Shown piece after piece: positions 1 through 64,000 of a DNA stretch of 64,000 nt. Numbering within the stretch: the stretch's first letter is position 1; each line of letters opens with the position of its first letter. The stretch covers positions 141,064 through 205,063 of the forward strand of contig CAVTWU010000017.1 of assembly GCA_963738475.1 (NCBI GenBank), given 5' to 3'. Below the pieces are notes generated by a model. It saw only the letters and a program-made list of their open reading frames with translations, searched no databases and was not told the DNA's origin. The translations under genes were made by a program, and so were the position numbers. The stretch comes from an uncultured Chloroflexia bacterium. GTDB lineage: Bacteria; Chloroflexota; Limnocylindria; Limnocylindrales; CSP1-4.

Positions 1-418
1 ATGAGCGCCTTGATCGCGTACAGCCCGGCGAGCAGGCCGGACTTCATGTCGGTGACGCCCGGCCCGTAGGCCACGCCGTCCTCGATGCGGAACGGGCGAG
101 CCGCCGCGGTCCCCGGATCGAAGACCGTGTCCATGTGGCCGATGAGCAGCACGCGCGGCGCCCCGGCGCGGCCATCGAACGTGGCCACGACCGTCCGGCC
201 GTAGCGGCCCTCGGGGTCCGGCCGGTGCTCGACGGCGGCACCCAGCCCCTCCAGGAACCGTCCCGTCCACTCCCCGACCTGGTCGACGCCCGCCGGCGTG
301 TAGCTCCCGCAGTCGATGTTGACGAGGGTCTCGAGGTCGGCCAGGTAGGCCGGCAGGTCGGCCGCGATGACGGTGCGCAGGGCGTCGAGTTCCGGGTCGC
401 TGGCGATGGTCGTCACTC
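1..418 (-). CDS. M20-family metallopeptidase (carboxypeptidase G2/DapE-like), N-terminal part; the gene continues beyond the window start
   Basis: Minus-strand translation from a GTG near 418 reads MTTIASDPELDALRTVIAADLPAYLADLETLVNIDCGSYTPAGVD...LLIGHMDTVFDPGTAAARPFRIEDGVAYGPGVTDMKSGLLAGLYAIKAL. HMDTV plus the DMK motif is the M20 signature. It was not in the ORF track because it runs off the window edge. Confidence 0.7.
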
Positions 419-442
419 GGACCTCCTTGGCGGCCAGTCTAT

Positions 443-481
443 CCCGTGTCGTGCCCGTGTCTTGCGTGTCCTACCCGTGTC
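443..481. promoter_or_regulatory. Four direct repeats of CCCGTGTC/GCGTGTC spaced about 11 bp apart, in the divergent promoter region between the M20 peptidase and the cphA-like gene
   Basis: Seen directly: CCCGTGTC at 443, 454 and 474, and GCGTGTC at 464. The helical-phase spacing suggests a regulator binding array. Confidence 0.3.
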
Positions 482-525
482 TCGCTCGCATCTTGGCCCT
501 GCCGGCTTGCTATCCTGCCCGGACC

Positions 526-2296
526 GTGCGACTGGTGGAGACGCGTCTGCTCGAGGGCCCGAATGTCTACCGGTTGGAGCCGGTGGTCAAGCTCGAGGTG
601 GCCGTCGGCAAGCGACGGACCTGGTACGGCCAGCGCGATCCCGGTCGCCACGCCCTGGTCCGTCTCGGCGCCGACATCCCGGCCCGCGAGCTGGCCGAAC
701 GACGTCGCCGCGGTCGTCGGCTGGATCCGGCGGCTGCGCGCCGAGCACGGCGAAGGCCGCCGCGGGCTGGCGGTCCATCGCTCATCGGATCCGGGCCACT
801 GGATCATCACGTTCCCGTGGACCGGCCTGGAACGGTCGCTGACGCTGACCGAGGCCGCGCTCGCGCTCGACGGAGCGGGACGTGTCGCTCCGCCCCGACC
901 GCCCACCTGACCGGCGCCCAGGAACGCCTCGTGGCCCGCTGGACGGCCCGGATCGCCGAGGCCGGCACGACGCCGCCGTCGTGGATCCGCGACGCCGACC
1001 GGCGGGTCCCGGTCGTGTCGATCTCGGGGACGAACGGCAAGAGCACCGTGACCCGGCTCATCACCCACATCCTGCTGCTGGCCGGCCGCCGGGTCGGGAC
1101 GACCACCTCGGACGGCGTCCTCGTCGATGAGCGGATGGTCGAGCCAGGCGACTGGACCGGTCCGGGCGGCGCCCAGCAGATCCTGGCCCGGAGCGACCTC
1201 GACGTCGCCGTCCTCGAGACCGCTCGCGGCGGGATGGTCCTGCGCGGCGTCGGCTACGAGTCGAACGAGGCGAGCATCCTGACCAACGTCTCGTCCGACC
1301 ACCTCGACCTCCAGGGCATCCACACGCTGCCCGAACTGGCCGAGGTCAAGTCGACGATCTGCCGGATCACGAAGCCGGACGGCTGGGTCGTCCTCAACGG
1401 CGACGATCCGTACGTGTCGGCCGTCGCGCGGCGGGTCCGGGCGAACGTGGCGTACTTCTCGCTCCTGCCGGGTGGGTCGGACCCGGTCCGTCGGCACGTC
1501 GAGCGCGGCGGGCGCGCGTACCTGGTCCGGGGCGGCAGCCTGGTCGAGGTGAACGGGCCGGACACGACCGAGATCGCCGAGATCCGCCGCATCCCGATCA
1601 CGATCGGCGGGCTCGCCCGCCACAACGTCGCGAACGCGCTGGCGGCCGCCGGTGGCGCGCGCGGGCTGGGCGCCACGATCGAGGAGGTGAGCCGCGACGG
1701 CCTGACCGACTTCCGCCCGGACGCGGACCGGTCGCCTGGCCGGCTGAACCTGTTCCGCCTCGGCGCCAAGGTCATCATCGTGGACTTCGCCCACAACGAG
1801 GCCGGCATCGCGGCCGTCCTGGACGTCGCCCAGGGCATCGCCGGCGGGGCGGCCGGTCGCGCGGCGCCGATCACCGTCGATCATCGGGACCGCCGGCGAC
1901 CGGCCGGACGACACGCTCCGGGGCATCGGCCGGATCGCCGCCGAGCGGGCCCAGCGCGTCGCGGTCAAGCAGACCCTCGGCTACCTGCGCGGCCGGACGC
2001 CGGAGTCGGTCGTCGGCGAGCTGCTGGCCGGGGTGACCGCCGGCGGCGGCGACGCCGCGGCCGTGCCGATCTACGAGTCCGAGACGGAGGCCCTGCGAGC
2101 CGAGCTCAACGGCGGCGCTGACGGCAACGCGACCGGCGCTCGGCCCGATGCGGCCCGGGTCATCGTCCTGATGTGCCACTCGGAGCGCGAGCAGGTGTTC
2201 GACCTGCTCGCCGCGGTCGGCGCCCGGCCGGTCGACATCACGACGGAACTGACCGAGCTGGTCCCGCGCCTGCAGGAGCGTCCGCGCCGGGGCTGA
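526..2296 (+). CDS. Cyanophycin synthetase-like protein with the CphA N domain followed directly by the Mur-ligase (M) domain; the ATP-grasp (G) domain is absent; frameshifted
   Basis: The reading from GTG 526 begins VRLVETRLLEGPNVYRLEPVVKLEV, parallel to the cphA start LRVLETRVLRGPNYW. It then continues WPNDVAAVVGWIRRLRAEHGEGRRGLAVHRSSDPGHWIITFPW in a second frame. The P-loop VVSISGTNGKSTV lies only about 20 aa after the N domain. After it come VLETARGG, TNVSSDHLD and LNGDDP, and the C-terminus reads IYESETEALRAELNGG...ERPRRG with a stop at 2296. At least 3 frame changes are present. Confidence 0.65.
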
Positions 2297-2415
2297 CCGG
2301 CTGGGTCGTGGCGTCCGGAGCCACAGCCCCTTGCGTCCGGGCGCGGCGGGGCGCAGGATGCGCCGAAGCGCGGGCCGACCGGCTCGCGGATCGACGGTTC
2401 GGAGGGTTGCGATCC

Positions 2416-2511
2416 ATGGAGATGGCGATCGGCGTGCTGCTCATCCTGATCTCGCTGGCACTCATCGCGTTCATCGTCCGGACGGTCCAGGCGAACATGG
2501 TCCGAGGCTAG
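2416..2511 (+). CDS. Possible 31-aa hydrophobic peptide between the two convergent cphA genes
   Basis: MEMAIGVLLILISLALIAFIVRTVQANMVRG is a single TM-like helix. This is a weak call, made only from hydrophobicity and the position in the 250-bp convergent gap. Confidence 0.15.
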   Translation: MEMAIGVLLILISLALIAFIVRTVQANMVRG

Positions 2512-2552
2512 CCGGAGACCGCCGACCGCGCGAGCTGAGCGTCGAGTCCCGG

Positions 2553-5494
2553 TCAGCCCTCGGGGGCTTCGAGTTCGCCCGGGTCGGCGAAGGCCGTGCC
2601 GCCGCGGGACGTGCCGGCCGCGGCCATCGCCTCGCGGTAGACCGCGATCGCGTCGTCGACGCAGCACACGACCAGGTCGCCCGGGATGGCCCGGCGGAGC
2701 GCGGCGCGCACGGCGGCCATCTCCTCGAGGATCTTCTCGGCCCGGGTCGCGCGGGCCGTCCCGGCGGCCTTCGCCGCCCGGACGCCCTCGAGCACGTTCG
2801 TGGCGGTCTCGCCCGGCTGTCGTCCGCGCAGGTTCTTGTCCTCGCGGACGATGAGCTCGTCGAACGCGCCGGCCGCGATCGCGCCGTAGTCGCGCTGGTC
2901 CTGGTCGCGCCGGTCGCCCGGGATGCCGAGGACGCCGATCGCCCGGCCCGGTCCGAGTCGCGCCGCCGGACGTCGCCGATCCGGCCCGCCTTCGTCTGCG
3001 TGTCGACCATCATCCGGTTGACGAAGTCGGCCAGCTGGCGCATCCCGTCGACGTTGTGGCAGTAGTCGATGACGACGCGGACCCCGCCGACATCGACCAG
3101 GTTGAGCCGGCCCGGCGCCTGGAAGAACGACGTCGAGAAGGTCCGCAGGCCCTGGCGGATGTCGTGCAGGTGGGCGCCCGGCGGCCCACGCCGCGGCCGC
3201 CGCGGCCAGCGCGTTCGCCACGTTCATCCGCGCCCGGCCGCCGAACGTGGCCGGGATGAGGTGCGTGTACAGCACCGGCATCGTCCGCGACCCGAGCTTG
3301 CAGGACGATGAGCTCGCCCTCGTCGGTCATCTCGAGGCGGAACGCCGCCCCGCCACGGCCGGTGTGGCCGTCGACCCGGTCGTAGCCGTCCTCGCCCTTG
3401 GTCATCGACATGCTGAACAGCACGACCCGGCCGGCGCAGTGGCGGCCCATCCGGTAGACGTGGCTGTCGTCGGCGTTGAGGACCGCGGTCCCCGAGCGCG
3501 GCACGGCCTCGACGACGACGCCCTTGACGTTGGCCAGCTGGCCGATCGAATCGATGCCGCCGAGGCCCAGGTGGTCGCCGGTCACGTTGGTCACGACGGC
3601 GACGTCGTTGCGGTCGTAGCCGAGGCCCTCGCGCAGGATCCCGCCGCGGGCGACCTCGAAGACGGCGGTGTCCACGGTCGGGTTCTGGAGGACCATCTGG
3701 GCCGACTTCGGCCCGGACATGTCGCCCTTCTTGATGAGCCGGCCGTCGACGACGATGCCGTCCGTCGAGGTCATCCCGACCCGCCGGCCCATCAGCTTCA
3801 GGATGTGGGCGATCATCCGGACGGTCGTCGTCTTGCCGTTCGTGCCGGTCACGGCGACGATCGGGATCCGCGCCGACGAGCCGGCCGGGAACAGCGAATC
3901 GATGACCGGCCGGGCGACGTACTGCGGCTCGCCCTCGGTCGGGTGGGTGTGCATCCGGAAGCCGGGCGCGGCGTTGACCTCGACGATCGCGCCGCCGGTC
4001 TCGCGGACGGGGGTCGTGATGTCCGGGCAGATGAAGTCGATGCCGGCGACGTCGAGGCCCACGATCCGGGCCGCCGTCTCGGCGATCTCGACGTTGTCCG
4101 GGTGGGCCTCCATCGTCCGGTCGATCGACGTCCCGCCGGTCGACATGTTGCCGGTCAGGGCGAGCTTGACCCAGGTCCCCTCGGGCAGGACGTCGTCCAT
4201 GCCGTGGCCCTGGTCGCGGACCAGCTCCTCGGCCGCCTCGTCCACCTTGATCCGGGTCAGGACCTTCTCGTGGCCGATGCCGCGGCGCGGATCGCTGTTG
4301 GCGATGTCGACCAGCTGGCGGACGGTGTGCTCGCCGTCGCCGGTCACGCTGGCCGGGACGCGCTCGGCGATGGCCGCGACCTTGCCGCCGATGACCAGGC
4401 AGCGATAGTCGTTGCCGGCCACGTACGACTCGACGACGACGTCGCCGCCGCGGCTCTGGGCGAGCGCGCCCTGGAACGCGGCCCGGACCGCCTCCTCGGA
4501 GCGCAGGTCGAGGTGGACGCCGCGGCCGTGGTTGCCGTCGAGCGGCTTGACGACGCACGGGTAGCCGATGCCGCTTCGCGGCCGCGACCGCGCCCTCCTC
4601 GGTGTCGACGACGTCCGCGCGCGGCACCGGCAGCCCGGCCGAGTCGAGCAGCCGGTTGGTCAGGCTCTTGTCCGACGCGATGTCGACGCCGATCGCCGAG
4701 GTCAGCGACGTCATCGTCGCCCGGATGCGCTGCTGGTGGACGCCGTGCCCGAACTGGACGAGCGAGTGGCGGTCGAGCCGGATGAACGGGATGTCGCGGC
4801 TGACCGCCTCGTCGATGAGGGCCTGGGTGGACGGGCCGAACGCCTGGCGCTCGGCCAGGCGGATGAGCCGCTCCATCTCGGGCGCGAAGTCGAACGACGA
4901 CGTCGGGGTCGTCCGGCGCGACGAGGTGGTTGACCAGGGCGACGGCCATCCGGCCGGCCTCGAGGCCGACCGCCTCCTCGCGGTACTCGAAGATGCAGTT
5001 GTACTGGCCGTGCTTGCCGGCGGCCCGGGTCTTGCCGTGGCGGACGTCCGTGCCGGCGAGGTTCTGGAACTCGAGGGCGACGTGCTCGGCGATGTGGCCG
5101 ACCCACGTCCCCTCGCGCAGCCGGCTGATGAAGCCGCCGCGGCGGCCGAGCGAGCAGGCGTGATCCTCGAGGCTCGGCATGCAGCGCGACGAGCGCGTCG
5201 GTGAAGTCCGGGATCAGGTTGGACGGGTACTCCTCGAGCGACGCCGAGGTCCACGAGCATGGCGGATGACCGGCTCGCGCGCCCAGTAGTTCGGGCCGCG
5301 CAGGACGCGGGTCTCGAGGACGCGCAGGGTCGGGGCGGGACCGCCGGTCGGGGCCGGCTTGGCGGCCCGTGCCGACTTGCTGGGCTGCGTCGCCGTGGCC
5401 GCTGCGGTCGCCGACTTCGAGGCCTTCGCGGCGCCCTTGGTCGGCGTTCGCTTCGGTCCGGACGCTGATGAGCTCTGGGCCACGGGACTCCTCC
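2553..5494 (-). CDS. cphA: Cyanophycin synthetase CphA (N, ATP-grasp and Mur-ligase domains) with an Ala/Lys-rich N-terminal extension; at least 5 apparent frameshifts
   Basis: Fragments across frames read: N domain LRVLETRVLRGPNYWAREPVIR / LEEYPSNLIPDFTDALVALH / PSLEDHACSLGRRGGFISRLREGTWVGHIAEHVALEFQNLAG; linker DIPFIRLDRHSLVQFGHGVHQQRIRATMTS; ATP-grasp MAGNDYRCLVIGGKVAAIAERVPASVTGDGEHTV...VEVNAAPGFRMH; M domain VTGTNGKTTTVRMIAHILK...TNVTGDHLG; C-terminus HNVANALAAAAAAW...VCCVDDAIAVYREAMAAAG with a stop at 2553. Confidence 0.8.
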
Positions 5495-5599
5495 TCCGTC
5501 GGCGGCCGACGCCGCCCACCTGGACGCTGATCAGCTGGAGGCGGCCTCGCCGCCGGGCAGTGCGTGGAGGGTCGGGCGTCGCCACCCGTCGGCGACGGC

Positions 5600-6370
5600 G
5601 AAGGTCGAAGCGATAGCCGGCCGGCAGCGAGTGCAGGACGACGCCGCTGATCATCAGCGGCCGGTGGCCGTGGACCTCCCAGGCGTCGGTCTCGGACTGC
5701 GACGCCGTCGACGACCGTGATCGAGCCGCGCCCGATGACCTCCATGACGTGGTCCGGGCCGACGACGCCGGCCGTGTCCTCGTCCACGCCGAGCCCGAGC
5801 AGGGACGGGTTCTGGGCGATGAGGCTGAGCAGCCGGCCGAGCCGGTTCCGCTGCTGGAAGTGCTGGTCGACGATGACCCCGGGCAGGACGCCGAGGCCGG
5901 CGGCGATCTGGGCCATCCGGTGCTTGGGGGTGGCGCCGGACGCCCCGAACGCGATCATGTGGCTGGACATCGCCGAGGCCCCGGCGGTCGTGCCGGCGAC
6001 GACCGCGCCGTCGCGGAACCGGTCCATGATCGCGTCGGCCAGGAGCGTGCCGCCGATCGTGGAGCTGCAGGCGGAGCTGGTTGCCGCCGGTCATGAAGAT
6101 CCCGGTCGCGTCGCGGACGGCGGCGGCGTTGGCCTCGTCGTTGGCCTGGGGGCGGGTCACCGCGTGGAGCGGGCGGACCCGCGGGACGCCCAGCTCGCCG
6201 AAGACCTGGCGGTAGCGCTCGCCGGCTTCCATGCCCATCGAGGACGCGGTCGAGATCACCGCGATGGTCGCGTTCTCGCCACCGGCGAGGGCGACGAAGC
6301 GGCTGAGGATGACCCGATCGCGGACCTTGTCCTCGGCGCCCCCGATGATGATGACGGTTCCGTCAGACAC
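5600..6370 (-). CDS. cphB: Cyanophycinase CphB (peptidase S51), frameshifted
   Basis: From GTG 6370 the reading is VSDGTVIIIGGAEDKV...IAVISTASSMGMEAGERYRQVFGELG...IFMTGGNQLRL. A second frame gives DRFRDGAVVAGTTAGASAMSSHMIAFG...VIVDQHFQQRNRLGRLLSLI, and a third gives HSLPAGYRFDL. The 3-prime end is unclear. Confidence 0.75.
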
Positions 6371-6479
6371 AGACTGGCAACCCTGACCGTGCGGCGATGA
6401 TCGGCGAAGGATAGCAAGGTGCGGTGGCCCACCGTCGGATCCGGCCCGGACCGGGCGTGGATCGAGGGCGTGACGGGCC

Positions 6480-7458
6480 ATGGGAGAATGCCCGCGCGAT
6501 GAGCGACACCCCGCCGACCCGCCCGGCCTGCAGCCCGTCCCGGGATCCGCCGGCGGCCGCGGCCGGGTCGTCGTGGACCTGCGCGACCTCGTCGACGCGC
6601 CCACCCGTCGCCGCGCCGGGGTCTGTCCGCGGGCCCTCCGGCGCCAGACGACGCGCCTGCGCGATCCCCGCCGGATCGCGGCGATCATCCTGCTGAGCGT
6701 CTGACCTTCGCGCTGCTCGCGGCCGGGCTGATCGCGCGCGGCGAGGCGGCCGGCGCGGACGCCCGCGCGTACTGGGCCGGCGTCCGGCTCTGGCTCAACG
6801 GCGGCGACCCGTACCACCCGAGCGGCCCGTTCCTGCCGTACGTCTACGCGCCGTGGATGCTGCCGCTGTTCGTGCCGTGGGCGGTCCTGCCGTGGGACGT
6901 CGCCTGGTTCGTCTGGCGCGGCGGCGACGATCCTGCTGCTGCTCTGGACGATCCACTGGGCGTACCGCCGACGGCCGCTGACGACCGCGGTCATCTTCGC
7001 GTTCCTGGCCTTCCCGTTCGGGGCCAACCTGGACACCGGCAACATCAACCTGCAGCTGACGCTGATGCTGTGGGCCGCCCAGTTCACCGGGCCACGGCTC
7101 GGCGGGGCTGCTGTGGGCGCTCGCGACCTGGATGAAGTGGGTCCCGGTCGTGTTCTGGCCGATCCTCGCCCGCGATGCGCAGACGCTGGGGCCTGCTCTG
7201 GCTCGCGGTGTCGGTCGGGCTGAGCATCCTGACCCTGCCGCTGACGATCATCCAGCTCCAGACGCTGTTCGGATTCGGGGCGCGCCCGATCCGGCTCGAC
7301 TACCTCGTCTACCTCTGGGCGTTCGTGCCGTGGCTCTATCGCCGGCCGGATCCGTTCGACTTCCTCGGCCGGCGACCTGGCGTCGGTGGTGGTCAGGGCG
7401 CGGGGTCGGCTGCGGGATGCGCGGGTCGCGACAGACCGGTGCGCGGGAGCCGGGCTAG
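6480..7458 (+). CDS. Polytopic membrane protein, GT87/DUF2029-like glycosyltransferase fold; frameshifted; start uncertain
   Basis: Hydrophobic segments RIAAIILLSV / TFALLAAGLIARGE, then YHPSGPFLPYVYAPWMLPLFVPWAVLPW, FAFLAFPFGANLDTGNINLQL and LWLAVSVGLSILTLPLTIIQL are spread over three frames. Confidence 0.4.
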
Positions 7459-9180
7459 CCGGCTGGCCGGCCGCAGCCGGCGCCGGACGGCCTCGACGGT
7501 CGTCGCCGCCAGGGCATCGCGGGCGAGCGCCCGGCACGCCGGCGAGGTCCAGCCCGGCGACCTGGGCCGCGACCGCGGCGATCGAGCTCGGGGCGACGCT
7601 CAGCTCGTCGACGCCGAGGCCCGACGAGCAGCGGGATCATCTCCGGGTCGGCGCGCGGCCTCGCCGCAGACCGCCACATGCCGGCCGCGCGCCCGGGCCG
7701 CCGCCACGACCGCCGGCGATCAGCCGCAGGACGGCCGGCTGGAGCGGCGTCGCGAGCTCGGCGAGGGCCGGGTTCGTCCGGTCGGCGGCGAGCGTGTACT
7801 GGACGAGATCGTTGGTCCCGATGCTGAAGAAGTCGGCGACCTCGGCCAGCCCGTCGGCGACGAGCGCCGCGGCCGGGACCTCGATCATCACGCCGAGGTG
7901 GACCGCCGACGGCGGCGCGTCGGCGCGTCGCCACGATCGCGTCCAGCCGCGCCCGGACCGCGACGACCTCCTCGACGGTGGAGACCATCGGCAGCATGAT
8001 CCGGACCTCGCCGCCGGCGGCCGCCTCGACGAGCGCCGCAGCTGGTCGTCGAGGAGCTGCGGGTCGCGCCAGGCCGAGCCGAACGCCGCGGACGCCGAGC
8101 GCCGGGTTGGCCTCGGGCCGTCGGTCTGCCACGCCGCCGGCTTGTCGCCACCGACGTCGAGCGTCCGGAACACCACCGGCCGCTCGCCCATCGCCTCGCG
8201 GATCCGGGCGTAGAGGTTCCGCTGCTCGGCGACGGACGGCGGCGTCGGCCGGCCCAGGAACAGCAGCTCGGTCCGGACGAGGCCGATGCCCGCGGCCCCG
8301 GCCCGAGCGGCCGCCTCGGCCTCGAGCACGGACCCGACGTTGGCCGTGACCGTGACCGGCGACGTCCCCGATCGACGCGTCGGCGACGGCCCCGGTCGCG
8401 CCGGCGACCGCGCGTCGCGGCGCCGCGCCGGACGGCCGCGAGGTCGTCCGTCGCTCGGGTCGACGATCAGCCGCCCGTCGCGGCCGTCGCGTCCGTCGAC
8501 GATCGCCTCGGCGCCGGTCCGGCGCACCGCAGCGCGTCCGGCCCCAGGCCGAGCACGAGCGGGATCCCGAGCCCGCGCGCGACGATCGAGGCATGGCCGG
8601 TCGGCGCGCCGCCGGCCAGGGCGATCCCGGCGACCAGCTCCGGTCGGAGCGTCGCGACGGCCGACGGGTCGAGGTCGTCCGCGACGATGATCGCCGGACG
8701 GCCGTCGGCATGCCACAGGTCCGGGCGCGGCTCGCCGCGCAGGATGCCGGCGACTCGCCGGCCGACATCGCGGACATCCGCGGCGCGCGCCCGGAAGTAC
8801 TCGTCGTCGACCGCGGCGAGCATGCCCGCCTGGTCGTCGGTGCTCGCAGGATCGCGTCGGCGGCGGACGCCCGTCGTCGATCGGCGCGCAGCGCCGGGTC
8901 CGACGATGCCCGGGATCGCGGGCGAACAGCGCCTGCGCCTCGAAGATCGCGCCGATCTCCTCGCCGGCCCGCTCGGCGATCTGGCGGGCCAGCGCCTCGA
9001 GCTCGTCGGCGGCCGTCTCGAGCGCCGCGTCGAGCCGAGCCCGCTCGGCGGCCGGGTCGGTCGGCCGATCCGGCGGACGCCGGCGCGTCGCCGCGCCGGC
9101 GTCGACGGCCGGCACGACCAGGAGCCGGCCGACGCCGACCCCGGGCGAACCGACCCGCCCGACAGGACGGCGCGGGTCAC
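7400..9180 (-). CDS. ptsI: PEP-utilising enzyme I (PtsI-like) serving the dihydroxyacetone kinase phosphorelay; frameshifted
   Basis: [38 protein letters not shown]...[103 protein letters not shown] and [11 protein letters not shown]. Confidence 0.7.
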
Positions 9181-9235
9181 GAGCATCGGCCTCGGGTCCT
9201 CCGGTCCGTCGGTCAGCCGGCGGCGACGACGTCGG

Positions 9236-9865
9236 CGAGGGCGCGCAGCAGCAGCGCCGACGAGGTCGCGCCCGGGTCCTGGTGGCCGATGCTGCGCTCG
9301 CCGAGGTACGACGCCCGGCCCTTCGTGGCGAGCATCGGGATCGTGGCCTGCGACGCCGGCCTCGGCGGCGTCGGCCATCGCCGCCGTCACGGCCGCGCGA
9401 TCCGCGCCGCCGCCTGCGCGGCACGGCCGGCCGCCAGCGCCGGGACGAGCGCGTCGAGCATCGTCTTCTCGCCGGTCGTCGCCTTGCCGAGCGACTGGAT
9501 CCCGCCGATCGCGGCCTCGAGGGCCGCGACGACGACCTCGCCGTGCGCGAGCGACCGGATCGGCCGCGACGATCGCCCCGCCGCCGCGCATGAACGCCGT
9601 GCCGTACAGCGGTCCGGACGCGCCGCCGACCGTGCTGATCAGCGTCCGGCCGGCGGTCCGCAGCGTCGTCCCGGCGCGGGCACGGTCGTCGTCGGCCTCG
9701 GGGACGCCCGGCGTCGAGCGAGGCCACGATCGCGGTGAAGCCGCGATCCATGTTGATGCCGTGGTCGCCGTCGCCGATCGCCTGGTCCAGCGCGGTCAGC
9801 GCCGGCGCCTGGTCGTGGAGCCGCTCCGCCGACAGGCGGAGCCAGCGCTCGAGCACGTCGAACAT
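9236..9865 (-). CDS. dhaL: Dihydroxyacetone kinase subunit DhaL (Dak2 domain)
   Basis: [53 protein letters not shown] starts at 9865. The rest is frameshifted. Confidence 0.7.
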
Positions 9866-9964
9866 CGGATGGTCACCTCGGCGAGTCGGGTCGGCGAACG
9901 GAGTCTAGTCGGAGTGGCCGCCGCGCCGGAGGGAGCAGGCGCGGCGGCCGAGGGAGAGGCGGGG

Positions 9965-10966
<1,002 letters not shown>

Positions 10967-10972
10967 CGGCGG

Positions 10973-11769
10973 TCATCGATCTCCTTCTGTCGGGTCGCGG
11001 TGAGCGTCGGCGGTCAGGCGGCCGCGGCCGGCGCGGGCTGCTCCTTGGCCGATGAACTCGTACAGGAAGGCGCCGATGACGCCACCGATGGTCGAGCCGA
11101 AGACGTAGACGACGACCAGCTGGTCGACCGGGACCGGCGTGGCGCCGATGGCCTGGCCGAGGATGGCCGGGCCGAGCTCGCGGGCGGGGTTCAGGGAGGC
11201 GCCGGTGATCGGGCCGACGAGGATGATGATCCCGTAGACGATGAACCCGATGATGAGCCCGGCGAACCCGGACGGGGCCTTGCCCGACACGGCGGCGCCG
11301 AACACCGTGAACACGAGGATCGCCGTGCCGATGACCTCGGCGGCGAAGCCGACGGCGAGGCCGGCATTGGCGTTGACCGACACGGCGCCGAGGCCGAGCT
11401 TGGCCGGGTCGTTGCCGGTCAGGATGATCAGGGTCAGGCCGGCGCCGATGAACGCGCCGACGAGCTGGGCGACGATGTAGCCGCCGGCCGTCTTGCCGTC
11501 GATCTTGCGGGTCGCGAGCAGCGAGATCGTCACGGCCGGGTTGATGTGGCAGCCGCTGATGTGGCCGACCGAGTAGACCGCCGCGAAGATCGCGAAGGCG
11601 AACGCGAACGAGATCGTCGACAGGCCGGCGGTGCCGTCGATCCCGGTCCCGCCGGCGCCGGCGGTCAGGAACACGGTCAGCGGGCACGGAGCCCGCGCCG
11701 ATGAACACGAGGATCGCGGTGCCGATGGCCTCGGCGGTGAGCTTCTGGGCGAAGCGTCGGGGACGACAT
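10973..11769 (-). CDS. glpF: Glycerol uptake facilitator / aquaglyceroporin (MIP family)
   Basis: AEAIGTAILVFIGAGSV, HISGCHINPAVT (first NPA box) and GASLNPARE (second NPA box). There is a frameshift near the N-terminus. Confidence 0.8.
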
Positions 11770-11801
11770 GGACCTTCCTCCTCCTGTCGGTGGTGGTCGA
11801 C

Positions 11802-12481
11802 TCAGCTGGGCTGGTCGAGATAGGGCGCGAGTTCCGCGGCGAGGGCCGCGAGGGCCGCGTCGGCGTCGGGGCCATCGGCGGCCAGGACGATCTCGGACGA
11901 CGGGCGGATCGTCAGCCCGAGCAGGGCGATGAGGCTCTTGGCGTCCGCCTCGCGGTCGCCCTGGCGGATCACGATGCGGCTCTCGAACCGCGACGCCGCC
12001 TGGACGAACTTGGCGGCCGGCCGGGCATGCAGCCCGGCCGGATCGCTGACGACGAGGCGCAGCTCGGGCATGCTCAGGCCCTCGGGAGCTTGGCCATCGA
12101 CGGCCGCCCCTCGGCGGCGGCGGCGACCTCGGCGAGCGACGCGCCGATGCTGGCCTGGACGGCGGCGAGGATCGCGCCCTCGACGAGCGGCGCCTCGCTC
12201 GACCCGGACCCGGTCGCGCTCGGCTGGGTCGAGCTCCTCGAGCGCGAGCTCGAGGCTGAGCGCGGCGCTGCCGAGGTCGAGCAGGACGAGGACGCCATCC
12301 GGGCTCGCCGCCAGCGTCGAGCGGAGGGCGGCCGCGATCCGCGGCGCGCTGGTCCCCAATCGCCGTCCTCGGTCCCGCCTGCGGTCCCCACCGCGACGTC
12401 GTCGCCGGCGACCTGCGCGACCATCTCGCGCAACCCGTCGGCCAGCGTCCCGCTGTGGGAGATCAGGACCAGGCCCACCAA
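11802..12481 (-). CDS. dhaM: DhaM phosphotransfer protein, an EIIA(Man)-like domain fused to HPr
   Basis: The N-terminus MVGLVLISHSGTLADGLREMVAQVAGDDVAVGTAGG is the EIIA-Man fold. The C-terminus LRLVVSDPAGLHARPAAKFVQAASRFESRIVIRQGDREADAKSLIALLGLTI is HPr with an active-site His. One frameshift lies between the two. Confidence 0.7.
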
Positions 12482-12612
12482 TCGCGCCTCCTTTCGCTGC
12501 CCCCGGGTGGATGGCGGCGATGCTCCGGCGCGGACTCGTCAAGAAGCCAGCAAGGACGCATCAAGAGGTGCGCTGAAGTCGCGATGACGTCGCGATCCGG
12601 GCTCGACGACCG

Positions 12613-13351
12613 TTGCCGGACGGGTGGCGCCGCGCCTACACTCGGCCGACCGCCGACTCGCTCGAAGGGACGTCCGTGCCGTCGCCATCGCCAGCCGCCG
12701 CCCCATCGGCGGACGCCGGGATCACGCTCACCGTCGATGCCGCCGCGCTCCGCGCCGGCCTCGCCCGCTGCGGCCGGATCGTCGCGCGCCACCAGCGCGA
12801 GCTGACCCGGCTCGACGCGGTCCTCGGCGACGGCGACCACGGCGACAACCTCGTGATCGGGTTCCGGGCGGTGGACGAGCTGCTCGCCGAGCTGCCGGCC
12901 GACACCCCGCCCGGCGAGCTGCTGCGGGCCGTCGGCCACCGGCTCGTGGCGGCGGTCGGCGGGGCGTCGGGGCCGCTGTACGGCACGGCCTGCATCGAGG
13001 CCGGCTTCCGCGCCGGCGACGCCGACGACCTCGATGGCGCGACCATCGCCGCGATGCTGGAGGCGGCCGCGAGCGGCCTGGCCCGGCGCGGCCGATGCCA
13101 GCCGGCGACAAGACGATCCTCGACACGCTCGCGCCGGCGGCCGGGGCGTTCGAGGCCGCGCTCGCGCGCCGGGCCAGCGCCCGGCGCGGCGTACGGCGCG
13201 GCGGTCCGCGCCGGCGCCGCGGGATGCGCTCGACCGGGACCTCGTGGCCCGGCGCGGGCTGGCGATGCGCCTCGGCGAGCGCTCGGTCGGCCATCGCGAC
13301 CCGGGCGCCGTCTCGTGCCTGCTCCTGCTGTGCGCGCTGGGGGGCCGATGA
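12613..13351 (+). CDS. Stand-alone Dak2 (DhaL-like) domain protein, first gene of an operon with a sensor kinase
   Basis: [67 protein letters not shown] and RLGERSVGHRDPGAV are Dak2 motifs. The gene ends GGR-stop, overlapping the ATG of the next gene (ATGA). Confidence 0.6.
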
Positions 13352-14960
13352 CGCGACGCGAGCCGACGCTGCTCGCTCGGATCGAGGCCCTCGAACGGGA
13401 GAGCCGACGGGCGTTCGACGACGCCCAGCGCGAGGCGGATGCGCTCTTCGCCCAGTACCAGCTGAGCCAGCTCGTCGCGTCGGGCGGGTCGCTGGCCGAC
13501 CTCGCCCGGTCGGTCGCGCTCGAAGCCGTCCGACTGGCCGCGGTCGACGGCGGCGCGCTGTGGCTCGAGCGGCCCGGACGGACACGGCCTCGCACCTGCT
13601 GGCGTCGGTCGGCAGCGACGCGCCGGCGACCGCTGCCCGCGGCCCTCGACGGACCTCGACGACGGCCGCGTCTGGGCCGCCGGGCTCCGGGCGGGCGGGC
13701 GGTCGTGGTCTCCGACGAGCCGCCCGCGATCCTGCTGTGCCTGTGGTCGGCGGACGGTCGGCCGCCCGACCCCGACGGCATCCGGGTCATCCAGCTCGCC
13801 CGCCACGAGCTCGCGGTCGCGTTCCAGGGCGCCCGGCTGCGCGAGGCCTCGAGCGCGAGCGGCAGGAGCTCACGCCGTCGTCAGCGGCACGACCGACCTC
13901 ATCCTCCAGGTCGATGCCGAGCGACGGGTCGTCCGGCTCAACCCGGCCGGCGAGCGGACTGCTCGGGCGTCGGCGGCGGCCGAGCGCTCGGCCGGACCTG
14001 CGCCGAGGTCCTCGGCTGCGACATCGCCGGCGGCCACGACGCCGGCCGCCTGCCCGCTGGCCGAGGTGATGGCCACGGGCCAGCCGATCGCCTACCGCGA
14101 GACCGCGGTCCGTGGCGCCGGACGGCGGCTCGATCCGCGTCGCCGGCGGCTATTCGACGGTCGCCTCCGCGTCGCCCGAGGCCGGCGATCCGGCGGGCCA
14201 GGCCCGGGCGACCGCGATCCTGCGCGACATCAGCGCCGTCCGGGCGCTCGAGGAGCTGCGCGAGGGGTTCGTGGCGACCGTCAGCCACGAGCTGCGGACG
14301 CCGCTGTCGCTCATCCGCGGCTACACCGAGACGCTGCTCCACCTCGAGCTCGACCCGAGGAGCAGCGCGACTACCTCGAACGCATCGACGAGGTCACCGA
14401 GCGGCTGTCGTCGCTCGTCGGCCAGATCCTCGACGTCACCCACCTCCAGGCCGACCCGCTCATCCTCGAGCGGGCGCCGGTCCTGTTCGCCTCGCTGGTC
14501 AGCCGGCTGCGCGGCGACCTCGAGACCTCGGGCGGCGCCGAGCGGCTCGTCGTCGAGCTGCCGGACGACCTGCCGCCACTCGAGGTGGACGGGCCACGGG
14601 TCGGCCAGATCCTGGAGAACCTCGTCGGGAACGCCTTCAAGTACGGCCCGCCGGACGGCCTGGTCACGATCGGCGCCGCGACCGCCGGGGAGTGGCTGGC
14701 CGTCACGGTGGACGACGAGGGCGTCGGGATCCCGGCCACGGAACGGCCGCTCGTCACCGAGCCGTTCCACCGGGCGTGGAACGTGCGCGAGTCGCGCATC
14801 CCGGGCACGGGTCTCGGGCTGTTCATCAGCCGCCGGCTCGTCGAGGCCCACGGCGGCCGCCTGCGGTCGACGACCGACCGGACGGGCGGCCCGGGACGCG
14901 GGTCGCCTTCACGCTCCCGCTGCTGCGCGGACGGCGGATCCCGCCGGGCGGCGCCGGGCG
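13349..14960 (+). CDS. Sensor histidine kinase (GAF/PAS-like N-terminal region, HisKA and HATPase_c); frameshifted
   Basis: MTRREPTLLARIEALERESRRAFDDAQ..., PAS-like MATGQPIAYRETAVRG, HisKA VATVSHELRTPLSLIRGYTETLL, and HATPase ILENLVGNAFKYGPPDG...GTGLGLFISRRLVEAHGG. Confidence 0.7.
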
Positions 14961-15006
14961 TCGCCGCCAGCCCGGTCGCCCCGGCGCCCGAGCGCCGAGG
15001 CCGACC

Positions 15007-15705
15007 GTGGCTGAGACGATCCTCATCGTCGAGGACGAGCCCGAGTTCGCCGCGCTCGTCGAGCTGTGGATGGGCCGCGCCGGGTACCGGACCGTCGGTC
15101 GCCCGGACCGGGCCCGACGCCCTCCGCCGGTTCTACGACGACCACCCGGACCTCGTCATCCTCGATGTCGCCCTGCCGGGCCTCGACGGCTGGCAGATCA
15201 TCGAGCGGATCCGCGAGTTCAGCCGGATCCCGATCCTGATGGTCACCGCGCGCAGCTCCGAGGCCGACAAGATCCGCGGCCTGAAGCTCGGGGCCGACGA
15301 CTACATCACGAAGCCGCTGAGCTTCCCGGAGCTGACCGCCCGGGTCGAGGCGGCGCTCCGTCGGGCGGCGACGGCGACCCCGGAGCGACCGCGCCGGCTC
15401 CAGCATCGCGACCTCGTCGTGGACCTCGACGACCACCGGCCCGCCTGCGCGGCGAGGAGGTCCGCCTGACCCCGACCGAGTTCCGGCTGCTCGCCTACCT
15501 CGTCGAGCATGCCGGCCAGCTCGTCACCCATCGCCAGGTCCTCGGCGCCGTCTGGGGCGCCGGCTACGACGCGGACGTCCACCTGCTGCGGATGACCATC
15601 CGCAACCTGCGCCTCAAGCTCGATGCCGTGGCGCCCGGCGAGTCGTACATCGCCACCGAGTACGGCCTCGGCTACCGGTTGACCGGACCGTCCCGGCCCG
15701 CCTGA
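15007..15705 (+). CDS. OmpR/PhoB-family response regulator
   Basis: The receiver domain reads ETILIVEDEPEFAALVELWMGRAGYRTV...DLVILDVALPGLDGWQIIERIREFSRIPILMVTARSSEADKIRGLKLGADDYITKPLSFPEL. The winged-helix domain reads LTPTEFRLLAYLVEHAGQLVTHRQVL...TEYGLGYRL. Confidence 0.75.
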   Translation: MAETILIVEDEPEFAALVELWMGRAGYRTVGRPDRARRPPPVLRRPPGPRHPRCRPAGPRRLADHRADPRVQPDPDPDGHRAQLRGRQDPRPEARGRRLHHEAAELPGADRPGRGGAPSGGDGDPGATAPAPASRPRRGPRRPPARLRGEEVRLTPTEFRLLAYLVEHAGQLVTHRQVLGAVWGAGYDADVHLLRMTIRNLRLKLDAVAPGESYIATEYGLGYRLTGPSRPA

Positions 15706-15712
15706 CGTCGCG

Positions 15713-17099
15713 TCAGGCGCTCGCCGTCGCCTCGAGTGGCGGTTCGACCTCCTCGACGACCTCGACCGCGACGCCGGCATCGCCATCGCGCCGGCGCTCA
15801 TCGACCGGCCGGAGCAGCCAGGCCCCGATCAGGTACCAGATCGGCGCCAGCAGGAAGGCGGCACGCGGACCGAGGTCGGTGGCGCCCGGCGCCGGCGAAC
15901 CGGTCGACGATGACGTAGCCGACGAGCCCGGCCACGACCCCGTTCGTCGCGGTCGCGACGTTCGAGATGCCCATGTACCGGCCAGCCGACGCCTTCGGGA
16001 TGATGTCGGTCATGAGCGCCCAGTCCACCGCCAGGAAGCTGCCGCCGCCGATCCCGACGAGGCTCGCGCCGACGACCAGGAACCAGACCGACGGCGCGAA
16101 CGCGCAGACGATCATGCCGATGGCGCTCGTGGCGCACGCGGCGTAGATGAGTCGCTTGCGCCCGTAGCGCTGCGACAGGCGCGCGGCCGGGATGGTCGCG
16201 ACGGCCGTGCACAGGGCCGCGATCCCGGTGATGGCCAGGATCCAGACGGCGCGTTCGTCGCCGGTCCGCCATCCCGAGCGCCCGCTCCAGGTACGGCACG
16301 GCGAGCACGACGAGGAACGCGCTCCCGCCCAGGATGAAGAAGCGCGAGCCGACGAGGTGGACGAAGCTCCGCTCGCGCAGGATGTCCGTGCCCCACGCCT
16401 CGGCGGCGATGGTCCGCCACGACCGACCGTGGCGGTCCTTGGCGACCCGACCCTCGTCCAGCCGGTAGAACAGCGACAGCATCGTCAGGAACTCGACGAC
16501 GCCCAGCAGGATCGTCGGGCCCGCGGAAGTCGCCGAGGATCGAGCCCGAGCGACGCCATCGCGCTGCCGAACACGACGCCGAGGACCGTGAACAGCCCGA
16601 CCATCCCGCTCGCCAGGCCGACCTGCGGCGCCGGGACCATGTCCGGCACGTAGCCCTGGAACGGGCCCTGGGCGAAGTTCGAGCTGAACTGGAGGAGCAC
16701 GACGAGGGCGGCGATGGCCACGATGGAGTTCGACGTCGCGATGCCGACGAGGAACACGAGGTCGAGGGTCGTGCCGATGAGGATGAACGGCTTGCGCCGG
16801 CCGAACCGGCTGATCGTGTAGTCGCTGATCGACCCGACCGTCGGCTGGACCGCGATCGCGATGGCGACGCCGGCCACCTGGGCGATCCCGAGGGTCGTGT
16901 ACTGGACGCTCGCGTCGGGCACGAGGTCCTTGATCCGCTCCTGCATGATCAGGCCGATCCCCTGGAACACGGCGACCAGGCCGAGCCAGTAGACGGACAG
17001 GCGCAGGAGCTTGCCCGAGCGGGCAGGAGCCGGGTCGGCTCGCCGGGCGCCGAGGCACGCGCGCGGCCGGCGCCCCGGTGACGGGTCGGTCGCGGTCAT
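15713..17099 (-). CDS. MFS transporter (GPH-like), paralogue 1
   Basis: KLLRLSVYWLGLVAVFQGI...QPTVGSISDYTISRFGRRKPFILIG, LAVDWALMTDIIPKASAGRYMGISNVA, and C-terminus GYLIGAWLLRPVDERRRDGD with a stop at 15713. Confidence 0.7.
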
Positions 17100-17163
17100 C
17101 GCCGGGATGGTACCGCCCGGACCCGGATGGATCGAGCGGCTCCAGCGCGGAGCCCGCGTGCCG

Positions 17164-18504
17164 TCAGGCGGCGGTGGGCTGCGCCGCTGGTCGCCGGTCG
17201 CGGCGCGGCTCGACCACCGGGCGAAGCGTGACAGCCGCGGCCGCGAAGAACGCGACGCCCAGGATGAACACGACGCGCGGACTCAGGGGCTCGTTGCCGG
17301 CCGAGGTCACGATGTCGAGCGCCACCCCGCCGACCGCGATCGAGAGCGGCCCGGCCGACCCGGTCGCGACATTGCTCATGCCCATGTACCGGCCGGCCGA
17401 CGCTCGCGGGATGATGTCGGTCATCAGGGCCCAGTCCACGGCCAGGAACGTGCCGTTCGCGGCACCGAACAAGGCCGCGCCGATGAACGCGATGGGGATC
17501 GACGGCGTCAGCGCGATGATCGCCGCACCCGACGGCGCCGCCGGCACAGGCGGCGAAGATGAGCGGCTTGCGCCCGATGCGATCCGACAGCCGCGAGGCC
17601 GGCAGGATCGCGATCGACGTTCGACGCGACCACGACGATGAGGACGGCGATGTACATCGCGTTCGCCTCCTCCTTCGACATCCCGTGGGCCCGCGCGAGG
17701 TAGATCACGACGAAGTTCACGAGGAGCGAGCCGCCGACCAGGAACAGCAGTCGGGACACGAGCAGCCACACGTAGGATCGCTCGCGGAGGATGTCGGTCG
17801 CCCAGGCCTCCCGCGCGATGCGGGTCCACGGCTTGCCGTTCCGGGGCTTCGGCGGCATGCCCTTCCCGACCTTCAGGACGACGCTGGCCATCGTCACCAG
17901 CTCGACCAGGGCGACGGCCACGAGCGACAACTCCATCACGCCGAGTTGGACCGACAGGGACACGAGCAGGAACCCGGTGACGTTCCCGACCACCTGCATG
18001 AGGCCGACCATCCCGCTCGCCAGCCCGACCTGCGGCTCCGCGACGAGGTCCGGGACGTAGCCCTGGAAGGGTCCGCGCGCGATGTTGGTGCTGACGCTGA
18101 GCAGCAGCACGAAGGCCGCGAGCATCAGGACGGAGTTCCCGGCCGCGATCCCCAGCAGGAACACCACGTCGAGCAGCGATCCGAAGACGATGTAGGGCTT
18201 GCGCCGACCCCACTTCGACACCGTGTAGTCACTGATGTAGCCGACGGTCGGCTGGATGATGATGCCGATGATCGCGCCACCGATGCCGATCAGGAACAGC
18301 GACCTGCCCGACATCGTCCTTGGGCACCAGCCCGTCGAACTCGACCCGGTTCAGGATGAACAGACCCACGGCGGCGTCGATGGCGGTCAGGCCCAGCCAG
18401 TACGCCGAGATGCGCAGCAGCTGGGTCAGCGGCAGGAGGGCGGTCGGGCGCGCCCCGGCCTCCGGGTCGTCCTCCGGCGTCGCGCCGGCGATCCGGACCG
18501 TCAA
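17164..18504 (-). CDS. MFS transporter (GPH-like), paralogue 2 in tandem
   Basis: QLLRISAYWLGLTAIDAAVGLFIL, QPTVGYISDYTVSKWGRRKPYIVFG and FLAVDWALMTDIIPRASAGRYMGMSNVA. It is clearly paralogous to the upstream MFS. Confidence 0.7.
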
Positions 18505-18630
18505 GCTCGAGTGTCGCTCCAGGCGCGCTCATCGCTCGTCCTCGTCTGGCGGGCGATCGCCGGGACTGACGCGCTCGGCGCGTCGATCTCCCGCGGCTCG
18601 CCGATCGCGGTCACGTGGCCGAGGCCCATC

Positions 18631-19375
18631 CTACGCCTCGGCGCGTGCGTTTCCGTCTTGGTCGAGTGCGACCGAGGTATGCAGCCGGACGAGGCGTCGG
18701 TCCGTGGCGCCCGGAGCGACGTACCGGAACACGGACCGGTCGAGCGAGTAGAGCCCGGTGCTGGCGAATCCGATCCGCCCGAGGCGGAAGCTGAAGACCG
18801 GGTTCTCGCCGTTGCCCGCGTAGTGGAACGGGCGCCCGTCGCCGGTCAGGACGGCGAGGTTGGCCTGGCCGCCGAACCGATCGTGGAGTGCCGCCAGGAG
18901 GTGCTCCGGTCGCTCGGTCGGATCCCAGGCGTCCTCGAGCCAGCGCGCGCCGACCTCGGTGTCCGCCCGGCCGTGGATCCGGCCCTGCGCGCGATAGGTG
19001 CGGCGCAGCGCCCGGTAGTCGAGCAGGTCGCCGTTGTGGCTGAGGGCGTACCGACCGGCCGGGTCGTCGAACGGCTGGGTATCGGGCATGCGTCAGCGTC
19101 GACAGCTTCGACGGCCGGCGCAGGTGGACCAGCGCTGCCGTCGTCTCGGTCGCGCCCACGGCATCACGGCCGGGATCGTCGCGGAACGCGCGGATGTCGC
19201 GGTAGCTACCGAGGCTCCCGGTGCCGTCCGCCCAGGCCGCGCCCCAGCCGAACCCGCCGAGTCCGAACCGCTCCAGCTTCTCGGCGACCGGCCACAGCTC
19301 GTCGAGGCGGAACGGCTCGCTGGCCCGGGCGATGAACTGCTCACACATCGGGCGCGATGATACGCGGGCCTCGGC
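18631..19375 (-). CDS. Class II (Ntn) glutamine amidotransferase, YafJ-like
   Basis: MCEQFIARASEPFRLDELWP...GWGAAWADG and YALSHNGDLLDYRALRRTYRAQGRIHGRADTEVGARWL follow the YafJ pattern MCELLG...HNG. Confidence 0.6.
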
Positions 19376-19389
19376 TGGCAGGCCGGGCA

Positions 19390-20185
19390 CCAGAACGTGA
19401 GCCGGGGCAGGTCGAGGCCCTGTCGCGCCCTGGCGATCGGCGTTCGGCAGCGGCGGCACGGTCGACCGGCCCGGCCGTAGACGTACAGCGGGCCTGGGGC
19501 CGCCGCGGTCGCCGGTCGTCGTGGTCCGTTCCGGGCCGTGCGTCCGTCGCGACGTTCGCGAGCAGGAGGCGCCGGGCGGTCGCGACGAGCCGCGCGAGGG
19601 CCTCGTCGCCGACGTCGGCGGTGGCGGTGAACGGCGACACGCGCTCGATCCACAGGACCTCGCTCTTGTAGACGTTGCCGATCCCGGCCAGCGCCCGCTG
19701 GTCGAGCAGCGCCTGCGGCGATCGGGCAGCGTCGCTCTGGCCGGGTCGCGCAGCCGACGGATCGCCTCGTCGGCATCGAAGGTCGGCGACAGCAGGTCCG
19801 GCCCCAGGCCGGCCAGGGCGGGATGGAGCGCCTCGGCGCGGGTCTCGAGGAGTTCGACGACGGGCGCATCGAAGCAGACCGCCACCGCGCCCGGGACCTC
19901 GATGACGAGGCGGGCGCGAGCCGGCGGTCGCCGCCAGCGCTCGCCCGGTCGGTAGCGATGCCAGGACCCGTTCATGCGCAGGTGGGTCCGGATCTCCAGC
20001 CCGCCGTCGAACCGGATGAGCAGGTTCTTGCCCATCGCGTCGACGGCCGTGATCTCGTGGCCGACGATCCGGTGGACCTGCGGGACCGGGCCCGGGCCGC
20101 TCGCCCGGGCCGCCGTCACGGTCCGCCCGACCAGGTACGGCCGGAGTCCCGCCGCGGTCCGGAAGAGCGTGTCGCCCTCAGGCAC
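19390..20185 (-). CDS. nei: Endonuclease VIII / formamidopyrimidine-DNA glycosylase family (Nei/Fpg); frameshifted
   Basis: MPEGDTLFRTAAGLRPYLVGRTVTA has the catalytic Pro2-Glu3. An H2TH region follows. The C-terminal zinc finger reads PLYVYGRAGRPCRRCRTPIARARQGLDLPRLTFWCPACQP. Confidence 0.75.
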
Positions 20186-20623
20186 TCAACCGCCTGCTGG
20201 GAAGACCATCAGTCCGGCGGCTGCGACCGCCGCCCGAAGCCTGGCGTCCCAGGCGACCACGACGACCTCGTGCTGGGGATCGAGCTCCAGCATCGAGGCG
20301 AGCTGGATGGCGTCGCCGGCCCGGAGGCCGTATGTCTCGGCGATGGCTCCGGCTCGCGCGCTGATGCTCGTCCGAGAGTTCGATGACATCGAAGCCAGCC
20401 CAGGCTTCCGTCGAACGCGAGGACGGCGCGCTCATGACGCTAGCCGGTCCAGTCGATCCGATCGACGGGCGGCCGCGAGACCCTGCGCGGACCTCGACGA
20501 ACGAGAGCCGAGAGTCGCGACGCGATTCGGACGCGGACGGTGATCGCATCGAACGTCCGCCAGGCCCGGCTCGTCGAGCAGGTACTGCTTGAGGATCGCG
20601 GAGCTATCCAGGTAGGCGATCAA
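20186..20623 (-). CDS. vapC: PIN-domain toxin (VapC-like); frameshifted
   Basis: The N-terminus reads MIAYLDSSAILKQYLLDEPG. The C-terminus reads LRAGDAIQLASMLELDPQHEVVVVAWDARLRAAVAAAGLMVFP. Confidence 0.6.
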
Positions 20624-20639
20624 TCGCCGCGAACCTCGT

Positions 20640-20930
20640 CGATGAGGTCCTGGATCGACCCGTCATACGGACGTGCGGGATGTCCTCCCAGCGCGGGAAC
20701 GGCTTGGTCGCCAGGGTCAGCGTGCCTTCGGCCACGAGCTTGAGCATGTGGGGCGATAGCGGCTCATCGCGGACCAGCCTCGCGACCGGACGGCCGTGTT
20801 CCGTGACCGTGATCGTCTCGCCCGCCTTCACTCGCTCGAGGTAGGAGGACAGGTGGTCGCGCAACTCGCGAACGCCGACGGTGGCTCGACCCGGCCGCAC
20901 ATATGTGGCGCTTTTTGACTCGGATAGCAC
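20640..20930 (-). CDS. Phd/YefM-type antitoxin paired with the downstream PIN toxin
   Basis: VGVRELRDHLSSYLERVKAGETITVTEHGRPVARLV is the canonical Phd/YefM antitoxin motif. Its end overlaps the vapC start. Confidence 0.55.
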
Positions 20931-20970
20931 GCTTCATGTGGCTATCGTATCACGCACCGCTTACCCGGCG

Positions 20971-23900
20971 ATCACCTCGAGGCGCGCAGGACCAGTCCGC
21001 GATAGCCGGGCGTGAACCCGGCCCCCAGGAGGCGCCTCCCGCCACGGCGACTCGGTCACGGGGAGCCCGTCCACCTTCCGGATGACGATCTCGCGTGCGC
21101 GCCCGTCCGCGACCAGGGTGCCCAGCGCCCGGAGCGCAGCGGCCGCGACGGACGGCGTCGTCGGCCGGGGCCAGGGTCTGGAGCGTGGAGCCGCCGCGTT
21201 CCAGGTAGACGGCCGCCTGCGCCATCCACGATCGCCACGTAGGCGCCGGCGGCCCGCTGAAGCGGTCGTCGGTCGGACTCGTCGCGGCGCGGCCACGGCA
21301 GCGCGGCCCCGAACGGGTTGGCCGGATCGGTGGCCGCCAGCAGGTAGCGTGCCGGCGCGGTCCGAACCTTCGGCGCCGTCGCGCTCGGCGCGCAGGCGAT
21401 CCAGCGCACCGGCCAGCGCGAACTGGGCCGCCCCGAGGCCGTCCACGAAGTAGCCGCGCCGGATCCGGCCGGCCTCCTCCATCGCCCGGAGGACCGGGTA
21501 GACGGCACTGAACCCGCCGACGATCCCCTCCGCCGCAACGGCTTCGCGGGTCAGGACGCCGTGGCGCTCCAGCAGCGCCAGACTCTGGGCGTGGAGCCGG
21601 ACGGTCGGCGTCGTGGCTGCCGGCGCGGGCTCCACGAGCGACCACCGACCCGCGGCCTCCGGCGGTCCGAGGCTCGTCAGCCGGCCGGCCCGGGGACGTC
21701 GCGCGCCCCCGCTCGGCGGTCCGCTTCCAGCGCAGCGCGCGCAGCGGCGCGAACGTGTCGTTGGTGACCTCGCCGGCCCAGACGAGATCCCAGAGCGCAT
21801 CGAGCACGTCGCGGTCCGTCCCGCCGCCGGCCGCCGTGAACAGCTCGCGATAGAAGGAGGCCCCACGCTGCGCGAGGCGCTCGCGGATGGCCTCGTGGCG
21901 TGGCTCGGCGGGGCGTTCGACGCCGTCGGGCGGCCCGATCGGCCGGACAGCCTCGCGACCCGGTCGGACCAGGGCGATGCGACCATCGTCGCGGCCGAGC
22001 GGCCCGTGCCCCACCCACGCGACCTCGCCGAGCGCCCCAAGCTCGTCGAGCAGCCGCGGCGTGTAGCCGGGGATCCGGGCCGGCAGGATGTCGCGCTCCA
22101 GGACGGAGGCCGGCAGCGGCACCCCGGCGAGCTGGTCGACGACCTCGGCCAGGCGTTCGAGCGCGGCCGTACCCCGGTACGGCGTGGTGGGCGCGCCGAT
22201 CGGGGCGATGCCGTGCCAGCCCGGCAGGAAGCGGGCGAGCGCGGCGGGATCGACCGGCTCGACCTCGTGGCGGAGGCGCGCGAGCGACCGACGCCGAAGG
22301 AGTCGCAGGACGTCCGGGTCGCACCACTCGCGCTCGGCGCCGCCCGGTCGGAACTCGCCGCGCAGGAGCGATGCCGGCGGCCAGGAGCCGCTCCAGCGCG
22401 TCCTCCACGAGCCCGGTCGGCAGCCCCCAGCGCCGAGCCGGCTCGGGCGTCAGGAACGGCCCGTGCGTCCGGGCGAAGCGGGCCAGGAGCGAGTCCAGCG
22501 CCCCGACCGCCGGGGCCAGGAACGCCGCCGGGATGCCCATCGGGACGGACACGCCACACGCGTCCCGGTAGCGGGCGACGTCCTCCACCGCGACCCAGCG
22601 CTCCTCCCCGGCGATCCGGATGCGGACCGCTCGCCGGGCGCGCTCCAGCTCCGTGAGCCACGGACCGGCCACCGCGCCGCCGCCTTCGGTCCGGGCGGCG
22701 ACCTCGGCGTCGTCGAGATCGCCCAGCCGGCGGAGGAGGTCATGGATGCCATCGAGCGTGGACGCCCGACGGTCCTCGGTGAGCGCCTGGAGGCTCAGCT
22801 CCAGGTCGGCGAGGGCATCCGGGTCCAGGAGCTCGCGGAGCTCCTCCTGGCCGAGCAACTCGCGGAGCAGGTCGCGGTCCAGGGTCAGCGCGCCGGCGCG
22901 GCGTTCGGCCAGTGGCGCATCGCCGTCGTACATGTAGGCCGCGACGTAGTCGAACAGCAGGCTGCTGGCGAACGGCGACGCACTCACCGTCTCGACGCTG
23001 TGGATGACGATGTCGCGCCGGGCGACCTCGGTCAGGATCTGGCGGAGCGCCGGCAGGTCGAAGACGTCGCTGAGGCACTCGCGATAGGTCTCGACCAGGA
23101 TCGGGAAGCTGCCGTAGCGGCTGGCGACGGCGAGCAGATCCGCCGCCCGCTGGCGCTGCTGCCAGAGCGGCGTGCGCGTCCCGGGCCGGCGACGCGGCAG
23201 GAGCAGGGCCCGGGCCGCGTTCTCGCGGAACCGGCTGGCGAACAGGGCGGATGTGGCCAGCTGCCCGACGACGAGGTCCTCGAGCTCGTCGGGATCCGGG
23301 AAGAGCAGCGCTTCGATGCCATCGAGCGGCGCATCGCCCTCCGGCAGCCGGATCGCGATGCCGTCGTCGGACCAGATGGTCTGGACCGCGAGCCCGAGGC
23401 GCTCCTGGAGTCGCGCTTCGATCGCGAGCGCCCACGGCGCGTGGACGCGGCCGCCGAACGGCGTCAGCAGGCACAGCCGCCAATCGCCCAGCTCGTCGCG
23501 GAATCGCTCGACGACGACCCGCCGGTCCGTGGCCAGCGCGCCGGCACTCTCACGCTCGTCGTCGAGGTACGCGAGCAGGTTGGACGTGGCCCGCTCGTCC
23601 AGGTCGTGCGTCTCCTGGAGCCGGGCCGTCGCGGCGGCTCGTCCACGTGCGCCTCGGGCCAGGTCCGCCTCGGTCTCGCGGATGAACGCCCCGATGGCCT
23701 GCCCGAGCTCGATCGGCCGGCCGACCGCATCGCCGTGCCAGAACGGCAGCTTGCCGGGGACGCCGGGGGCCGGACTGACCGTGACCCGGTCGTGCCCGAT
23801 GTCCTCGATCCGCCAGCTGCTCGCCCCGAGCGTGATGACCTCGCCGGCCCGGCTCTCGTAGACCATCTCCTCGTCGAGTTCGCCGACGCGCCGGCCCGGC

Positions 23901-25610
23901 GTCCCGACCTCGCCGACCATGAACACGCCGTACAGGCCGCGGTCCGGGATGGTGCCGCCGCTGGTGATGGCCACGACCCGGGCGTCGCGCCGGCCCTGGA
24001 CGACGTCGGTGATCCGGTCCCAGACGACGCGCGGCTTCAGTTCGGCGAACTCGTCGGAGGGATAGGCGCCGGCGAGCATCCCGAGCACGCCCTCCAGCAC
24101 GTCCCGGGTGAGCGTCTCGTACGGCGCGGCCCGGGTGATCGTCGCGAGCAGGTCGTCCACGGTCCAGGGATCCATGACCGTCATCGCGACGAGTTGCTGG
24201 GCGAGGACGTCGAGCGGGTTGCGCGGGATGAGGGTGGTCTCGATGGCGCCCTCGTGCATGCGTCTTGCGACCACGGCCGCCTCGAGCAGGTCGCCGCGGT
24301 ACTTCGGGAAGATGACGCCCTTGCTCGGGCGCGCCGACCTGGTGGCCGGCCCGGCCGACGCGCTGCAGGCCGCGGGCGACGCTGGTCGGGCTCTCGACCT
24401 GGATGACCAGGTCCACGGCGCCCATGTCGATGCCGAGCTCCAGCGAGCTGGTGGCGACGAGCGCCGGGAGGCGGCCGGCCTTGAGTTCCTCCTCGATGGC
24501 CAGGCGCTGCTCGCGGGCGATGCTGCCGTGGTGGGCCTTGACCAGTTCCTCGCCGGCGAGTTCGTTCAGGCGCTGGGCGAGTCGCTCGCTCAGGCGTCGG
24601 CTGTTGGTGAAGACGATCGTGCTGCGATGGGCGCGGATGAGCTCGAGGATGGCCGGATGGATCGACGGCCAGATGCTGGAGCGCGCCTCCGGACTCGTGG
24701 CCGGACCGCCTGGCTGCTGGTCCGGTGGCAGGATCTCGCCGATCGCGGCCATGTCGTCGACCGGGACGACGACCCGGAGTTCGAGCGGCTTGCGGGCGCC
24801 GGCATCGACGATCGCGACGTCGCGTCCGGGACCGACACCGGCCATGAACCCGGCGATCGCCTCGAGCGGCTTCTGCGTGGCGGACAGGCCGATCCGCTGC
24901 GGCGGCCGCGCGTCGGGCGGACGGAGCGCCTCGAGCCGTTCGAGCGAGAGGGCCAGGTGGGCGCCGCGCTTCGTGCCGGCGATGGCGTGGACCTCGTCGA
25001 TGATCACGTGGTCCACGTGGCGAAGCGTGTCGCGCGCCGCGCTCGTGAGCATGAGGTAGAGCGATTCGGGGGTCGTGATGAGGATGTCCGGCGGTCGGCG
25101 GGCGATCTGGCGGCGATCCTCCGCCGGGCGTGTCGCCGGTCCGCGACATGACGCTGATGTGCGGTGGTCGTTCGCCGAGGCGCTCCGCGGCCAGGCCGAT
25201 GCCCGGTCAGCGGCGCCCGCAGGTTCCGCTCGATGTCGTAGGTGAGCGCCTTCAGCGGCGAGATGTACAGGACGCGGACGTGCCCGGGCTCCGTGCGGGT
25301 GGGTGGCGGGCTGGGGTCGCGGGCCAGCCGGTCCAGGCACCACAGGAACGCGGCGAGGGTCTTGCCACTCCCCGTCGGGGCGTGGATGAGCGTGTGGCGT
25401 CCGGCGGAGATGGCCGCCCAGCCGCGGGCCTGCGCGTCCGTGGGGGCCTCGAAGCTCGTCGTGAACCAGGCACGGACCGCCGGCGAGAACGGCCCGAGCG
25501 GATCGACGGGTGGTTGGGCCTTGGGAGGCACGGCGATCGCGGCCACGGGACGGTGAGTATAGGGCGTCGTACCGATATCGACCATCCGTTCTGTTTGACT
25601 CCGGGAACGC
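20971..25610 (-). CDS. lhr: Large helicase-related protein Lhr (SF2 DEAD/DEAH-box helicase with Lhr C-terminal domains); about 1500 aa; frameshifted
   Basis: The N-terminus FSPAVRAWFTTSFEAPTDAQARGWAAISAGRHTLIHAPTGSGKTLAAFLWCLDRLA contains the Walker A motif. A long central stretch reads MVARRMHEGAIETTLIPRNPLDVLAQQLVAM...LLPRRRPGTRTPLWQQRQRAADLL...VETYRECLSDVFDLPALR. The C-terminus reads AVLRAMEEAGRIRRGYFVDGLG...LLGAGFTPGYRGLVLRASR. Confidence 0.85.
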
Positions 25611-25781
25611 AGCGCGGATCCAGCGATCGGCCCATCGACGGTCGATGACCTGGCTGGGCCACATGGCACGGCCCCGAGGGGCCGCTCGGCCGTAGGTGGT
25701 ACTTGCGTAGGGGGAGTTACATGACGTCAGTCGTGACGCCGGTCGAATCAGACGGGCGCGCAGGGAAGGGAAGGGATCGGC

Positions 25782-26535
25782 ATGGCAAGCAATCGGAACA
25801 TCGCAGGGGTGGTCGGAGCGATCGCCGCGGTCCTGCTGTTCTACCTCGTCAACCCGTGGGTCAACCCGGAGGCGGGCAGCACGATCAACCAGGTCGTGAC
25901 GGTCGGCTTCTGGATCTCGTTCCTCGTCCTGCTCGTGCTCCTGTTCCAGGAGCGCAAGCAGCCGGGCGGCGAGACCATCGACATCGAAGGGCCCGGCCTT
26001 CACCCGGTTCCTGTTCGGCAACTCGCAGGCCGGCCTGTTCTGGCTGCCGATCCGCCTGTTCCTCGGCTTCACGCTGGCTGGAGGCCGGCTACCACAAGTT
26101 CACCGGCGAGGGCTGGATCGACGGCGGCGCCGCCCTCGCTCGGCTACTGGGAGCACGCGGTCGCGATCCCGGAGGAGGGTCGCCCGGCGATCTCCTTCGA
26201 CTGGTATCGCGACGTTCATCCAGATGCTCATCGACAACGGCGCCGAGACCTGGATGGGCTGGGTCATCACGTTCGGTGAGATGGCCGTCGGCATCGGCCT
26301 GATCATCGGCCTCCTGACCGGCTTCGCCGCCTTCTTCGGAGCCTTCATGAACATGTCGTTCCTGCTGGCGGGCTCCGCCTCCACCAACCCGGTCCTCTTC
26401 ACGCTCGCCATCGGGCTGATGCTGGCCTGGAAGGTCGCCGGCTACTACGGCGTCGACCGCTACGTCCTCCCGATGCTCGGGACGCCGTGGCGACCGGGAG
26501 CCATCAACGGCAACGAGACACGCCCGGCCGCCTAG
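25782..26535 (+). CDS. DoxX-family integral membrane protein; frameshifted
   Basis: MASNRNIAGVVGAIAAVLLFYLV..., FLFGNSQAGLFWLPIRLFLGFT, WLEAGYHKFTGEGWIDGG and FGEMAVGIGLIIGLLTGFAAFFGAFMNMSFLLAGSASTNPVLFTLAIGLMLAWKVAGYYGVDRYVLP. Confidence 0.65.
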
Positions 26536-26654
26536 ACGGGCCCCACCGTCTCCCCAACGGCCGACACGGCCCGGGTCCCGCCAGGGGCCCGGGCCTTGCT
26601 TGCCCGGGTCGCTCGCCCGGGCGCTCGCCGGGCGTCGCCTGGCCGGACGACCCC

Positions 26655-27373
26655 TCAGCGGGGCGGCGGCCTGTCGCGGAAGCGGTCGCCACCGAGGGCC
26701 TGGGTCGCCTCGTCAGCAGCCCGCCGTTCGTCATCGGTCATGAGGTGGCGGCGATCGTGGCTCGAGTGGTGGGCGTAGGCCTCCAGGCGACCGTGCAGGC
26801 CGTCGAGCCGGGCCAGCTGCGCCTGCGCGATCGGCGCGAACGCGGCCGTGTCGCCTGCGGCGGCCCACCAGGCCGAGGAGATCGTCGAGGCAGAACGGAG
26901 CGATCGAGAGCCGCTCGGCCCAGGCCGGGTCCGTGGCTCGCTCCGCGAACCGGGCGAACGCCGTGTCCACCGAGCTCGCACCCTGGACGCACGCGATGCA
27001 GGGCGGACGCGTCCGAGCGGCCTTCAGCCCTGAGCGGAAGGACCGCCCGCGCGCACCCACGAGACTCCCGAGGCCGCTCGGTCCGCCGATCGAGGACGGC
27101 GGCGAGCAGCAGCGAGGCACCGAGCGTGCCGCCGCTCTCGCGCCGATCGGTCGCCACGAGTTCGGCGACATGGCGGCGACAGAAGCCTTCGGTCCGCTCG
27201 AGACCGGCCCGGAACCCGCGATCGAGCACGCGCTCGTTGATGATCGCGTCGAGGATGCCGCGCTCGGCACGGGCACGGACCGTGCACACGGGGCAGCCGC
27301 CGGCGCGCATCGCATCGAGCAGGCGGGTGTCGACGAGGTCGCGCGCGGACGGCTCGACCGGTCCGGTCGGCAC
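26655..27373 (-). CDS. Hypothetical Cys-rich protein with two CxxC...FC modules; family not recognised; frameshifted
   Basis: Module 1 reads GGCPVCTVRARAERGILDAIINERVLDRGFRAGLERTEGFCRRH. Module 2, in a different frame, reads PPCIACVQGASSVDTAFARFAERATDPAWAERLSIAPFCLDD. The C-terminus reads WWAAAGDTAAFAPIAQAQLARLDGLHGRLEAYAHHSSHDRRHLMTDDERRAADEATQALGG with a stop at 26655. Confidence 0.35.
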
Positions 27374-27402
27374 GGTCGGCTGGGCCGGCTCGTTGGCGGC
27401 GG

Positions 27403-27954
27403 TCAAGAAGCGGCCCCAGCTGACGGCCGAGTCGCGGTCAGCGCCTTCGGGTCGATGCTCCTGACCGTGGCACCGGCCGGCGCGACGACGAACCCGGCCG
27501 ACTCGAACAGCTGCCGTGCGATCGCCATGCGTTCCTGGTGCGACGCGGGTTCGACGGGGTCGCGTTCGGCCACGGTGATCTCGGCGCTGGTCGCGGAAGA
27601 CGCCCGAAGGAGGGCCGCGCCGAGGCCGGACCGTCGATCGGCTGGGGCGACGCCCAGGCCCAGCAGGGCTCCGTCGTCGGACACCACGGCGGCCCCGATG
27701 ACCGTCGACCCGACCACGGCGGCCGACACGGTGGCGCCGTCGGCCAAGGCGGCGGCCACCAGTGCGTGGGCGCGGCGCGGATCGGATGGCGCGAGCACGC
27801 GGTCCGCCAGCGTCAGCCGAGCCCACGTCGCCGCGTCCACCGCGTCGATGAGGGTCGGGCCGATGCCCGCCTGGCCCGAGCCGAAGCCGCAGCCGTGCTG
27901 CCCGCTGCCTGGGCCGATGGATCCGCCACGTCCCGATCGTCGAGCGGATCCCAC
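27403..27954 (-). CDS. GNAT-family N-acetyltransferase
   Basis: LLGLGVAPADRRSGLGAALLRA is an acetyl-CoA binding motif A-like sequence. The C-terminus reads AIARQLFESAGFVVAP. Confidence 0.55.
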   Translation of the reverse strand: MGSARRSGRGGSIGPGSGQHGCGFGSGQAGIGPTLIDAVDAATWARLTLADRVLAPSDPRRAHALVAAALADGATVSAAVVGSTVIGAAVVSDDGALLGLGVAPADRRSGLGAALLRASSATSAEITVAERDPVEPASHQERMAIARQLFESAGFVVAPAGATVRSIDPKALTATRPSAGAAS

Positions 27955-29115
27955 CAGCCGCGGTCACGCGCTTCGCGCAGCAGCCTTGGGACCAGCACCC
28001 GGCGAACGGCATCGACCATCTCGCGCGACATCGCCTCCGCCATGGTCTGGTTGCCGTCGACCGCCAGGCCGGCGTTCGGCGCGTCGACGAACGCCTCCGG
28101 GAGCGGTGCCTGGTGGTAGCGGGCGGCCTCGGCCGCCCAGCGGTCGCGCCAGGTCTCGGGCGTGCGATCCGGGACCGTCCCGGTGGGCCCCGGCCAGCCA
28201 GACGAGGCTCCACATCCGTGGCACGACTCGGTAGGCGTCGTAGCCACCGCCGCCCGTCGCCAGCCATCGGCCGGCGGCGTAGCGGTGCGCGATGTCGTCC
28301 ACGAGCCGGGCCGCTTCGCTCATCGCGGTCGTCGTCACGCGCAGGTGCGCGAGCGGATCCCAGGCGTGCGAATCGGCGCCGTGCTGGGACACGATCAGGT
28401 CCGGCCCGAACGCGGCGGCCAGCTCGGGGAGCAGCGTCCGGACGGCGTGCAGCCAGGGTTCGGCGCCGGTGAACGGCTCCAGCGGCACGTTCACCGCGGT
28501 CCCGGCAGCCGTCCCCTCCCCGATCTCGCCCGCATCGCCCGTGCCCGGGAACAGGTACCGCCCGGTCTCGTGGATCGAGACCGTCAGGACGCCGGGATCG
28601 GCCCAGTGGATGGCCTGGACGCCGTCGCCGTGGTGGACGTCGAGGTCCACGTACATGACCCGCAGGCCCTCGCGCCGGGCGCGGGCGATCGCGAGCGCCG
28701 GGTCGTCGTAGATGCAGAACCCGGACGCACGGTCCGGCATCGCGTGATGCAGGCCGCCGCCCGGATGGAAGGCATGCTCCTCGTCCCCGCGCAGGATGGC
28801 CTCGACAGCGCGGAGCGAGCCGCCGGCGACCATCGCCCCGGCCTCGTGCATCCCCGCGAACGGTGGGTCGTCGCCCGTGCCGATCCCGGCCGCGCCGGGT
28901 CCGAACGGATCGACCGAGAACCGACGGACGGTCTCGAGATAGGCCCGGGTGTGGCACCACAGGAGCTCGTCATCGGGGGCCGGTTCGGGCGCCAGGCCGG
29001 GCAACGCCCCCACCGAGGCAAGCAGGTCCATCGAGGGCCCGAAGCGTCGCGGCGTGAGCGGATGGTCCGGCCCGAAGTCGTAGTCGGTCGAGCGCGGGCC
29101 GTACACGAGCAGCAT
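27950..29115 (-). CDS. Histone-deacetylase-family enzyme (AcuC / acetylpolyamine amidohydrolase-like); frameshift near the C-terminus
   Basis: MLLVYGPRSTDYDFGPDHPLTPRRF, FHPGGGLHHAMPDRASGFCIYDDPALA, VMYVDLDVHHGDGVQAIHWADPGVLTVSIHE and GGGGYD. Confidence 0.7.
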
Positions 29116-29345
29116 GGTCGCCACGATAGGCGCTGAGCGCTCCGGGCGTGCGAGGTGCTGGTGGTGATGACTATCAGCGGCATCAGCGGGCTGTCTGCCG
29201 CTTCCTGCATGCGCACGGAACCCTGCGACCCCGGCCGTGATGCCGCCGATAAGCATCAGCCGGAAACCTTTGCTTCGGCGAGGTCGCCGGCCGCCACGCG
29301 ACGCCGCCCGCCATGTGCCAGTCTTCCGGGATGCGCGAGACCTCG

Positions 29346-30124
29346 GCCCCCGATGACCGGCCGCCTGCAGGACAAGGTCTGCCTCATCACCGGGGCCGGC
29401 TCCGGGATCGGCCGGGCGTCGGCCGGCTGTTCGCCGCCGAAGGCGCCTCGGTGGCCGTCGCCGACATCGACATCGACGGCGCCGGACGAGACCGTCCGCC
29501 TGATCGCGAGGCCGCGGCGACGCCGCGGCCTTCACCGTCGACGTCACCGACCCAGCCGACACCGAGGCCCTCGCGGCGGCCGTCCTCGCGCGGTTCGGCC
29601 GGATCGACGTCCTGTTCAACAACGCGGGGATCGCCGGCGTCGGCGTCCTGCACGAGACGTCGGTCGAGCTGTGGGACCGGGTCATGGCGGTCAACGTCCG
29701 AGGCGTCTTCCTCGTCGCCCGGGCCGTCCTGCCGTCCATGATCGCCGCCGGTCGCGGCTCGATCATCAACATGTCCTCGACGATCGCCGACATCGGCGTG
29801 GCCAACCGCGCCTCGTACACGGCGTCGAAGGGCGCGGTCCTGTCGCTGACCCGCCAGATGCAGGTCGATTACGCGCCCCACGGGATCCGGGTGAACGCCC
29901 TCCTGCCGGGCACGATCCACACGCCGTTCGTCGATCGCTATCTCGCCGAGGCCTACGACGACCCGGTCGCCGGCCTGGCGACGATCAAGCAGCGCCAGTT
30001 GATGGGCGAACTCGGCCGGCCGGAGGACGTCGCGGCCGCCGCGCTGTTCCTCGCCTCGGATGAGTCGGCGTTCGTCCTCGGATCCGGGCTGTTCGTGGAC
30101 GGCGGCGTCCGCGGCACGAAGTGA
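29346..30124 (+). CDS. Short-chain dehydrogenase/reductase (SDR); frameshifted
   Basis: MTGRLQDKVCLITGAGSGIGRA is the Rossmann TGxxxGxG motif. NMSSTIADIGVANRASYTASKGAVLSLTRQM has the catalytic YxxxK. The C-terminus reads ALFLASDESAFVLGSGLFVDGG. Confidence 0.75.
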
Positions 30125-30143
30125 AGGACACGATGAGGACCAC

Positions 30144-31026
30144 ATGCGACTCCTGAGCCACCGCGCCGACGACGGCGAACGCCTGGCCGTGGTCACCGCC
30201 ACCGACGACGTCATCGACGTCGCGGACCTCCTGGGCGAGCCCGGCTGGACGATGGCCCGCCTGCTTGCCGAGGGGCCGGCCACGCGTCGCCCGCATCCGG
30301 GCCGCCCTGGCCGCCGGCGGGTCCTGGCCGACCCGGCCACTCCCCGGCATCGTGCCGCTTCCCCCGGTCGGGCGACCCGGCAAGATCGTCGCCGTCGGCC
30401 GGAACTACGCGGACCACGCCGCCGAACAGGGCGTCGCCACCGCCGACGACCCGATCCTGTTCACGAAGTACGGCTCGTCGGTCGTCCCCGACGGCGCCGA
30501 CATCGTCTGGCGCGCCGCCGACACGCAGCAGGTCGACTACGAGGCGGAACTCGCCGTGATCATCGGCACGACGGCGCGCGACGTCCCGCAGGAGCGTGCC
30601 CTGGACCACGTCCTGGGCTATGCGTGCCTGAACGACGTCTCGGCGCGCGACCTCCAGTTCGGCGACGGGCAATGGGTCCGTGGCAAGAGCCTCGACACGT
30701 TCTGCCCGTTCGGGCCGTGGATCGTCACCGCCGACGAGATCCCGGATCCGCAGGCGTTGCGCATCCGCTGCCTCGTGAACGGCGAGGTCCTCCAGGACGC
30801 GAACACCTCGCAGATGCTCCACGGCGTCGCCGCCCTGATCGCGTTCTGCTCGCGGTTCTTCACCCTCGAGCCCGGGGACGTCATCGCGACCGGCACGCCG
30901 GCCGGCGTCGGCGTCTTCCGCAAGCCGCCGCGGTTCCTCGGCGACGGCGACGAGGTGGTCATCGACATCGAAGGCGTCGGCCAGCTTCGCAATCGCTGTC
31001 GGGTGACGCCGGACCGAGCGTCCTGA
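30144..31026 (+). CDS. Fumarylacetoacetate hydrolase (FAH) family protein
   Basis: GKIVAVGRNYADHAAEQG, VDYEAELAVIIG, KSLDTFCPFGPWIVT and LEPGDVIATGTPAGVG. Confidence 0.75.
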
Positions 31027-31029
31027 CGG

Positions 31030-31933
31030 TCACGCCCAGGCGGCCGCCTCATCGAGCCGATGGGCCCAGGCCCGGCGTCTCTCCGGATCGGCGGTCTCGA
31101 TGGCCGCGGCGACCGACTCCAGCAGCCGCACCAGCATCACCGCGCGGATCTCGGCGTCGGCCGCCTCGCCTGGCGGCACGCCGGCGGCGGCTCGGAGCGT
31201 CGGCCAGGCCGCGCGCCAGGCGTCCGGGTGGTGATGCCGGACGACCCACCCCCACCAGGCGACGTCCGCCATCGGCGAACCCAGGCGAGCATGCTCGAAG
31301 TCGACGAGGGCGAGGATCTCCCCGTCCGGACCGACGATGACGTTGACCGGCGCGAAGTCGCCATGGACGACGACCGGTCGCCATCGATCCGTCTCGGCCA
31401 GCCACGCGATGGCCGCCTCGAGGGCCACGATCGCCGCCGCCCCCAGGTCGAGCCCGCGCTTCACGAAGAAGCGCCGTCGCCGCGAGGGCGAGATCGCGAC
31501 TCCCGGCGGACGCGCCATCACTGGGGACGACCGACGCCGACACGAGCCGAAGTCGACCCGCCATGACACCCATCACCTCGGCCAGTCGGACCGCTCGATC
31601 CGGGTCGTCCAGCCAGGCCGCACCGGTCACGCCTTCGACCCAGGGCGTCACGAGGTACGTGGCGTCCGCGGCGTGGACCGTGCTGGCGATCGGGACCGGC
31701 AGTCCCGCCGCTGCGAGGCCCCGCATGACGTGTGCCGTTCGTTCGAGGTGGTCGCCGGCGACCGGACCCGATCCTCGGCGGACGGCGACCGAGCGTCCAT
31801 CCGCCAGGTCGAGCCGGTGGGTGGCCCCGGCGTCGCCCCATCCCACCGGCCGGCTCCCGACCGATCGCGAACCAAGGGCCTCGGCGACGACCTCCAGCTC
31901 GGCCGCGATGTCCGCCTCGAGCGTGTCCTCCAT
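31030..31933 (-). CDS. Aminoglycoside/choline-kinase-type phosphotransferase (APH family)
   Basis: A kinase-fold N-lobe is followed by LVDFEHARLGSPMADVAWWGW, matching the APH catalytic-loop and DFE motif region. Confidence 0.6.
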
Positions 31934-31970
31934 CGAGTCACCTTAGCCGACGCTTGGGCTACCATCCGCA

Positions 31971-32169
31971 CATGCCGACCGACCTGATCATCATCCTGAT
32001 CGTCATCCTGATCGTCGTCGTCGTGTGGCGCGGCCCCAAGACACTGCCCAAGCTGGGCGAGGCGCTCGGACGGGGCGTCAAGGAGGCCAAGGCCGGCGCC
32101 GCGGCGACCCAGGAGGAGATCCAGGCCCGGACGACCAGCTCCACCGACGAGACGGACCCGCCGGCCTGA
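31971..32169 (+). CDS. tatA: Twin-arginine translocase subunit TatA/E
   Basis: MPTDLIIILIVILIVVVVWRGPKTLPKLGEALGRGVKEAK is a TM helix followed by an amphipathic helix. Confidence 0.8.
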
Positions 32170-32176
32170 TCGCGCC

Positions 32177-32641
32177 ATGAGCGGACGGTTCGAAGGCGCG
32201 ATCACGACCCCGGACGAGGAGGAGCTCGATTCGTCCGCCCCGCCAAGCCCCGAGCGCCCGCCGCGTCCGATGCTCGTGGAACTCGCGTCGGCCATCCTCA
32301 TCGTCGGCAGCATCACCGCCCTCCTCGGCCTCGGCATCCAGCAACTGGTCGCACCGAACCTGCCGGCCGACGCCGGCCTCGGCGTCCTGCTGATCGCCGC
32401 CGTCGATCTCGCGGCCTTCGCGATCGGCCTCCTCATCCGGGCCGGCCGCTGGTGGCGGCTCTGCATCAACGTCGTCGCCATCGCCATGTTCCTGTACCTG
32501 ACCCGCTTCCCGAACCCGATCGCGGTCCTGTACCTGATCCTCGACACGGTCGTCTTCTTCGCGCTGATGCGACACCGCGCCTGGTTCGACTGGGATCCGT
32601 CGCAGGCGTCCGACCCGGCGCCGACGTCCGACCCGACGTGA
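32177..32641 (+). CDS. Hypothetical membrane protein (3-4 TM helices), intact
   Basis: This 154-aa ORF has hydrophobic helices ILIVGSITALLGLGIQQLV, VLLIAAVDLAAFAIGLLI and INVVAIAMFLYL. Confidence 0.45.
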   Translation: MSGRFEGAITTPDEEELDSSAPPSPERPPRPMLVELASAILIVGSITALLGLGIQQLVAPNLPADAGLGVLLIAAVDLAAFAIGLLIRAGRWWRLCINVVAIAMFLYLTRFPNPIAVLYLILDTVVFFALMRHRAWFDWDPSQASDPAPTSDPT

Positions 32642-32651
32642 CCGCGCCGTC

Positions 32652-33254
32652 GTGACCCAGGACGAGCTGGCCGCCCTCACCCACCGTCCCGGGCCGGGCT
32701 CGCACGCGGTGACCCTCGAGGTCGACGGCGTCCCGACCGAGACGCTCGCCGACCTGCCGCCGCTGCGCGATCGCCTGCTGTTCGTCGGGCTGAACCCCTC
32801 GCCGGTCAGCGTCGAGGCCGGCCACTACCACCAGGGTCGCCTCGGGCGCACGTTCTGGCGCCGGCTGATGCTCGCCGGGATCCTGCCGCCGGCCACGCCG
32901 GTCGAGACCGCGGACGACGCGCTGCTGGCCGAGGGTCACGGCATCACCGACCTCAGCAAGGCCGTGTCCGCGCGCGACGAAGCCACGGACCGGGCCTTGA
33001 CGGCGGGCGTGGGGCCGCTCTGGCAGAAGATCGCGATCTGGCGACCCGCGGCCATCGTCTTCATCTACAAGCGCGCCGCGGCCATCGCGGCCGGCCGCGA
33101 GCTCACGGAGCCGTGGGGCCATCTCGAAGGCGTGGCCCTGGCCGGCCGGCCGTGCGTCCTGATGCCCGGGCCATACGCGACCACCGAACAGGTCGACGAG
33201 GGCGTCAACCTCCTGCGCAACCTGGCGTCGTCGCTGCCGGTCGACCGGGCCTAG
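32652..33254 (+). CDS. mug: G/U mismatch-specific uracil-DNA glycosylase (Mug/TDG, UDG family 2)
   Basis: LLFVGLNPSPVSVEAGHYHQGRLGRTFWRRLMLAGIL matches the GxNPG/S...N.FW motif. Confidence 0.65.
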   Translation: MTQDELAALTHRPGPGSHAVTLEVDGVPTETLADLPPLRDRLLFVGLNPSPVSVEAGHYHQGRLGRTFWRRLMLAGILPPATPVETADDALLAEGHGITDLSKAVSARDEATDRALTAGVGPLWQKIAIWRPAAIVFIYKRAAAIAAGRELTEPWGHLEGVALAGRPCVLMPGPYATTEQVDEGVNLLRNLASSLPVDRA

Positions 33255-34215
33255 GCGGTCCGCGGCTCGGCGCTCGTCGTCGGCGTCGGCCGCGTCGCGC
33301 GATCCTCATCCGCCCAGACGACACGTTCGAGGGACGGCAGTCCGAGGACGAAGCCGGCCAGCAGCGCCAGGTGGCCGATGGCGTACATCGTCTGGCGGAT
33401 GTAGACGAGCACCGTGTTGAGGCTCTCGTTGGAGACCGCCACGAACGTGCTCCACGCGACGATCGCGAAGGTCGCGACGATCAGGCAGGTGCCCGCGGCG
33501 GCCAGGTACCAGGCCAGTTCCGGCTCCTCCCCGGAGATCGCGCAGCGGGTCAGGACGCGCGCCAGGTACGACCAGGCGAGGATCGTCAGGATCCCGATGA
33601 CGATGATCGAGCCGATGTAGATCCACACATCGGTCGTCAGGGTCGGGTCCGCCAGGTCGACGCCGGTGAGCGTCCAGAGCCGCCCGGCGATCGCGACGAT
33701 GGCGGTCACGACGATGACCCAGCCGGCCTGGATCGCCCGGCGCGTGAAGGCGTAGTTGCGGGCCTTGGCCAGACCGAGGCCCATGTACAGCAGCCCGAAC
33801 AGGCCGATGAGCGACACGAAGGACGTGTAGACCAGGGCCGATGGCACGAACCACTCGAGGGCCTCGGGCGCCGGCGTCAGGCTCGTTGAACGTCGCCTGG
33901 AGCGAGCCCTCGATCGCGCGGAAGAACGTGACGGAGGCGAAGACCAGGGTCCCGAACAGCAGGGTCCTGGCGCGGCTGCCGGCATCGGGATGACGGAGGA
34001 GCAGCGCGCCCGGGATGAGGACGGCGCAGACCGGCGGGATGACCGACAGGATGAACGAGAAGATCGCCTCCGCGTCCCAGGACGTCGTGGCGACGGCTTC
34101 GAGGAACGACACCCAGAAGGCGACGACGCCCAGCACGACGAAGAGCCATCCGAAGACCTTGGCCGGGACGCGGGGGCGTCGCGACCGTGCGTGACTGGGC
34201 GGTTCGTCCACGTGC
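33251..34215 (-). CDS. Hypothetical polytopic membrane protein
   Basis: FGWLFVVLGVVAFWVSFLEAV, LVYTSFVSLIGLFGLLYMGLGL, VIVVTAIVAIAGRLW and VWIYIGSIIVIGILTILAWSYL. Confidence 0.4.
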
Positions 34216-34259
34216 GGACTGTCGGGCCGGGAGCGCGCCACGTCAAGCCGCGCCGTCGG

Positions 34260-35522
34260 TCGGGTGAGCGCCGAGCCATCTGCGCCTCGGGGCGCAGCGC
34301 CGTCACGCCGGGCGCGCGAGGCCGCCAGCGCGACCGCGTCGATCGGGCCCGGGATGGACCGCGCGCCCGTGCCGCCGTCCAGGTCGCCGGCGATCACCGC
34401 CGCGTCGCCGACCGCGAAGGCGAGGTGCTCCGGCGGCCGGGCCGGGCGCATGGATGGCCTGCATCGGGACGTCGCCGTAGGCCAGCCAGCCAGGTCGTCG
34501 AGGTCGGCGAGCTCCTGGACCTCGAACGGCAGCGGACGCCCGGCGCCCGGCCCGCCGAGGATCGGGATCGCGAGCATCTCGGCCAGGCCCTCGGCGCCGG
34601 CCGCGTGATCCGGGGCGACCTGGGTCAGGGCGATGGCCTCGATGGCGCCGCCACGCTCGGCGGCGATCGCCATCGCCAGTTCCAGGCCGGGACCGGTCGG
34701 GTCGCCCGGGTCGACCAGCACGAACCGGCGGCGCCCGACGAGGTACGACGCGATCGGCTGGCCCGCGACGCCGCCGCCGGCCGGCATGACGATGCGCGTC
34801 ACCTCGGGCGACAGGACGGTCGCGACGGGTTCGCCGAGCCGCCCGGGCGCCAGGCGCTCGCGGATCTCGGCGACGGACCCGGCGTGCTCGAGTTGCTGGA
34901 GGGTGCCGCTCGTCGGGATCCACATCGCGAGGGCGTCGTCGGCCATGGCGGCGAGCGCGGCCGCAGGCGTCATCCAGGCGTGTCCGGCGACCTCGTCGCC
35001 CTCGAAGCTCACGCGCGCGCCGGCCGGCAGCTCCGCCGCGAAGAAGCGCGCATCGAACCGGCGCGGCAGGATCGGCGGGGTGACCCAGCGCGAGAGCGGG
35101 ACGAGCCGGTCCGTCCGGAGCGTGAGGTCCAGGTCCGTCGCGATCGAAGCGAACGTCGCCTCGCCACCGACGAGCGCGGATCGAGCCTGTGAGACGGCCC
35201 GGGCGACGCCGCCGTCCGCGAGCAGGACCCCGGACTCCTCGAAGACCTCGCGGATGGCCGCGATGTAGGCCGCGATCGCGAGGTCCGGCGACAGGTCACC
35301 GCCCAGGCCGGCGGCCGCGTCCGTCGGCGTCACCACGGACCGGGCGACGAGGGCGGGATCGGCATCGCCGGCGTCCACGCGACCACCCGGGAAGACGTGC
35401 ATGTCCGGGGCGAACGCCATCGATGACGGGCGCCGCGTCAGCAGCACCTCGAGACCGGCACGGCCGGGACGGAGCAGGACGACCGTCGCGGCCAGCCGCG
35501 GCTCCACCCCCGCGTGGGTCAT
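34260..35522 (-). CDS. NUDIX hydrolase fused to a metallo-beta-lactamase-fold domain
   Basis: LLTRRPSSMAFAPDMHVFPGGRVD...REVFEESG is the Nudix box. VLVDPGDPTGPGLELAMAIAAERGGAIEAIALTQVAPDHAAG is the MBL region. Confidence 0.6.
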
Positions 35523-35529
35523 GGTCGCG

Positions 35530-37570
35530 CGAGCTCGGCCTGCGAGCGACGTCGGCGTCCGTGACCGGCAGCCGGCAGACGAAGTCGCGACAGACGTAGG
35601 CGGTCGGGGCGCCGCCGACGGCCACGCGATCGGCGAGGAGCGGGATGGCCGATGCCGCGGGATCTGGCGAGACGGCCAGCACCTGGTTCGGCCGGAACCC
35701 GGCGGTCGCCACGGCGACGAGCGCCCGGGTCCCCTCGTCCTCCGGCGCCCCGACGATGGCGATCTCGACGACGGGTGCGAGCGCGAAGTCCATCGCCGAC
35801 AGCCACTGGGCGAACCCGGTCGGATAGCGAGCCACGAACGGGATGACCGTCCGCATCGCCCGTTCCGCCGCGTCGCGATACCGGCCCTCCCCCGTCAGGG
35901 CGGCCAGGCGCAGCAGGACCGTCGTGGCCATCGCGTTCCCGGACGGGACGGCGTTGTCCTGGACGTCCTTGGGCCGGGTGACGAGCCGCTCGTGGTCGTC
36001 CGCCGTGTCGAAGAAGCCACCGGCCGGGTCGGCGAACCGGGCCAGGATCCGCTCGGCGAGCGCCACGGCCGTCGTGAACCAGCGCTCGTCGAAGGTGGCC
36101 TCGTACAGCGCGAGCAGGCCGTCCGCGAGGTCCGCGTAGTCCTCGAGGACGCCGTTGCCGCTCGCCCGGCCGTCCTTCCACGACCGACCGAGGACCCCGT
36201 CCGAACCCAGCAGACCGCCGACGATCGTCTCCGCCGCCCGAGCCGCCGCCGCCACGTAGCGCGGCTCGCCGAAGGCCCGCCCGGCGTCGGCGAGGGCCGC
36301 GATCGCCAGCCCGTTCCAGGCCGCGAGCGCCTTGTCGTCGCGGGCCGGCTGGGCCCGCTCGGTCCGACGAGCGAGCAGTCGAGCGCGCGCGTCGGCCAGT
36401 CGCTCGGCGACCTCGGACGTCGACAGTCCGTACATGTCGGCCAGCGCCACGTCGTCGCGGACGCGCGACAGGATCGTGACGCCCTCCCAGTTGCCGTCGT
36501 CGGTCACGCCGTAGGCCGTGGCGAACAGCGCGGCGCGTCCTCGCCGAGGACCTCGCGGATCTCGGTCGCGCGCCAGGTGAACGTGAGGCCCTCGACGTGC
36601 TCGGTGTCGGCGTCCTGGCTCGCCGCGAACGCGCCGTCGGTCGTCGTCAGCTCGCGGAGCATGTAGTCGAGCGTGCCGGTCGCGACCTCGCGGTAGCGCG
36701 CGTCCCCGGTCAGCGACCAGGCGTGCGTGTACACCCGCGCGAGCTGGGCGTTGTCGTAGAGCATCTGCTCGAAGTGCGGCACGAGCCAGCGGGCGTCCGT
36801 CGAGTAGCGATGGAACCCGCCGCCCAGCTGGTCGCGGACGCCGCCGTCGGCCATCGCGTCCAGCGACCGCGCGCGCGATCGCCAGCGTCCGCTCGTCGCC
36901 GGTCGCCACGTGCCGGCGGAGCAGGTACTCGATCGTCATCGGCTGCGGGAACTTGGGCGCCCGCCCCCAGCCGCCGTTCGCGGCATCGAACGAGGCGTCG
37001 ATCCCGGCCGTCGCCGCGTCGAGCAGGTCCGCCGTCGGGCCCGCGTCGTCCGGCGCCGCCTCCAGCTGCTGCTGCTTGACCAGCCCCGCGATCAGCCGCG
37101 ACCCGGCCTCCTCGACCTGGTCGCGCTGCTCCCGCCAGGCCCGATCCACGCCGTCGAGGACCTGGCGGAACGACGGCATCCCGTGGCGCGGCTCGTCCGG
37201 GAAGTACGTGCCGCCGTAGAACGGCCGACCGTCCGGGCGTCAGGAACACGCTCATCGGCCAGCCGCCGCTGCCGGTCATCGCCTGGACCGCCGCCATGTA
37301 GACCTGGTCGAGGTCCGGCCGCTCCTCGCGATCCACCTTGATCGACACGAACCGCGCGTTCAGCGCCTCGGCGGTGCGGACGTCCTCGAACGACTCGCGC
37401 TCCATGACGTGGCACCAGTGGCACGCCGCGTAGCCGATCGACAGGAAGATCGGCCGGTCCAGGAGCTTGGCCCGGGCCAGCGCATCGGGGCCCCACGGGA
37501 ACCAGTCGACCGGGTTGTTCGCGTGCTGGAGCAGGTACGGACTGGTCTCGTTCGCGAGGCGGTTGGGCAT
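35530..37570 (-). CDS. Thioredoxin-domain protein of the DUF255 / YyaL (N-acylglucosamine 2-epimerase-like) family
   Basis: [58 protein letters not shown], plus the C-terminal alpha/alpha-toroid region through ...[16 protein letters not shown]. Confidence 0.7.
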
Positions 37571-37625
37571 CCCCGGATGGTACGCGGCCACCCTCACCCG
37601 GGGCTGGACCGCGCTGGCGCCTTAC

Positions 37626-38638
37626 GCGGTCAGGCCGAGGATCCCGGCGAACTTGCGTCGATAGGCCGCCGGCGTCAGGCCGGTCCGGCGCTTGAACAGG
37701 CGGCGAAAGAACGTCGGGTCCACGTAGCCCGACCTCGAAGCCGACATCGTCGAGATCGTCGGCGCCCGCTTCGATGATCGCCTTCGCCCGTTCGATCCGG
37801 AGGCCGTGGACGTACTGCATCGGCAGGTACCCGGTCGCGGCGCGGAACCGCCGCGCGAACGTGCGCGGGGCCAGGCCGGACTGCTCGGCCATCGCCGCCA
37901 CCGGGTTGGGCGTCGCGACATGGTCGGCGATCCACGCCTGCGAGCGGGCCACCACAGCGTCCGTCGTCTGGATCCGCCGACCCATGGCCGCGAAGGGCAA
38001 CTGGCCATCCTCGTGACCGGACAGCAGGTAGACCTTGGCGGTCCGCAGCGCGTGCTCGGGTCCGCACAGCCGGGCGATCAGGTGCAGCGCGAGATCCTGC
38101 CACGCGGTGACGCCACCCGCGGTGATGACGCCGTCCGGCTCGCCGGACAGGTCCAGGATCGAGGCGTCGTCGAACTCGATGGTCGGGTAGTGGTCGCGGA
38201 AGAGGTCGACATAGGCCCAGTGGCCGGCGCAGCGCCGTCCCTCGAGCAGGCCGGCCTCCGCGAGCAGCACGCTGCCGGTGCAGACCGACGCGATGAGCGC
38301 CCCGTTCGCATGCATCCGCCGGAGCCAGTCGATCTCGACCGGGTAGCGCCCGTGCGGTGCGGTATCGATCGGGCGTGTACATGTCGCACACGATCACGGC
38401 GTCGAGCCGGTCGATGTCGCCGATGGCCGCGTGCGGTTCGACCAGGACGTTGCCGAAGCAGCGGAACGGCGTCGCCTCCGCCGCGACGATCTCGACGTCG
38501 AGGAGCGCATCGCCGGGCTCGCCCGTGGTCATGTCCGGGATAGACCGCCCCGACCGACAGGAGGATGTCGTACAGGCCGTACAGGATGGACGGTGAGGTC
38601 TCGGCCGCCGCCAGCAACGCGATCCGTGGTCTCGTCAT
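37626..38638 (-). CDS. GlxA-type AraC-family transcriptional regulator (DJ-1/PfpI domain with HTH_AraC)
   Basis: The N-terminus [35 protein letters not shown] is DJ-1-like. The C-terminus reads [42 protein letters not shown]...[27 protein letters not shown]. Confidence 0.7.
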
Positions 38639-38731
38639 GTCACATTCGCCCCGTTTTGCGGCAGTCCGACTCTGGGCGCAGCGTACGCCGTCGCCGACAC
38701 TGCGGTCGAACCGAACCGACAGGAGACCGCG

Positions 38732-40130
38732 ATGACCATCGAGGCTGCCGAGCACCGACTGCGCGAGACCGTCCAGGGCGAGGTCTTCGCGGCCGGCGAC
38801 GCCGGCTACGACGCCGCCCGCGCCGTCTGGAACGCCATGATCGACCGACGCCCGGCGGTCATCGTCCGAGCGGCGGGCGTCGACGACGTCGTCGCGGCCG
38901 TCGGACTGGCGCGCGAGCTCGGCCTGCCGGTCTCGGTCCGCGGCGGCGGGCACAACGTCGCGGGCCACGCCGTGGGCGACGGCAGCGTGATGGTCGACCT
39001 GTCGGGGATGCGCGGCGTCCAGGTGGATCCGGAGCGGCGACGGGCCCTCGTGGACGGCGGGGCGACCTGGGGCGACGTCGATCGCGCCACCCAGGCGCAC
39101 GGCCTCGCGACGCCGGGCGGGCTCATCTCGGACACGGGCGTCGGCGGGCTCACGTTGAGTGGCGGCATCGGCTGGCTCCGAAGCCGCTACGGGCTGGCCA
39201 TCGACAACCTCGTCTCGGCCGAGGTCGTGACCGCGGACGGACGCGTCGTGCGCGCCAGCGCGGACGAGCACCCGGACCTGCTCTGGGCGCTCAAGGGCGG
39301 CGGCGGCAACTTCGGCGTCGTCACGCAGTTCGAGTTCGCGCTCCACCCGGTCGGGCCCGAAGGTCATGTTCTGCGCGCCGCTGTACGACCTCGACGCGGG
39401 CAGCGGTCCGATCCGCTTCTGGCGCGACTTCCTCGCGGACAAGAACGACGACATCGGTTCGATCGTCGAGTTCTCGACCATCCCGGCCGACCCGGCGTAC
39501 CCGGAGGCCGCCTGGGGACGGCGCATCTACACGATCGCCGCGGTCTACGCCGGCGACGCGGACGAGGGCGAGGCGCTCCTCCAGCCGCTGCGCGAGCTCG
39601 GCGAGCCGGTCATCGACTTCTCCGGGCAGATGGACTACGCCGACGTCCAGCAGCTGTTCGACACGCTCATGCCGGCCGGGCAGTTCCGCTCGTACTGGAA
39701 GAGCCGCTACCTGAGCGGCCTGGGCGACGAGGCGATCGACGCGATGCTCGAAGGGAATGCGAGCCCGCCTTCGCCGAACACGCTGTCGTCGATCTGGAAC
39801 TTCGGCGGGCGCCACGGCGCGGGTCGGGGCGGCCGAGACGGCGTTCGGCGATCGGTCGATGCCGTACATGGTCTCGTTCGACTCGGTCTGGAGCGATGCC
39901 GACGACGATGCCGCCAACATCGCCTGGACGCGCGACCTGTGGGATCGCCTCGGAGCGTACGGCCAGCAGGACCGGATCTACCTGAACTTCGCCGGCCACG
40001 GCGAGGACAGCGACGCGCTGGTGCGTGGCGACGTTCGGCGACAACTTCGCCCGGCTCGCCTCGATCAAGGCGACCTACGACCCGGGCAACGTCTTCCGCT
40101 TCAACCAGAACATCACGCCGGCGGGCTGAG
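38732..40130 (+). CDS. FAD-linked oxidoreductase (berberine-bridge-enzyme-like / FAD_binding_4)
   Basis: [96 protein letters not shown], and C-terminus [15 protein letters not shown]. Confidence 0.75.
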
Positions 40131-40263
40131 GCTCGCTCGTGCGGCCGGCGCTGCGACGTCCCGGCGCTCGGGCGCACCGGAATCGGCCAGATAAGCGCCA
40201 GATAAGCGGCCATCGCTATGGTCCAGGTCCACCCCGCCGCGTACCCTCGATGGGTCCACGAAG

Positions 40264-42036
40264 GGGAGTGCCAGTGGTCGTGGGACACGCCGCGTTACGA
40301 CGAACACGTGTCGCGCTGATCGCCGGGGTCCTGGCGATCGGGTGGAGCGCCGGGGCCGGCCCATTCGGGTTGCGCGCGGTGGTGGCAAGTCCCGCGCCCA
40401 CGCGTCGTCATCGTGGTGGGTCCATCGGGCGCCGCCACGGACCGGTATCGCGCGCAGGGTCGCGAGGCGGCCGCCGTCGCCCGCCGGTTCACCAGCGACG
40501 TCACGGAGCTGTACTCCCCGAACGCCACGTGGCCGGCCGTCCGTGCCGCCCTCCAGGGCGCCAGCGTCGTCATCTACATGGGCCACGGCAACGGCTGGCC
40601 GAGCCCGCACCGCGACTCGCTGTTCCCGGCGACGCCAGAACGGGTTCGGGCTCAACCCGAGCGCCGGCGGCAACGACTCGGACCACCAGTACTTCGGCGA
40701 GGCCGCCGTCGGGTCGCAGATCCGCCTGGCCTCGAACGCGGTCGTCCTGCTCCACCACCTGTGCTACGCCAGCGGCCTCTCCGAGCCCGGGCGTCCCCGA
40801 AGGCTCGCTGGACATCGCCCGCCAGCGCGTCGACAACTTCGCGGCCGGGTTCATCCGGGCCGGCGCCTCGGCGGTCATCGCCGACGCGTACGCGAGTCCG
40901 ACGGCGTACCTCGCGGCGATCCTCGGTGGCCGACGGTCCATCGATTCGACCTGGCGCCAGCGCGCCGAACGCCAACGGGCACGCGTTCGCGTTCGATAGC
41001 GTCCGAAGCCCGGGCTTCATCGCCCAGATGGATCCCGAGACCGAGACGTCCGGGTTCACGCGCTCGATCGTCCTGCGCGCCGGCCTGACCCCGGCCGACG
41101 TCCGCGCCGGCGCCCAGGGCACGGGCGGACCCGTCGGTCCCGTGGGCCCCGTGGTGCCCAGTCTCGTGGCCAGCCGGGGTCCGGTTCGGTTCGCCGGCCT
41201 TCGCCACGCGGCCGACCGCGGGCGCCGCCGGACGCCTGACGTTGCCGCTCAAGATCGGCGATGCGGCCGCGCTCCCGGATGGCATCGGGGCCAGCCTCCG
41301 CTGGGAGGCGCTCGAGCTCGTGACGCCGCCCGCGGCCCCGCCGACGCCCGGGTCCTGCCCTGCCCCGGATGCGCCGGTCCCGGGGTTCCCCGGTGAGCAG
41401 GCACCGCCGCCCATCGAGCCACTGCCGCCCCCGGACGGCGCCGACCTGGTCGTCGCCGAGCAGCCTGGCGACGTCGTGGCGCCGGTGGCGACGACCGTAC
41501 GAAGCGGCGCGCTCGTCGTCCCGGTCCAGGCGCCCGTCGCGCCAGGTCGCTACCGGCTGACCGTGACCCTGCACGACGCCGATGGCGTGGCCTTCGATGC
41601 CGCGACCCAGGCGCTGCTGCCGACCCTGCTCGTTCGCGTGACCGCCGATGTCGACGGCGCGATCTTCGTCGCCCCGACCATGACGCTGACCGCCGGCCGT
41701 GCCGTCGACCTCCCGATCCGGGTCACCAACCTCGGCGCCGACGCCTGGGGCACGGAAGCCGTCCTGGACGTGACCGGCGGAACCGCCGGACGGCCGGCCA
41801 CGATGGCCCGGATCGTCGGCTGGTGGCTCCCGTCCGGCGAGGCCATCGCCGCGACCGACCTGCCGCCGGCGCTCGCGTCCGGGCGCGACCACGGACCTGT
41901 CGCTCGCCCTGCTCGTGCCGCGAACGCCGGGCGTCCACACCCTCGTACTGGACCTCGTGACGCCGGACGGCGTGTCGCTGATGGCGGCCGGGATCGGCCC
42001 GACGCTCGTCCGCATCACGGTGGTCGCCCCGCGCTG
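40264..42036 (+). CDS. Secreted caspase-fold (clan CD-like) cysteine peptidase candidate with C-terminal Ig-like repeats; frameshifted
   Basis: A signal-like N-terminus is followed by VVIYMGHGNGW, then about 45 aa later NAVVLLHHLCYASG, a His-Gly ... Cys spacing like caspase, C11 or C25 enzymes. The C-terminal repeats read YRLTVTLHDADGVAFDAATQALLPTLLVRV and HTLVLDLVTPDGVSLMAAGIGPTLVRITVV. Confidence 0.45.
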
Positions 42037-42797
42037 AGGGCACGGGACGAACACCTAGGACCGCGAGCCGTCCTGGCCTCCTTCGCAGCGACGCCAGGTA
42101 GGCCGACGCGCCCTTGTAGTCGGGCCACGTCACGTCGTGCTCGTACGCTGACCGGCGCCTCCGACAGTCGATGGCCTGGACCGAAGCCTTCGATCGCGAT
42201 CGCACGCGGACCAGCGGCCCGCGCCAGGTCCCGGTCGAGCGTGGCGAGATCACATGCCAGGGTCTCGGCAAGCACGAGGTATTGGGCGTCGTACGCCGTG
42301 ATCCGGAAGCGCTCCACGGCACCGATCGCCAGGAGGAGTTGGCCGCGATCGAGATCGCGCGTCTCGATCCGAAACGTCTCCAGCGTGTGGACGGCCTCAA
42401 GCGTCTGTTCACCGGTCTGCCGATGCCGGAGCAACAAGGTGTTGGCGACTTCCCACCAGAATGGTCGCGGAACGACCAGCCGCGCTCCCTCGATCGACCA
42501 GTCCCTGAACCGATCGATGATCGCCGGCGTCTGCTCTTCGAGGCGAAGCCGTGCGATCGCCAACGACGCATCCAGCACGATGAGCGGCGCCCTACGCATC
42601 GTCGTCGTCCTCGTCGCGCAGGTCATCACGATGGTGAGGACGTTCGCGACTTCGAGCCAGAAGTGCGCCGGGACGACGTTCCGTCCGCCTGCACGGACGT
42701 GGTCCTGCAACAGACCCGCCGCGACTGGCCCGTTCGGCTCGCCGAGGGCGATCGCGATCGCGATCGAGGCATCGATGACCATGGGTCGTCGCGCCAT
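42015..42797 (-). CDS. vapC: PIN-domain toxin (VapC-like), copy A, with an internally duplicated N-terminal segment
   Basis: MVIDASIAIAIALGEP...NVVPAHFWLEVANVL is followed by a second LIVLDASLAIARLRLEE...LVVPRPFWWEVANTLLL, then ITAYDAQYLVLAETLACDLATLDRDLARAAG. Confidence 0.55.
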   Translation of the reverse strand: MARRPMVIDASIAIAIALGEPNGPVAAGLLQDHVRAGGRNVVPAHFWLEVANVLTIVMTCATRTTTMRRAPLIVLDASLAIARLRLEEQTPAIIDRFRDWSIEGARLVVPRPFWWEVANTLLLRHRQTGEQTLEAVHTLETFRIETRDLDRGQLLLAIGAVERFRITAYDAQYLVLAETLACDLATLDRDLARAAGPRAIAIEGFGPGHRLSEAPVSVRARRDVARLQGRVGLPGVAAKEARTARGPRCSSRALSAGRPP

Positions 42798-42809
42798 CAG
42801 TCGTCGCTC

Positions 42810-43136
42810 AGGCCAGTCCGGGCGGCTCGCGAGATCCGCTCGTCCCGCTCCTCGTGGTCACCCGGATCCACTCCGTCGATGGTCACCTGTCGCCCGGCTC
42901 GGCGGATACTTCGATCGCCATCTCGACTGCCGAAGTCATCGATTCGATCCAGGGCGGCAAGCCGCCGCGACTTGAAGCGCCTCGCGGTCGGACTCCAGGC
43001 TATCGCCCTCTTCGACCGAGACGAGGTACGCCAGGGGCCGGTGGTCGCGCTCGATGAGGATCCGCTCGCCGGCCGAGGCCGCGTCGAGGATCTCGCCGAG
43101 GCGCTTGCGCATGTCCATCGCCGTCACGGTTCTCAT
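42810..43136 (-). CDS. Phd/YefM-type antitoxin, copy A
   Basis: MRTVTAMDMRKRLGEILDAASAGERILIERDHRPLAYLVSVEEGDSL is paralogous to the antitoxin at 44305-44616. Confidence 0.55.
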
Positions 43137-43183
43137 GGTCGATCATGATAATCGCCTATCACGACCGGTCAAGAGGTACCCTT

Positions 43184-43770
43184 CGCCCATGGTCGAGTCC
43201 AACGCGGTCCCCGGGTTCCTGCCGAGCACGCACGGGCTGCGCTTCGCCAACCGATTCACGCCCGGGCCGACGCTCACGTTCGGGCCGATCGATCCGCGCT
43301 GGGTCGGGCATCGGCGATGCGTCGGCCGGGCTGTGCGGCGGCATGAGCTGGCTCGTGCGCGAGCGGTTCGAGGCCGGCCTCCCCGTCCCGGCGGACACGC
43401 TTCCGCCGGCCCATGGCACGCCCCTGTTCCGTGGCCTCGTCCGCCGCCAGGTGCTGTCGCTCGACTGGCTCCGGACGCCGATCCGGTTCTGGTGGATGGG
43501 CGCCATCGGCCAGGCCAGCGCCGCGGAACGGGTCCACGCCGTCGAGTGGCCGCGGATCCGCGCCGACATCGATGCCGGCCGGCTCGCGATGGTCGGCCTC
43601 GTCCGGCACCAGGGCGCCAGCCCGTGGCGGCTGACCCAGAGCCACCAGGTCCTCGCCTACGCCTACGAGATCGACGAGCGACGGCCGGCCCGTCACGATC
43701 CGCATCTACGACCCGAACCTGCCGGGCCGCGACGACGTGGTCGTCACCGAGGCGCGCTACCTCCGCCTGC
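43184..43770 (+). CDS. Hypothetical protein, possible papain-like Cys/His hydrolase fold, sandwiched between duplicated TA modules
   Basis: MVESNAVPGFLPSTHGLRFANRF...IGDASAGLCGGMSWLVRERFEAG...LTQSHQVLAYAYEID. The Cys lies at a helix N-terminus with a downstream His. Confidence 0.35.
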
Positions 43771-44347
43771 CGTAGCGGTCCGGCCCCGCCGCGGTCTCCG
43801 CCCGGAGCCGCGCAAGATACGCGGAGGCGCGCTTGTAGTTGGGCCACGTCACCTCGTGTTCGTAGGCACCGGCGCGTCGTGCAGCCGCCGACCCTGACCG
43901 AAGATGATCGCCCGCGAGCCCGCCGCCGTGGCCAGCGTCAGGTCCAGCGTCGCGAGCTGGCCGTCGACCGTCTCGGCCAGGGCGAGGTACATCGCGTCGT
44001 ACGGGGTCAGGCCGTGCCGCTCGACGCGATCGATGACCTGGATGAGCATCGGGCGGGACGAGTCCACGGTCTGGATACCGAATGAGTCGAGCCGATGCAC
44101 GGTGGCAAGCATCCGTTCGCCGTTCGTCCCGGGCACGCGGCGGATCCGGTTGATGACCTCCAGCCAGAAGTGGGCCGGGACAAGCAGGGCCCGTCGTCGA
44201 TCGAGCCACTGCATCGAGCGCGCCGGCGATCTCCGGGGCTTCGGGCTCATCCAGGATCCGGGCAAGCGCGACCGACGCGTCGATGACGATCGGTGGGCCG
44301 GCCGTCACTTGTCGTCGTCCCGATGGTCGCGGTCGTACCGGACCCAC
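43757..44347 (-). CDS. vapC: PIN-domain toxin (VapC-like), copy B
   Basis: PPIVIDASVALARILDEPEAP, ALLVPAHFWLEVINRI and GLTPYDAMYLALAETVDGQLATLDLTLATAAGSRAI. The C-terminal region shares a YEHEVTWPNYKRASAYLARLR block with copy A. Confidence 0.55.
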   Translation of the reverse strand: MGPVRPRPSGRRQVTAGPPIVIDASVALARILDEPEAPEIAGALDAVARSTTGPACPGPLLAGGHQPDPPRARDERRTDACHRASARLIRYPDRGLVPPDAHPGHRSRRAARPDPVRRDVPRPGRDGRRPARDAGPDAGHGGGLAGDHLRSGSAAARRAGAYEHEVTWPNYKRASAYLARLRAETAAGPDRYGRRR

Positions 44348-44616
44348 TCGGCGGCGCCCATCTCACCCGCGTTGCCGCCCCGTTCGCGATACCACTCCTT
44401 CGGCAAACCTGGTGAGTTCCTCGAGTCGCCGGCGCGACGACGGGCGATCTCCTCTTCCCGGTCCTTGCCACTCGTCACGCGAACCCCGTCCTCGTATGAC
44501 ACGACGAAGGCCAGGGGCTTGTGGTCGCGCTCGATCAGGATCGATTCGCCCGCCGAGGCGGCATCCAGGATCTCGCCGAGCTTCTGTCGCAGTTCGGTCG
44601 CCGTGATCGTCCTCAT
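44305..44616 (-). CDS. Phd/YefM-type antitoxin, copy B
   Basis: MRTITATELRQKLGEILDAASAGESILIERDHKPLAFVVSYEDGVRV. The ORF is intact at 103 aa and overlaps the vapC start. Confidence 0.65.
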   Translation of the reverse strand: MRTITATELRQKLGEILDAASAGESILIERDHKPLAFVVSYEDGVRVTSGKDREEEIARRRAGDSRNSPGLPKEWYRERGGNAGEMGAAEWVRYDRDHRDDDK

Positions 44617-44727
44617 GGTCGACCATCATAGTCAGCCAGCATGGTTGGTCAAGGCGGACGCATCAGCATTCGCGTCATGATCTAGACATCAGCCAGCATC
44701 GCTCGATGCCGACGATACTTCCTCGCT

Positions 44728-45168
44728 ATGAGACGGATAGCTGATACCAGCTGACCGAACAGCTCGCCTCCGAGGTCGGCCAGGCCGCCGAGATGCTCGG
44801 CGTCACGGTCGAGACCCTCCGCCGCTGGGAGACCGCCGGGATCCTGCGCATGGAGCGATCCGACGGCGGCCAGCGACTCGTCTCGATGGCGGAGGTCTCG
44901 CGGCTCCTCGACGAGCGCCGCCGCACGACCACGGACCGTCCGATCGTCGCGTCGTCCGCGCGCAATCGGTTCGTCGGGATCGTCACCCGGGTCGAGCGCG
45001 ACGGGGTCGCCGCGGTCGTCGAGGTCATCGCCGGTCCGCATCGACTCGTCAGCCTGATGACCGCCGAGGCCGTGCTGGACCTGGACCTGAAGGTCGGCGA
45101 CGAGGCGGTCTGCGTCATCAAGGCGACGAACGTCATGGTCGAGATCCCGTCGACCAAGGAGTCGCGCA
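44728..45168 (+). CDS. MerR-type HTH regulator with a molybdate-binding MOP/TOBE domain (ModE-like)
   Basis: The HTH reads EMLGVTVETLRRWETAGIL. The MOP domain reads SARNRFVGIVTRVERDGVAAVVEVIAGPHRLVSLMTAEAVLDLDLKVGDEAVCVIKATNVMVE. Confidence 0.55.
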
Positions 45169-46020
45169 GGATGATGCGCCGTCGTCGATCCTGGTCGTCG
45201 ACGGTCGTCGTCGCGTGCCTGCCTGCTGGCCGGTTGCACGCAGCGGCGTCGGCGCCGCCGCCCGGCCTCGACTCGCGCCGACCGCGGCACCGCCTCCCCC
45301 ACCCCGACGCCCGTCGAGCTCACGATCTTCGCCGCCGCGTCGCTCAAGGGCGCCCTCGAAGCCGCGCAGGACGCCTACGAGACCGCCAACCCGGGCACGA
45401 CCCTGACGATCTCGACCGACTCGTCCGCCGCGCTCAAGACCCAGATCGAGCAGGGCGCCCCGGCCGACCTCTTCCTGTCCGCCGACACGAAGAACCCGCA
45501 GGCGCTCGTCGACGCCGGGCTGACCGACGGAGCCGCCGTCGACTTCGCCGGCAACAAGCTCGTCGTCATCGTCCCGACCGACGACCCGGCGGGCATCACG
45601 ACGCCAGCCGACCTGGCCACCCCCGGCGTGAAGATCATCGCGGCCGGCGACGAGGTGCCGATCACCAAGTACGCGAACCAGCTCGTCGACAACCTGGCCA
45701 AGGAGCCGGGCTACCCGGCCGACTTCGTCGCGGCCTACCAGGCGAACATCGTGTCGAAGGAAGACAACGTCAAGGCCGTCGTCGCCAAGCTGGAGCTGGG
45801 CGAGGGCGACGCCGCGATCGTGTATGTCACCGATGCCAAGATCTCGACGAAGGTGGCCTCGGTGGAGGTTCCCGACGCGGCCAACGTCGTCGCGACGTAC
45901 GCCGGTGTCGTCGTCAAGGCGACCGAGAGCCCCGACGCCGCCGCCGCCTTCCTGACCTGGCTGGCCGGCCCCGACGGACAGGCGATCCTCAGCGGGTTCG
46001 GGTTCCTGCCCCCGTCGTGA
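45169..46020 (+). CDS. modA: Molybdate ABC transporter substrate-binding lipoprotein
   Basis: A lipobox LLAGC, then ELTIFAAASLKGALEAAQDAYE, LFLSAD, KLVVIVP and AIVYVTDAK. Confidence 0.75.
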
Positions 46021-46890
46021 CCGTCGCCACCGCGCGCGCCGGGAGCCGCCGCCGCTCCAGCTGGGGTGACCGCTCGCTCACGACGGTCGCGATCCTGTTC
46101 GCCCTGTTCCTGGGGCTGCCCGTGCTCACGCTGGTGGGACGGGCGGTCCTGGACGGCTCGCTCGCGATCGCGGCCGGTTCGCCGGAGGTGCTCGACGCGC
46201 TCTGGCTGAGCCTCGTCACGACATCGATCAGCCTGGTCATCACCGTGGTGCTCGGGCCTGCCGCTGGCGATCGTCCTGGCCCGCCGCGAGTTCCGCGGCA
46301 AGGGCTGGCTCGAGACCGTGGTGGACCTGCCGATCGTGCTGCCGCCGTCGGTCGCCGGGCTCGCGCTGCTGCTCGTCTTCGGGCGGCGCGGGCTGCTCAA
46401 CGCGCCGTTCGAGTTCCTGGGCATCTCCGTCGCGTTCACGACGATCGCCGTGATCCTCGCCCAGGTCTTCGTGTCGGCGCCGTTCTTCATCCGGTCCGCG
46501 CGGACCGGGATCGCCGGCGTGGATCGCGACATCGAGGATGCGGCCCGGGTCGACGGCGCGTCCGAGCGGGCACTCTTTCGGATCGGTCACGGTGCCGCTC
46601 GCGGGTGCCGCGCTGGCGGCCGGCCTGGTCATGACCTGGGCGCGGTCACTCGGCGAATTCGGCGCCACGATCATGTTCGCGGGCAACGTCGAGGGCAAGA
46701 CCCAGACGCTGCCGCTCGTCGTCTACAGCGAGTTCCAGGGCGGCAACCTGGACGCGTCGGTGGCCGCCGCGGCGATCCTGGTCCTCGCCGCGTTCGGCGT
46801 CCTCATCGCGGTCCGTGTGTTCCACTGGGGCCGGCGTGCTGGATGTTCGAGGCATCAGCTAGGGCCAGGGTCGAGTGGCTATCCTGGCTG
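46017..46890 (+). CDS. modB: Molybdate ABC transporter permease
   Basis: DLPIVLPPSVAGLALLLVFGRRGLL and EAARVDGAS...ALAAGLVMTWARSLGEFGATIMFAGNV carry the EAA loop. There is no in-frame stop before the next gene. Confidence 0.7.
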
Positions 46891-46894
46891 CATG

Positions 46895-49800
46895 GCTGAG
46901 CCCCTTGCCCCCGGCCTCCACGAAGCGTTGGTTACCGAGGCGATCGCCCAATCTATAGCCGCGCGGGAGCTCGAGGGTTGGTGGGCAGATGTCGCCAACG
47001 CGGACCCGGCCCTCCTACCTGACCTTCTGGCGCGCTATGTGCATGACGTCGCCCGTCGCTCGATTGCGAGCATGCGTGGCGACGATGACGCCAAACTCCT
47101 CGCCCAGGTAGCCGTTGTCAACACCCTGCTCCGGGTACTCCGAGAGTCGGCGCCGGACGGTGTCGTCATAGAACTCGACAACGTCGCGGACGGATCTAGA
47201 GTCCTCCGGGAGGTTCGGCCGCCGAGTCTTGCGCCGATCGTCCGAAGGCCGACGCGCCGACCAATGATCTCGCTTCGAGAGAGCGCCCTCCTAGTCAACG
47301 GTCACCGGGACTACCAAATCGGATCCGAAGTTGTTCGGGAACTCGAGAGCGCCGACCGGGTCGATCTGCTGAGCGCCTTCGTCCGATTTGCAGGTCTCCG
47401 GCTGGTTCGAGAACAACTAGCGGCCTTTGTAGGACGTGGCGGCCAGCTTCGAGTCATCACCAGCGTCTACACGGGCTCAACTGAGAAGAAGGCACTTGAC
47501 GCGATCGTCTCGATCGGAGGCGAGGTCAAGGTCTCCTACGAGACCTCCCAGACGCGGTTGCACGCCAAGGCCTGGCTGTTCAAGAGAGACTCAGGCTTTC
47601 ATACCGCATACATCGGATCGTCCAATCTCACGCACTCGGCCCTGGTCGAGGGTCTCGAGTGGAACGTGCGTGTTAGCGAAGTCGACAACCCAGCAATCGT
47701 TGAACGTGTCGGTGCGGCATTTGAGCAATATTGGAATGAGCCTGAGTTCGTCTCGTATGACCCCGATGTCGATGGCGAGCGACTCGCCAACGCCCTTTCG
47801 AGTCAGAAGGGTGGCGACAAGGACCAAGGGCTCGAATCCATACTTGCGCTCAACTTGGAGTTTGAGCCCAAGTCGCATCAATCCCAGATGCTCGAGGCGC
47901 TCGAGGCAGAACGGCGCCACGGCTATCGACGCAATCTCGTAGTTGCGGCCACGGGCACCGGTAAGACCTGGGTTTCGGCCTTTGACTTTCGGAGGCTTCA
48001 GGCCTCCGGTCTGAGCAGACTTCTCTTCGTCGCTCATCGAGACGAGATCTTGCGACAGAGCCAGCAGGTCTTCCAACTAGTGCTGCGGGACTCCGCCTTC
48101 GGGGAGCGGTTCATCGCCGATGAGCGCCCCGTCGTCGGCGAGCATGTCTTCGCTTCGATCCAGTCGTTGGCGCGTCACATCGACGAGATGGATCCACGAG
48201 CGTGGGACGTGGTGATCGTCGACGAGTTTCACCACGCTGAGGCGGCAACTTACAAGAGACTGCTCGAGCACCTGCAGCCGAGGGTCCTGGTTGGCCTCAC
48301 GGCGACGCCAGAGCGCGCCGATGGAAAGTCGATCCTCCACTACTTCGATGACCGGATCGCGTGTGACCTGCGCCTCTGGCAGGCCCTCGACGAAGGATTG
48401 CTGGCACCGTTCCACTACTTCGGCATCAACGACGGTACCGACCTTCGAGATGTCGGGTTCACTCGGGGGCAGTACGCAATCGGCGAGCTTGAGGGTGTCT
48501 ACACGACAGACTCGAATCGAGTTGCCCGCATCATCGATGCGGTTACCAAGGAAGTCCCAGACCCGCGAACGATGCGGGCACTTGGATTCTGCGTCGGGGT
48601 GAGCCATGCGACGTTCATGGCGCAGGAGTTCTCACGGGCTGGACTCCCCTCGATCGTTCTGAGCGGGACATCGACGTCGGAGGACCGTGCGTCCGGAATC
48701 CGCAAACTGCGTCGAGGCGAGATCCGGGCGATCTTCACGGTGGACCTCTTCAACGAAGGCGTCGACATACCTGAGGTCGACACCGTTCTGATGTTGCGAC
48801 CGACGGAGAGCGCGACTGTCTTTCTGCAGCAGCTTGGCCGGGGCCTCCGTCACGCACCCGGAAAGTCGGTCCTGACAGTGCTCGACTTCATTGGACAGGC
48901 TCATCAAAGCTATCGCTTCGACGTTCGATTTCGAGCCTTGGTCGGCGGCACGAGGAAGCAGGTGGCATCGGCGATCGAGGAGGGGTTCCCGCTCACGCCT
49001 CCAGGATGCGCAATTCGCCTTGATCGCATTGCTGCCTCCTACGTGCTTGAGAACATCCGGGCCAGCCTTCACGCGGGCCGGCGCCTCCTCGTGGACGATC
49101 TCAAGTCCCTCCCGCCAACCACGACCCTGGGTGAGTACATCGACCGGTCCGGCCATGACCTGGACGAGATCTACGCCAGTCCGAGCGCGGGGCACTCCTT
49201 CACGGACATTCGACGCCGGGCTGGCTTTCTTGAGTCGGTGCGCGAGGACGTCAGCTTGGAGCGTGCGATCGGCAGAACGCTGCATGTGGACGATGACGAG
49301 CGACTAGGCACCTGGATCGAATGGCTGGCACGGGACTCAAGCCCGCCCACCTTTCCGCTCGAAAGTCGAGACGGCCGGCTCCAGCTGATGCTCCACGCCG
49401 TTATCGGCCAACGCGGTCGCGCCGTCAGCCAACGAGCCGAGGTGCTCGCCGAGATGTGGGCGACGCCGATTCGCCGGGAGTATCTGGAGCTGTTCAGGCT
49501 GCTCCGAGATCGCTCACGGGCCAATTCGGTCGCGATCGATCCCGAAGGACTCATCCCCATTCACAGTCATGCCACCTACGGCCTGTACGAGATCGTCGCG
49601 GCCTACGGATTGATAAACAAGGACCAGCTACGTGAGACGCGAGAGGGTGTCATTTGGGCCAAGACGAGCCTCACTGACTTGCTCTTTGTGACGCTAGATA
49701 AGTCCGATGCCGAGTACTCCGTGACAACGCGCTATCAGGACTACCCGATCTCGCCGACCCTCTTCCACTGGGAGTCCCAGAACGCCACGGCTGCGTCCTC

Positions 49801-50026
49801 CGAAACCGGACGACGTTATGTCGAGCACCGTGACCGTGGCTCGAGCGTCGTGCTGTTTGTGCGGACTCGAAAGAGCGACGATCGGGGTCAAACCGCTCCG
49901 TATGTGTGCCTGGGTGGTGCCAAGTACGTCCAACACGAGTCGGAGCGGCCCATGCGCATCACCTGGTCCCTCGATCGCGGCATGCCGCCCGAGTTGTTCC
50001 AGTCTTCCAAGGTTGCCGCTGGCTAG
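46895..50026 (+). CDS. PLD-family (HKD) nuclease, SF2 DEAD/DEAH helicase and DUF3427 fusion protein; intact, lower GC; candidate stand-alone defence gene
   Basis: The HKD motif reads RLHAKAWLFKRDSGFHTAYIGSSNLTHSAL. Helicase motif I reads VVAATGTGKTW, motif II VIVDEFHHAE, motif III LTATPER and motif VI QQLGRGLRH. The C-terminal region is DUF3427-like, ending ISPTLFHWESQNATAASSETGRRYVEH...VCLGGAKYV. The 1043-aa reading has no frameshift and GC is about 60% against about 72% in the flanks. Confidence 0.8.
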   Translation, partial: AEPLAPGLHEALVTEAIAQSIAARELEGWWADVANADPALLPDLLARYVHDVARRSIASMRGDDDAKLLAQVAVVNTLLRVLRESAPDGVVIELDNVADGSRVLREVRPPSLAPIVRRPTRRPMISLRESALLVNGHRDYQIGSEVVRELESADRVDLLSAFVRFAGLRLVREQLAAFVGRGGQLRVITSVYTGSTEKKALDAIVSIGGEVKVSYETSQTRLHAKAWLFKRDSGFHTAYIGSSNLTHSALVEGLEWNVRVSEVDNPAIVERVGAAFEQYWNEPEFVSYDPDVDGERLANALSSQKGGDKDQGLESILALNLEFEPKSHQSQMLEALEAERRHGYRRNLVVAATGTGKTWVSAFDFRRLQASGLSRLLFVAHRDEILRQSQQVFQLVLRDSAFGERFIADERPVVGEHVFASIQSLARHIDEMDPRAWDVVIVDEFHHAEAATYKRLLEHLQPRVLVGLTATPERADGKSILHYFDDRIACDLRLWQALDEGLLAPFHYFGINDGTDLRDVGFTRGQYAIGELEGVYTTDSNRVARIIDAVTKEVPDPRTMRALGFCVGVSHATFMAQEFSRAGLPSIVLSGTSTSEDRASGIRKLRRGEIRAIFTVDLFNEGVDIPEVDTVLMLRPTESATVFLQQLGRGLRHAPGKSVLTVLDFIGQAHQSYRFDVRFRALVGGTRKQVASAIEEGFPLTPPGCAIRLDRIAASYVLENIRASLHAGRRLLVDDLKSLPPTTTLGEYIDRSGHDLDEIYASPSAGHSFTDIRRRAGFLESVREDVSLERAIGRTLHVDDDERLGTWIEWLARDSSPPTFPLESRDGRLQLMLHAVIGQRGRAVSQRAEVLAEMWATPIRREYLELFRLLRDRSRANSVAIDPEGLIPIHSHATYGLYEIVAAYGLINKDQLRETREGVIWAKTSLTDLLFVTLDKSDAEYSVTTRYQDYPISPTLFHWESQNATAASSETGRRYVEHRDRGSSVVLFVRTRKSDDRGQTAPYVCLGGAKYVQHESERPMRITWSLDRGMPPELFQSSKVAAG

Positions 50027-50036
50027 TCGCGCGACG

Positions 50037-50297
50037 TCACCAGCCCAGGCCGAGCTCCGGGTAGCGCTCGGCCAGCTCCTCGAGCGTGAACGACCCGACG
50101 CCGAGACGGGCTTCGGTGCCGTCCAGGTCCGTGATGACGGCGTCGGCCAGCAGTTCGGTGTCGCCCGGGTGGAGCTCGATCCGTTCGAGCACGAGACGGA
50201 CGATCTTGGGCAGGCCGGCGAGGACTTCCTCGCGCAGCTCGGCGCCGTGGATGCGAATGACCAGGTTCAGTGCCCAGAGGCGGCTGATCGATCCCAT
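50037..50297 (-). CDS. Hypothetical 86-aa protein convergent on the helicase gene
   Basis: The ORF reads MGSISRLWALNLVIRIHGAELREEVLAGLPKIVRLVLERIELHPGD...; no family was recognised. Confidence 0.3.
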   Translation of the reverse strand: MGSISRLWALNLVIRIHGAELREEVLAGLPKIVRLVLERIELHPGDTELLADAVITDLDGTEARLGVGSFTLEELAERYPELGLGW

Positions 50298-50350
50298 GGC
50301 CTGACGCTACCCGGATCCGCGGCGATCGTCGATCGTGCAGATCGCACAGA

Positions 50351-50611
50351 TCAGGCCCAGCGAACGTGTTCGGCGTGGTCGCGACCGAAGGCTCGGCGAC
50401 ATGGGCACCAGCCGGACGACGTGAACTTGCCGCAGCCGGTCGTGTCGCGACCGTGGAACTCGACCAGGTGGTCGCAGCGGCGACAGATGTCGTTCGGATG
50501 CGGGTCGACCGAGGCGTGGCAGCGGCGACAGAACGTCCCATCGATCGGCAGTCCATCGGGGTCGTCCGTTGGAACGACAGAACGCTCGCATCGCCACGCG
50601 CCCCGGATCAT
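50351..50611 (-). CDS. Small Cys-rich zinc-ribbon-like protein
   Basis: FCRRCHASVDPHPNDICRRCDHLVEFHGRDTTGCGKFTSSGWCPC has paired CxxC motifs. GC at codon third positions is 18 of 20 in this frame against 8 of 20 and 14 of 20 in the other two. Confidence 0.45.
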   Translation of the reverse strand: MIRGAWRCERSVVPTDDPDGLPIDGTFCRRCHASVDPHPNDICRRCDHLVEFHGRDTTGCGKFTSSGWCPCRRAFGRDHAEHVRWA

Positions 50612-50643
50612 GGTCCAAGCCTGCCCGGATCGACCGGGATCGT

Positions 50644-51912
50644 CTAGAACGGGGTCGAGTTCCAGGGCTTGACCGCGGTCACGAACAGGGCGTCGGCCGC
50701 GGCGATCGCGCCGTCACGCAACTCCGTGATCCGGCCCGCGCGAGCGAGTTCCGCGAACGTGAACGCACCCAGGTAGAGCGTGCTGAGCGCGGAGATGTCG
50801 AGCGCGAGGTCGGCCGCCGCGTCAGCCGCGCCAGCCGCGACCGCCTCCACCGAGGCGACCGCTCCCCCACCCGGAACGGTCAACCGCCACGTGCCGGCGT
50901 TCCACGGGCAGAACTCGTCGGTCAGCTCGAACGTCACGGACCCGGCGCCCGCGTAGGACCGACCTTCCAGCGCCGGCGCGACGTCCAGGATCCGGAGCCA
51001 CATCTCGTCGTTGACCTGGAGGCCCAGGCGGCGTGGTTCGGTCAGCTGGAGCATCAGGGGATGCGGCACGGGCTGGCGGTGGCCCTTGACGCTGGCGACC
51101 AGGTCCACCCGGAACAGCCACTGCCACATGGCCTGTTCGTCCTCGGGGTCGATGCCGTTGAGCTCGAGGACGCGCATCGCGTTCTTCGGGCCGCGAGGCT
51201 CCCAGTCCGCCTTGATCCGGTAGATGGCGTAGGCCCTGGGCTTGCCGTCCACTTCCAGCACGGCCATCGACTTGGGCCCGCTGCCGGCTCGCATGTACTC
51301 GGCGTCATAGGCCATGCCCCAGCGCCAGGTGGTCTCGCAGCGGTCCAGGGCGCCGGGCGTCCGCCGCCGGACGGCGTCGTAGACCGCGGGGAACAAGGCG
51401 GTCGCTTCCTCCGTATCGACGAAGCGGAACTGCCCGGACGTCTGCACCGGCCGCAGGAACGTGGCCCGAAGCGGCTCGATCTCGAACTCGCTGCGCAGGC
51501 TCGCGATGCCATACCCGAAGCGCTGGTAGATCGCCGCCTCGGAGGCGCCCAGGATGGCGACCGGCTCGCCACGTTCCCGCGCCTGGGCGACCAGCCAGGT
51601 CATCATCCGTCGCAGGACCCCACGCCGGGTATGGGTCGGCAGGACCCCGACGATGGTGACGCCCGCGGCCCCGATCTCGCCGCCCGGCACGGTCAGCCGG
51701 AACGTGTAGGCGCCGGCGACTCCCACCTGGAGCTCTCCGTCGAAGGCGCCGACGACCCGGTCGCGCTCGAGATGCCGCTCCTCGAGCTGCAGCTCGTCGT
51801 CCGACATCGACTCGCCGAAGGCGATCGGCAGCGGCTTGAGGAACTCGAGGACCTGCCCCTCCCCGGGCGAGCGCAACGTGATGGGGTCCTGGGTCACGAC
51901 ATCGTCTGGCAC
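50644..51912 (-). CDS. eis: Eis-like GNAT acetyltransferase with a C-terminal SCP2-like domain; intact
   Basis: The 422-aa ORF has the GNAT core VTIVGVLPTHTRRGVLRRMMTWLVAQARERGEPVAILGASEAAIYQRFGY and the Eis-type tail FELTDEFCPWNAGTWRL. Confidence 0.7.
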   Translation of the reverse strand: MPDDVVTQDPITLRSPGEGQVLEFLKPLPIAFGESMSDDELQLEERHLERDRVVGAFDGELQVGVAGAYTFRLTVPGGEIGAAGVTIVGVLPTHTRRGVLRRMMTWLVAQARERGEPVAILGASEAAIYQRFGYGIASLRSEFEIEPLRATFLRPVQTSGQFRFVDTEEATALFPAVYDAVRRRTPGALDRCETTWRWGMAYDAEYMRAGSGPKSMAVLEVDGKPRAYAIYRIKADWEPRGPKNAMRVLELNGIDPEDEQAMWQWLFRVDLVASVKGHRQPVPHPLMLQLTEPRRLGLQVNDEMWLRILDVAPALEGRSYAGAGSVTFELTDEFCPWNAGTWRLTVPGGGAVASVEAVAAGAADAAADLALDISALSTLYLGAFTFAELARAGRITELRDGAIAAADALFVTAVKPWNSTPF

Positions 51913-51950
51913 GGCGCCATCCTGCCACGGTTGCGTCTCACCCGGTCACG

Positions 51951-52265
51951 ATGTATACATACATCGTCATGGAACGCACGCAGATCTACCTCACCACCGC
52001 GCAGACGACCGAGCTGGACAAGCGCGCCCAGCAACAGGGCACGACGCGCTCACATCTCATCCGCGAGGCCGTCGAGACCTACCTGGGCCCCACCTGGGAC
52101 GCCGAGGCGTTCAAGGCGGCGCTGGACCGGTTTGCCGGCGTGTGGGCCGACCGGGACGACATCGACGAGATCCACGAAGGGATGCGCGAAGCCGGGCGAC
52201 GCAAGATGAAGCAGCTCTACCCCGACTATGGCTCGGAAGCCGATGACGCTGACGATCGTCGATAG
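51951..52265 (+). CDS. Ribbon-helix-helix (CopG/VapB-like) antitoxin
   Basis: MERTQIYLTTAQTTELDKRAQQQGTTRSHLIREAVETYL is the RHH motif. Confidence 0.6.
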   Translation: MYTYIVMERTQIYLTTAQTTELDKRAQQQGTTRSHLIREAVETYLGPTWDAEAFKAALDRFAGVWADRDDIDEIHEGMREAGRRKMKQLYPDYGSEADDADDRR

Positions 52266-52627
52266 CACCGTCCTCATCGACGCCAGTCCGAGAGCGGACC
52301 GACCGCCCTCGGGTTCCTGGCGCAGGCGGCCGAGGCCGGGCCGGTGTGCGAGCTCGGTGGTCGTGCGGACCGAGCTGTGGTCGGCGCCAAGCCGGACGAG
52401 GTGGCGCGGCATCGCGGTCTTGTTCGACCGGATCGAGTGGCACGACGTCACGCATGTCGATCGCCGACCTCGCAGCGACAGCTCGGTGCGCCATATCGGC
52501 GCAGTCATCGGATCGATGCCGTAGACCTGATCGTCGCGGCGACGGCTATCGAGCTCGGAGGCGTCTGTCGCGACACTGAACGTCCGTGACTTCCCGATGT
52601 TCCCGGGACTGCAGCCGCCGTACTGAC
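52228..52627 (+). CDS. vapC: PIN-domain toxin (VapC-like); frameshifted
   Basis: The N-terminus reads MTLTIVDSTVLIDASP. It continues in another frame as RIDAVDLIVAATAIELGGV. Its start overlaps the antitoxin stop. Confidence 0.5.
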
Positions 52628-52629
52628 GG

Positions 52630-55428
52630 CTAGACCGGCGGCAGCTCCTGGGCGTCGGTCTGGGCCGCGGCGAACAGGTCGCCCACCTCCGCGACGCGCT
52701 CCGCGATCGTGCGGATCGTCCAGCGGTCCGGGCGCAGGTCCGGGTCGTCCAGCTCGTCCCAGGTGATCGGGGCGGACACCGGGGCGCCACGGGACGGGCG
52801 CACGGCATACGGCGCGACGAGGGTCTTGATGCTCGCGTTCTGGGTGTAGTCGAGGCGGGCCTTGCCCTTGCGGGCCTCCTTGGCCCACTCCCAGCTGACG
52901 AGGTCCGGGACGGTCGAGCCAACGGCCTTCGACACCCGCTCGACCCAGCCGCTCGTCTCCTCGAACGAGTACTTCGGCACGATCGGGATCCAGACCTGGA
53001 TGCCGCGCTTGCCGGTCGTCTTGGGATAGCCGCGGACGCCGAGGTGGCCCAGCGCGGTCCGATAGAGCCGCGCGAGGACGAGCGTCTCGTCCCAGGTCGT
53101 CTTCTCGCCGGGATCGATGTCGATGAGCGCGAACGTCGGGCTCCACGGCTCGGGCAGCTTCCCGGTCCAGGCGTGGATCTCGAAGCTGGCCTGGTTGCCG
53201 AGCCAGCACAGGGCCGCCACGCCGTCGGCGATGAGGTGCTCGTTGGCGCTCCGGTCCGTCCGGCCGTCGACGCCGGTCTCGCGCCAGCGGGTCAGCCACT
53301 TCGGGGCGGTCTCCGGGATGTCCTTCTGCCAGAACCCGGGCGCCTCGGCGCCGTTGGGGAAGCGCTGGAGGTTGAGCGGCCGGTCCGCGAGGTGCGGCAG
53401 CATGACCGGCGCGATCCGGGCGAAGTAGCGGATGAGGTCGCGCTTGGTGATCGGCGTGTCGCCGGCGTCGTCCGTCGCGGGGCGGAACAGCGGCTTGTCC
53501 AGGTTGGTGAGCTTCAGTTCCTGCGCCACCGACCTGCCAGACGCCTTCCTTGCCGAGGGCCTCGAGAGCGGCGAGTTCGTCCTCGGTCGCGCCAGGAAAC
53601 GCGGGCGCGGCGGCGCGGCCTCGACTTCGGCGCGATCCCGGCCTTGGGCTTGGCGCTCGAGTCGCCTTCGGCTCGTTCGGGGTCGGCTTCGAGGTCGTCA
53701 TCGGTGTCTCATCTTCGGCCTTCTTGACGGCCGATGCCGTCTCGACCGCCACCTCGCGCGTGACCTCGCGCGGATCGCGTCCCGACTCGATGCCCTTGAA
53801 GGCGGCCTGGCGGACCATCCCGTCGCGCGACCAGCCGGCCGATTCGACCCGGATGACGAGCTCCGGACGGACCCACACGACGGACTTCAGCTCGCCGCCC
53901 CACCGCCCGCGATGGTCGCGCGACGGCGCCGGATCGAACGGCGGGTCATCGGGGCCGAGCTCCAGCTCGTCCAGGCGCTCGCGCAGCGCTCGGCGCGTCT
54001 TCGCATCGAAGCCGGACCCGACCTTGCCGGCGAACTTGAGCGCGTCGCCCTCGTAGACGCCGACGACGACGGCCCCGAGATCGCGGGCGTTCCCCTCCCC
54101 CGGCGTCCAGCCACCGACGACGAACTCCTGCTCCGGCCGGATCTTCAGCTTCAGCCAGGCGGACGACCGCTTGCCGGGTTCGTAGCGCGAGTTCCGGAGC
54201 TTGGCGACGACGCCCTCGAGGCCCTGGCTGGCGGCCGCCGCGTGGAAGGCGAGCCCCTCACCCTCGATGTGGGCGGCGTAGCGGACGCGCGGGTGGTCCT
54301 TGAGCACGCTCTTGAGCAGGCGCTTGCGGTCCTCGAGCGGGACGTCGAGGAGCGACCGACCGTCGAGGTAGAGCAGGTCGAACGCCTGGTAGACGAGGCC
54401 CGGCGGCGCCCTTCTGGCCGAGCCGCTCCTGGAGGAGGCCGAAGTCGGGGCGGCCGGCGTCGTCGAGCGCGACGACCTCGCCATCGACGATGGCCTCGTC
54501 GGCCACGATCCAGGTCGGCGGGGAGAGGAGCCTCGGGAAGTAGGTCTCGGCGTCGTGCATGTTGCGGGTCAGGATCTTGACGGTCTTGTCCTTGACGACG
54601 GCCTGGACGCGATAGCCGTCCCACTTGATCTCGAACAGCCAGCGCGGGTCGCTGAACGGCTTGGACGCGAGGGTCGCGAGCATCGGGTCGATGCGGGCGG
54701 GCATCGGGGCGACCTTGGCCTTGCTCAGGTCGATCTCGGCGGCGGCGGCCGGGGCCTCGCTCAGCCAGATCGCGTCGCGGTCCGCCTTGACGTCGTCGTT
54801 CGTGCGGCCGGTCTTGACGCTCTGCGGGTGATCCTCGGCGTCCCAGCCCTTGACCGACGCCTCGTCGCGCTTGTGGATGAGCAGCCAGGCCTCGCCCTCG
54901 TCGTCCTCGAAGGCGCGCGCGGCGGGGTCGTCGCCCTTGCGCTTGCGGCCGCTGGTCCGGACGATCGTGAACCGGCCGTGGAGCTTCTCGCCATCGAGCT
55001 TGAACTTGAGTTCGCCGGCCGGGATCGAGGTGATGGCGTCCGTGGTGGGCGCCTCCGACTCCCACGTGCCCCAGTCCCACACGATCACGTCGCCGGCGCC
55101 GTACTGCTTGGACGGGATGACGCCCTCGAAGTCGAAGTACTCGATGGGGTGGTCCTCGACGTGCATCGCCATGCGCCGCTGGTCCGGGTCCAGCGTGGGG
55201 CCGCGCGGCACGGCCCAGCTCACGAGGACGCCACCGACCTCCAGCCGGAAGTCGTAGTGGAGGCGGCTGGCGCGGTGGCGCTGGACGACGTAGCGGCCAC
55301 TCGTCGCGGGGACGTGGGGCGCGTCAGGCGGGTGCGCGCCCGCATCCTTGGCGCCCGCGGGCTCGGGCGTCTGCGCGAAGTCGCGTTTGCGGTGGTAGTC
55401 GTGGAGCGGCACGGTCGCAGTGTGCCGT
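52630..55428 (-). CDS. ligD: Multidomain NHEJ ligase LigD (3-prime-phosphoesterase, ATP-dependent ligase and primase-polymerase domains); frameshifted
   Basis: The PE domain reads LHDYHRKRDFAQTPEP...RYVVQRHRASRLHYDFRLE...WAVPRGP. The ligase domain reads PMLATLASKPFSDPRWLFEIKWDGYRVQ. The polymerase domain reads QELKLTNLDKPLFRP...DRPLNLQRFPNG...WIPIVP with a stop at 52630. Confidence 0.8.
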
Positions 55429-55533
55429 ATCGCCGCTGGCGCTGGCGCTGGCGCTCGCTCGGCCGGACCGCGAGCCTGACCCTCCGGACACGAGGTCCCG
55501 GAAACGACCCTGTCGCGATGGTTTCGATCAAGC

Positions 55534-55701
55534 GGAACCATCTCGGGAGCCGCAGCGGAGCGCGTCAACTGGCACGATTCCGCTTGCCTGGAACCATCTC
55601 GAGAGCCGCAGCGGAGGCCAACTAGTTCCGCTTGCCTGGAACCATCTCGAGAGCCGCAGCGGAGGCCAACTAGTTCCGCTTGTCTGGAACCATCTCGAGA
55701 G
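55534..55701. repeat. Tandem direct repeat: one 56-bp unit, two near-identical 48-bp units and a 16-bp partial unit, in the ku-ligD intergenic region
   Basis: Seen directly: GGAACCATCTCGAGAGCCGCAGCGGAGGCCAACTAGTTCCGCTTGCCT starts at 55590 and repeats at 55638 with 1 mismatch. The 56-bp variant sits at 55534 and a partial unit at 55686. Each unit carries GGAAC...GTTCC and CCGCAGCGG palindromes. A (GCGCTG)4 run lies just upstream at about 55437. Confidence 0.7.
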
Positions 55702-55766
55702 TGACTTCCAGGGAGAGGTGTTCCCCCGAGTCGCGGGCGGGCGCGACGTCGAGGAGCGACCGCCGG

Positions 55767-56789
55767 TCAGGCGGACTTGCGGCGCCGGGCGGGCTTGGCG
55801 GGCGCCTCGTCCTCGGCCTCGGCGTCGGCTTCGGCTCGGCCGTCGCCTTGGCCGCCGTCGCGCTCTTGGCGGGCGCCTTGGCCTTCGCCGGCGACGACTT
55901 CGCGGCCGACGACTTCGCCGCCTTCGCCGCCGTGGCCGCCTCCGCGTCCCGTGCCTCGCGGACCTCCGCGACGGACACCGGCTCGCCGCCGGCCGCGGCG
56001 GTCCGCGCGGTCGTCGCGGACTTGACCGACGCCTCCAGCGCGGCCATCAGGTCGATCAGCTTGCCGGACTCCTCGGGCGCATCGACCGAGACCGTCTCCT
56101 TGCCCTCGACCTTGGCCTGGATGACGGCCTCCAGCGCGGCCCGGTACTCGTCCTTGTACGAGCCGGCATCGAAGTCGCCGGTCATCGCCTCGACGAGCTG
56201 CCGGGCCATCAGCCAGCTCGGCCGGCTTGAACGTGAACTCCTCATCGCCGAGGTCCAGCTCGGCCGTCGAGCGGATCTCGTCCGGCCAGTGGAGCGTGGT
56301 CATGAGCATCGTGTCGCCGAAGGGGTCGATCGCGGCCAGCGCCTCGCGGTCCTTGATGACGACCTTGCAGATGGCCGTCAGGCCCTCGTCCTCGAGCACG
56401 GAGCGCAGCAGGTAGAACGCCTTGCGGCCGACCTTGTCGGGCTCCAGGTAGTAGGCGCTCTTGACGAAGCGGACGTTGGCGTCGTCGCGCTCGGCCTTGG
56501 TGAACTGCTCGATCTCGATCGATCGGACGGTCTTGAGCGGGACGTTGTCGAGGTCCTCGTCCGTGATGACCACGTACTCGCCGGGCGAGTATTCGTAGCC
56601 CTTGACCGTCTCCGACCGCGAGATGACCTCGTCCTCGACCGGGCAGACGATCTTCATCTGGATCCGGGACAGGTCGTCCTTGTGGAGCATGTTGAAGGCG
56701 ATGCCCTTGGATTCGGTCGCCAGGTAGAGCTTCACCGGGATGGTGACGAGCCCGAACTGGATGGCCCCCTTCCACATCGCTCGCGCCAC
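55767..56789 (-). CDS. ku: Ku DNA-end-binding protein with a Lys/Ala-rich C-terminal tail
   Basis: MARAMWKGAIQFGLVTIPVKLYLATESKGIAFNMLHKDD..., with the tail KAAKSSAAKSSPAKAKAPAKSATAAKA. There is one frameshift. Confidence 0.85.
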   Translation of the reverse strand: MARAMWKGAIQFGLVTIPVKLYLATESKGIAFNMLHKDDLSRIQMKIVCPVEDEVISRSETVKGYEYSPGEYVVITDEDLDNVPLKTVRSIEIEQFTKAERDDANVRFVKSAYYLEPDKVGRKAFYLLRSVLEDEGLTAICKVVIKDREALAAIDPFGDTMLMTTLHWPDEIRSTAELDLGDEEFTFKPAELADGPAARRGDDRRLRCRLVQGRVPGRAGGRHPGQGRGQGDGLGRCARGVRQADRPDGRAGGVGQVRDDRADRRGRRRAGVRRGGPRGTGRGGGHGGEGGEVVGREVVAGEGQGARQERDGGQGDGRAEADAEAEDEAPAKPARRRKSA

Positions 56790-56908
56790 GACTGACCTCC
56801 GCCTCTAGAAGCCGAGCGGACCCAGGTTCACCGGCCAGGGTCGTCGGGACGACACCTTAGCGCACGCGCGCAAGCGGGGCCTTGCAGCGCGGCCGGCGGT
56901 CGCGAGCC

Positions 56909-59387
56909 CTACTTGTCGACGAGGAAGGCGTCGAACTCCACGAGCGGATACGTGTTCCCGCTGCGCACCCGCAGCCAGATCGTATGCGTCCCGACCGTGG
57001 TCCAGGCTCGCGCGATGACGACCTGGCGCGTGGCCGACGTCGAGGTCTTGAGGACGACGGTCTTCACGAAGACGCCATCGAGGTAGACGTCGATCGAGCC
57101 GCGATAGGCGTTCCGTGGCGCCACGATGGCGACGCCGCGGCCGGTGAACGTCAGCTTGACGCCGGAGCCGGGCAGCGACGACCGCGGTGAGCGTGCCGTT
57201 CGCGGCGTACGTGTAGGCGACGCGGGCCCAGCTGCCGTTGTACGACGAGCGTCGAGCTGCGGTCATCGACGACGTAGACGCGGGTCGGCGCGGCGGCCGT
57301 CGCCCACGCGCTCCAGTGCCCGGCGCTGTCCTTCGCGCGGACGCGGAACCGGTAGCTCGCGCCGTTGAGGCCGACCGGATCGCAGGACCTCGCGGACGCT
57401 GGCGCTCGTCGCGACGGTGTAGCCGTACGTCCCGCCGTTGATCGAGGTCTGGACCTCGTAGCCGGCGATCGTGCTGGACGGGTCGGTCGCGGCCGGCCAG
57501 GCGACGCGGACCTGGACGGTCGAGCCGAGCTGGACGCCGTAGGTCAGGTAGCCGACCGGCGCACCGGCCGTCGGGTCGTCGGCGACGACCGTGACCGGCA
57601 CGTTGACGTAGTCGGTGCGGCCCTGGTTCGTGGCCGACGACGCGCAGGTCGTACCGACCGGCCGGCGTCCCGAGCCGGGACGTTGACGGTCATCGACGCG
57701 GCGGTCGCGGTCCAGCCGATGAGGCTCGTCGCGTTGAGGCGGCGCGGTCCAGCCGCTCGGCACGTTCGTGACGCTGAGCTTGACCCGCTCGAAGAACGTC
57801 GAGCTGCGGGTCAGGGTGATCGGCACGGTCGATGACGGCGGCCGGCCTTCGCCGGTCAGGTCGGCCGACCCGATGCCGATGTTGAACGACCCGAGCGACC
57901 CGATCCGGCGACACGTCGAGCAGCTTCTCGTGATACGCGTCCGGGTCCGTGCTCGACTTCCAGCCGAGGTTGCCCAGGTACTGGAGCGCTTCCTTGACCT
58001 CGGCCGGCGTCGCGTTCGGGCGGCTGGCCTTGTACAGCGCGACCGCGCCGGTGACCGCCGGTGCCGACATGGACGTGCCGGACGAGTAGCCGTAGCGTGG
58101 ACCCGGGCCGCGTGGACCAGATGCACTTGCCCGGCGCGATGAGGTCGACGTCCGCGCCGTAGTTGCTGAAGTCGGCGAACGTGTCGTCCTTGTCGTAGCC
58201 GCCCCACGAGTAGCACTTGTTCCCGCCGAGGGAGCCGGCCTTGCCGTCCGTGTCGGCGAGGGCGCTGACCGGTGATGACCTCGTTGTAGCTGGCCGGGAC
58301 CCGGAAGCTGGCGGCAGCCGGAGTCGTTGGCGGCCGCCGCGACGACCGTGATCCCGCCGGCGACGACGCGGCAGATGGCGGCATGGAGCGGATCCGCGTT
58401 GCTCGCGCCGCAGGCGTTGTCGTCGCGACCGTCCTTCGTGACGCTCATGTTGACCGCCTCGAACAGCGGCCGGCTGCTGTCCGACGGGTCGCGCTGGGCG
58501 AGGATCCAGTCGAGGCCGCAGACGTACCAGGACAGCAGGCCGTAGCCCGTCGTCGTTGAGGATCTTGACGGCCCAGACCCGCGCGCCCGGGGCGACGCCG
58601 ACGACGCCGATCCCGTTGTCCAGCGCGCCGACGGTGCCGGCGACGTGCGTGCCGTGACCCTCGACGTCGCGCCACGCGGTCCGGTCGCTCGTGGAGCAGT
58701 TGTAGCCGCCGGCGACGTTGAGGTCCGGGTGGGTCGCGATGCCGGTGTCGACGATGGCGACGTCCGCGTCGATGCGGTTGTCCGAGCCGTCGATCGACGC
58801 GAGCGGGTTGAGCGTGCCACCGACCCGGGACGACGCCGGTCGGGATGGTCTGGGCGGTCAGTTCGATGACCTCGTCGGGGACGACGGCGAGCGACGTTGG
58901 CGTCGGCCAGGAGGGCCGTGCCGCTGGGCGCCGGTCAGCCGCGACGTGAACCCGCGGAAGGCCTTGGCGAAGCTGCGATCCGCCTTGATCCGGTCGCGCG
59001 CCGCGTGCTTCGCGATGACGGCCGTCGGGTCCGCGCCGGACTTGAGCATGACGATGTAGCGGCCGGTGGCGTCCGGGCGACCGGCGAGGTCCGTGGCGGG
59101 CGCGGGGTCGGTGGCGGCCGGGGTTGGCGTCGCGGTCGGGGCCGCGGAGGCCTCGGCGGGAGCGGTCGGATCGGCGGTCGGGTCAGCGCGTCGGATCCGG
59201 CGCGACGGGCTCGGCGTGACGGGCTCGACGGACGGGTCCGCGGACGGCTCGCTCGACGGGCTCCGCGGAGACGCTCGGAGCGGGCTCTGAGGACGTGGGT
59301 TCCGCGGCCAAGGCGGAGAGTGCCCGGTGCGCCGACGGGCAGACCGATGAGCAAGGCGAGCAGGGCGAGGGCGATGGAACGGCGCAT
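56909..59387 (-). CDS. Secreted subtilisin-like serine protease (S8) with an I9 propeptide and a C-terminal Fn3-like domain; frameshifted
   Basis: The signal peptide reads MRRSIALALLALLIGLPVGA. The I9-like propeptide reads GRYIVMLKSG...AKAFRGFTSRL. The S8 core contains NDSG. The Fn3 region reads AWPAATDPSSTIAGYEVQTSINGGTYGY. Confidence 0.75.
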
Positions 59388-59500
59388 GGGGACCTCCCGG
59401 TTCCCGGGGAGTATCCCCCGGTTCGCCGGATCAGCCAACTGACCCGGTGGTCCCGGTACTCAGCAGCCGACCGTTCCGGACCCCACCGGACCGCACCAGG

Positions 59501-60782
59501 TCAGGCGACGTCCACCGCCCGGATCTCCGCCTCGGCGTCCGCCACGCGGGCCAGGATGTTGGACCGCATCGTGTCCAGACCGGTCCACACGGCCTTCGTG
59601 GCGTTCGAGATGGACGTGAGCTGGGACTTGAGCGTCCGGACCAGTTCGAGCTGCTCGCGGACCGCCGTCAGCGCCGCCGCGATGGCCGCGGCATCCACTT
59701 CGACCTCGTGCTCGGCGAGCGACGCCAGGGCCAGCAGCCGGGCCAGCTTGACGGCCGCCTCCAGGGTCGCCGGCTCCGGGGCGTCCGGGTCCACGACGCA
59801 GTAGACGTCGTCCCCGAACACCGCGAACGGCGCGACACCGGCCGGGGCGTGGGCCGGGGTGAAGATGATCAGCCCGACGGCCGCGCCGCGGTTCTCCTTC
59901 GCCTCGCGCAGTTCGTCGCGGATGGCCCGCATGGACAGCGGCCGATCCTTGGCCTCGACCACGACCCGCAGGTCGCACCCGCGCGCCACCCGCGCGTCCA
60001 GGGTCAGGACGAAGTCGCCCTTCTTGGACTTCATGACGGCGCCGGCTTCGGTGCCGGTCCGGTCCAGCAGGTCGCCCGTCCCGCGGGCGATGTCGCCGAG
60101 CATCGCCTGGAGGAGATCCTCGAAGTCGACGCCCTTGGCGGCGGACTTGGCCCGCTCGGCTCCGCGGGCGGCGGCGGCCGCTTCGATGGCGACCAGGCGT
60201 TCCTCGATGGCCTTGAAGCCGGCGCCCATCTCCTGGCGGAACTGGTGCATCGGCGAGTTCAGCCGGGTGGGATCCAGCAGCACGGCGAGCTTGGAGGCGT
60301 CGCCATCGAAGTAGCGCTCGAGCATCCGGCCGATGCGGCCGATGGCGCTGTCGCGCTTCGACTCGTCGAACAGCTCGTCCACCATGGATCGCAGCGCGCC
60401 ACGGTCGCCCAGGAACTGCTCGAGGGTGCGCGGCAGCCGGCCGTCGCCGTCGGCGAAGTTGAGGCGCAGGGTCTGCTCGAGCGTCTGGGCCGCCTTCTCG
60501 TTGACCGACTCGGTCTGGCGGACCAGCTTCTCGAACTCGGCGCGGACGACATCCACGTTGACGGTCACGCCGGCGTCCTGGAGCGCGATGAGGCCGATGC
60601 GCAGGGCGCGCTCGACGATGGCGTCGCGGTCGTCCATCGGGCCGCTCGCCCAGGAAGGCAGCCAGCGTCGGGTCGTGCAGGACGAGGCGGTCCACGACGA
60701 TCCGGTCGCCCTCGACGCGGACGCGCGAGGCGGCGGACTCGGGGTTCGGCGACGGGAGCGGGATCAGCGTGCGGGCTTCCAT
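59501..60782 (-). CDS. Coiled-coil protein with a C-terminal PD-(D/E)xK nuclease-fold motif (DUF2130-like); a single frameshift
   Basis: The N-terminus MEARTLIPLPSPNPESAASRVRVEGDRIVVDRL has GC-rich codon third positions. A 378-aa intact reading follows. Its central part is rich in E, R and A (coiled coil). Its C-terminus reads KGDFVLTLDARVARGCDLRVVVEAKDRP, fitting a D...E-x-K pattern. Confidence 0.4.
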
Positions 60783-60849
60783 GACCCGAACGTTGGGGGT
60801 CGGTTGTGACAGCTAGCGTGTCGCAGGTTTCGGAGCGCGCGGGTAGGAT

Positions 60850-62898
60850 GTGCCCGTGTTCGCTCGATCCGCCCTCGTCCTGCGCCGCCTGACGGTCCTC
60901 TCGGGGGCCCTTGCGCTGGTCGCCACGAGCGTGGCTCCGGTCGCTGCGGCGAACCCGCCGGCCGCCCGCGCCGCCGACGCCGGCAGGCCTGGGACTGACG
61001 GCTCCGCGGACGACGGGCCAGCGTCACCTGGGAGCAGGGCTTCGCGGCGCCCGAGTGCGCGGCGGTCATCGTCACGGTCTCAACGGACGGCGACGCCTCC
61101 GGGCACGCGGCCGACCATCGCCGTCGGCGTCGCGGCTGCTGCCCTGCCGGCGCGTCGCATCGGTCACGCCGGACCTGCGCCTCCACCGCCATGCCGACCC
61201 GACCGGCGAGACCGTACTGGGACCTCCTGTGGGGCCTCCACAACACCGGCCAGCCGATCCGCGGATCCACCGGCACGGCGAACATCGACATCGACGCGCT
61301 CGAGGCGCAGGCGATCACGCCGGGCGACCCCTCGATCACCGTCGCGGTCATCGATGACGGCGTGGACTTCAGCCATCCCGATCTCGCCGCCCGTGCCTGG
61401 ACCAACCCGGGCGAGTCCGGCGGCGGCAAGGAGACGAACGGCGTCGATGACGACGACAACGGCTACATCGACGACGTCCACGGCTGGGACTTCTGCAACG
61501 ACGACAACACGGTCCACGACTTCGACGAGGACTTCCACGGCACGCACGTCGCCGGCACGATCGCGGCCTCGCTCGACGGCCAGGGCGTCGTCGGCGTCGC
61601 CCCGGGCGTCAAGATCATGGCCCTCAAGTTCCTCGACAACGGCGACCAGCTGCGGCCTGACGTCGCAGGCGATCGAGGCGATCGAATACGCCAAGTCGTT
61701 CGGGGTCGTCATCTCGAACAGCTCGTGGGGCGGTCGCGGCCAGGCCGCCGACTTCCAGCCCCTGAAAGACGCCATCGCCGACTCCGGGCTGCTGTTCGTG
61801 ACCTCGGCCGGCAACGAGGGCATCGATAACGACAACGATGGCGTCGCCCGCGCTACCCGGCGTCGTTCGACCTGCCGAACGTCGTCGCCGTCGCGGCGTC
61901 GGACAAGGACGGCGGCCTGGCCGACTTCTCGCAACTACGGGCACACGACGGTCGACATGTCGGCGCCCGGGCGTCGATATCGCGAGCACGTGGGCCGCCG
62001 ACGCCATCGACCCGTCGCCGGGCTGGGCGTATCTCGATGGGACGTCGATGGCGTCACCGCACGTGGCCGGCGTGGCGGCGCTGCTCGCCAGCCAGGACCC
62101 GACGCTGCTCGAGCCGGCCAACCTCGCGACCCTCAAGTCGCGGCTGCTGACGTCCGGCAAGTCGCTGCCGCTGACGGTCGGCGACACCGTCACGGGCCGG
62201 ATGGTCGATGCCCGCTATCGCCCTGGATGGCGTGGCGCCGACCGCGTTCGCCCCGAACACGCAGGTCCTCACCGTCGGGAGCGTCCTGGGCACGTCCGCG
62301 GTCAGTGCCACGATCGGCTGGCCGGCCGCGACCGACGATGCGTCGGGGGTCGCGCAGCTACGACCTCCAGCAGCAGATCAACGGCGGTGCCTGGACGACG
62401 GTCCTCTCGGGCACGACGGTGCGCAGCGTCGCCCGCGCGCTCACCATCGATACCGCCTACAAGTTCCGCGTCCGCGCCCGCGACCGGGCCGGCAACGTCA
62501 GCGCCGTACCTGGAGGGCGCCTCGCTGACGCCCAAGCGGTTCCAGGAGACGACGGGCCTCGCCACGTACACGGGATCCTGGGCGCTGTCATCGAGCTCGA
62601 GCTGGTCCGGCGGCAAGACGAAGTACGCGACGAAGGCGAACGCGGCGGTCAGCTTCACGTTCATCGGCCGGGCGGTCGCGGTGGTCGCCCCGAAGAGCAC
62701 GACCCGCGGCAGCGTCCGGGTCTACGTCGACGACGTCTACGTCGGGGCCGCTCAGCCTGTACCGGTCGCCATCGGCGAGCCGGCTGCTCGTGTACGGGAC
62801 GAGCTGGACGGCGAACGGCACGCACACGGTCAAGTTCGTGGTGGTCGGGACGGCCGGGCGGCCGCGCGTCGACATCGACGCCTGGGTCGTGCTGCGCT
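60850..62898 (+). CDS. Secreted subtilisin-like serine protease (S8), paralogue of the 56909-59387 gene; frameshifted
   Basis: The signal peptide reads MPVFARSALVLRRLTVLSGALALVATSVAPVAAA. It contains DTG and HGTHVAG, and the Fn3 region reads GWPAATDDASGV...YKFRVRARDRAGNVS. The C-terminus reads VYVDDVYVG...HTVKFVVVGTAGRPRVDIDAWVVLR. Confidence 0.75.
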
Positions 62899-62924
62899 AG
62901 CGGCTCCTGGCCGGCCGCGCGCGG

Positions 62925-63251
62925 TCAGCTGCCCCGGTAGGTCGTCATCCCGAACGACGAGAGCAGCAGCGGCACGTGATAGCTGCGCGTGACGTCCGTG
63001 ACGCGCAGGTCCACCGCGAGACGCCGGAAGAAGGCGTCGTCCGCGGCATCGGGGCCCTTGTCGCCCAGGCGGAACTCGAGTCGGTAGTCGCCGGCGGTCA
63101 GCGGCCGCTCGAGGAGGTCGCGCACGCGGCCGTCGGCGTCGGTGAGGGCCTGGGTCATCCGGATCGGCTTGCCGTCATCGCCGATGCGGGACAGCGTCAC
63201 GTGGATGCCGGCCGCCGGCATGCCCGCGCTCCGTGTCGAGGACGTGCGTCG
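62925..63251 (-). CDS. uraH: 5-hydroxyisourate hydrolase (transthyretin-like)
   Basis: MPAAGIHVTLSRIGDDGKPI...YRLEFRLGD...SYHVPLLLSSFGMTTYRGS carries the C-terminal YRGS signature. Confidence 0.75.
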   Translation of the reverse strand, partial: RRTSSTRSAGMPAAGIHVTLSRIGDDGKPIRMTQALTDADGRVRDLLERPLTAGDYRLEFRLGDKGPDAADDAFFRRLAVDLRVTDVTRSYHVPLLLSSFGMTTYRGS

Positions 63252-63302
63252 AGATCGTGGGCGCGGGTGCTTCGGGGTTGGCGGCCACGCTATCCTCCGC
63301 GG

Positions 63303-63728
63303 ATGACGACGTTGCGGATCGAAGTCGGCGACCTCCACTTTAGCGCTCGCTGGGAGGCGGCCGCGCCCCGGACGATCGAGGCCATCCGGCGGATGCTGCC
63401 GATCGAGTCGAAGCTGATCCACTGCCGCTGGACGGGCGAGTCCACCTGGATCCCGTACGGCGACTTCCGGCCCGACCTCGACTACGAGAACCACACCTCC
63501 CATCCGGCCCCCGGCCAGCTGGCGATCTATCCCGGCGGGATCAGCGAGTGCGAGATCTTCTTCCCGTACGGCGGCTGCTCGCTGGCCTCGAAGGTGGGGC
63601 CGCTGGCCGCGAACCACTTCGCGACCGTCGTGCCCGACGAGGGCTGGGACGACCGCCTTCGGGAGATGGGCCGCCGCTGCCTGTGGGACGGCGCCCAGCC
63701 GATCCGGATCACCGAGGTCGAGGGCTAG
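63303..63728 (+). CDS. DUF3830-like (cyclophilin-like fold) small protein
   Basis: MTTLRIEVGDLHFSARWEAAAPRTIEAIRRMLPIESKLIHCRWTGESTWIPYGDF...AIYPGGISECEIFFPYGG. Confidence 0.45.
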   Translation: MTTLRIEVGDLHFSARWEAAAPRTIEAIRRMLPIESKLIHCRWTGESTWIPYGDFRPDLDYENHTSHPAPGQLAIYPGGISECEIFFPYGGCSLASKVGPLAANHFATVVPDEGWDDRLREMGRRCLWDGAQPIRITEVEG

Positions 63729-64000
63729 CAGCGTCGGCGGCGGCCGCCCGCTGGCAGCGCGATGGCCGGTGCTGCCCGCTGGAAGTCACGTTCCGACTCT
63801 TGATGGTTGTCGGTGTCATCAGGACATCGTCGCGCGGCGTCCATCGGCCGGGCGGAGCCGCGGCGGCTTGATGCCGCCGATAGTCATCACGCACGCGGAA
63901 GTGATCCGCCACGAGCGCCGCCTCGCCGGCGCACCCTTGCCAAGATACTACCAAGTGGTAGTATCTCCCGGATGCGCACCTCCCGGATCGCGCCTGTCGC

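Follow-up and report, generated by a model that had tools for sequence, protein, structure and literature searches.

A cyanophycin synthetase-derived Mur ligase without an ATP-grasp domain in Limnocylindria

Introduction

What does a cyanophycin synthetase do once it has lost the domain that builds the backbone? Cyanophycin synthetase 1 (CphA1) consists of an N, a G and an M domain and makes its polymer from Asp and Arg. CphA2 has an N and a G domain and a dead M domain, and re-polymerises dipeptides. To our knowledge these are the only two types of synthetase in cyanophycin enzymology. A natural form consisting of N and an active M domain would be the missing reciprocal, in which the side-chain-ligation half-reaction is isolated in one small soluble enzyme. 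The question is raised by a 64,000-nucleotide stretch of DNA from a soil member of the Limnocylindria (termed the window), in which a plus-strand gene, here called NM, converges on a cphB-cphA operon. A reading of the sequence alone had proposed that this gene is a paralogue of cphA without an ATP-grasp domain. We asked whether the gene is real, where it comes from and what its product may do.

Results

The NM gene is intact and its missing G domain is real

NM occupies positions 526–2296 of the plus strand, and both the listing of open reading frames and a three-frame translation show that its raw reading is broken over two frames. A DNA alignment with a 90.5% identical relative (locus L001) reveals four single-base insertions, near positions 689, 871, 889 and 1879, and additionally one in-frame insertion of three bases. 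Once the four single bases are removed, the gene encodes an uninterrupted protein of 588 aa, which shares 95.4% identity with the database protein P0001 along its whole length and in which no ATP-grasp region appears. The cphA and cphB genes are broken by the same type of insertion error, approximately once per 300–400 bp, and a GT87 gene in the window is likewise split over several frames. Because all these genes are broken alike, the frameshifts in NM are sequence errors and not signs of pseudogenisation.

More than 120 intact homologues of NM have a length of 584–598 aa. Searches of GTDB species-representative genomes gave 405 matches, the best 80 of which are full length and 74–100% identical. 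All named sources are Chloroflexota, mostly Ca. Limnocylindrales, and the family is confined to this phylum. Limnocylindria are a soil and freshwater lineage, represented here by metagenome-assembled genomes only. The intact homologues show that the lack of the G domain is real and no deletion artefact. The window copy with its four frameshifts might suggest that the G domain was lost through a deletion in the assembly, or that a duplicate of cphA is degenerating, but the neighbouring genes carry the same type of error, and hundreds of independent assemblies encode an intact NM of 584–598 aa in which the catalytic motifs are invariant. An artefact or a decaying duplicate, vanishingly improbable in our view, is ruled out by the more than 120 intact homologues together with the frame correction. 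NM is an intact member of the Mur ligase superfamily that is under purifying selection and descends from CphA1.

NM combines an N-like domain with a complete M domain

Searches of Pfam and NCBIfam detect Mur_ligase_M and Mur_ligase_C domains in NM, as well as a match to cya_phycin_syn (TIGR02068) that covers model positions 474–756 only. An ATP-grasp domain was found by these searches neither in the NM of the window nor in the intact homologues. In P0001 the two domains score 74.6 bits (PF08245, cut-off 24) and 30.2 bits (PF02875, cut-off 28.4). The cut-offs that define whole CphA1 proteins are not reached (318.9 vs 850 bits for TIGR02068 and 277.4 vs 877 bits for NF010623, with matches to model positions 474–759 only). 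The motif GHWIITFPW lies at residues 90–98 and the P-loop GTNGKST at residues 167–173. The P-loop had been thought to follow GHWIITFPW after about 20 aa; the actual gap is 68 residues, which is still far below the length of a G domain, so that there is no room for the approximately 325 aa of this domain between the last N strand and the P-loop. Its place is taken by a linker with one long helix (residues 119–155; positions 882–993, plus strand; helix H129–144 in the AF2 secondary structure), and the alignment of NM to SuCphA1 begins directly behind it, at NM residue 156, which corresponds to Su residue 484. NM has thus lost the whole ATP-grasp G domain and, as detailed below, the Cx19HxxEH peptidase site of the N domain.

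The M core (residues 156–396; positions 994–1716, plus strand) matches PF08245 with an E-value of 2e-20 and the CphA1 structure 7LG5 with an E-value of 5e-70. It contains the P-loop (positions 1027–1047, plus strand) and the motifs TTTSDG, LETARGG, SDHLDLQ and RHNVANALAAA. The M lid (residues 397–566, followed by a C-terminal tail of 22 aa; positions 1717–2293, plus strand), which is supported by PF02875 and by alignment with the CphA1 lid, contains SPGRLNLF, DFAHNEAG, GDRPDD and KQTLGYLRGR. In the M domain of TeCphA1, ATP and Mg are bound by K499, T500, T522, E558, R731 and H748 (PMC9427784). NM keeps the equivalents of all these residues of TeCphA1 and SuCphA1, within GTNGKST, TTTSDG, LETARGG, SPGRLN and DFAHNE, and judging from this conservation it is likely to be catalytically active.

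Other positions of the M domain are less well conserved. SuCphA1 and the Limnocylindria CphA1s share 150 invariant positions in their M domains, 84 of which are kept in NM, while 33 are fixed to another residue. The fixed changes include R778P, D781T, D794Q, D801T and the replacement of DHLGLG by DHLDLQ. Four acidic residues of the CphA1 lid are replaced in the NM family (D781T, D794Q and D801T, with E800 mostly Q), and NM should therefore not be assumed to add Arg. The pattern suggests that its specificity may differ from that of CphA1, and its substrate may be other than cyanophycin or Arg.

The N-terminus resembles a shortened CphA N domain

The N-like domain (residues 1–118; positions 526–881, plus strand) consists of a beta-hairpin (RLVETRLLEGPNVYRLEPVVKLE), a helix, two strands (VHRSS and GHWIITFPW) and a backing helix. 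The sequence-only reading had called it a clear CphA N domain, which plain HMM searches do not support. PF18921 (Cyanophycin_syn), with which the resident CphA scores 1e-33, gave no match at E-values up to 10, either in three intact NM homologues or in the isolated N-terminus, and the N-terminal domain does not score with TIGR02068. Pfam and NCBIfam likewise detected no N domain in the uncorrected, frameshifted reading frames. When a profile built from the N-termini of ten family members was run against all sequences of the PDB (E-values up to 10), it retrieved chance matches to RuBisCO only and no CphA1. When the first 159 aa were compared by phmmer with 1.84 billion representative proteins, 144 matched, all of them members of the family or fragments, and none a CphA1 of approximately 900 aa. 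The most divergent N-like fragment, P0259, has only five weak relatives, among them P0375, a divergent homologue that is cut by a contig end and lies in a different context (ParB, Rce1-like).

The verdict of the plain HMMs, which by itself would speak against a CphA-type N domain, is overturned by profile-profile comparison and by structure modelling. BLASTP aligns only the first 40 aa with the N domain of the organism's own CphA (38% identity, E 5e-7). Over 124 columns, hhalign gives 89.8% and an E-value of 1.8e-6, with profiles of low diversity (Neff ~2). In this alignment the HxxEH helix of CphA1 falls into a gap, and Cx19HxxEH is absent from NM. The AlphaFold model, built from a family-only alignment of 57 sequences, has a pLDDT of 85 (only 45 with 8 close homologues) and places the N-like domain on the M core, in line with the packing of N against M in the CphA1 fold; the superposition of the N domains was deduced from aligned lengths and TM-scores of a whole-model structure comparison. 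Together, alignment and model indicate that the N-terminus of NM is a shortened CphA-type N domain that is predicted to pack on the M core.

An M20 peptidase gene is the invariant neighbour of NM

Upstream of NM and divergent from it, at a distance of approximately 109 bp, lies a gene for an M20 metallopeptidase of the CPG2-like glutamate carboxypeptidase subfamily, whose 5' part is found at positions 3–416 of the minus strand, where it is cut by the start of the window. It is 97% identical to the M20 protein of locus L001 (tblastn) and matches NF004788 with an E-value of 3.5e-90, below the curated cut-off. The divergent M20 gene is present in 73 out of 73 related loci.

On the other side, a small open reading frame of 31 aa with a single transmembrane segment (MEMAIGVLLILISLALIAFIVRTVQANMVRG; positions 2416–2511, plus strand) follows downstream of NM. 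It is conserved in at least 30 related loci, with its RTVQ(A/S)NM tail kept. The cphA gene (positions 2553–5483, minus strand) converges on NM and is frameshifted by insertion errors. As had been read from the letters, it encodes a canonical CphA1: the searches find PF18921, ATP-grasp and the Mur M and C domains, that is, an N domain with Cx19HxxEH, a G domain, and an M core and lid. It lies 63 bp downstream of cphB, a cyanophycinase gene (Peptidase_S51, TIGR02069; positions 5546–6370, minus strand) of the same operon. A scan of the DNA that separates NM from cphA detected neither a sigma-70-like promoter nor an intrinsic terminator. Other neighbours of NM loci encode GDH, GGT, AzlCD and RidA, and some genomes have insertions at the locus, of an arginase-family gene and of an ABC transporter.

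Co-occurrence of NM with cphBA, which had been put forward as a check, extends to other genomes: cphA-cphB converges on NM within 10 kb in 70 out of 72 loci (median distance to cphA 868 bp, range 1–9346 bp), and in two loci no cphA lies this close. Since all of these loci come from one class and their proteins are 74–100% identical, the conserved position next to cphBA could reflect common descent and not function. The invariant genomic partner of NM is the M20 peptidase, not cphA.

Discussion

NM in relation to known ligases

NM is a new architectural variant of cyanophycin synthetase and the reciprocal of CphA2. A layout of N and M only, next to cphB-cphA, had been anticipated from the sequence, and it holds: NM is a conserved protein whose M domain is complete, with both core and lid. 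We found no description of such a form in the literature, where the term "CphA3" retrieved only papers on an Aeromonas beta-lactamase. Its best match in both sequence and structure is CphA1 (TIGR02068; PDB 7LG5, 7LGJ, 7WAE, 7LGM), with which it shares the M core and lid, the same ATP/Mg residues and, in the model, an N-terminus of the same fold class docked on the M core. Unlike CphA1, it has a helical linker of 37 residues in place of the ATP-grasp domain, and its N domain is shorter and lacks Cx19HxxEH, which is present in the neighbouring CphA. From its domain content, NM should be unable to polymerise Asp. The Cx19HxxEH motif belongs to a primer-generating metallopeptidase site found in 83% of CphA1s (PMC9262961).

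CphA2 is defined by an active G domain and a truncated, inactive M domain (PMC10273328). Like CphA2 (PDB 7TA5), NM is a reduced derivative of CphA1 with a single catalytic domain, and the N domain of both is non-catalytic, of low identity to that of CphA1 and without the peptidase motif (PMC10273328). Unlike CphA2, NM has no G domain but a full M core and lid.

With MurC, MurD, MurE, MurF, pMurC and pMurE, NM shares the Mur_ligase_M and Mur_ligase_C fold and acyl-phosphate ligase chemistry. Its ligase part, however, is similar to CphA1 with an E-value of 5e-70 and to the ligases of peptidoglycan and pseudomurein, such as MurE, with approximately 1e-10 only, and its NCBIfam scores lie far below the cut-offs of these families. 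Unlike peptidoglycan MurC–F, it has a CphA-like N-terminus and no UDP-MurNAc-binding domain, and its gene lies outside cell-wall gene clusters. As a stand-alone ligase of the Mur fold, NM also recalls MurT, PgsB/CapB and FolC, which act on non-murein carboxylates, but the similarity to these is marginal (E 1e-4 to 1e-7), they lack a CphA-type N domain and their partner proteins are different.

A candidate side-chain ligase

The reading we prefer, to which we give a probability of about 0.5, is that NM is a stand-alone ATP-dependent side-chain ligase that acts on cyanophycin-derived acceptors. In CphA1, the substrate of the M site lies between the N domain and the M core (PMC9427784). NM would perform the half-reaction of the M domain in the same manner: with an aspartyl acceptor lying in the groove that the N-like domain and the M core form between them, its free carboxylate would be phosphorylated by ATP, and the amino group of an incoming amino acid would attack the acyl-phosphate to form an isopeptide bond. 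Cyanophycin itself could be the acceptor, and so could a fragment of it whose terminal Asp is undecorated, a poly-Asp peptide or an isoaspartyl peptide. Synthesis or extension of the cyanophycin backbone is not expected of a protein without a G domain, and NM would thus ligate residues to the side chains or the termini of what CphA1 has made, in order to decorate, repair or re-load it. The reverse step, in which residues are removed, plausibly falls to the neighbouring M20 hydrolase.

Alternatively, NM could be a Mur-type ligase that was re-purposed for a substrate unrelated to cyanophycin and that forms a two-gene module with M20, for example one that assembles and trims a small peptide with gamma or beta linkages, or an amino-acid conjugate; the adjacency of cphBA would then be inherited synteny. 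This would explain why M20 is the sole invariant neighbour, and it agrees with the variable distance to cphA, the unrelated inserts and the two loci without a nearby cphA, with the 33 fixed differences and the loss of the four acidic lid residues, and with the different context of P0375. The M domain of NM, on the other hand, resembles that of CphA1 far more than it does any other Mur ligase, a CphA-type N-like domain, which in CphA1 helps to form the polymer groove at the M site (PMC9427784), is kept, and cphA-cphB stay nearby in nearly all loci despite the insertions. We regard an unrelated substrate as doubtful, though far from negligible.

It is less probable still, and on the whole quite unlikely, that NM is a subunit or partner of CphA1, which would form a hetero-oligomer with it through the N-like and M surfaces and provide extra M-site capacity or regulation. 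The idea of a split-function partner, raised in the sequence-only reading, fits the co-location with cphA and the finding that the N and M domains of CphA1 contribute to oligomer contacts and that its N domain can act in trans (PMC9262961). But the resident CphA1 has an intact P-loop in its M domain and its own Cx19HxxEH, and thus gives no hint that a split partner has to complement it. Moreover, the two genes are convergent, not co-transcribed and often several kb apart, and an identity of approximately 43% to the organism's own CphA1 M domain marks NM as an old, independently evolving paralogue. CphA1 starts chains de novo only very slowly (PMC9262961), and NM could instead couple Arg to free Asp or to a short peptide of Asp and supply beta-Asp-Arg-type starters for elongation by CphA1, a step that is possible in principle for an enzyme with an M domain only. 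Yet the neighbouring CphA1 carries the primer-generating site and should be primer-independent, the retention of the N-like domain points to a polymer, not a monomer, as the acceptor, and NM lacks the acidic lid residues that would be expected to go with a basic substrate. We hold this role as primer or dipeptide synthetase to be very unlikely.

If NM is a side-chain ligase on cyanophycin-derived acceptors, its constant pairing with M20 leads to a concrete two-enzyme hypothesis, which we put forward as speculative and rather unlikely in its full form. NM and M20 would run a load-and-unload cycle on an intact poly-aspartate backbone, in which M20 removes residues that form the side chains or the terminus of cyanophycin, and NM puts them back, spending one ATP per residue, or adds a different residue in place of Arg. 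NM would then be the first natural stand-alone cyanophycin side-chain ligase, for which the name "CphA3" could be used. As an isolated form of the side-chain-ligation step, NM would help to work out how the polymer is recognised by the N domain and the M core, and it is a possible tool for decorating poly-Asp or cyanophycin with chosen residues in biopolymer engineering. For the organisms themselves, NM points to unexplored nitrogen-storage biochemistry in Limnocylindria, and if the load-and-unload cycle is true, this lineage would have a rechargeable or chemically distinct cyanophycin-like nitrogen store.

An intact cyanophycin synthetase-like gene without a G domain

The window has a G+C content of about 73%, and ORF listing and translation show that its genes are interrupted by frameshifts. 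To correct the frame of NM, the plus-strand gene derived from cyanophycin synthetase (CphA), we aligned window positions 520..2300 to a 90.5% identical relative, locus L001 from a public MAG. Compared to this relative, the window has four surplus single bases, near 689, 871, 889 and 1879, plus one in-frame triplet. Removal of the four bases gives a single open frame of 588 aa from a GTG at 526 to the stop at 2296 (+), whose product is 95.4% identical to the database protein P0001 over its full length. The genes cphA and cphB are also broken by such insertions, about one per 300–400 bp, and the gene of a GT87-family glycosyltransferase is likewise divided among several frames. The frameshifts in NM reflect errors in the sequence, and the gene itself is not decaying. 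For window 1..6400, as seen in NM, cphA, cphB and GT87, there is approximately one extra base per 300–400 bp relative to 90–92% identical sequence; nearly all errors are insertions and each gene examined is frameshifted. Frame correction is therefore needed before any ORF-based reading, and for NM it leaves the 588-aa frame intact and still devoid of a G domain.

The sequence-only reading had held that the ATP-grasp (G) domain is missing, with about 20 residues separating the motif GHWIITFPW from the P-loop of the M domain. The spacing is in fact 68 residues (GHWIITFPW at residues 90–98 and GTNGKST at 167–173 of corrected NM), which is still too short for the G domain of about 325 residues. 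The absence itself is genuine. Among 5.8 billion proteins searched there were more than 120 intact homologues of 584–598 aa (77–95% identity) that lack it and whose annotated domains are Mur_ligase_M and Mur_ligase_C only; they are named 'Mur ligase family protein' by NCBI and 'cyanophycin synthetase' by JGI. Moreover, scanning one genome per GTDB species yielded 405 matching stretches. The best 80 of these are full length and 74–100% identical; their source MAGs are Chloroflexota, for the most part carrying the label Candidatus Limnocylindrales or Limnocylindria, and a few are probably mis-binned. Hundreds of species retain NM in intact form.

The M domain resembles that of CphA1

In a phmmer search of all PDB sequences, NM residues 156–524 match the M domain (residues 484–842) of Synechocystis CphA1 (SuCphA1) with an E-value of 5e-70, MurE and other Mur ligases reaching 1e-10 or worse. 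NM also matches positions 474–756 of the NCBIfam model cya_phycin_syn (E 6.5e-95, 319 bits), far under its equivalog cut-off of 850 bits, since the remainder of the model is absent from NM. The ATP/Mg-binding residues of TeCphA1, which are K499 and T500 of the P-loop, T522, E558, and R731 and H748 of the lid (PMC9427784), are all kept in the alignment (GTNGKST, TTTSDG, LETARGG, SPGRLN and DFAHNE), and the enzyme therefore looks catalytically competent.

We then set 78 NM sequences against the M domains of 59 Limnocylindria CphA1 proteins and of SuCphA1. At 150 CphA1-invariant positions, NM keeps the residue in 84 cases and is fixed to another one in 33. The fixed changes include DHLGLG to DHLDLQ, R778P, D781T, D794Q and D801T, with E800 being mostly Q, and the later-listed replacements are situated in the M lid. 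In peptidoglycan Mur ligases the incoming amino acid is bound at the lid. The charged lid surface of CphA1 seems to be in contact with cyanophycin (Miyakawa et al., PMC9427784). We take these replacements as a caution that NM may differ from CphA1 in its specificity for donor or acceptor.

A shortened N domain

The N-terminus had been read as a clear CphA N domain. Plain HMM scoring, chosen beforehand as the measure that could refute this, spoke against it, PF18921 giving no match to NM at E-values up to 10. A profile of ten NM N-termini found no CphA1 among PDB sequences, and phmmer with NM residues 1–159 against 1.84 billion representatives returned only 144 family members or fragments, none of them a CphA1 (about 900 aa). 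Three other lines of evidence, however, overturn these negative results. By BLASTP, the first 40 residues of NM are 38% identical (E 5e-7) to the CphA N domain of the same organism (RLVETRLLEGPNVYRLEPVV versus RVLETRVLRGPNYWAREPVI); in SuCphA1 the N-terminal hairpin bears a hydrophobic loop that touches the M domain (PMC9262961). An hhalign comparison of 90 NM N-termini with 37 Limnocylindria CphA N domains gave 89.8% probability (E 1.8e-6) over 124 columns, which is supportive, not conclusive, because of low diversity (Neff about 2); the CphA helix bearing HxxEH sits in a gap. Finally, an AlphaFold2 model was computed from 57 aligned sequences, all of them NM-family members, CphA1 rows being left out to avoid circularity (pLDDT 85.2, above 90 for the N-terminus; pTM 0.80). 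Foldseek ranks CphA1 structures first in the PDB (E 1e-37 to 1e-34), and on 7LGJ and 7LG5 the alignment covers the full chain, about 870 residues, with a TMq of 0.72–0.74, compared to 0.60–0.62 for M-only alignments. In the model a single helix, residues 129–144, connects to the M core at the position of the G domain. We conclude that NM begins with a predicted N domain of the CphA type, reduced in length and packed against the M core in the same way as in CphA1. NM lacks the endo-cyanophycinase site (Cx19HxxEH), unlike the neighbouring CphA, which carries it.

Genomic neighbourhood of NM

Tblastn and HMM scans bear out the layout seen by the sequence-only reading: cphB (6370..5546, −; cyanophycinase, TIGR02069) is followed after 63 bp by cphA (5483..2553, −), which is convergent on NM and encodes the full set of N (PF18921, E 1e-33), ATP-grasp, and Mur M and C domains. 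Limnocylindria CphA1 proteins have an extension of about 55 residues ahead of the N domain (window 5330..5483, −; residues 1–55 in L001). Its sequence is of low complexity, with an abundance of Ala, Pro, Lys, Ser and Thr, and indels between window and reference cluster there.

A tblastn survey covered 84 related loci. A gene for an M20 metallopeptidase lies divergently upstream of NM, at a gap of about 85 bp, in all 73 loci with enough flank. Its 5' part in the window (3..416, −) runs past the window start, and its nearest subfamily is that of the CPG2-like glutamate carboxypeptidases (NF004788, E 3.5e-90, which does not reach the curated cut-off). Co-occurrence with cphB and cphA was also found, the convergent pair being located within 10 kb downstream in 70 of 72 informative loci, with an NM-to-cphA distance of 1–9346 bp (median 868 bp). 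The close genomic partner of NM is M20, not cphA. What the spacer between NM and cphA contains differs among loci. A Castor/Pollux-TrkA-like channel gene is found in L001 (12359..14239) and about ten other loci and is absent from the window. Elsewhere (L065, 12–18.8 kb; L068, 13.1–18.8 kb; L033, L046, L054) a cassette encodes an ABC transporter (SBP_bac_8 plus two permeases), Amidohydro_3 and an arginase-family protein, the gene for the last directly adjoining cphA; it fits an arginine and nitrogen theme. Farther upstream are genes for RidA, AzlCD, gamma-glutamyltranspeptidase and glutamate dehydrogenase. The genes around NM point to amino-acid and nitrogen metabolism, but the conserved gene order is weak evidence of function since all loci are from one class.

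A 31-aa ORF with one TM helix (MEMAIGVLLILISLALIAFIVRTVQANMVRG; 2416..2511, +) and an invariant RTVQ(A/S)NM tail is conserved, recurring 80–600 bp 3' of NM in no fewer than 30 related loci. Its product is probably a genuine small membrane protein and may belong to the NM/M20 module. The GT87 gene (6510..7392, +) lies directly beyond cphB in most related loci. The MAG MFD09368.bin.2.48 has two complete M20-NM-cphA-cphB-GT87 clusters on different contigs (L006 and L017), with NM copies 98% and 80% identical to the database protein P0017, reflecting either a true duplication or a bin of mixed origin. A divergent N-like homologue, P0375 (L085, 2646..3041), about 35% identical to P0259, comes from a Thermomicrobiales-labelled MAG; the gene is partial at a contig end and has ParB and Rce1-like neighbours and no M20 upstream.

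Relation to known enzymes and proposed function

NM falls outside CphA1, since it has no G domain, a score below the cut-off, no PF18921 match and no HxxEH motif. It also falls outside CphA2, which retains G and has a truncated M domain (PMC10273328); the two architectures are reciprocal. NM belongs to the Mur-ligase superfamily but to none of the peptidoglycan Mur families, its scores being far beneath their cut-offs, and its closest functional likeness is probably the M half of CphA1. Open-access papers and preprints yielded no description of an N+M, G-less cyanophycin-synthetase-like protein.

The M site of CphA1 takes a polymer ending in undecorated Asp, held between N domain and M core, and adds Arg via an acyl-phosphate intermediate (PMC9427784). 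NM, which derives from CphA1 and combines an N-like domain with an M domain that is apparently active, may on its own run this half-reaction on a cyanophycin-type aspartyl acceptor. Backbone extension would be beyond its capability, and M20 could catalyse the reverse trimming step. We give this combined proposal a probability of about 0.5.

It is possible, if rather unlikely, that NM acts on an unrelated substrate, M20 being its true partner. A role as hetero-oligomeric partner of CphA1 is improbable: in the CphA1 encoded here the M P-loop is intact and a primer motif is present, and the two genes converge, in many cases with kilobases between them. We hold it for more doubtful still that NM is a primer or dipeptide synthetase. 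An artefact or a pseudogene is effectively refuted by the frame correction and the intact homologues. In a lineage known here from MAGs only, NM, with the function we infer for it, is a testable addition to cyanophycin enzymology.

Follow-up and report, generated by a model that had tools for sequence, protein, structure and literature searches.

In the window, i.e., the whole 64-kb stretch of DNA analyzed here, positions 42015-44680 hold two minus-strand Phd/YefM–PIN operons that are paralogues of each other, with one plus-strand gene between them. The region consists of two paralogous type II toxin–antitoxin (TA) operons of the VapBC kind, in which a Phd/YefM-type antitoxin gene is followed by the gene of a VapC-type PIN ribonuclease, and the two Phd/PIN pairs represent a known kind of system. 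The features of the locus, in the sequence as read, are as follows:

44625-44652, minus strand: module B promoter; TTGACC, 16 nt, TATGAT, with 10/12 matches to the consensus
44615-44626, no strand: candidate operator B, a perfect 12-nt palindrome, ATGGTCGACCAT, from the -10 box to the PhdB start codon
44305-44616, minus strand: PhdB antitoxin, 103 aa as read; Phd/YefM N-terminal domain and C-terminal motif EWVRYDRDHRDDDK
43757-44308, minus strand: PIN_B toxin including its tail; PF01850 match, with acidic D10, E50, D104, and D122 present
43802-43867, minus strand: YEH block B, encoding AYEHEVTWPNYKRASAYLARLR; assigned as the conserved C-terminal tail of PIN_B
43189-43775, plus strand: MID (middle gene), 194 aa once corrected; a stand-alone, probable papain-like enzyme
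43145-43172, minus strand: module A promoter; TTGACC, 16 nt, TATCAT, back to back with the upstream region of MID
43135-43146, no strand: candidate operator A, an imperfect palindrome, ATGGTCGATCAT, covering the PhdA start codon and the -10 box
42797-43136, minus strand: PhdA antitoxin; PF02604 match; the open reading frame (ORF) as read ends early at 42936
42636-42862, minus strand: third-module remnant, 227 bp, specific to the window; an antitoxin 3' end, then the 54-55 N-terminal codons of a PIN of a third type
42055-42599, minus strand: PIN_A' toxin including its tail, 181 aa once corrected; the ORF as read extends to 42015
42084-42148, minus strand: YEH block A, encoding AYEHDVTWPDYKGASAYLASLR; assigned as the C-terminal tail of PIN_A'

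The domain PhdYeFM_antitox (PF02604) was detected by Pfam in both antitoxins (42.9 bits in PhdA and 37.7 bits in PhdB; cut-off 29.8 bits) and PIN (PF01850) in both toxins (38.7 bits, and 45.1 bits in PIN_B; cut-off 23.6 bits). The antitoxin N-terminal domain also matched TIGR01552. The acidic residues D10, E50, D104, and D122 of the toxins were conserved in the homologue alignments, the PIN model matched the solved VapC structures 2fe1, 4xgq, 5x3t, and 3tnd with a Foldseek probability of 1.00, and PAE0151 was matched by the PIN sequence. Each module comprises two small co-directional genes, antitoxin first, which overlap (by 4 nt and 8 nt in the related locus L004). The GTG start of PIN_B overlaps the PhdB stop (GTGA, 44305-44308), and the final 19 nt of PIN_B are shared with the 3' end of MID on the opposite strand; the antitoxin 3' remnant has a stop that overlaps the PIN_A' start (ATGCGTAG).

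A consensus scan of 41950-44800 found exactly two sigma-70-like promoters, with 0.2 expected. Both have the form TTGACC-16 nt-TATCAT or TATGAT and end 8 nt upstream of a Phd ATG, and since the -10 hexamer lies so close to the start codon, the PhdB mRNA is predicted to be leaderless. The start codons of PhdA and MID are 52 bp apart. The palindrome pattern ATGRTCGAYCAT occurred twice in the 64 kb (43135-43146 and 44615-44626), against 0.01 expected, both times at a Phd start, and the relative L002 has a different perfect palindrome, ATGGCTAGCCAT, at the position equivalent to the PhdB operator candidate. The Pfam matches, the promoter scan, and the palindrome count thus bear out an earlier note on this DNA, which had described a duplicated Phd/PIN module, both copies having a promoter and a candidate palindromic operator of their own.

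The same note had described an internal duplication in PIN copy A. A second PIN N-terminus is indeed present there, but it is only ~45% identical to the main copy and comes from a third paralogue. It belongs to the 227-bp segment, in which it is fused in frame to the downstream sequence. This segment is not found in L001-L004 and is 88.5% identical to positions 3451-3676 of L021; judged by this alignment, it is the remnant of an L021-like third module.

The C-terminal tail of the PIN toxins

Homology searches found 350 PIN homologues, of which 120 were listed, mostly 175-190 aa long and covering 85-92% of the corrected query. Among these listed matches the YEH block was in frame in >100 homologues of 175-187 aa, with the consensus PAxYEHDVTWPNYKxASAYLAxLRAE. 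Judging from these comparisons, the block is the normal in-frame C-terminal tail of the PIN toxin. The tail is about 45 aa long, with a coil containing YEHDVTWPNYK and then the helix ASAYLAxLRAE, and conservation within the toxin is highest there: T154, W155, P156, Y158, S162, L168, and R169 were invariant in the 52 aligned sequences. Looser forms of the tail occur in PIN relatives at 35-50% identity.

The block had been described as following the PIN gene. It is instead the 3' end of the gene itself, shifted relative to the PIN core by +1 in copy A and by -1 in copy B. Blocks A and B differ at 14 nucleotides; 10 of the differences fall at third codon positions in the YEH frame, and nine are synonymous, in agreement with the earlier observation of mostly synonymous third-position changes. 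The suggestion that the block is a translated, conserved C-terminal extension was likewise upheld, as it is in frame and almost without variation in the homologues and carries the invariant residues listed above.

The middle gene and its neighbors

The ORF containing GLCGGMS that had been proposed on the opposite strand between the modules was found at 43189-43775, and it also contains SHQVLAYAYE. MID is probably a stand-alone Cys-His-Asp enzyme with a papain-like fold. In 40 sequences, down to 34% identity, C49, H152, P175, and N176 were invariant and D174 was conserved in at least 90%. In the AF2 model (pLDDT 93), which has a helix at 49-61 and strands at 152-161 and 167-173, Cys49 is placed at the helix N-terminus and His152 on a strand. 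The best Foldseek matches, IdeC, IdeS, and TDE0362, are all papain-like, although local (58-104 columns, TM 0.2-0.27, E of 0.01 or more). The papain-like assignment proposed earlier is therefore supported by the invariant Cys and His and by the predicted fold. Pfam gave weak matches to BtrH_N (best E 0.027, 3/40 members) and to Peptidase_C39_2, and none that was significant. Because no significant sequence match was found in Pfam, NCBIfam, or PDB, MID is placed at the superfamily level only. It shares with the cysteine peptidases and acyltransferases of clan CA (IdeS/Mac-1 C66, C39-like, BtrH) the order Cys...His...Asp, with a His-Asp spacing of 22 residues in MID, and, in the model, the placement of Cys at the N-terminal end of a helix and of His and Asp on two consecutive strands; it differs from them in having no significant family match, in the local extent of the fold similarity, and in its small size. 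The MID family is large and unannotated; MID itself is a protein of ~190 aa, apparently cytoplasmic, with the conserved N-terminal motif GFxPSxxGFxFxN.

MID is a conserved gene of Limnocylindrales (Chloroflexota). Among 80 species loci with MID, 40 had neither gene of the TA module, 35 had a complete Phd–PIN pair, directly upstream of MID in 33 of them, and five had a partial module or were cut by a contig end. The TA–MID–TA sandwich occurred in only a few loci limited to one small subclade, and PADLOC gave no match for MID, either PIN, or either Phd. A composite TA–effector–TA cassette, for which a role in abortive infection or addiction had been suggested, is not supported on these grounds: about half of the species carry MID without a TA module.

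The strict-tail Phd–PIN module and MID could form a three-part system, in which MID docks on or cleaves the tail or processes the antitoxin, or in which TA autoregulation gates MID expression via the 55-bp divergent control region that they share. PIN modules with the strict YEHDVTWPxYK tail had MID adjacent in 15 of 16 evaluable metagenome loci, while the PIN relatives at 35-50% identity had a Phd gene but no MID nearby. Besides the frequent position of the complete module directly upstream of MID, the Phd -35 box is 2-4 nt from the conserved -10-like element of MID, GCGTAGACT or GCGTAGGAT, the duplicates stay at this locus, and the tail is the part of the toxin under the strongest conservation. 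However, the same -10 element is kept in the half of species whose MID is TA-free, the conservation of MID far exceeds that of the TA genes, MID lies on the opposite strand, a tail of similar general form is found in PINs without MID nearby, no known defense model matches, and the adjacency can be explained by a single ancestral insertion that was vertically inherited. Such a three-part system is considered unlikely; the 15/16 adjacency is taken as synteny, and it could have a functional meaning. If true, tail–MID docking or cleavage, or operator gating of the leaderless MID promoter, would amount to a protease-linked tripartite TA system kept at one chromosomal site across Limnocylindrales.

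Frame breaks in the window

As given, the window contains no intact PIN-plus-tail ORF. PhdB has three 1-nt insertions (~44435, ~44425, and ~44403), by which ~10 codons are garbled before the frame is restored, and PIN_B is broken at ~44226 (+1) and at ~43866 (-1), where the PIN core meets the tail. The frame of MID is broken at ~43308 and ~43678 and that of PhdA by single-base insertions at ~42968 and ~42923; PIN_A' has indels at 42147 (+1), 42083 (-1), and 42070 (-1). An intact homologue of PIN_A' (P0001) is 95% identical, and the counterpart of PhdB in L004 is intact, with 102 aa. The whole locus is intact in L004, which was assembled from short reads and is 89-92% identical to the window; the order there is MerR/TOBE, Phd (102), PIN (187), MID (208, opposite strand), Phd (107), and PIN (181), all with open frames. 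Compared with it, the window has 22 single-base indels between MerR/TOBE and g484, located in PhdB, PIN_B, MID, PhdA, PIN_A, and g484.

These indels are most probably errors of long-read metagenome assembly rather than biology, and the window would derive from a Nanopore MAG. A GC3-phase HMM, which counts frame switches without a nearby stop codon, found 83 switches in the 64 kb (1.3 per kb), five of them at, or ~15 nt or less from, the L004-defined indels. Applied to short-read loci, the same HMM gave 0.08 per kb, and for Nanopore 'MFD' loci the figure was 0.27 per kb. L001 and L002, which come from a Nanopore-only project (PMC12313526), have the same genes broken at different positions. Most of the indels are C or G insertions outside long homopolymers, whereas the classic Nanopore signature is deletions. 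The noise is also uneven, since the 3.1-kb gene at 46889-50026 is completely intact.

It is improbable that the breaks are real, with both TA modules and the neighboring genes having recently decayed into pseudogenes in this strain. The sequence as given does have frameshifts where PIN core and tail meet in either copy and within PhdA, PIN_B, and MID, and the 227-bp remnant is a genuine rearrangement at the locus. Against decay, the switches extend over all 64 kb at ~16 times the short-read baseline, and sister long-read assemblies are broken elsewhere in the same genes while short-read assemblies are intact. Moreover, every gene shows purifying selection against L004 once the indels are removed (dN/dS 0.03-0.40); for MID (dN/dS 0.03) there are two frame-breaking indels versus two non-synonymous changes. 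The proviso of the earlier note that the modules be aligned after error correction was therefore apt, as the frame breaks behave as assembly noise.

With frame breaks attributed to assembly noise, the YEH block is out of frame here because the window carries frequent single-base indels. An independent small overlapping ORF, also suggested earlier, or a tail reached by programmed ribosomal frameshifting is hardly conceivable: neither copy in the window has the block in frame with the PIN core, but the shift differs between them, the homologues, including those 95% and 89-92% identical, run from the core into the block uninterrupted in a single frame, and there is no shared, conserved start codon or slippery site. 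Two operons of the VapBC kind, with an in-frame toxin tail broken by assembly indels and an independent, conserved MID, are together regarded as a highly probable reading of the locus.

Proposed mechanism and comparison with known systems

Each operon would be transcribed from its TTGACC-16-TATNAT promoter into a leaderless mRNA, and the palindrome over the start codon and the -10 box would be bound by the Phd N-domain, the toxin serving as co-repressor. The PIN active site (D10, E50, D104, D122) would be blocked by the acidic C-terminal region of the antitoxin (EW[VI]R[YW]DRDHRD), and upon loss of the antitoxin the PIN would cleave RNA. The tail would most likely be an interaction surface, for the antitoxin, for oligomerization, or for the substrate, because it is poorly defined in the monomer model. 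As to the history of the locus, a TA module of this subfamily was already present 55 bp upstream of MID in many species, and the second module, which converges on the 3' end of MID, and the third-module remnant would have arisen by local duplication and recombination in one subclade.

As in VapBC systems (Pyrobaculum aerophilum PAE0151/PAE2754, M. tuberculosis VapBC26/VapBC30, and Shigella VapBC), the antitoxin gene comes first, with an overlap of 4-8 nt here, four acidic residues are conserved in the PIN-fold toxin, and the promoter is overlapped by a palindrome. [quoted passage not shown] On the other hand, the DNA-binding domain of the antitoxin here is Phd/YefM, and none of the solved VapCs has the conserved ~45-aa tail, the structural matches being 120-145 aa long and limited to the core. 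Phd/YefM antitoxins paired with PIN toxins are already known. With Phd–Doc and YefM–YoeB the modules share the N-terminal antitoxin domain (PF02604, TIGR01552) and the first position in the operon, but the partner toxin is a PIN RNase instead of Doc or YoeB and the neutralizing C-terminal region is unrelated.

In tripartite toxin–antitoxin–chaperone (TAC) systems, e.g., HigBA–SecB-like of M. tuberculosis, the antitoxin carries the extension, and the chaperone is obligatory and encoded on the same transcript. The present locus resembles them in that one protein of the TA pair has an additional, conserved C-terminal extension and a third gene, also conserved, lies alongside. However, the extension here is carried by the toxin, and the third gene is papain-like, lies on the opposite strand, and is TA-free in half of the species.

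Organisation of the duplicated toxin-antitoxin modules

Every toxin-antitoxin (TA) gene of the region lies on the minus strand, while the middle gene (hereafter MID), set between the two modules, lies on the plus strand. The G+C content of the window is about 73%.

Features of the region between the MerR/TOBE regulator gene and the gene downstream of module A
44616-44305, minus strand: PhdB, antitoxin of module B
GTG at 44308, end at 43757, minus strand: PIN_B, toxin of module B
43189-43775, plus strand: MID, between modules A and B
43136 to about 42797, minus strand: PhdA, antitoxin of module A
42862-42636, minus strand: extra 227-bp segment in module A
42599 to about 42055, minus strand: PIN_A', toxin of module A

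In Pfam, both antitoxins were assigned to PhdYeFM_antitox and both toxins to PIN, with scores exceeding the curated cut-offs. A consensus scan of 41950-44800 found exactly two sigma-70-like promoters against 0.2 expected, both consisting of TTGACC, 16 nt and TATCAT or TATGAT and ending 8 nt before the Phd ATG. No space is left there for a Shine-Dalgarno sequence, and therefore the transcripts would be leaderless. In a pattern search of the whole window, the palindrome ATGRTCGAYCAT occurred only at the two Phd starts, against 0.01 expected. Since promoters and palindromes are both far above expectation, they are real and not a chance pattern, and the earlier note's description of duplicated Phd/PIN modules with their own promoters and a palindromic candidate operator holds on three lines of evidence (Pfam, promoter scan and palindrome count). 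At the PhdB start, the palindrome of L002, a homologous locus (about 4200-4215), reads ATGGCTAGCCAT against ATGGTCGACCAT in the window (44615-44626), both perfect; this difference among relatives is a compensatory change, as would fit a candidate operator that binds protein.

Frame breaks, the toxin tail and a remnant of a third module

An intact short-read locus, L004, is a 4.6-kb contig collinear with the window and 89-92% identical to it. All of its genes are intact, i.e., MerR/TOBE, Phd (102 aa), PIN (187 aa), MID (208 aa, opposite strand), Phd (107 aa), PIN (181 aa) and the next gene; module A is also intact in another relative, L003, at 95% protein identity. Compared with L004, the window has 22 single-base indels from MerR/TOBE to g484, the gene downstream of PIN_A, and these hit PhdB, PIN_B, MID, PhdA, PIN_A and the unrelated g484. 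The MID coding sequence has two frame-breaking indels versus only two amino-acid changes. Once the indels are removed, the frames are under purifying selection (dN/dS against L004: MID 0.03, PIN_A 0.13, g484 0.13, PIN_B 0.17, PhdB 0.20, PhdA 0.40).

A GC3-phase hidden Markov model detected 83 same-strand frame switches without a nearby stop codon in the window, or 1.3 per kb. For short-read loci it gave 0.08 per kb, and for "MFD contig_N" loci 0.27 per kb with a wide spread among MAGs. The model also recovered L004-defined indels at 40633, 40788, 41173, 41877 and 43678. The MFD genomes were assembled from Nanopore reads only, with a single round of Medaka polishing (PMC12313526), and in two of these genomes (L001 and L002) the frame breaks of this locus differ from those of the window. 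The frame shifts of the window are thus most probably assembly errors. The noise is uneven, as the 3.1-kb gene at 46889-50026 has no frame break at all. In PhdB (44403-44435, minus strand), a stretch of 32 nt contains three single-base insertions, which together leave the frame open but alter about 10 residues (ARRRAGDSRNSPGLPKEW in the window, ARHLLAIEELTRFAKEW in L004), so that the ORF is seemingly intact although garbled at this place. It is therefore necessary to correct the frames before any ORF-level reading anywhere in 1-64000.

The YEH block, a conserved stretch at the 3' end of each PIN gene, had been proposed to be either a C-terminal extension of the toxins or a tiny overlapping ORF. 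In the window its frame differs from that of the PIN core, by +1 in copy A and by -1 in copy B. A search with a profile of the two frame-corrected PIN toxins yielded 350 homologues, those listed being mostly 175-190 aa long with a query coverage of 85-92%, and in their alignments the PIN domain continues in frame as ...RLxExPAxYEHDVTWPNYKxASAYLAxLRAE, followed by a few residues. The block is therefore a translated, conserved C-terminal extension of the toxin, and the small overlapping ORF can be discarded; likewise, a programmed frameshift is rejected by the opposite shifts in the two copies together with the in-frame homologues. The tail is the best-conserved part of these proteins, with T154, W155, P156, Y158, S162, L168 and R169 invariant in 52 sequences, whereas the PIN paralogues of modules A and B are only 51% identical overall, and this is why the block stood out in the earlier reading. 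The region is chiefly a cautionary case: in long-read MAGs, indels can displace the end of a gene so that it passes for a conserved "extra" block or an odd ORF structure.

Relatives at 35-50% identity have a looser tail of the same design (e.g., ...TWPxWxGAAAYLxELRRRA), so the tail belongs to a wider PIN clade. In these relatives a Phd gene is present and MID is absent, and a tail exclusive to MID-linked toxins is accordingly rejected. The PIN core was predicted confidently by AlphaFold2 as VapC-like (pLDDT above 94, residues 11-130), while the tail was poorly defined (coil 135-158 and helix 159-180, pLDDT 49-75). All structural neighbours of the model are VapC toxins of 120-145 aa without a tail, the sequence matches PAE0151 and PAE2754 span the PIN core only, and a literature search for C-terminal extensions of VapC found only those of the antitoxin VapB. 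The strong conservation combined with the low confidence in the monomer model points to a possible interaction surface.

The two modules resemble each other from the -35 box as far as the LR codons, where the similarity ends, and this suggests that module B originated by a duplication with its right edge just beyond the tail. B-type toxins extend about 16 codons past LR, antisense to the MID 3' end, with an overlap of 19 nt in the window and 32 nt in L004.

An internal duplication had also been described in PIN copy A. The segment concerned (42636-42862) is missing from all of L001-L004 and is 88.5% identical to L021 3451-3676, which comprises the 3' end of an antitoxin gene and codons 1-54 of a third type of PIN gene, located beside MID in that genome. 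A tandem duplication inside PIN_A is therefore rejected in favour of a remnant of a third paralogue, and the window preserves a recombination scar. We infer that the PIN_A module partly replaced an L021-like module, with the joint close to where the antitoxin gene encodes its conserved EWIR.

The gene between the modules and its neighbourhood

MID had been guessed to be papain-like. Pfam gave no match for MID, and a scan of four MID and PIN proteins against NCBIfam gave none either. The close homologues of MID (68-96% identity) number more than 1,500, all of them unnamed and lacking a Pfam domain. In a 50%-identity library, 1,649 cluster representatives matched MID with E values up to 0.001; in some the match is a protein of its own, in others a domain of a larger one. 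Fusions in other organisms (P0324, P0354, P0374, P0289 and P0352) were observed, and the fusion partners are KAP P-loop NTPase, ricin-type lectin, FG-GAP repeats, fungal fucose lectin and an aegerolysin-like region. This range suggests an effector or enzyme module that may serve several contexts.

Among 40 sequences, down to 34% identity, P12, N21, G47, C49, G50, G51, R86, H152, P175 and N176 are invariant and D174 nearly so. In the confident AlphaFold2 model (pLDDT 93, pTM 0.88), a helix opens at Cys49, a strand starts at His152 and Asp174 follows the next strand. Foldseek matches in the PDB were weak and local (E at least 0.01, TM 0.2-0.27), and the first 21 were all papain-like cysteine proteases (IdeC/IdeS/Mac-1, TDE0362, UfSP, staphopain, SpeB and ZUFSP). 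The sole Pfam traces for the family were BtrH_N (E 0.027, 3 of 40 members) and Peptidase_C39_2 (E 0.3), which we take to be papain-like families; a profile built from the MID alignment had no match in the PDB up to E 10. The guess is thus supported at the superfamily level, by the Cys/His/Asp residues, the model and Foldseek, but not for any named family.

The MID neighbourhood is conserved: one flank has a DsbH-like thioredoxin and NUDIX, the opposite flank an Eis-like acetyltransferase, LigD and Ku. Around MID, Mrr, Vsr plus DNA methylase, and a PLD-helicase are variable. In the window, an intact 1045-aa gene at 46889-50026 (plus strand) encodes PLD nuclease, ResIII/DEAD helicase, Helicase_C and DUF3427 domains. 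Its G+C content is lower (62-66% vs about 73% elsewhere) and it looks like an acquired defence-type gene; in L008 a similar 938-aa PLD-helicase directly adjoins MID. At 44793-46870 (plus strand), genes of a molybdate-type transporter (ModA-like binding protein, ModB-like permease) come after the MerR/TOBE regulator gene, and the permease frame is broken near 46584, its C-terminus being joined in the ORF list to the helicase ORF that comes next. Downstream of PIN_A, at 40139-42037 (plus strand; L004 3176-4630), is the gene of a large conserved protein, 484 aa or longer, which gives an Ig-like N_BRCA1_IG match and whose frame is broken five or more times in the window; its motif MGHGNGWPSPH...LLHHLCYASG suggests a His/Cys hydrolase.

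In 80 species-level genome loci with MID from Chloroflexota, Candidatus Limnocylindrales, a complete Phd–PIN(tail) pair was present in 35, and in 33 of these it is divergent and directly upstream of MID, the two start codons being about 55 bp apart (in L038 and L060 it lies elsewhere in the locus). Neither TA gene was found in 40 loci, and five were partial or cut by a contig end. A convergent downstream module is also present only in L011, L017 and L021 of the 80; the sandwich was further seen in L002, L004, L091 and L093, and two tandem modules lie on one side of MID in L006 and L007. A -10-like element (GCGTAGACT, GCGTAGGAT or GCGTACGAT) precedes the MID ATG by 8-10 nt with or without a TA neighbour. 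At these sites (about 3980-4000 in L009-L087, 43170-43188 in the window) there is no evident Shine-Dalgarno sequence, and the MID mRNA is probably leaderless, like the Phd operons. No PADLOC model matched any of the five proteins scanned (MID, PINs and Phds). With half of the loci lacking TA genes, few sandwiches, the same element either way and no PADLOC model, the composite TA–effector–TA cassette put forward in the earlier note is unsupported.

In one direction only, a link persists: strict-tail PINs (YEHDVTWPxYK) adjoin MID in 15 of 16 evaluable metagenome loci, the exception being L102. A single ancestral insertion with vertical inheritance, local duplication and allele replacement accounts for this adjacency. 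We regard as improbable a functional coupling of these modules with MID, e.g., via the overlapping divergent promoters, in which the Phd -35 box is 2-4 nt from the MID -10-like element. That a TA module has kept its place beside MID with unusual stability is a small, testable lead on whether a host gene next to such a module can come under TA autoregulation. No TA gene adjoins P0259, a distant homologue of MID. On one short contig (L115 1-1634), a MID homologue (40% identity) and a Phd–PIN(tail) module (39%) lie 330 bp apart, which may mean that the pairing predates the strict-tail subfamily or came about on several occasions.

Comparison with known toxin-antitoxin systems

Most probably, the striking features of the region come from an error-rich assembly. 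Two by-products are modestly new and uncharacterised: a VapC-type clade whose most conserved part is a C-terminal tail absent from all solved VapC structures, and a large family of small papain-like proteins with Cys, His and Asp, which comprises about 1,650 clusters at 50% identity and has no Pfam or NCBIfam model.

Domain identities, active-site residues, operon layout, promoter-like sites and palindromes are at hand from sequence and model. By analogy with established VapBC biology, a Phd dimer, with PIN as co-repressor, would bind the palindrome and repress its own leaderless operon, and loss of the antitoxin would free a Mg2+-dependent RNase. The C-termini of VapB are Arg/acid-rich and pseudo-palindromic and plug two VapC active sites (PMC5389673), and the antitoxin C-terminus common to modules A and B, EW(V/I)R(Y/W)DRDHRD, resembles them. 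The system is of a known kind, i.e., a VapBC-like TA system with a Phd-type antitoxin, present here as two paralogues and the scar of a third.

Follow-up and report, generated by a model that had tools for sequence, protein, structure and literature searches.

A putative SauUSI-family type IV restriction endonuclease gene between DsbH-like and LigD-Ku genes in an uncultured Chloroflexota lineage

The window, the 64-kb stretch of DNA analysed here, contains a genuine open reading frame at 46892..50026 (+) of 1,044 amino acids including Met. It probably encodes (we put this at about 80%) a type IV restriction endonuclease of the SauUSI family, an enzyme that would consist of one chain, depend on ATP and require modified DNA, and that is nearest to the high-GC branch typified by ScoA3I. 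The evidence below shows that the protein belongs to this family and keeps its catalytic and motor residues and the pocket Asp/Trp, and that the gene is under purifying selection, has an upstream promoter-like element and lies at a conserved position. Although uncharacterised, it is an ordinary representative of a well-studied family, in which SauUSI has been described biochemically, by crystallography and in single-molecule experiments (PMC3141236, PMC7913695, bioRxiv 10.1101/2025.10.16.682607). A first-pass annotation of this DNA had recognized a nuclease-helicase gene of defence type and atypical composition, a view that is supported. It had also held that the architecture lacks a described mechanism, which is wrong, as PLD plus SF2 plus DUF3427 is the architecture of SauUSI, whose mechanism was published from 2011 to 2025.

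Pfam domains occur in the order PLDc_2, ResIII, Helicase_C and DUF3427, in agreement with the PLD, SF2 helicase and DUF3427 architecture originally read from the translation, in which all of the motifs quoted at the time are found. Of the profile searches suggested in that annotation, Pfam gave these domains and PADLOC placed the protein in type IV restriction, through its model PDLC03659 (‘type IV methyl-directed restriction enzyme’; E 7.9e-259, query 122-1038, profile 16-939 of 945). SauUSI (7CLG) is the best PDB match by both sequence and fold. Residue numbers in tool outputs, including query positions given here, are one lower than those of the full protein because queries began at Ala2. 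The PLD-family (HKD) nuclease domain (47405..47734, +) has H224, K226, N245 and E256, which align to SauUSI H119, K121, N139 and E150, each essential in vitro by mutagenesis (PMC3141236), and which are invariant in 54 homologues. The acidic position of the HxK(x)4[D/E] motif is Lys231 here (E126 in SauUSI). Among the 54 homologues, this position is E in 28, H in 11, R in 5, D in 3, Q and N in 2 each, and K, G and S in 1 each; because ~43% of full-length members (23/54) have no acidic residue there, we do not treat it as defining, nor is it among the four positions proven essential. The SF2 helicase-like ATPase motor (47861..48853, +; ResIII 2.5e-33 and Helicase_C 2.3e-12 in Pfam) retains intact and conserved motifs I, II, III and VI (ATGTGKT, DEFH, TATP and QQLGRGLR). 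A putative helical coupler (approximately 48929..49531, +; predicted helices at ~711-873), assigned by analogy with the SauUSI coupler at residues 618-805 (PMC7913695) and with approximate boundaries, would join the motor to the recognition domain; its region is modelled at pLDDT 75-95 from residue 730, and pLDDT is <50 at 494-527 and 635-725.

The DUF3427 target-recognition domain (49613..50002, +; Pfam DUF3427 1.2e-18) corresponds to a domain that is SRA-like in SauUSI and forms a 5mC pocket from Y831, F841, I842, D858 and W868 (PMC7913695). The predicted pocket residues here are W922, F932, V933, D950 and W960. Direct alignment of the C-terminal domain to SauUSI is weak by sequence (i-Evalue 0.037); alignment to SauUSI 840-920 places D858/W868 on query D949/W959, both family-invariant, and the remaining positions go from F to F, I to V and Y to W. 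At the other end, an N-terminal extension of ~125 amino acids (46892..47266, +) with three predicted helices (15-26, 41-58 and 64-85 in the structure model) is missing from both SauUSI and the PADLOC profile, alignments to which begin at query residues 132 and 122, respectively. The extension has no Pfam match and one weak, likely chance PADLOC match (BrxD, E 0.006), and when these 125 residues were searched exhaustively, 71 cluster representatives matched, nearly all short fragments, with no second architecture.

Comparison with characterized systems places the protein closest to SauUSI and its high-GC homologue. It has the same one-chain order as SauUSI (PLD nuclease, SF2 ATPase, putative helical coupler and C-terminal DUF3427 domain, which is SRA-like in SauUSI), the same four catalytic residues, motor motifs and pocket Asp/Trp, and likewise no adjoining methyltransferase; it differs in having only ~22% identity by structural alignment, the additional ~125-residue N-terminal helical region, Lys at the position of Glu (E126) and a high-GC Chloroflexota host rather than Staphylococcus aureus. 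ScoA3I (Sco2863, 945 aa) is a SauUSI homologue from another high-GC bacterium, Streptomyces coelicolor. It reduced Dcm-methylated plasmid ~1000-fold by restriction in S. lividans, the only setting in which it was active; it showed no activity in vitro or in E. coli (PMC6765204). Both ScoA3I and this protein have a changed acidic residue in the PLD motif, presumably at the same position (PMC6765204), and most of the N-terminal extension present here is absent from the expressed form of ScoA3I. The mREase_IV profile PDLC03659, which matches this protein end to end, has 945 positions, equal to the reported length of ScoA3I, and its length and description suggest that it was built on ScoA3I-type sequences. 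CglI and NgoAVII also combine a PLD nuclease with an SF2 translocase in ATP-dependent restriction (PMC7913695), but they are multi-subunit (R2H2) enzymes with nuclease and helicase on separate subunits, and they use a B3-type recognition domain and a partner methyltransferase to cut unmodified sites, in contrast to the single chain with DUF3427 found here. The McaZI/YenY4I group shares the DUF3427 modified-cytosine sensor and restricts 5hmC phage (PMC6765204); however, its members join DUF3427 to a PD-(D/E)XK nuclease of another fold, have no helicase motor and often lie beside methyltransferases.

SauUSI cleaves 5mC- and 5hmC-containing DNA in an ATP-dependent manner and dimerizes via its PLD domains (PMC3141236, PMC7913695, 10.1101/2025.10.16.682607), and enzymatic activity, the modification recognized and dimerization are predicted here by analogy. 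Two subunits would dimerize through their PLD nuclease domains; the DUF3427 domain, predicted to be SRA-like, would flip 5-methyl- or 5-hydroxymethyl-cytosine into its pocket; flipping would switch on the SF2 motor for translocation along double-stranded DNA; and the PLD dimer would then cut both strands, repeated cycles shredding methylated non-self DNA. No partner methyltransferase would be needed because the host’s own DNA would be without the modification. A crude scan of all frames of the window found no C5-methyltransferase motifs, and no methyltransferase was called beside the gene in nine related Limnocylindria-type loci.

A stop-free frame spans 46538..50026, and within it the gene itself begins at ATG 46892; the 1,043 residues first reported for this open reading frame left out the Met. 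No Shine-Dalgarno sequence precedes the ATG, and a -10-like hexamer, TATCCT (46880..46885, +), ends 6 nt before it. CTATCCTGGC is kept 7-8 nt 5′ of the start codon in 6/7 related loci, and the -10-like match together with the missing Shine-Dalgarno sequence suggests that the hexamer may be a leaderless promoter. A generic sigma-70 and terminator scan returned nothing informative. The GC content of the gene is 0.62 against 0.72 in its surroundings, and sliding windows fall from ~0.72 to 0.58-0.65 exactly within its limits, as the first-pass annotation had noted. This drop lies mostly in third codon positions (GC3 0.72 in the gene versus ~0.9 in neighbouring genes). On the right, the low-GC segment is bounded by a conserved 86-aa open reading frame (50037..50297, -) that is convergent with the restriction gene across a 10-nt gap, has native composition and matches no known family. 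Its homologues adjoin the restriction gene in L082 (78%) and L083 (69%) and a different cargo in L094 (85%).

The gene lies in a plastic stretch of chromosome bounded by a DsbH-like gene and LigD-Ku in a Chloroflexota lineage (‘Ca. Limnocylindrales’ in records) and is not a recent insertion into a mod operon. Nine related assemblies encode it at 59-82% identity in the same interval, which is delimited by DsbH and LigD/Ku in L081-L085 and L089-L091, and the window itself has Lhr, LigD and Ku. The toxin-antitoxin and NHEJ genes that had been reported nearby are both present. In L082, L083, L084 and L091, the gene comes immediately after a conserved open reading frame of 165-203 aa and has no modAB beside it, contrary to the proposal that it was inserted where modB ends; in the window, a toxin-antitoxin pair and a modE-like/modA/modB block lie between the conserved upstream frame and the restriction gene. 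The contents of the slot vary: 10 assemblies have the restriction gene there, L094 has a PDC-S41-like Schlafen-type helicase, and L006 has nothing, eis directly following modB after ~210 nt. Pfam and PADLOC searches of the 192-aa upstream frame, the 86-aa frames and the small frames of L081/L085 gave no meaningful matches, and a metagenome scan with Eis found only four short loci.

Among copies that are 79-88% identical, dN/dS is 0.04-0.07, indicating strong purifying selection. In a congruence test of vertical inheritance, groups in the restriction gene agree with those of Ku and, apart from L083, with those of Eis, but divergence does not rank together with that of LigD (rho -0.02, 10 pairs). 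Non-host codon usage is seen in all copies (GC3 ~0.7 versus ~0.9). Against the restriction reading, defence genes more typically show patchy turnover than lasting retention at a single locus under strong purifying selection. We consider it unlikely, although worth stating, that the slot beside Ku/LigD has kept a SauUSI-type enzyme with non-host codon usage throughout the sampled divergence (59-88% identity) for one of three reasons. If so, the cause would be selection on codon usage, for example to throttle a toxic nuclease; site-specific exchange that continually moves the gene among members of the lineage; or functional coupling of methyl-directed DNA breakage to end joining.

The strong purifying selection could also reflect a nuclease-impaired or repurposed SauUSI relative, such as a methyl-cytosine-sensing translocase or a repair factor acting with Ku/LigD, Lhr and UDG. 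The restriction gene lies 0.3-6 kb from LigD in 10/10 lineage assemblies, in a repair-rich neighbourhood, and the Lys at the acidic HKD position recalls ScoA3I, whose PLD-motif acidic residue is altered and which was inactive in vitro (PMC6765204). However, the four residues that SauUSI cannot do without are invariant here, ScoA3I was active against methylated DNA in Streptomyces (PMC6765204), the L094 slot holds a different defence candidate, and 60%-identical copies in Myxococcus and another Chloroflexi lineage have no LigD/Ku nearby, so adjacency may be synteny inherited in a single lineage. We regard repurposing as quite improbable and favour a restriction endonuclease.

Considerably less probable still is the model of the first-pass annotation, in which a recent single-gene island entered the 3′ end of modB, deleted modC and became fused to the modB frame. 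The low GC exactly over the gene, the open frame running into it from modB, the missing modC and the short modB-eis spacing in L006 are all in keeping with such an event. The modB gene (46017..46862, +), however, has its own stop. It carries three one-base insertions (~46253, ~46584 and 46833/46834), and the frame is open into the restriction gene, as first described, because of the one extra G at 46833/46834; without this base, modB ends ...FHWGRVLDVRGIS-TAG at 46860-46862, 29 nt before the ATG, just as ModB of relatives reads ...WGRVLD... and then stops (intact in L001 and L006). No ABC ATPase gene follows modB or lies elsewhere in the window, as the first-pass annotation had observed for modC, and its displacement is not borne out: 0/65 related loci have an ABC ATPase (an open reading frame with Walker-A and LSGGQ) within 3 kb after modB, whereas the same pattern, serving as positive control, finds ABC ATPases elsewhere in 9/80 loci. 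The lack of modC is ancestral. The GTG-to-TAG segment at 46836-46862 was considered as the beginning of a shortened modC (MLDVRGIS), but in relatives it forms the ordinary C-terminus of ModB, and no modC remnant was found in 50026-50650, which has only two conserved small open reading frames outside known families. Other carriers place the gene identically with respect to eis, LigD and Ku and, in several cases, have no modAB alongside, and a search for flanking direct or inverted repeats, att-like sites, mobility genes, integrase and tRNA found nothing above chance at the gene flanks. Synonymous sites between copies are saturated and low GC3 is common to all of them; from the saturation it follows that the gene is not a recent arrival. 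The comparison of modABC synteny thus found the same gene at a conserved locus in nine relatives, which goes most of the way against the island model; what survives of it is a variable slot, as seen in L094 and L006.

Relative to assemblies of short-read relatives, both flanks carry ~1 one-base insertion per 350 nt. The restriction gene has no frame breaks in 3.1 kb, where 7-11 would be expected from the left-flank (L001) rate (P of zero insertions ~2e-4 to 8e-4 at that rate), which upholds the initial remark that it is a long open reading frame free of frameshifts. Homopolymer-linked error was considered and rejected as the reason why this gene is free of insertions in an error-rich assembly, with only 8/33 inserted bases duplicating a neighbour and run densities being similar, and the flanks gave no support for an error rate that depends on local GC, half of the gene lying below the GC range sampled there. 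That the gene is a foreign low-GC, error-free 3.1-kb segment joined by misassembly or foreign-read polishing is extremely improbable: its composition is unlike both flanks and no other long stretch examined is free of one-base insertions, but its junctions (gene, 86-aa frame, eis and LigD, and the upstream element) recur in nine other assemblies from different projects and assemblers, and DNA homology to L082 and L083 crosses the right junction, to 50352 and 50514.

These results are mostly a correction, in that a supposed unexplained fusion that knocked out a molybdate transporter is a recognizable type IV restriction enzyme beside an intact-looking modAB. Since this assembly has ~1 spurious base in every 350 nt, the fusions and pseudogenes that it seems to show should be distrusted. 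Two small evolutionary puzzles emerge, the persistently low GC3 and a conserved NHEJ-side slot with alternative defence cargo, together with the prediction that these uncultured Chloroflexota of soil and freshwater would restrict DNA bearing methylated cytosine.

The restriction gene lies in a stop-free frame extending from 46538 to 50026 and runs from an ATG at 46892 to a TAG at 50024-50026 on the plus strand, encoding 1044 aa. Its start codon is fixed by homologues of 1040-1050 aa that cover 100% of the protein and have its N-terminus in common (consensus M...L.PGLYE.L.T). All motifs quoted in the first-pass annotation are found in the protein, and Pfam matches PLDc_2 (residues 171-280), ResIII (323-474), Helicase_C (558-653) and DUF3427 (907-1036), in that order; residue numbers here count Met, and the searches used the protein from Ala2, so their numbering is one lower. 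In PADLOC, the protein has an end-to-end match to PDLC03659, 'type IV methyl-directed restriction enzyme' (E 7.9e-259, residues 122-1038 against profile positions 16-939 of 945), and also matches the sister model PDLC03658 (E 2.7e-86). The top match among solved structures is 7CLG, the PDB entry of Staphylococcus aureus SauUSI (residues 132-677 align in sequence at E 2.7e-86; a further C-terminal stretch is weak). SauUSI has exactly the same architecture, a PLD nuclease, an SF2 ATPase and DUF3427; it requires ATP, cleaves DNA with S5mCNGS or 5hmC and has no partner methylase (PMC3141236). In its crystal structure the PLD domains hold the dimer, a helical coupler is present, and the DUF3427 recognition domain is an SRA fold that flips out 5-methylcytosine (PMC7913695), and in single molecules 5mC triggers loop translocation and DNA shredding (bioRxiv 10.1101/2025.10.16.682607). 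The initial view that no mechanism had been described for the DUF3427 architecture was therefore wrong. By its sequence, the restriction gene, itself uncharacterised, is predicted to belong to the SauUSI-type type IV restriction enzymes, a known family whose mechanism is understood.

The residues on which SauUSI depends are retained. Four positions at which SauUSI alanine mutants are dead, H119, K121, N139 and E150 (PMC3141236), align to H224, K226, N245 and E256 of the restriction protein, which are invariant in 54/54 full-length homologues aligned. The SF2 motor motifs are intact (Walker A ATGTGKT, DEFH, TATP and QQLGRGLR), and in the recognition domain, where the C-terminal alignment is weak, SauUSI F841, I842, D858 and W868 align to F932, V933, D950 and W960, with the pocket Asp and Trp (D950, W960) invariant in the family. 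Among restriction-gene copies that are 79-88% identical, dN/dS is 0.04-0.07. The acidic position of HxK(x)4[D/E], E126 in SauUSI, is Lys231 in the restriction protein and varies over the 54 homologues (E 28, H 11, R 5, D 3, others 7); a conserved acidic residue of the PLD motif is changed too in ScoA3I (S. coelicolor Sco2863, 945 aa). ScoA3I showed no activity in vitro or in E. coli, yet in S. lividans its restriction of Dcm-methylated plasmid was about 1000-fold (PMC6765204). Within the SauUSI type the enzyme is probably ScoA3I-like. From the 945 positions of PDLC03659, equal to the length of ScoA3I, and from the description of the model, we infer that this profile represents the ScoA3I-type branch. 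The branch of the restriction protein differs from SauUSI in having ~125 aa more at the N-terminus, with three helices predicted; Pfam and PADLOC assigned this region no family, and a search with the region itself found no second architecture carrying it.

Spurious-looking one-base insertions, relative to short-read relatives, occur about once per 350 nt in the flanks (window 34757-46846 and 50644-59931; for example at 38371, 39359, 40400, 46253, 46584 and 46833) and break most genes into frame fragments. Comparison with L001 (a modB-bearing locus, 87% nucleotide identity) over 11 kb gives 34 insertions and 9 deletions of a single base; with L006, also modB-bearing, the counts are 51 and 11. 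The reported fusion of the gene to modB has the same origin. In L001 the C-terminus of ModB is ...RVFRWGRVLDVRAASTGD, and in L006 it is ...RWGRVLDTRGVG, each directly before the stop; the DNA at this point is TGGGGCCGCGTG in relatives versus TGGGGCCGGCGTG in the window, with one G extra at 46833/46834. When this G is taken out, the C-terminus in the window becomes ...FHWGRVLDVRGIS and modB has its own stop, TAG 46860-46862, 29 nt before the restriction-gene ATG; the continuous frame is therefore artefactual, produced by a single extra base. Two further one-base insertions lie in modB, at ~46253 and ~46584. A public protein record identical to the restriction gene product is called as 1144 aa, so the read-through sits in the deposited assembly itself.

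Displacement of modC, also proposed at first, did not hold up either. Among 65 related loci with enough sequence, none has an ORF with Walker A plus LSGGQ within 3 kb after modB; as a positive control, the same pattern finds ABC ATPases elsewhere in 9/80 loci. The molybdate uptake cluster (window 44793-46862; L001-L080, the ModA-related loci) consists of a MerR-HTH/TOBE regulator, modA and modB. This is the lineage's mod operon and nothing has been displaced from it; the ATPase partner of ModAB must be encoded elsewhere.

The restriction gene itself is, as first noted, without frameshift: it has 0 one-base insertions in 3.1 kb, versus 7-11 expected at the left-flank rate (P about 2e-4 to 8e-4). 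Homopolymer-linked error was rejected as a source of the insertions, only 8/33 inserted bases duplicating a neighbouring base. Within the flanks, one-base insertions were not rarer at lower local GC. Half of the restriction gene is below the GC range sampled by the flanks, and the most economical guess for the lack of insertions is therefore still an effect of composition on sequencing or polishing. The long-read assemblies L085 and L091, in which the restriction gene is intact and neighbouring genes are split, point the same way.

The ModA relatives comprise 80 loci of a Chloroflexota lineage, in MAGs labelled 'Candidatus Limnocylindrales', and the restriction gene is near modA in 0/80 of them. 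It is found in the same interval in nine assemblies from different projects, with copies 79-82% identical to the window's in L081-L084, 63% in L085 and L089 and about 60% in L090 and L091. A DsbH-like thioredoxin gene precedes the slot, and a block of Eis-like acetyltransferase, (RHH/PIN), LigD and Ku genes lies convergent to it; the window shares Lhr, DsbH-like, LigD and Ku genes with those loci. Repair genes cluster in this region of the window. An Lhr-type helicase gene is at 21677-24565, LigD at 52630-55766 and Ku at 55767-56804, all on the minus strand; frame breaks separate the primase-polymerase, phosphoesterase and ligase parts of LigD. In L090 the genes are arranged likewise, as Lhr ... 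UDG ... DsbH ... restriction gene ... LigD-Ku. Three toxin-antitoxin modules also fall within 11 kb of window sequence: a PIN toxin gene (42015-42797, minus) within a second lower-GC stretch (42000-43250, ~0.66), a Phd/YefM-PIN pair (44305-44625 and 43849-44304, minus) and an RHH/PIN pair between eis and LigD (~51945-52600).

Directly 5' of the restriction gene, L082 (9359-9937), L083 (3223-3834), L084 (9364-9942) and L091 (7463-7960) carry a conserved ORF of 165-203 aa, 62-78% identical among them. No Pfam or PADLOC family was found for it, and its GLCGGM...H...YDPN motif could be a Cys/His hydrolase signature. The window copy (~42976-43814, plus strand) is frameshifted and 3 kb from the restriction gene, separated from it by the Phd/PIN pair and the modE-like/modA/modB block (43849-46862). 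L001 matches the window's left side to the modB end and diverges beyond, and L006 is an empty site, with modB, ~210 nt and then eis-LigD-Ku. In L094 the slot holds a 661-aa Schlafen-group-3/DUF2075-type helicase (3303-5288) between a conserved 86-aa ORF and a Phd antitoxin; among PADLOC models this helicase matches the candidate defence system PDC-S41 at E 2.3e-117. Its gene has a GC3 of 0.70 versus 0.74-0.84 in its neighbours. In the window, the stretch from the restriction gene to eis holds two conserved 86-aa ORFs without a known family (50037-50297 and 50351-50611, both minus). One is acidic and looks helical; the other is rich in Cys and gives a weak double-zinc-ribbon match. In L006 this Cys-rich ORF precedes the mod cluster, indicating local rearrangement. 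No repeats or mobility genes were found flanking the restriction gene. The sequence CTATCCTGGC is kept 7-8 nt 5' of the start codon in 6/7 loci (window 46878-46894; L081-L085); it contains a -10-like TATCCT, and no Shine-Dalgarno sequence precedes the gene, which suggests that the gene has a promoter to itself, perhaps a leaderless one. Overall, these observations describe a plastic interval in which the position acts as a variable slot for a single defence gene. The single-gene defence island proposed at the outset stands to this extent, the modB neighbourhood being secondary.

The restriction gene is confirmed to be lower in GC (0.62) than the remainder of the window (0.725), and the drop falls mostly on third codon positions: GC1/2/3 are 0.69/0.45/0.72, GC3 of neighbouring genes is 0.83-0.96, and 28% of codons end in A or T, versus 8% in host genes. 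GC3 is 0.68-0.77 in all ten lineage copies (window, L081-L085, L089-L091) versus 0.83-0.96 in adjacent genes, and comparisons between copies show saturation at synonymous sites (pS 0.58-0.75). A Myxococcus copy, 61% identical, has host-like GC3 (0.87). Genomes grouped by restriction-gene identity agree with Ku, and with Eis except for L083; restriction-gene and LigD identities have no rank correlation (rho -0.02, 10 pairs). Two scenarios are considered, old vertical inheritance with the odd codon usage maintained, and repeated exchange within the lineage at the same slot. Under either, the gene is unlikely to have come recently from a low-GC donor. The claims that made this gene look unusual, fusion to modB, displacement of modC and lack of a known mechanism, thus fail; the interest that remains is modest and lies in two features, the conservation of a defence slot beside the NHEJ operon and the long persistence of an anomalous composition.
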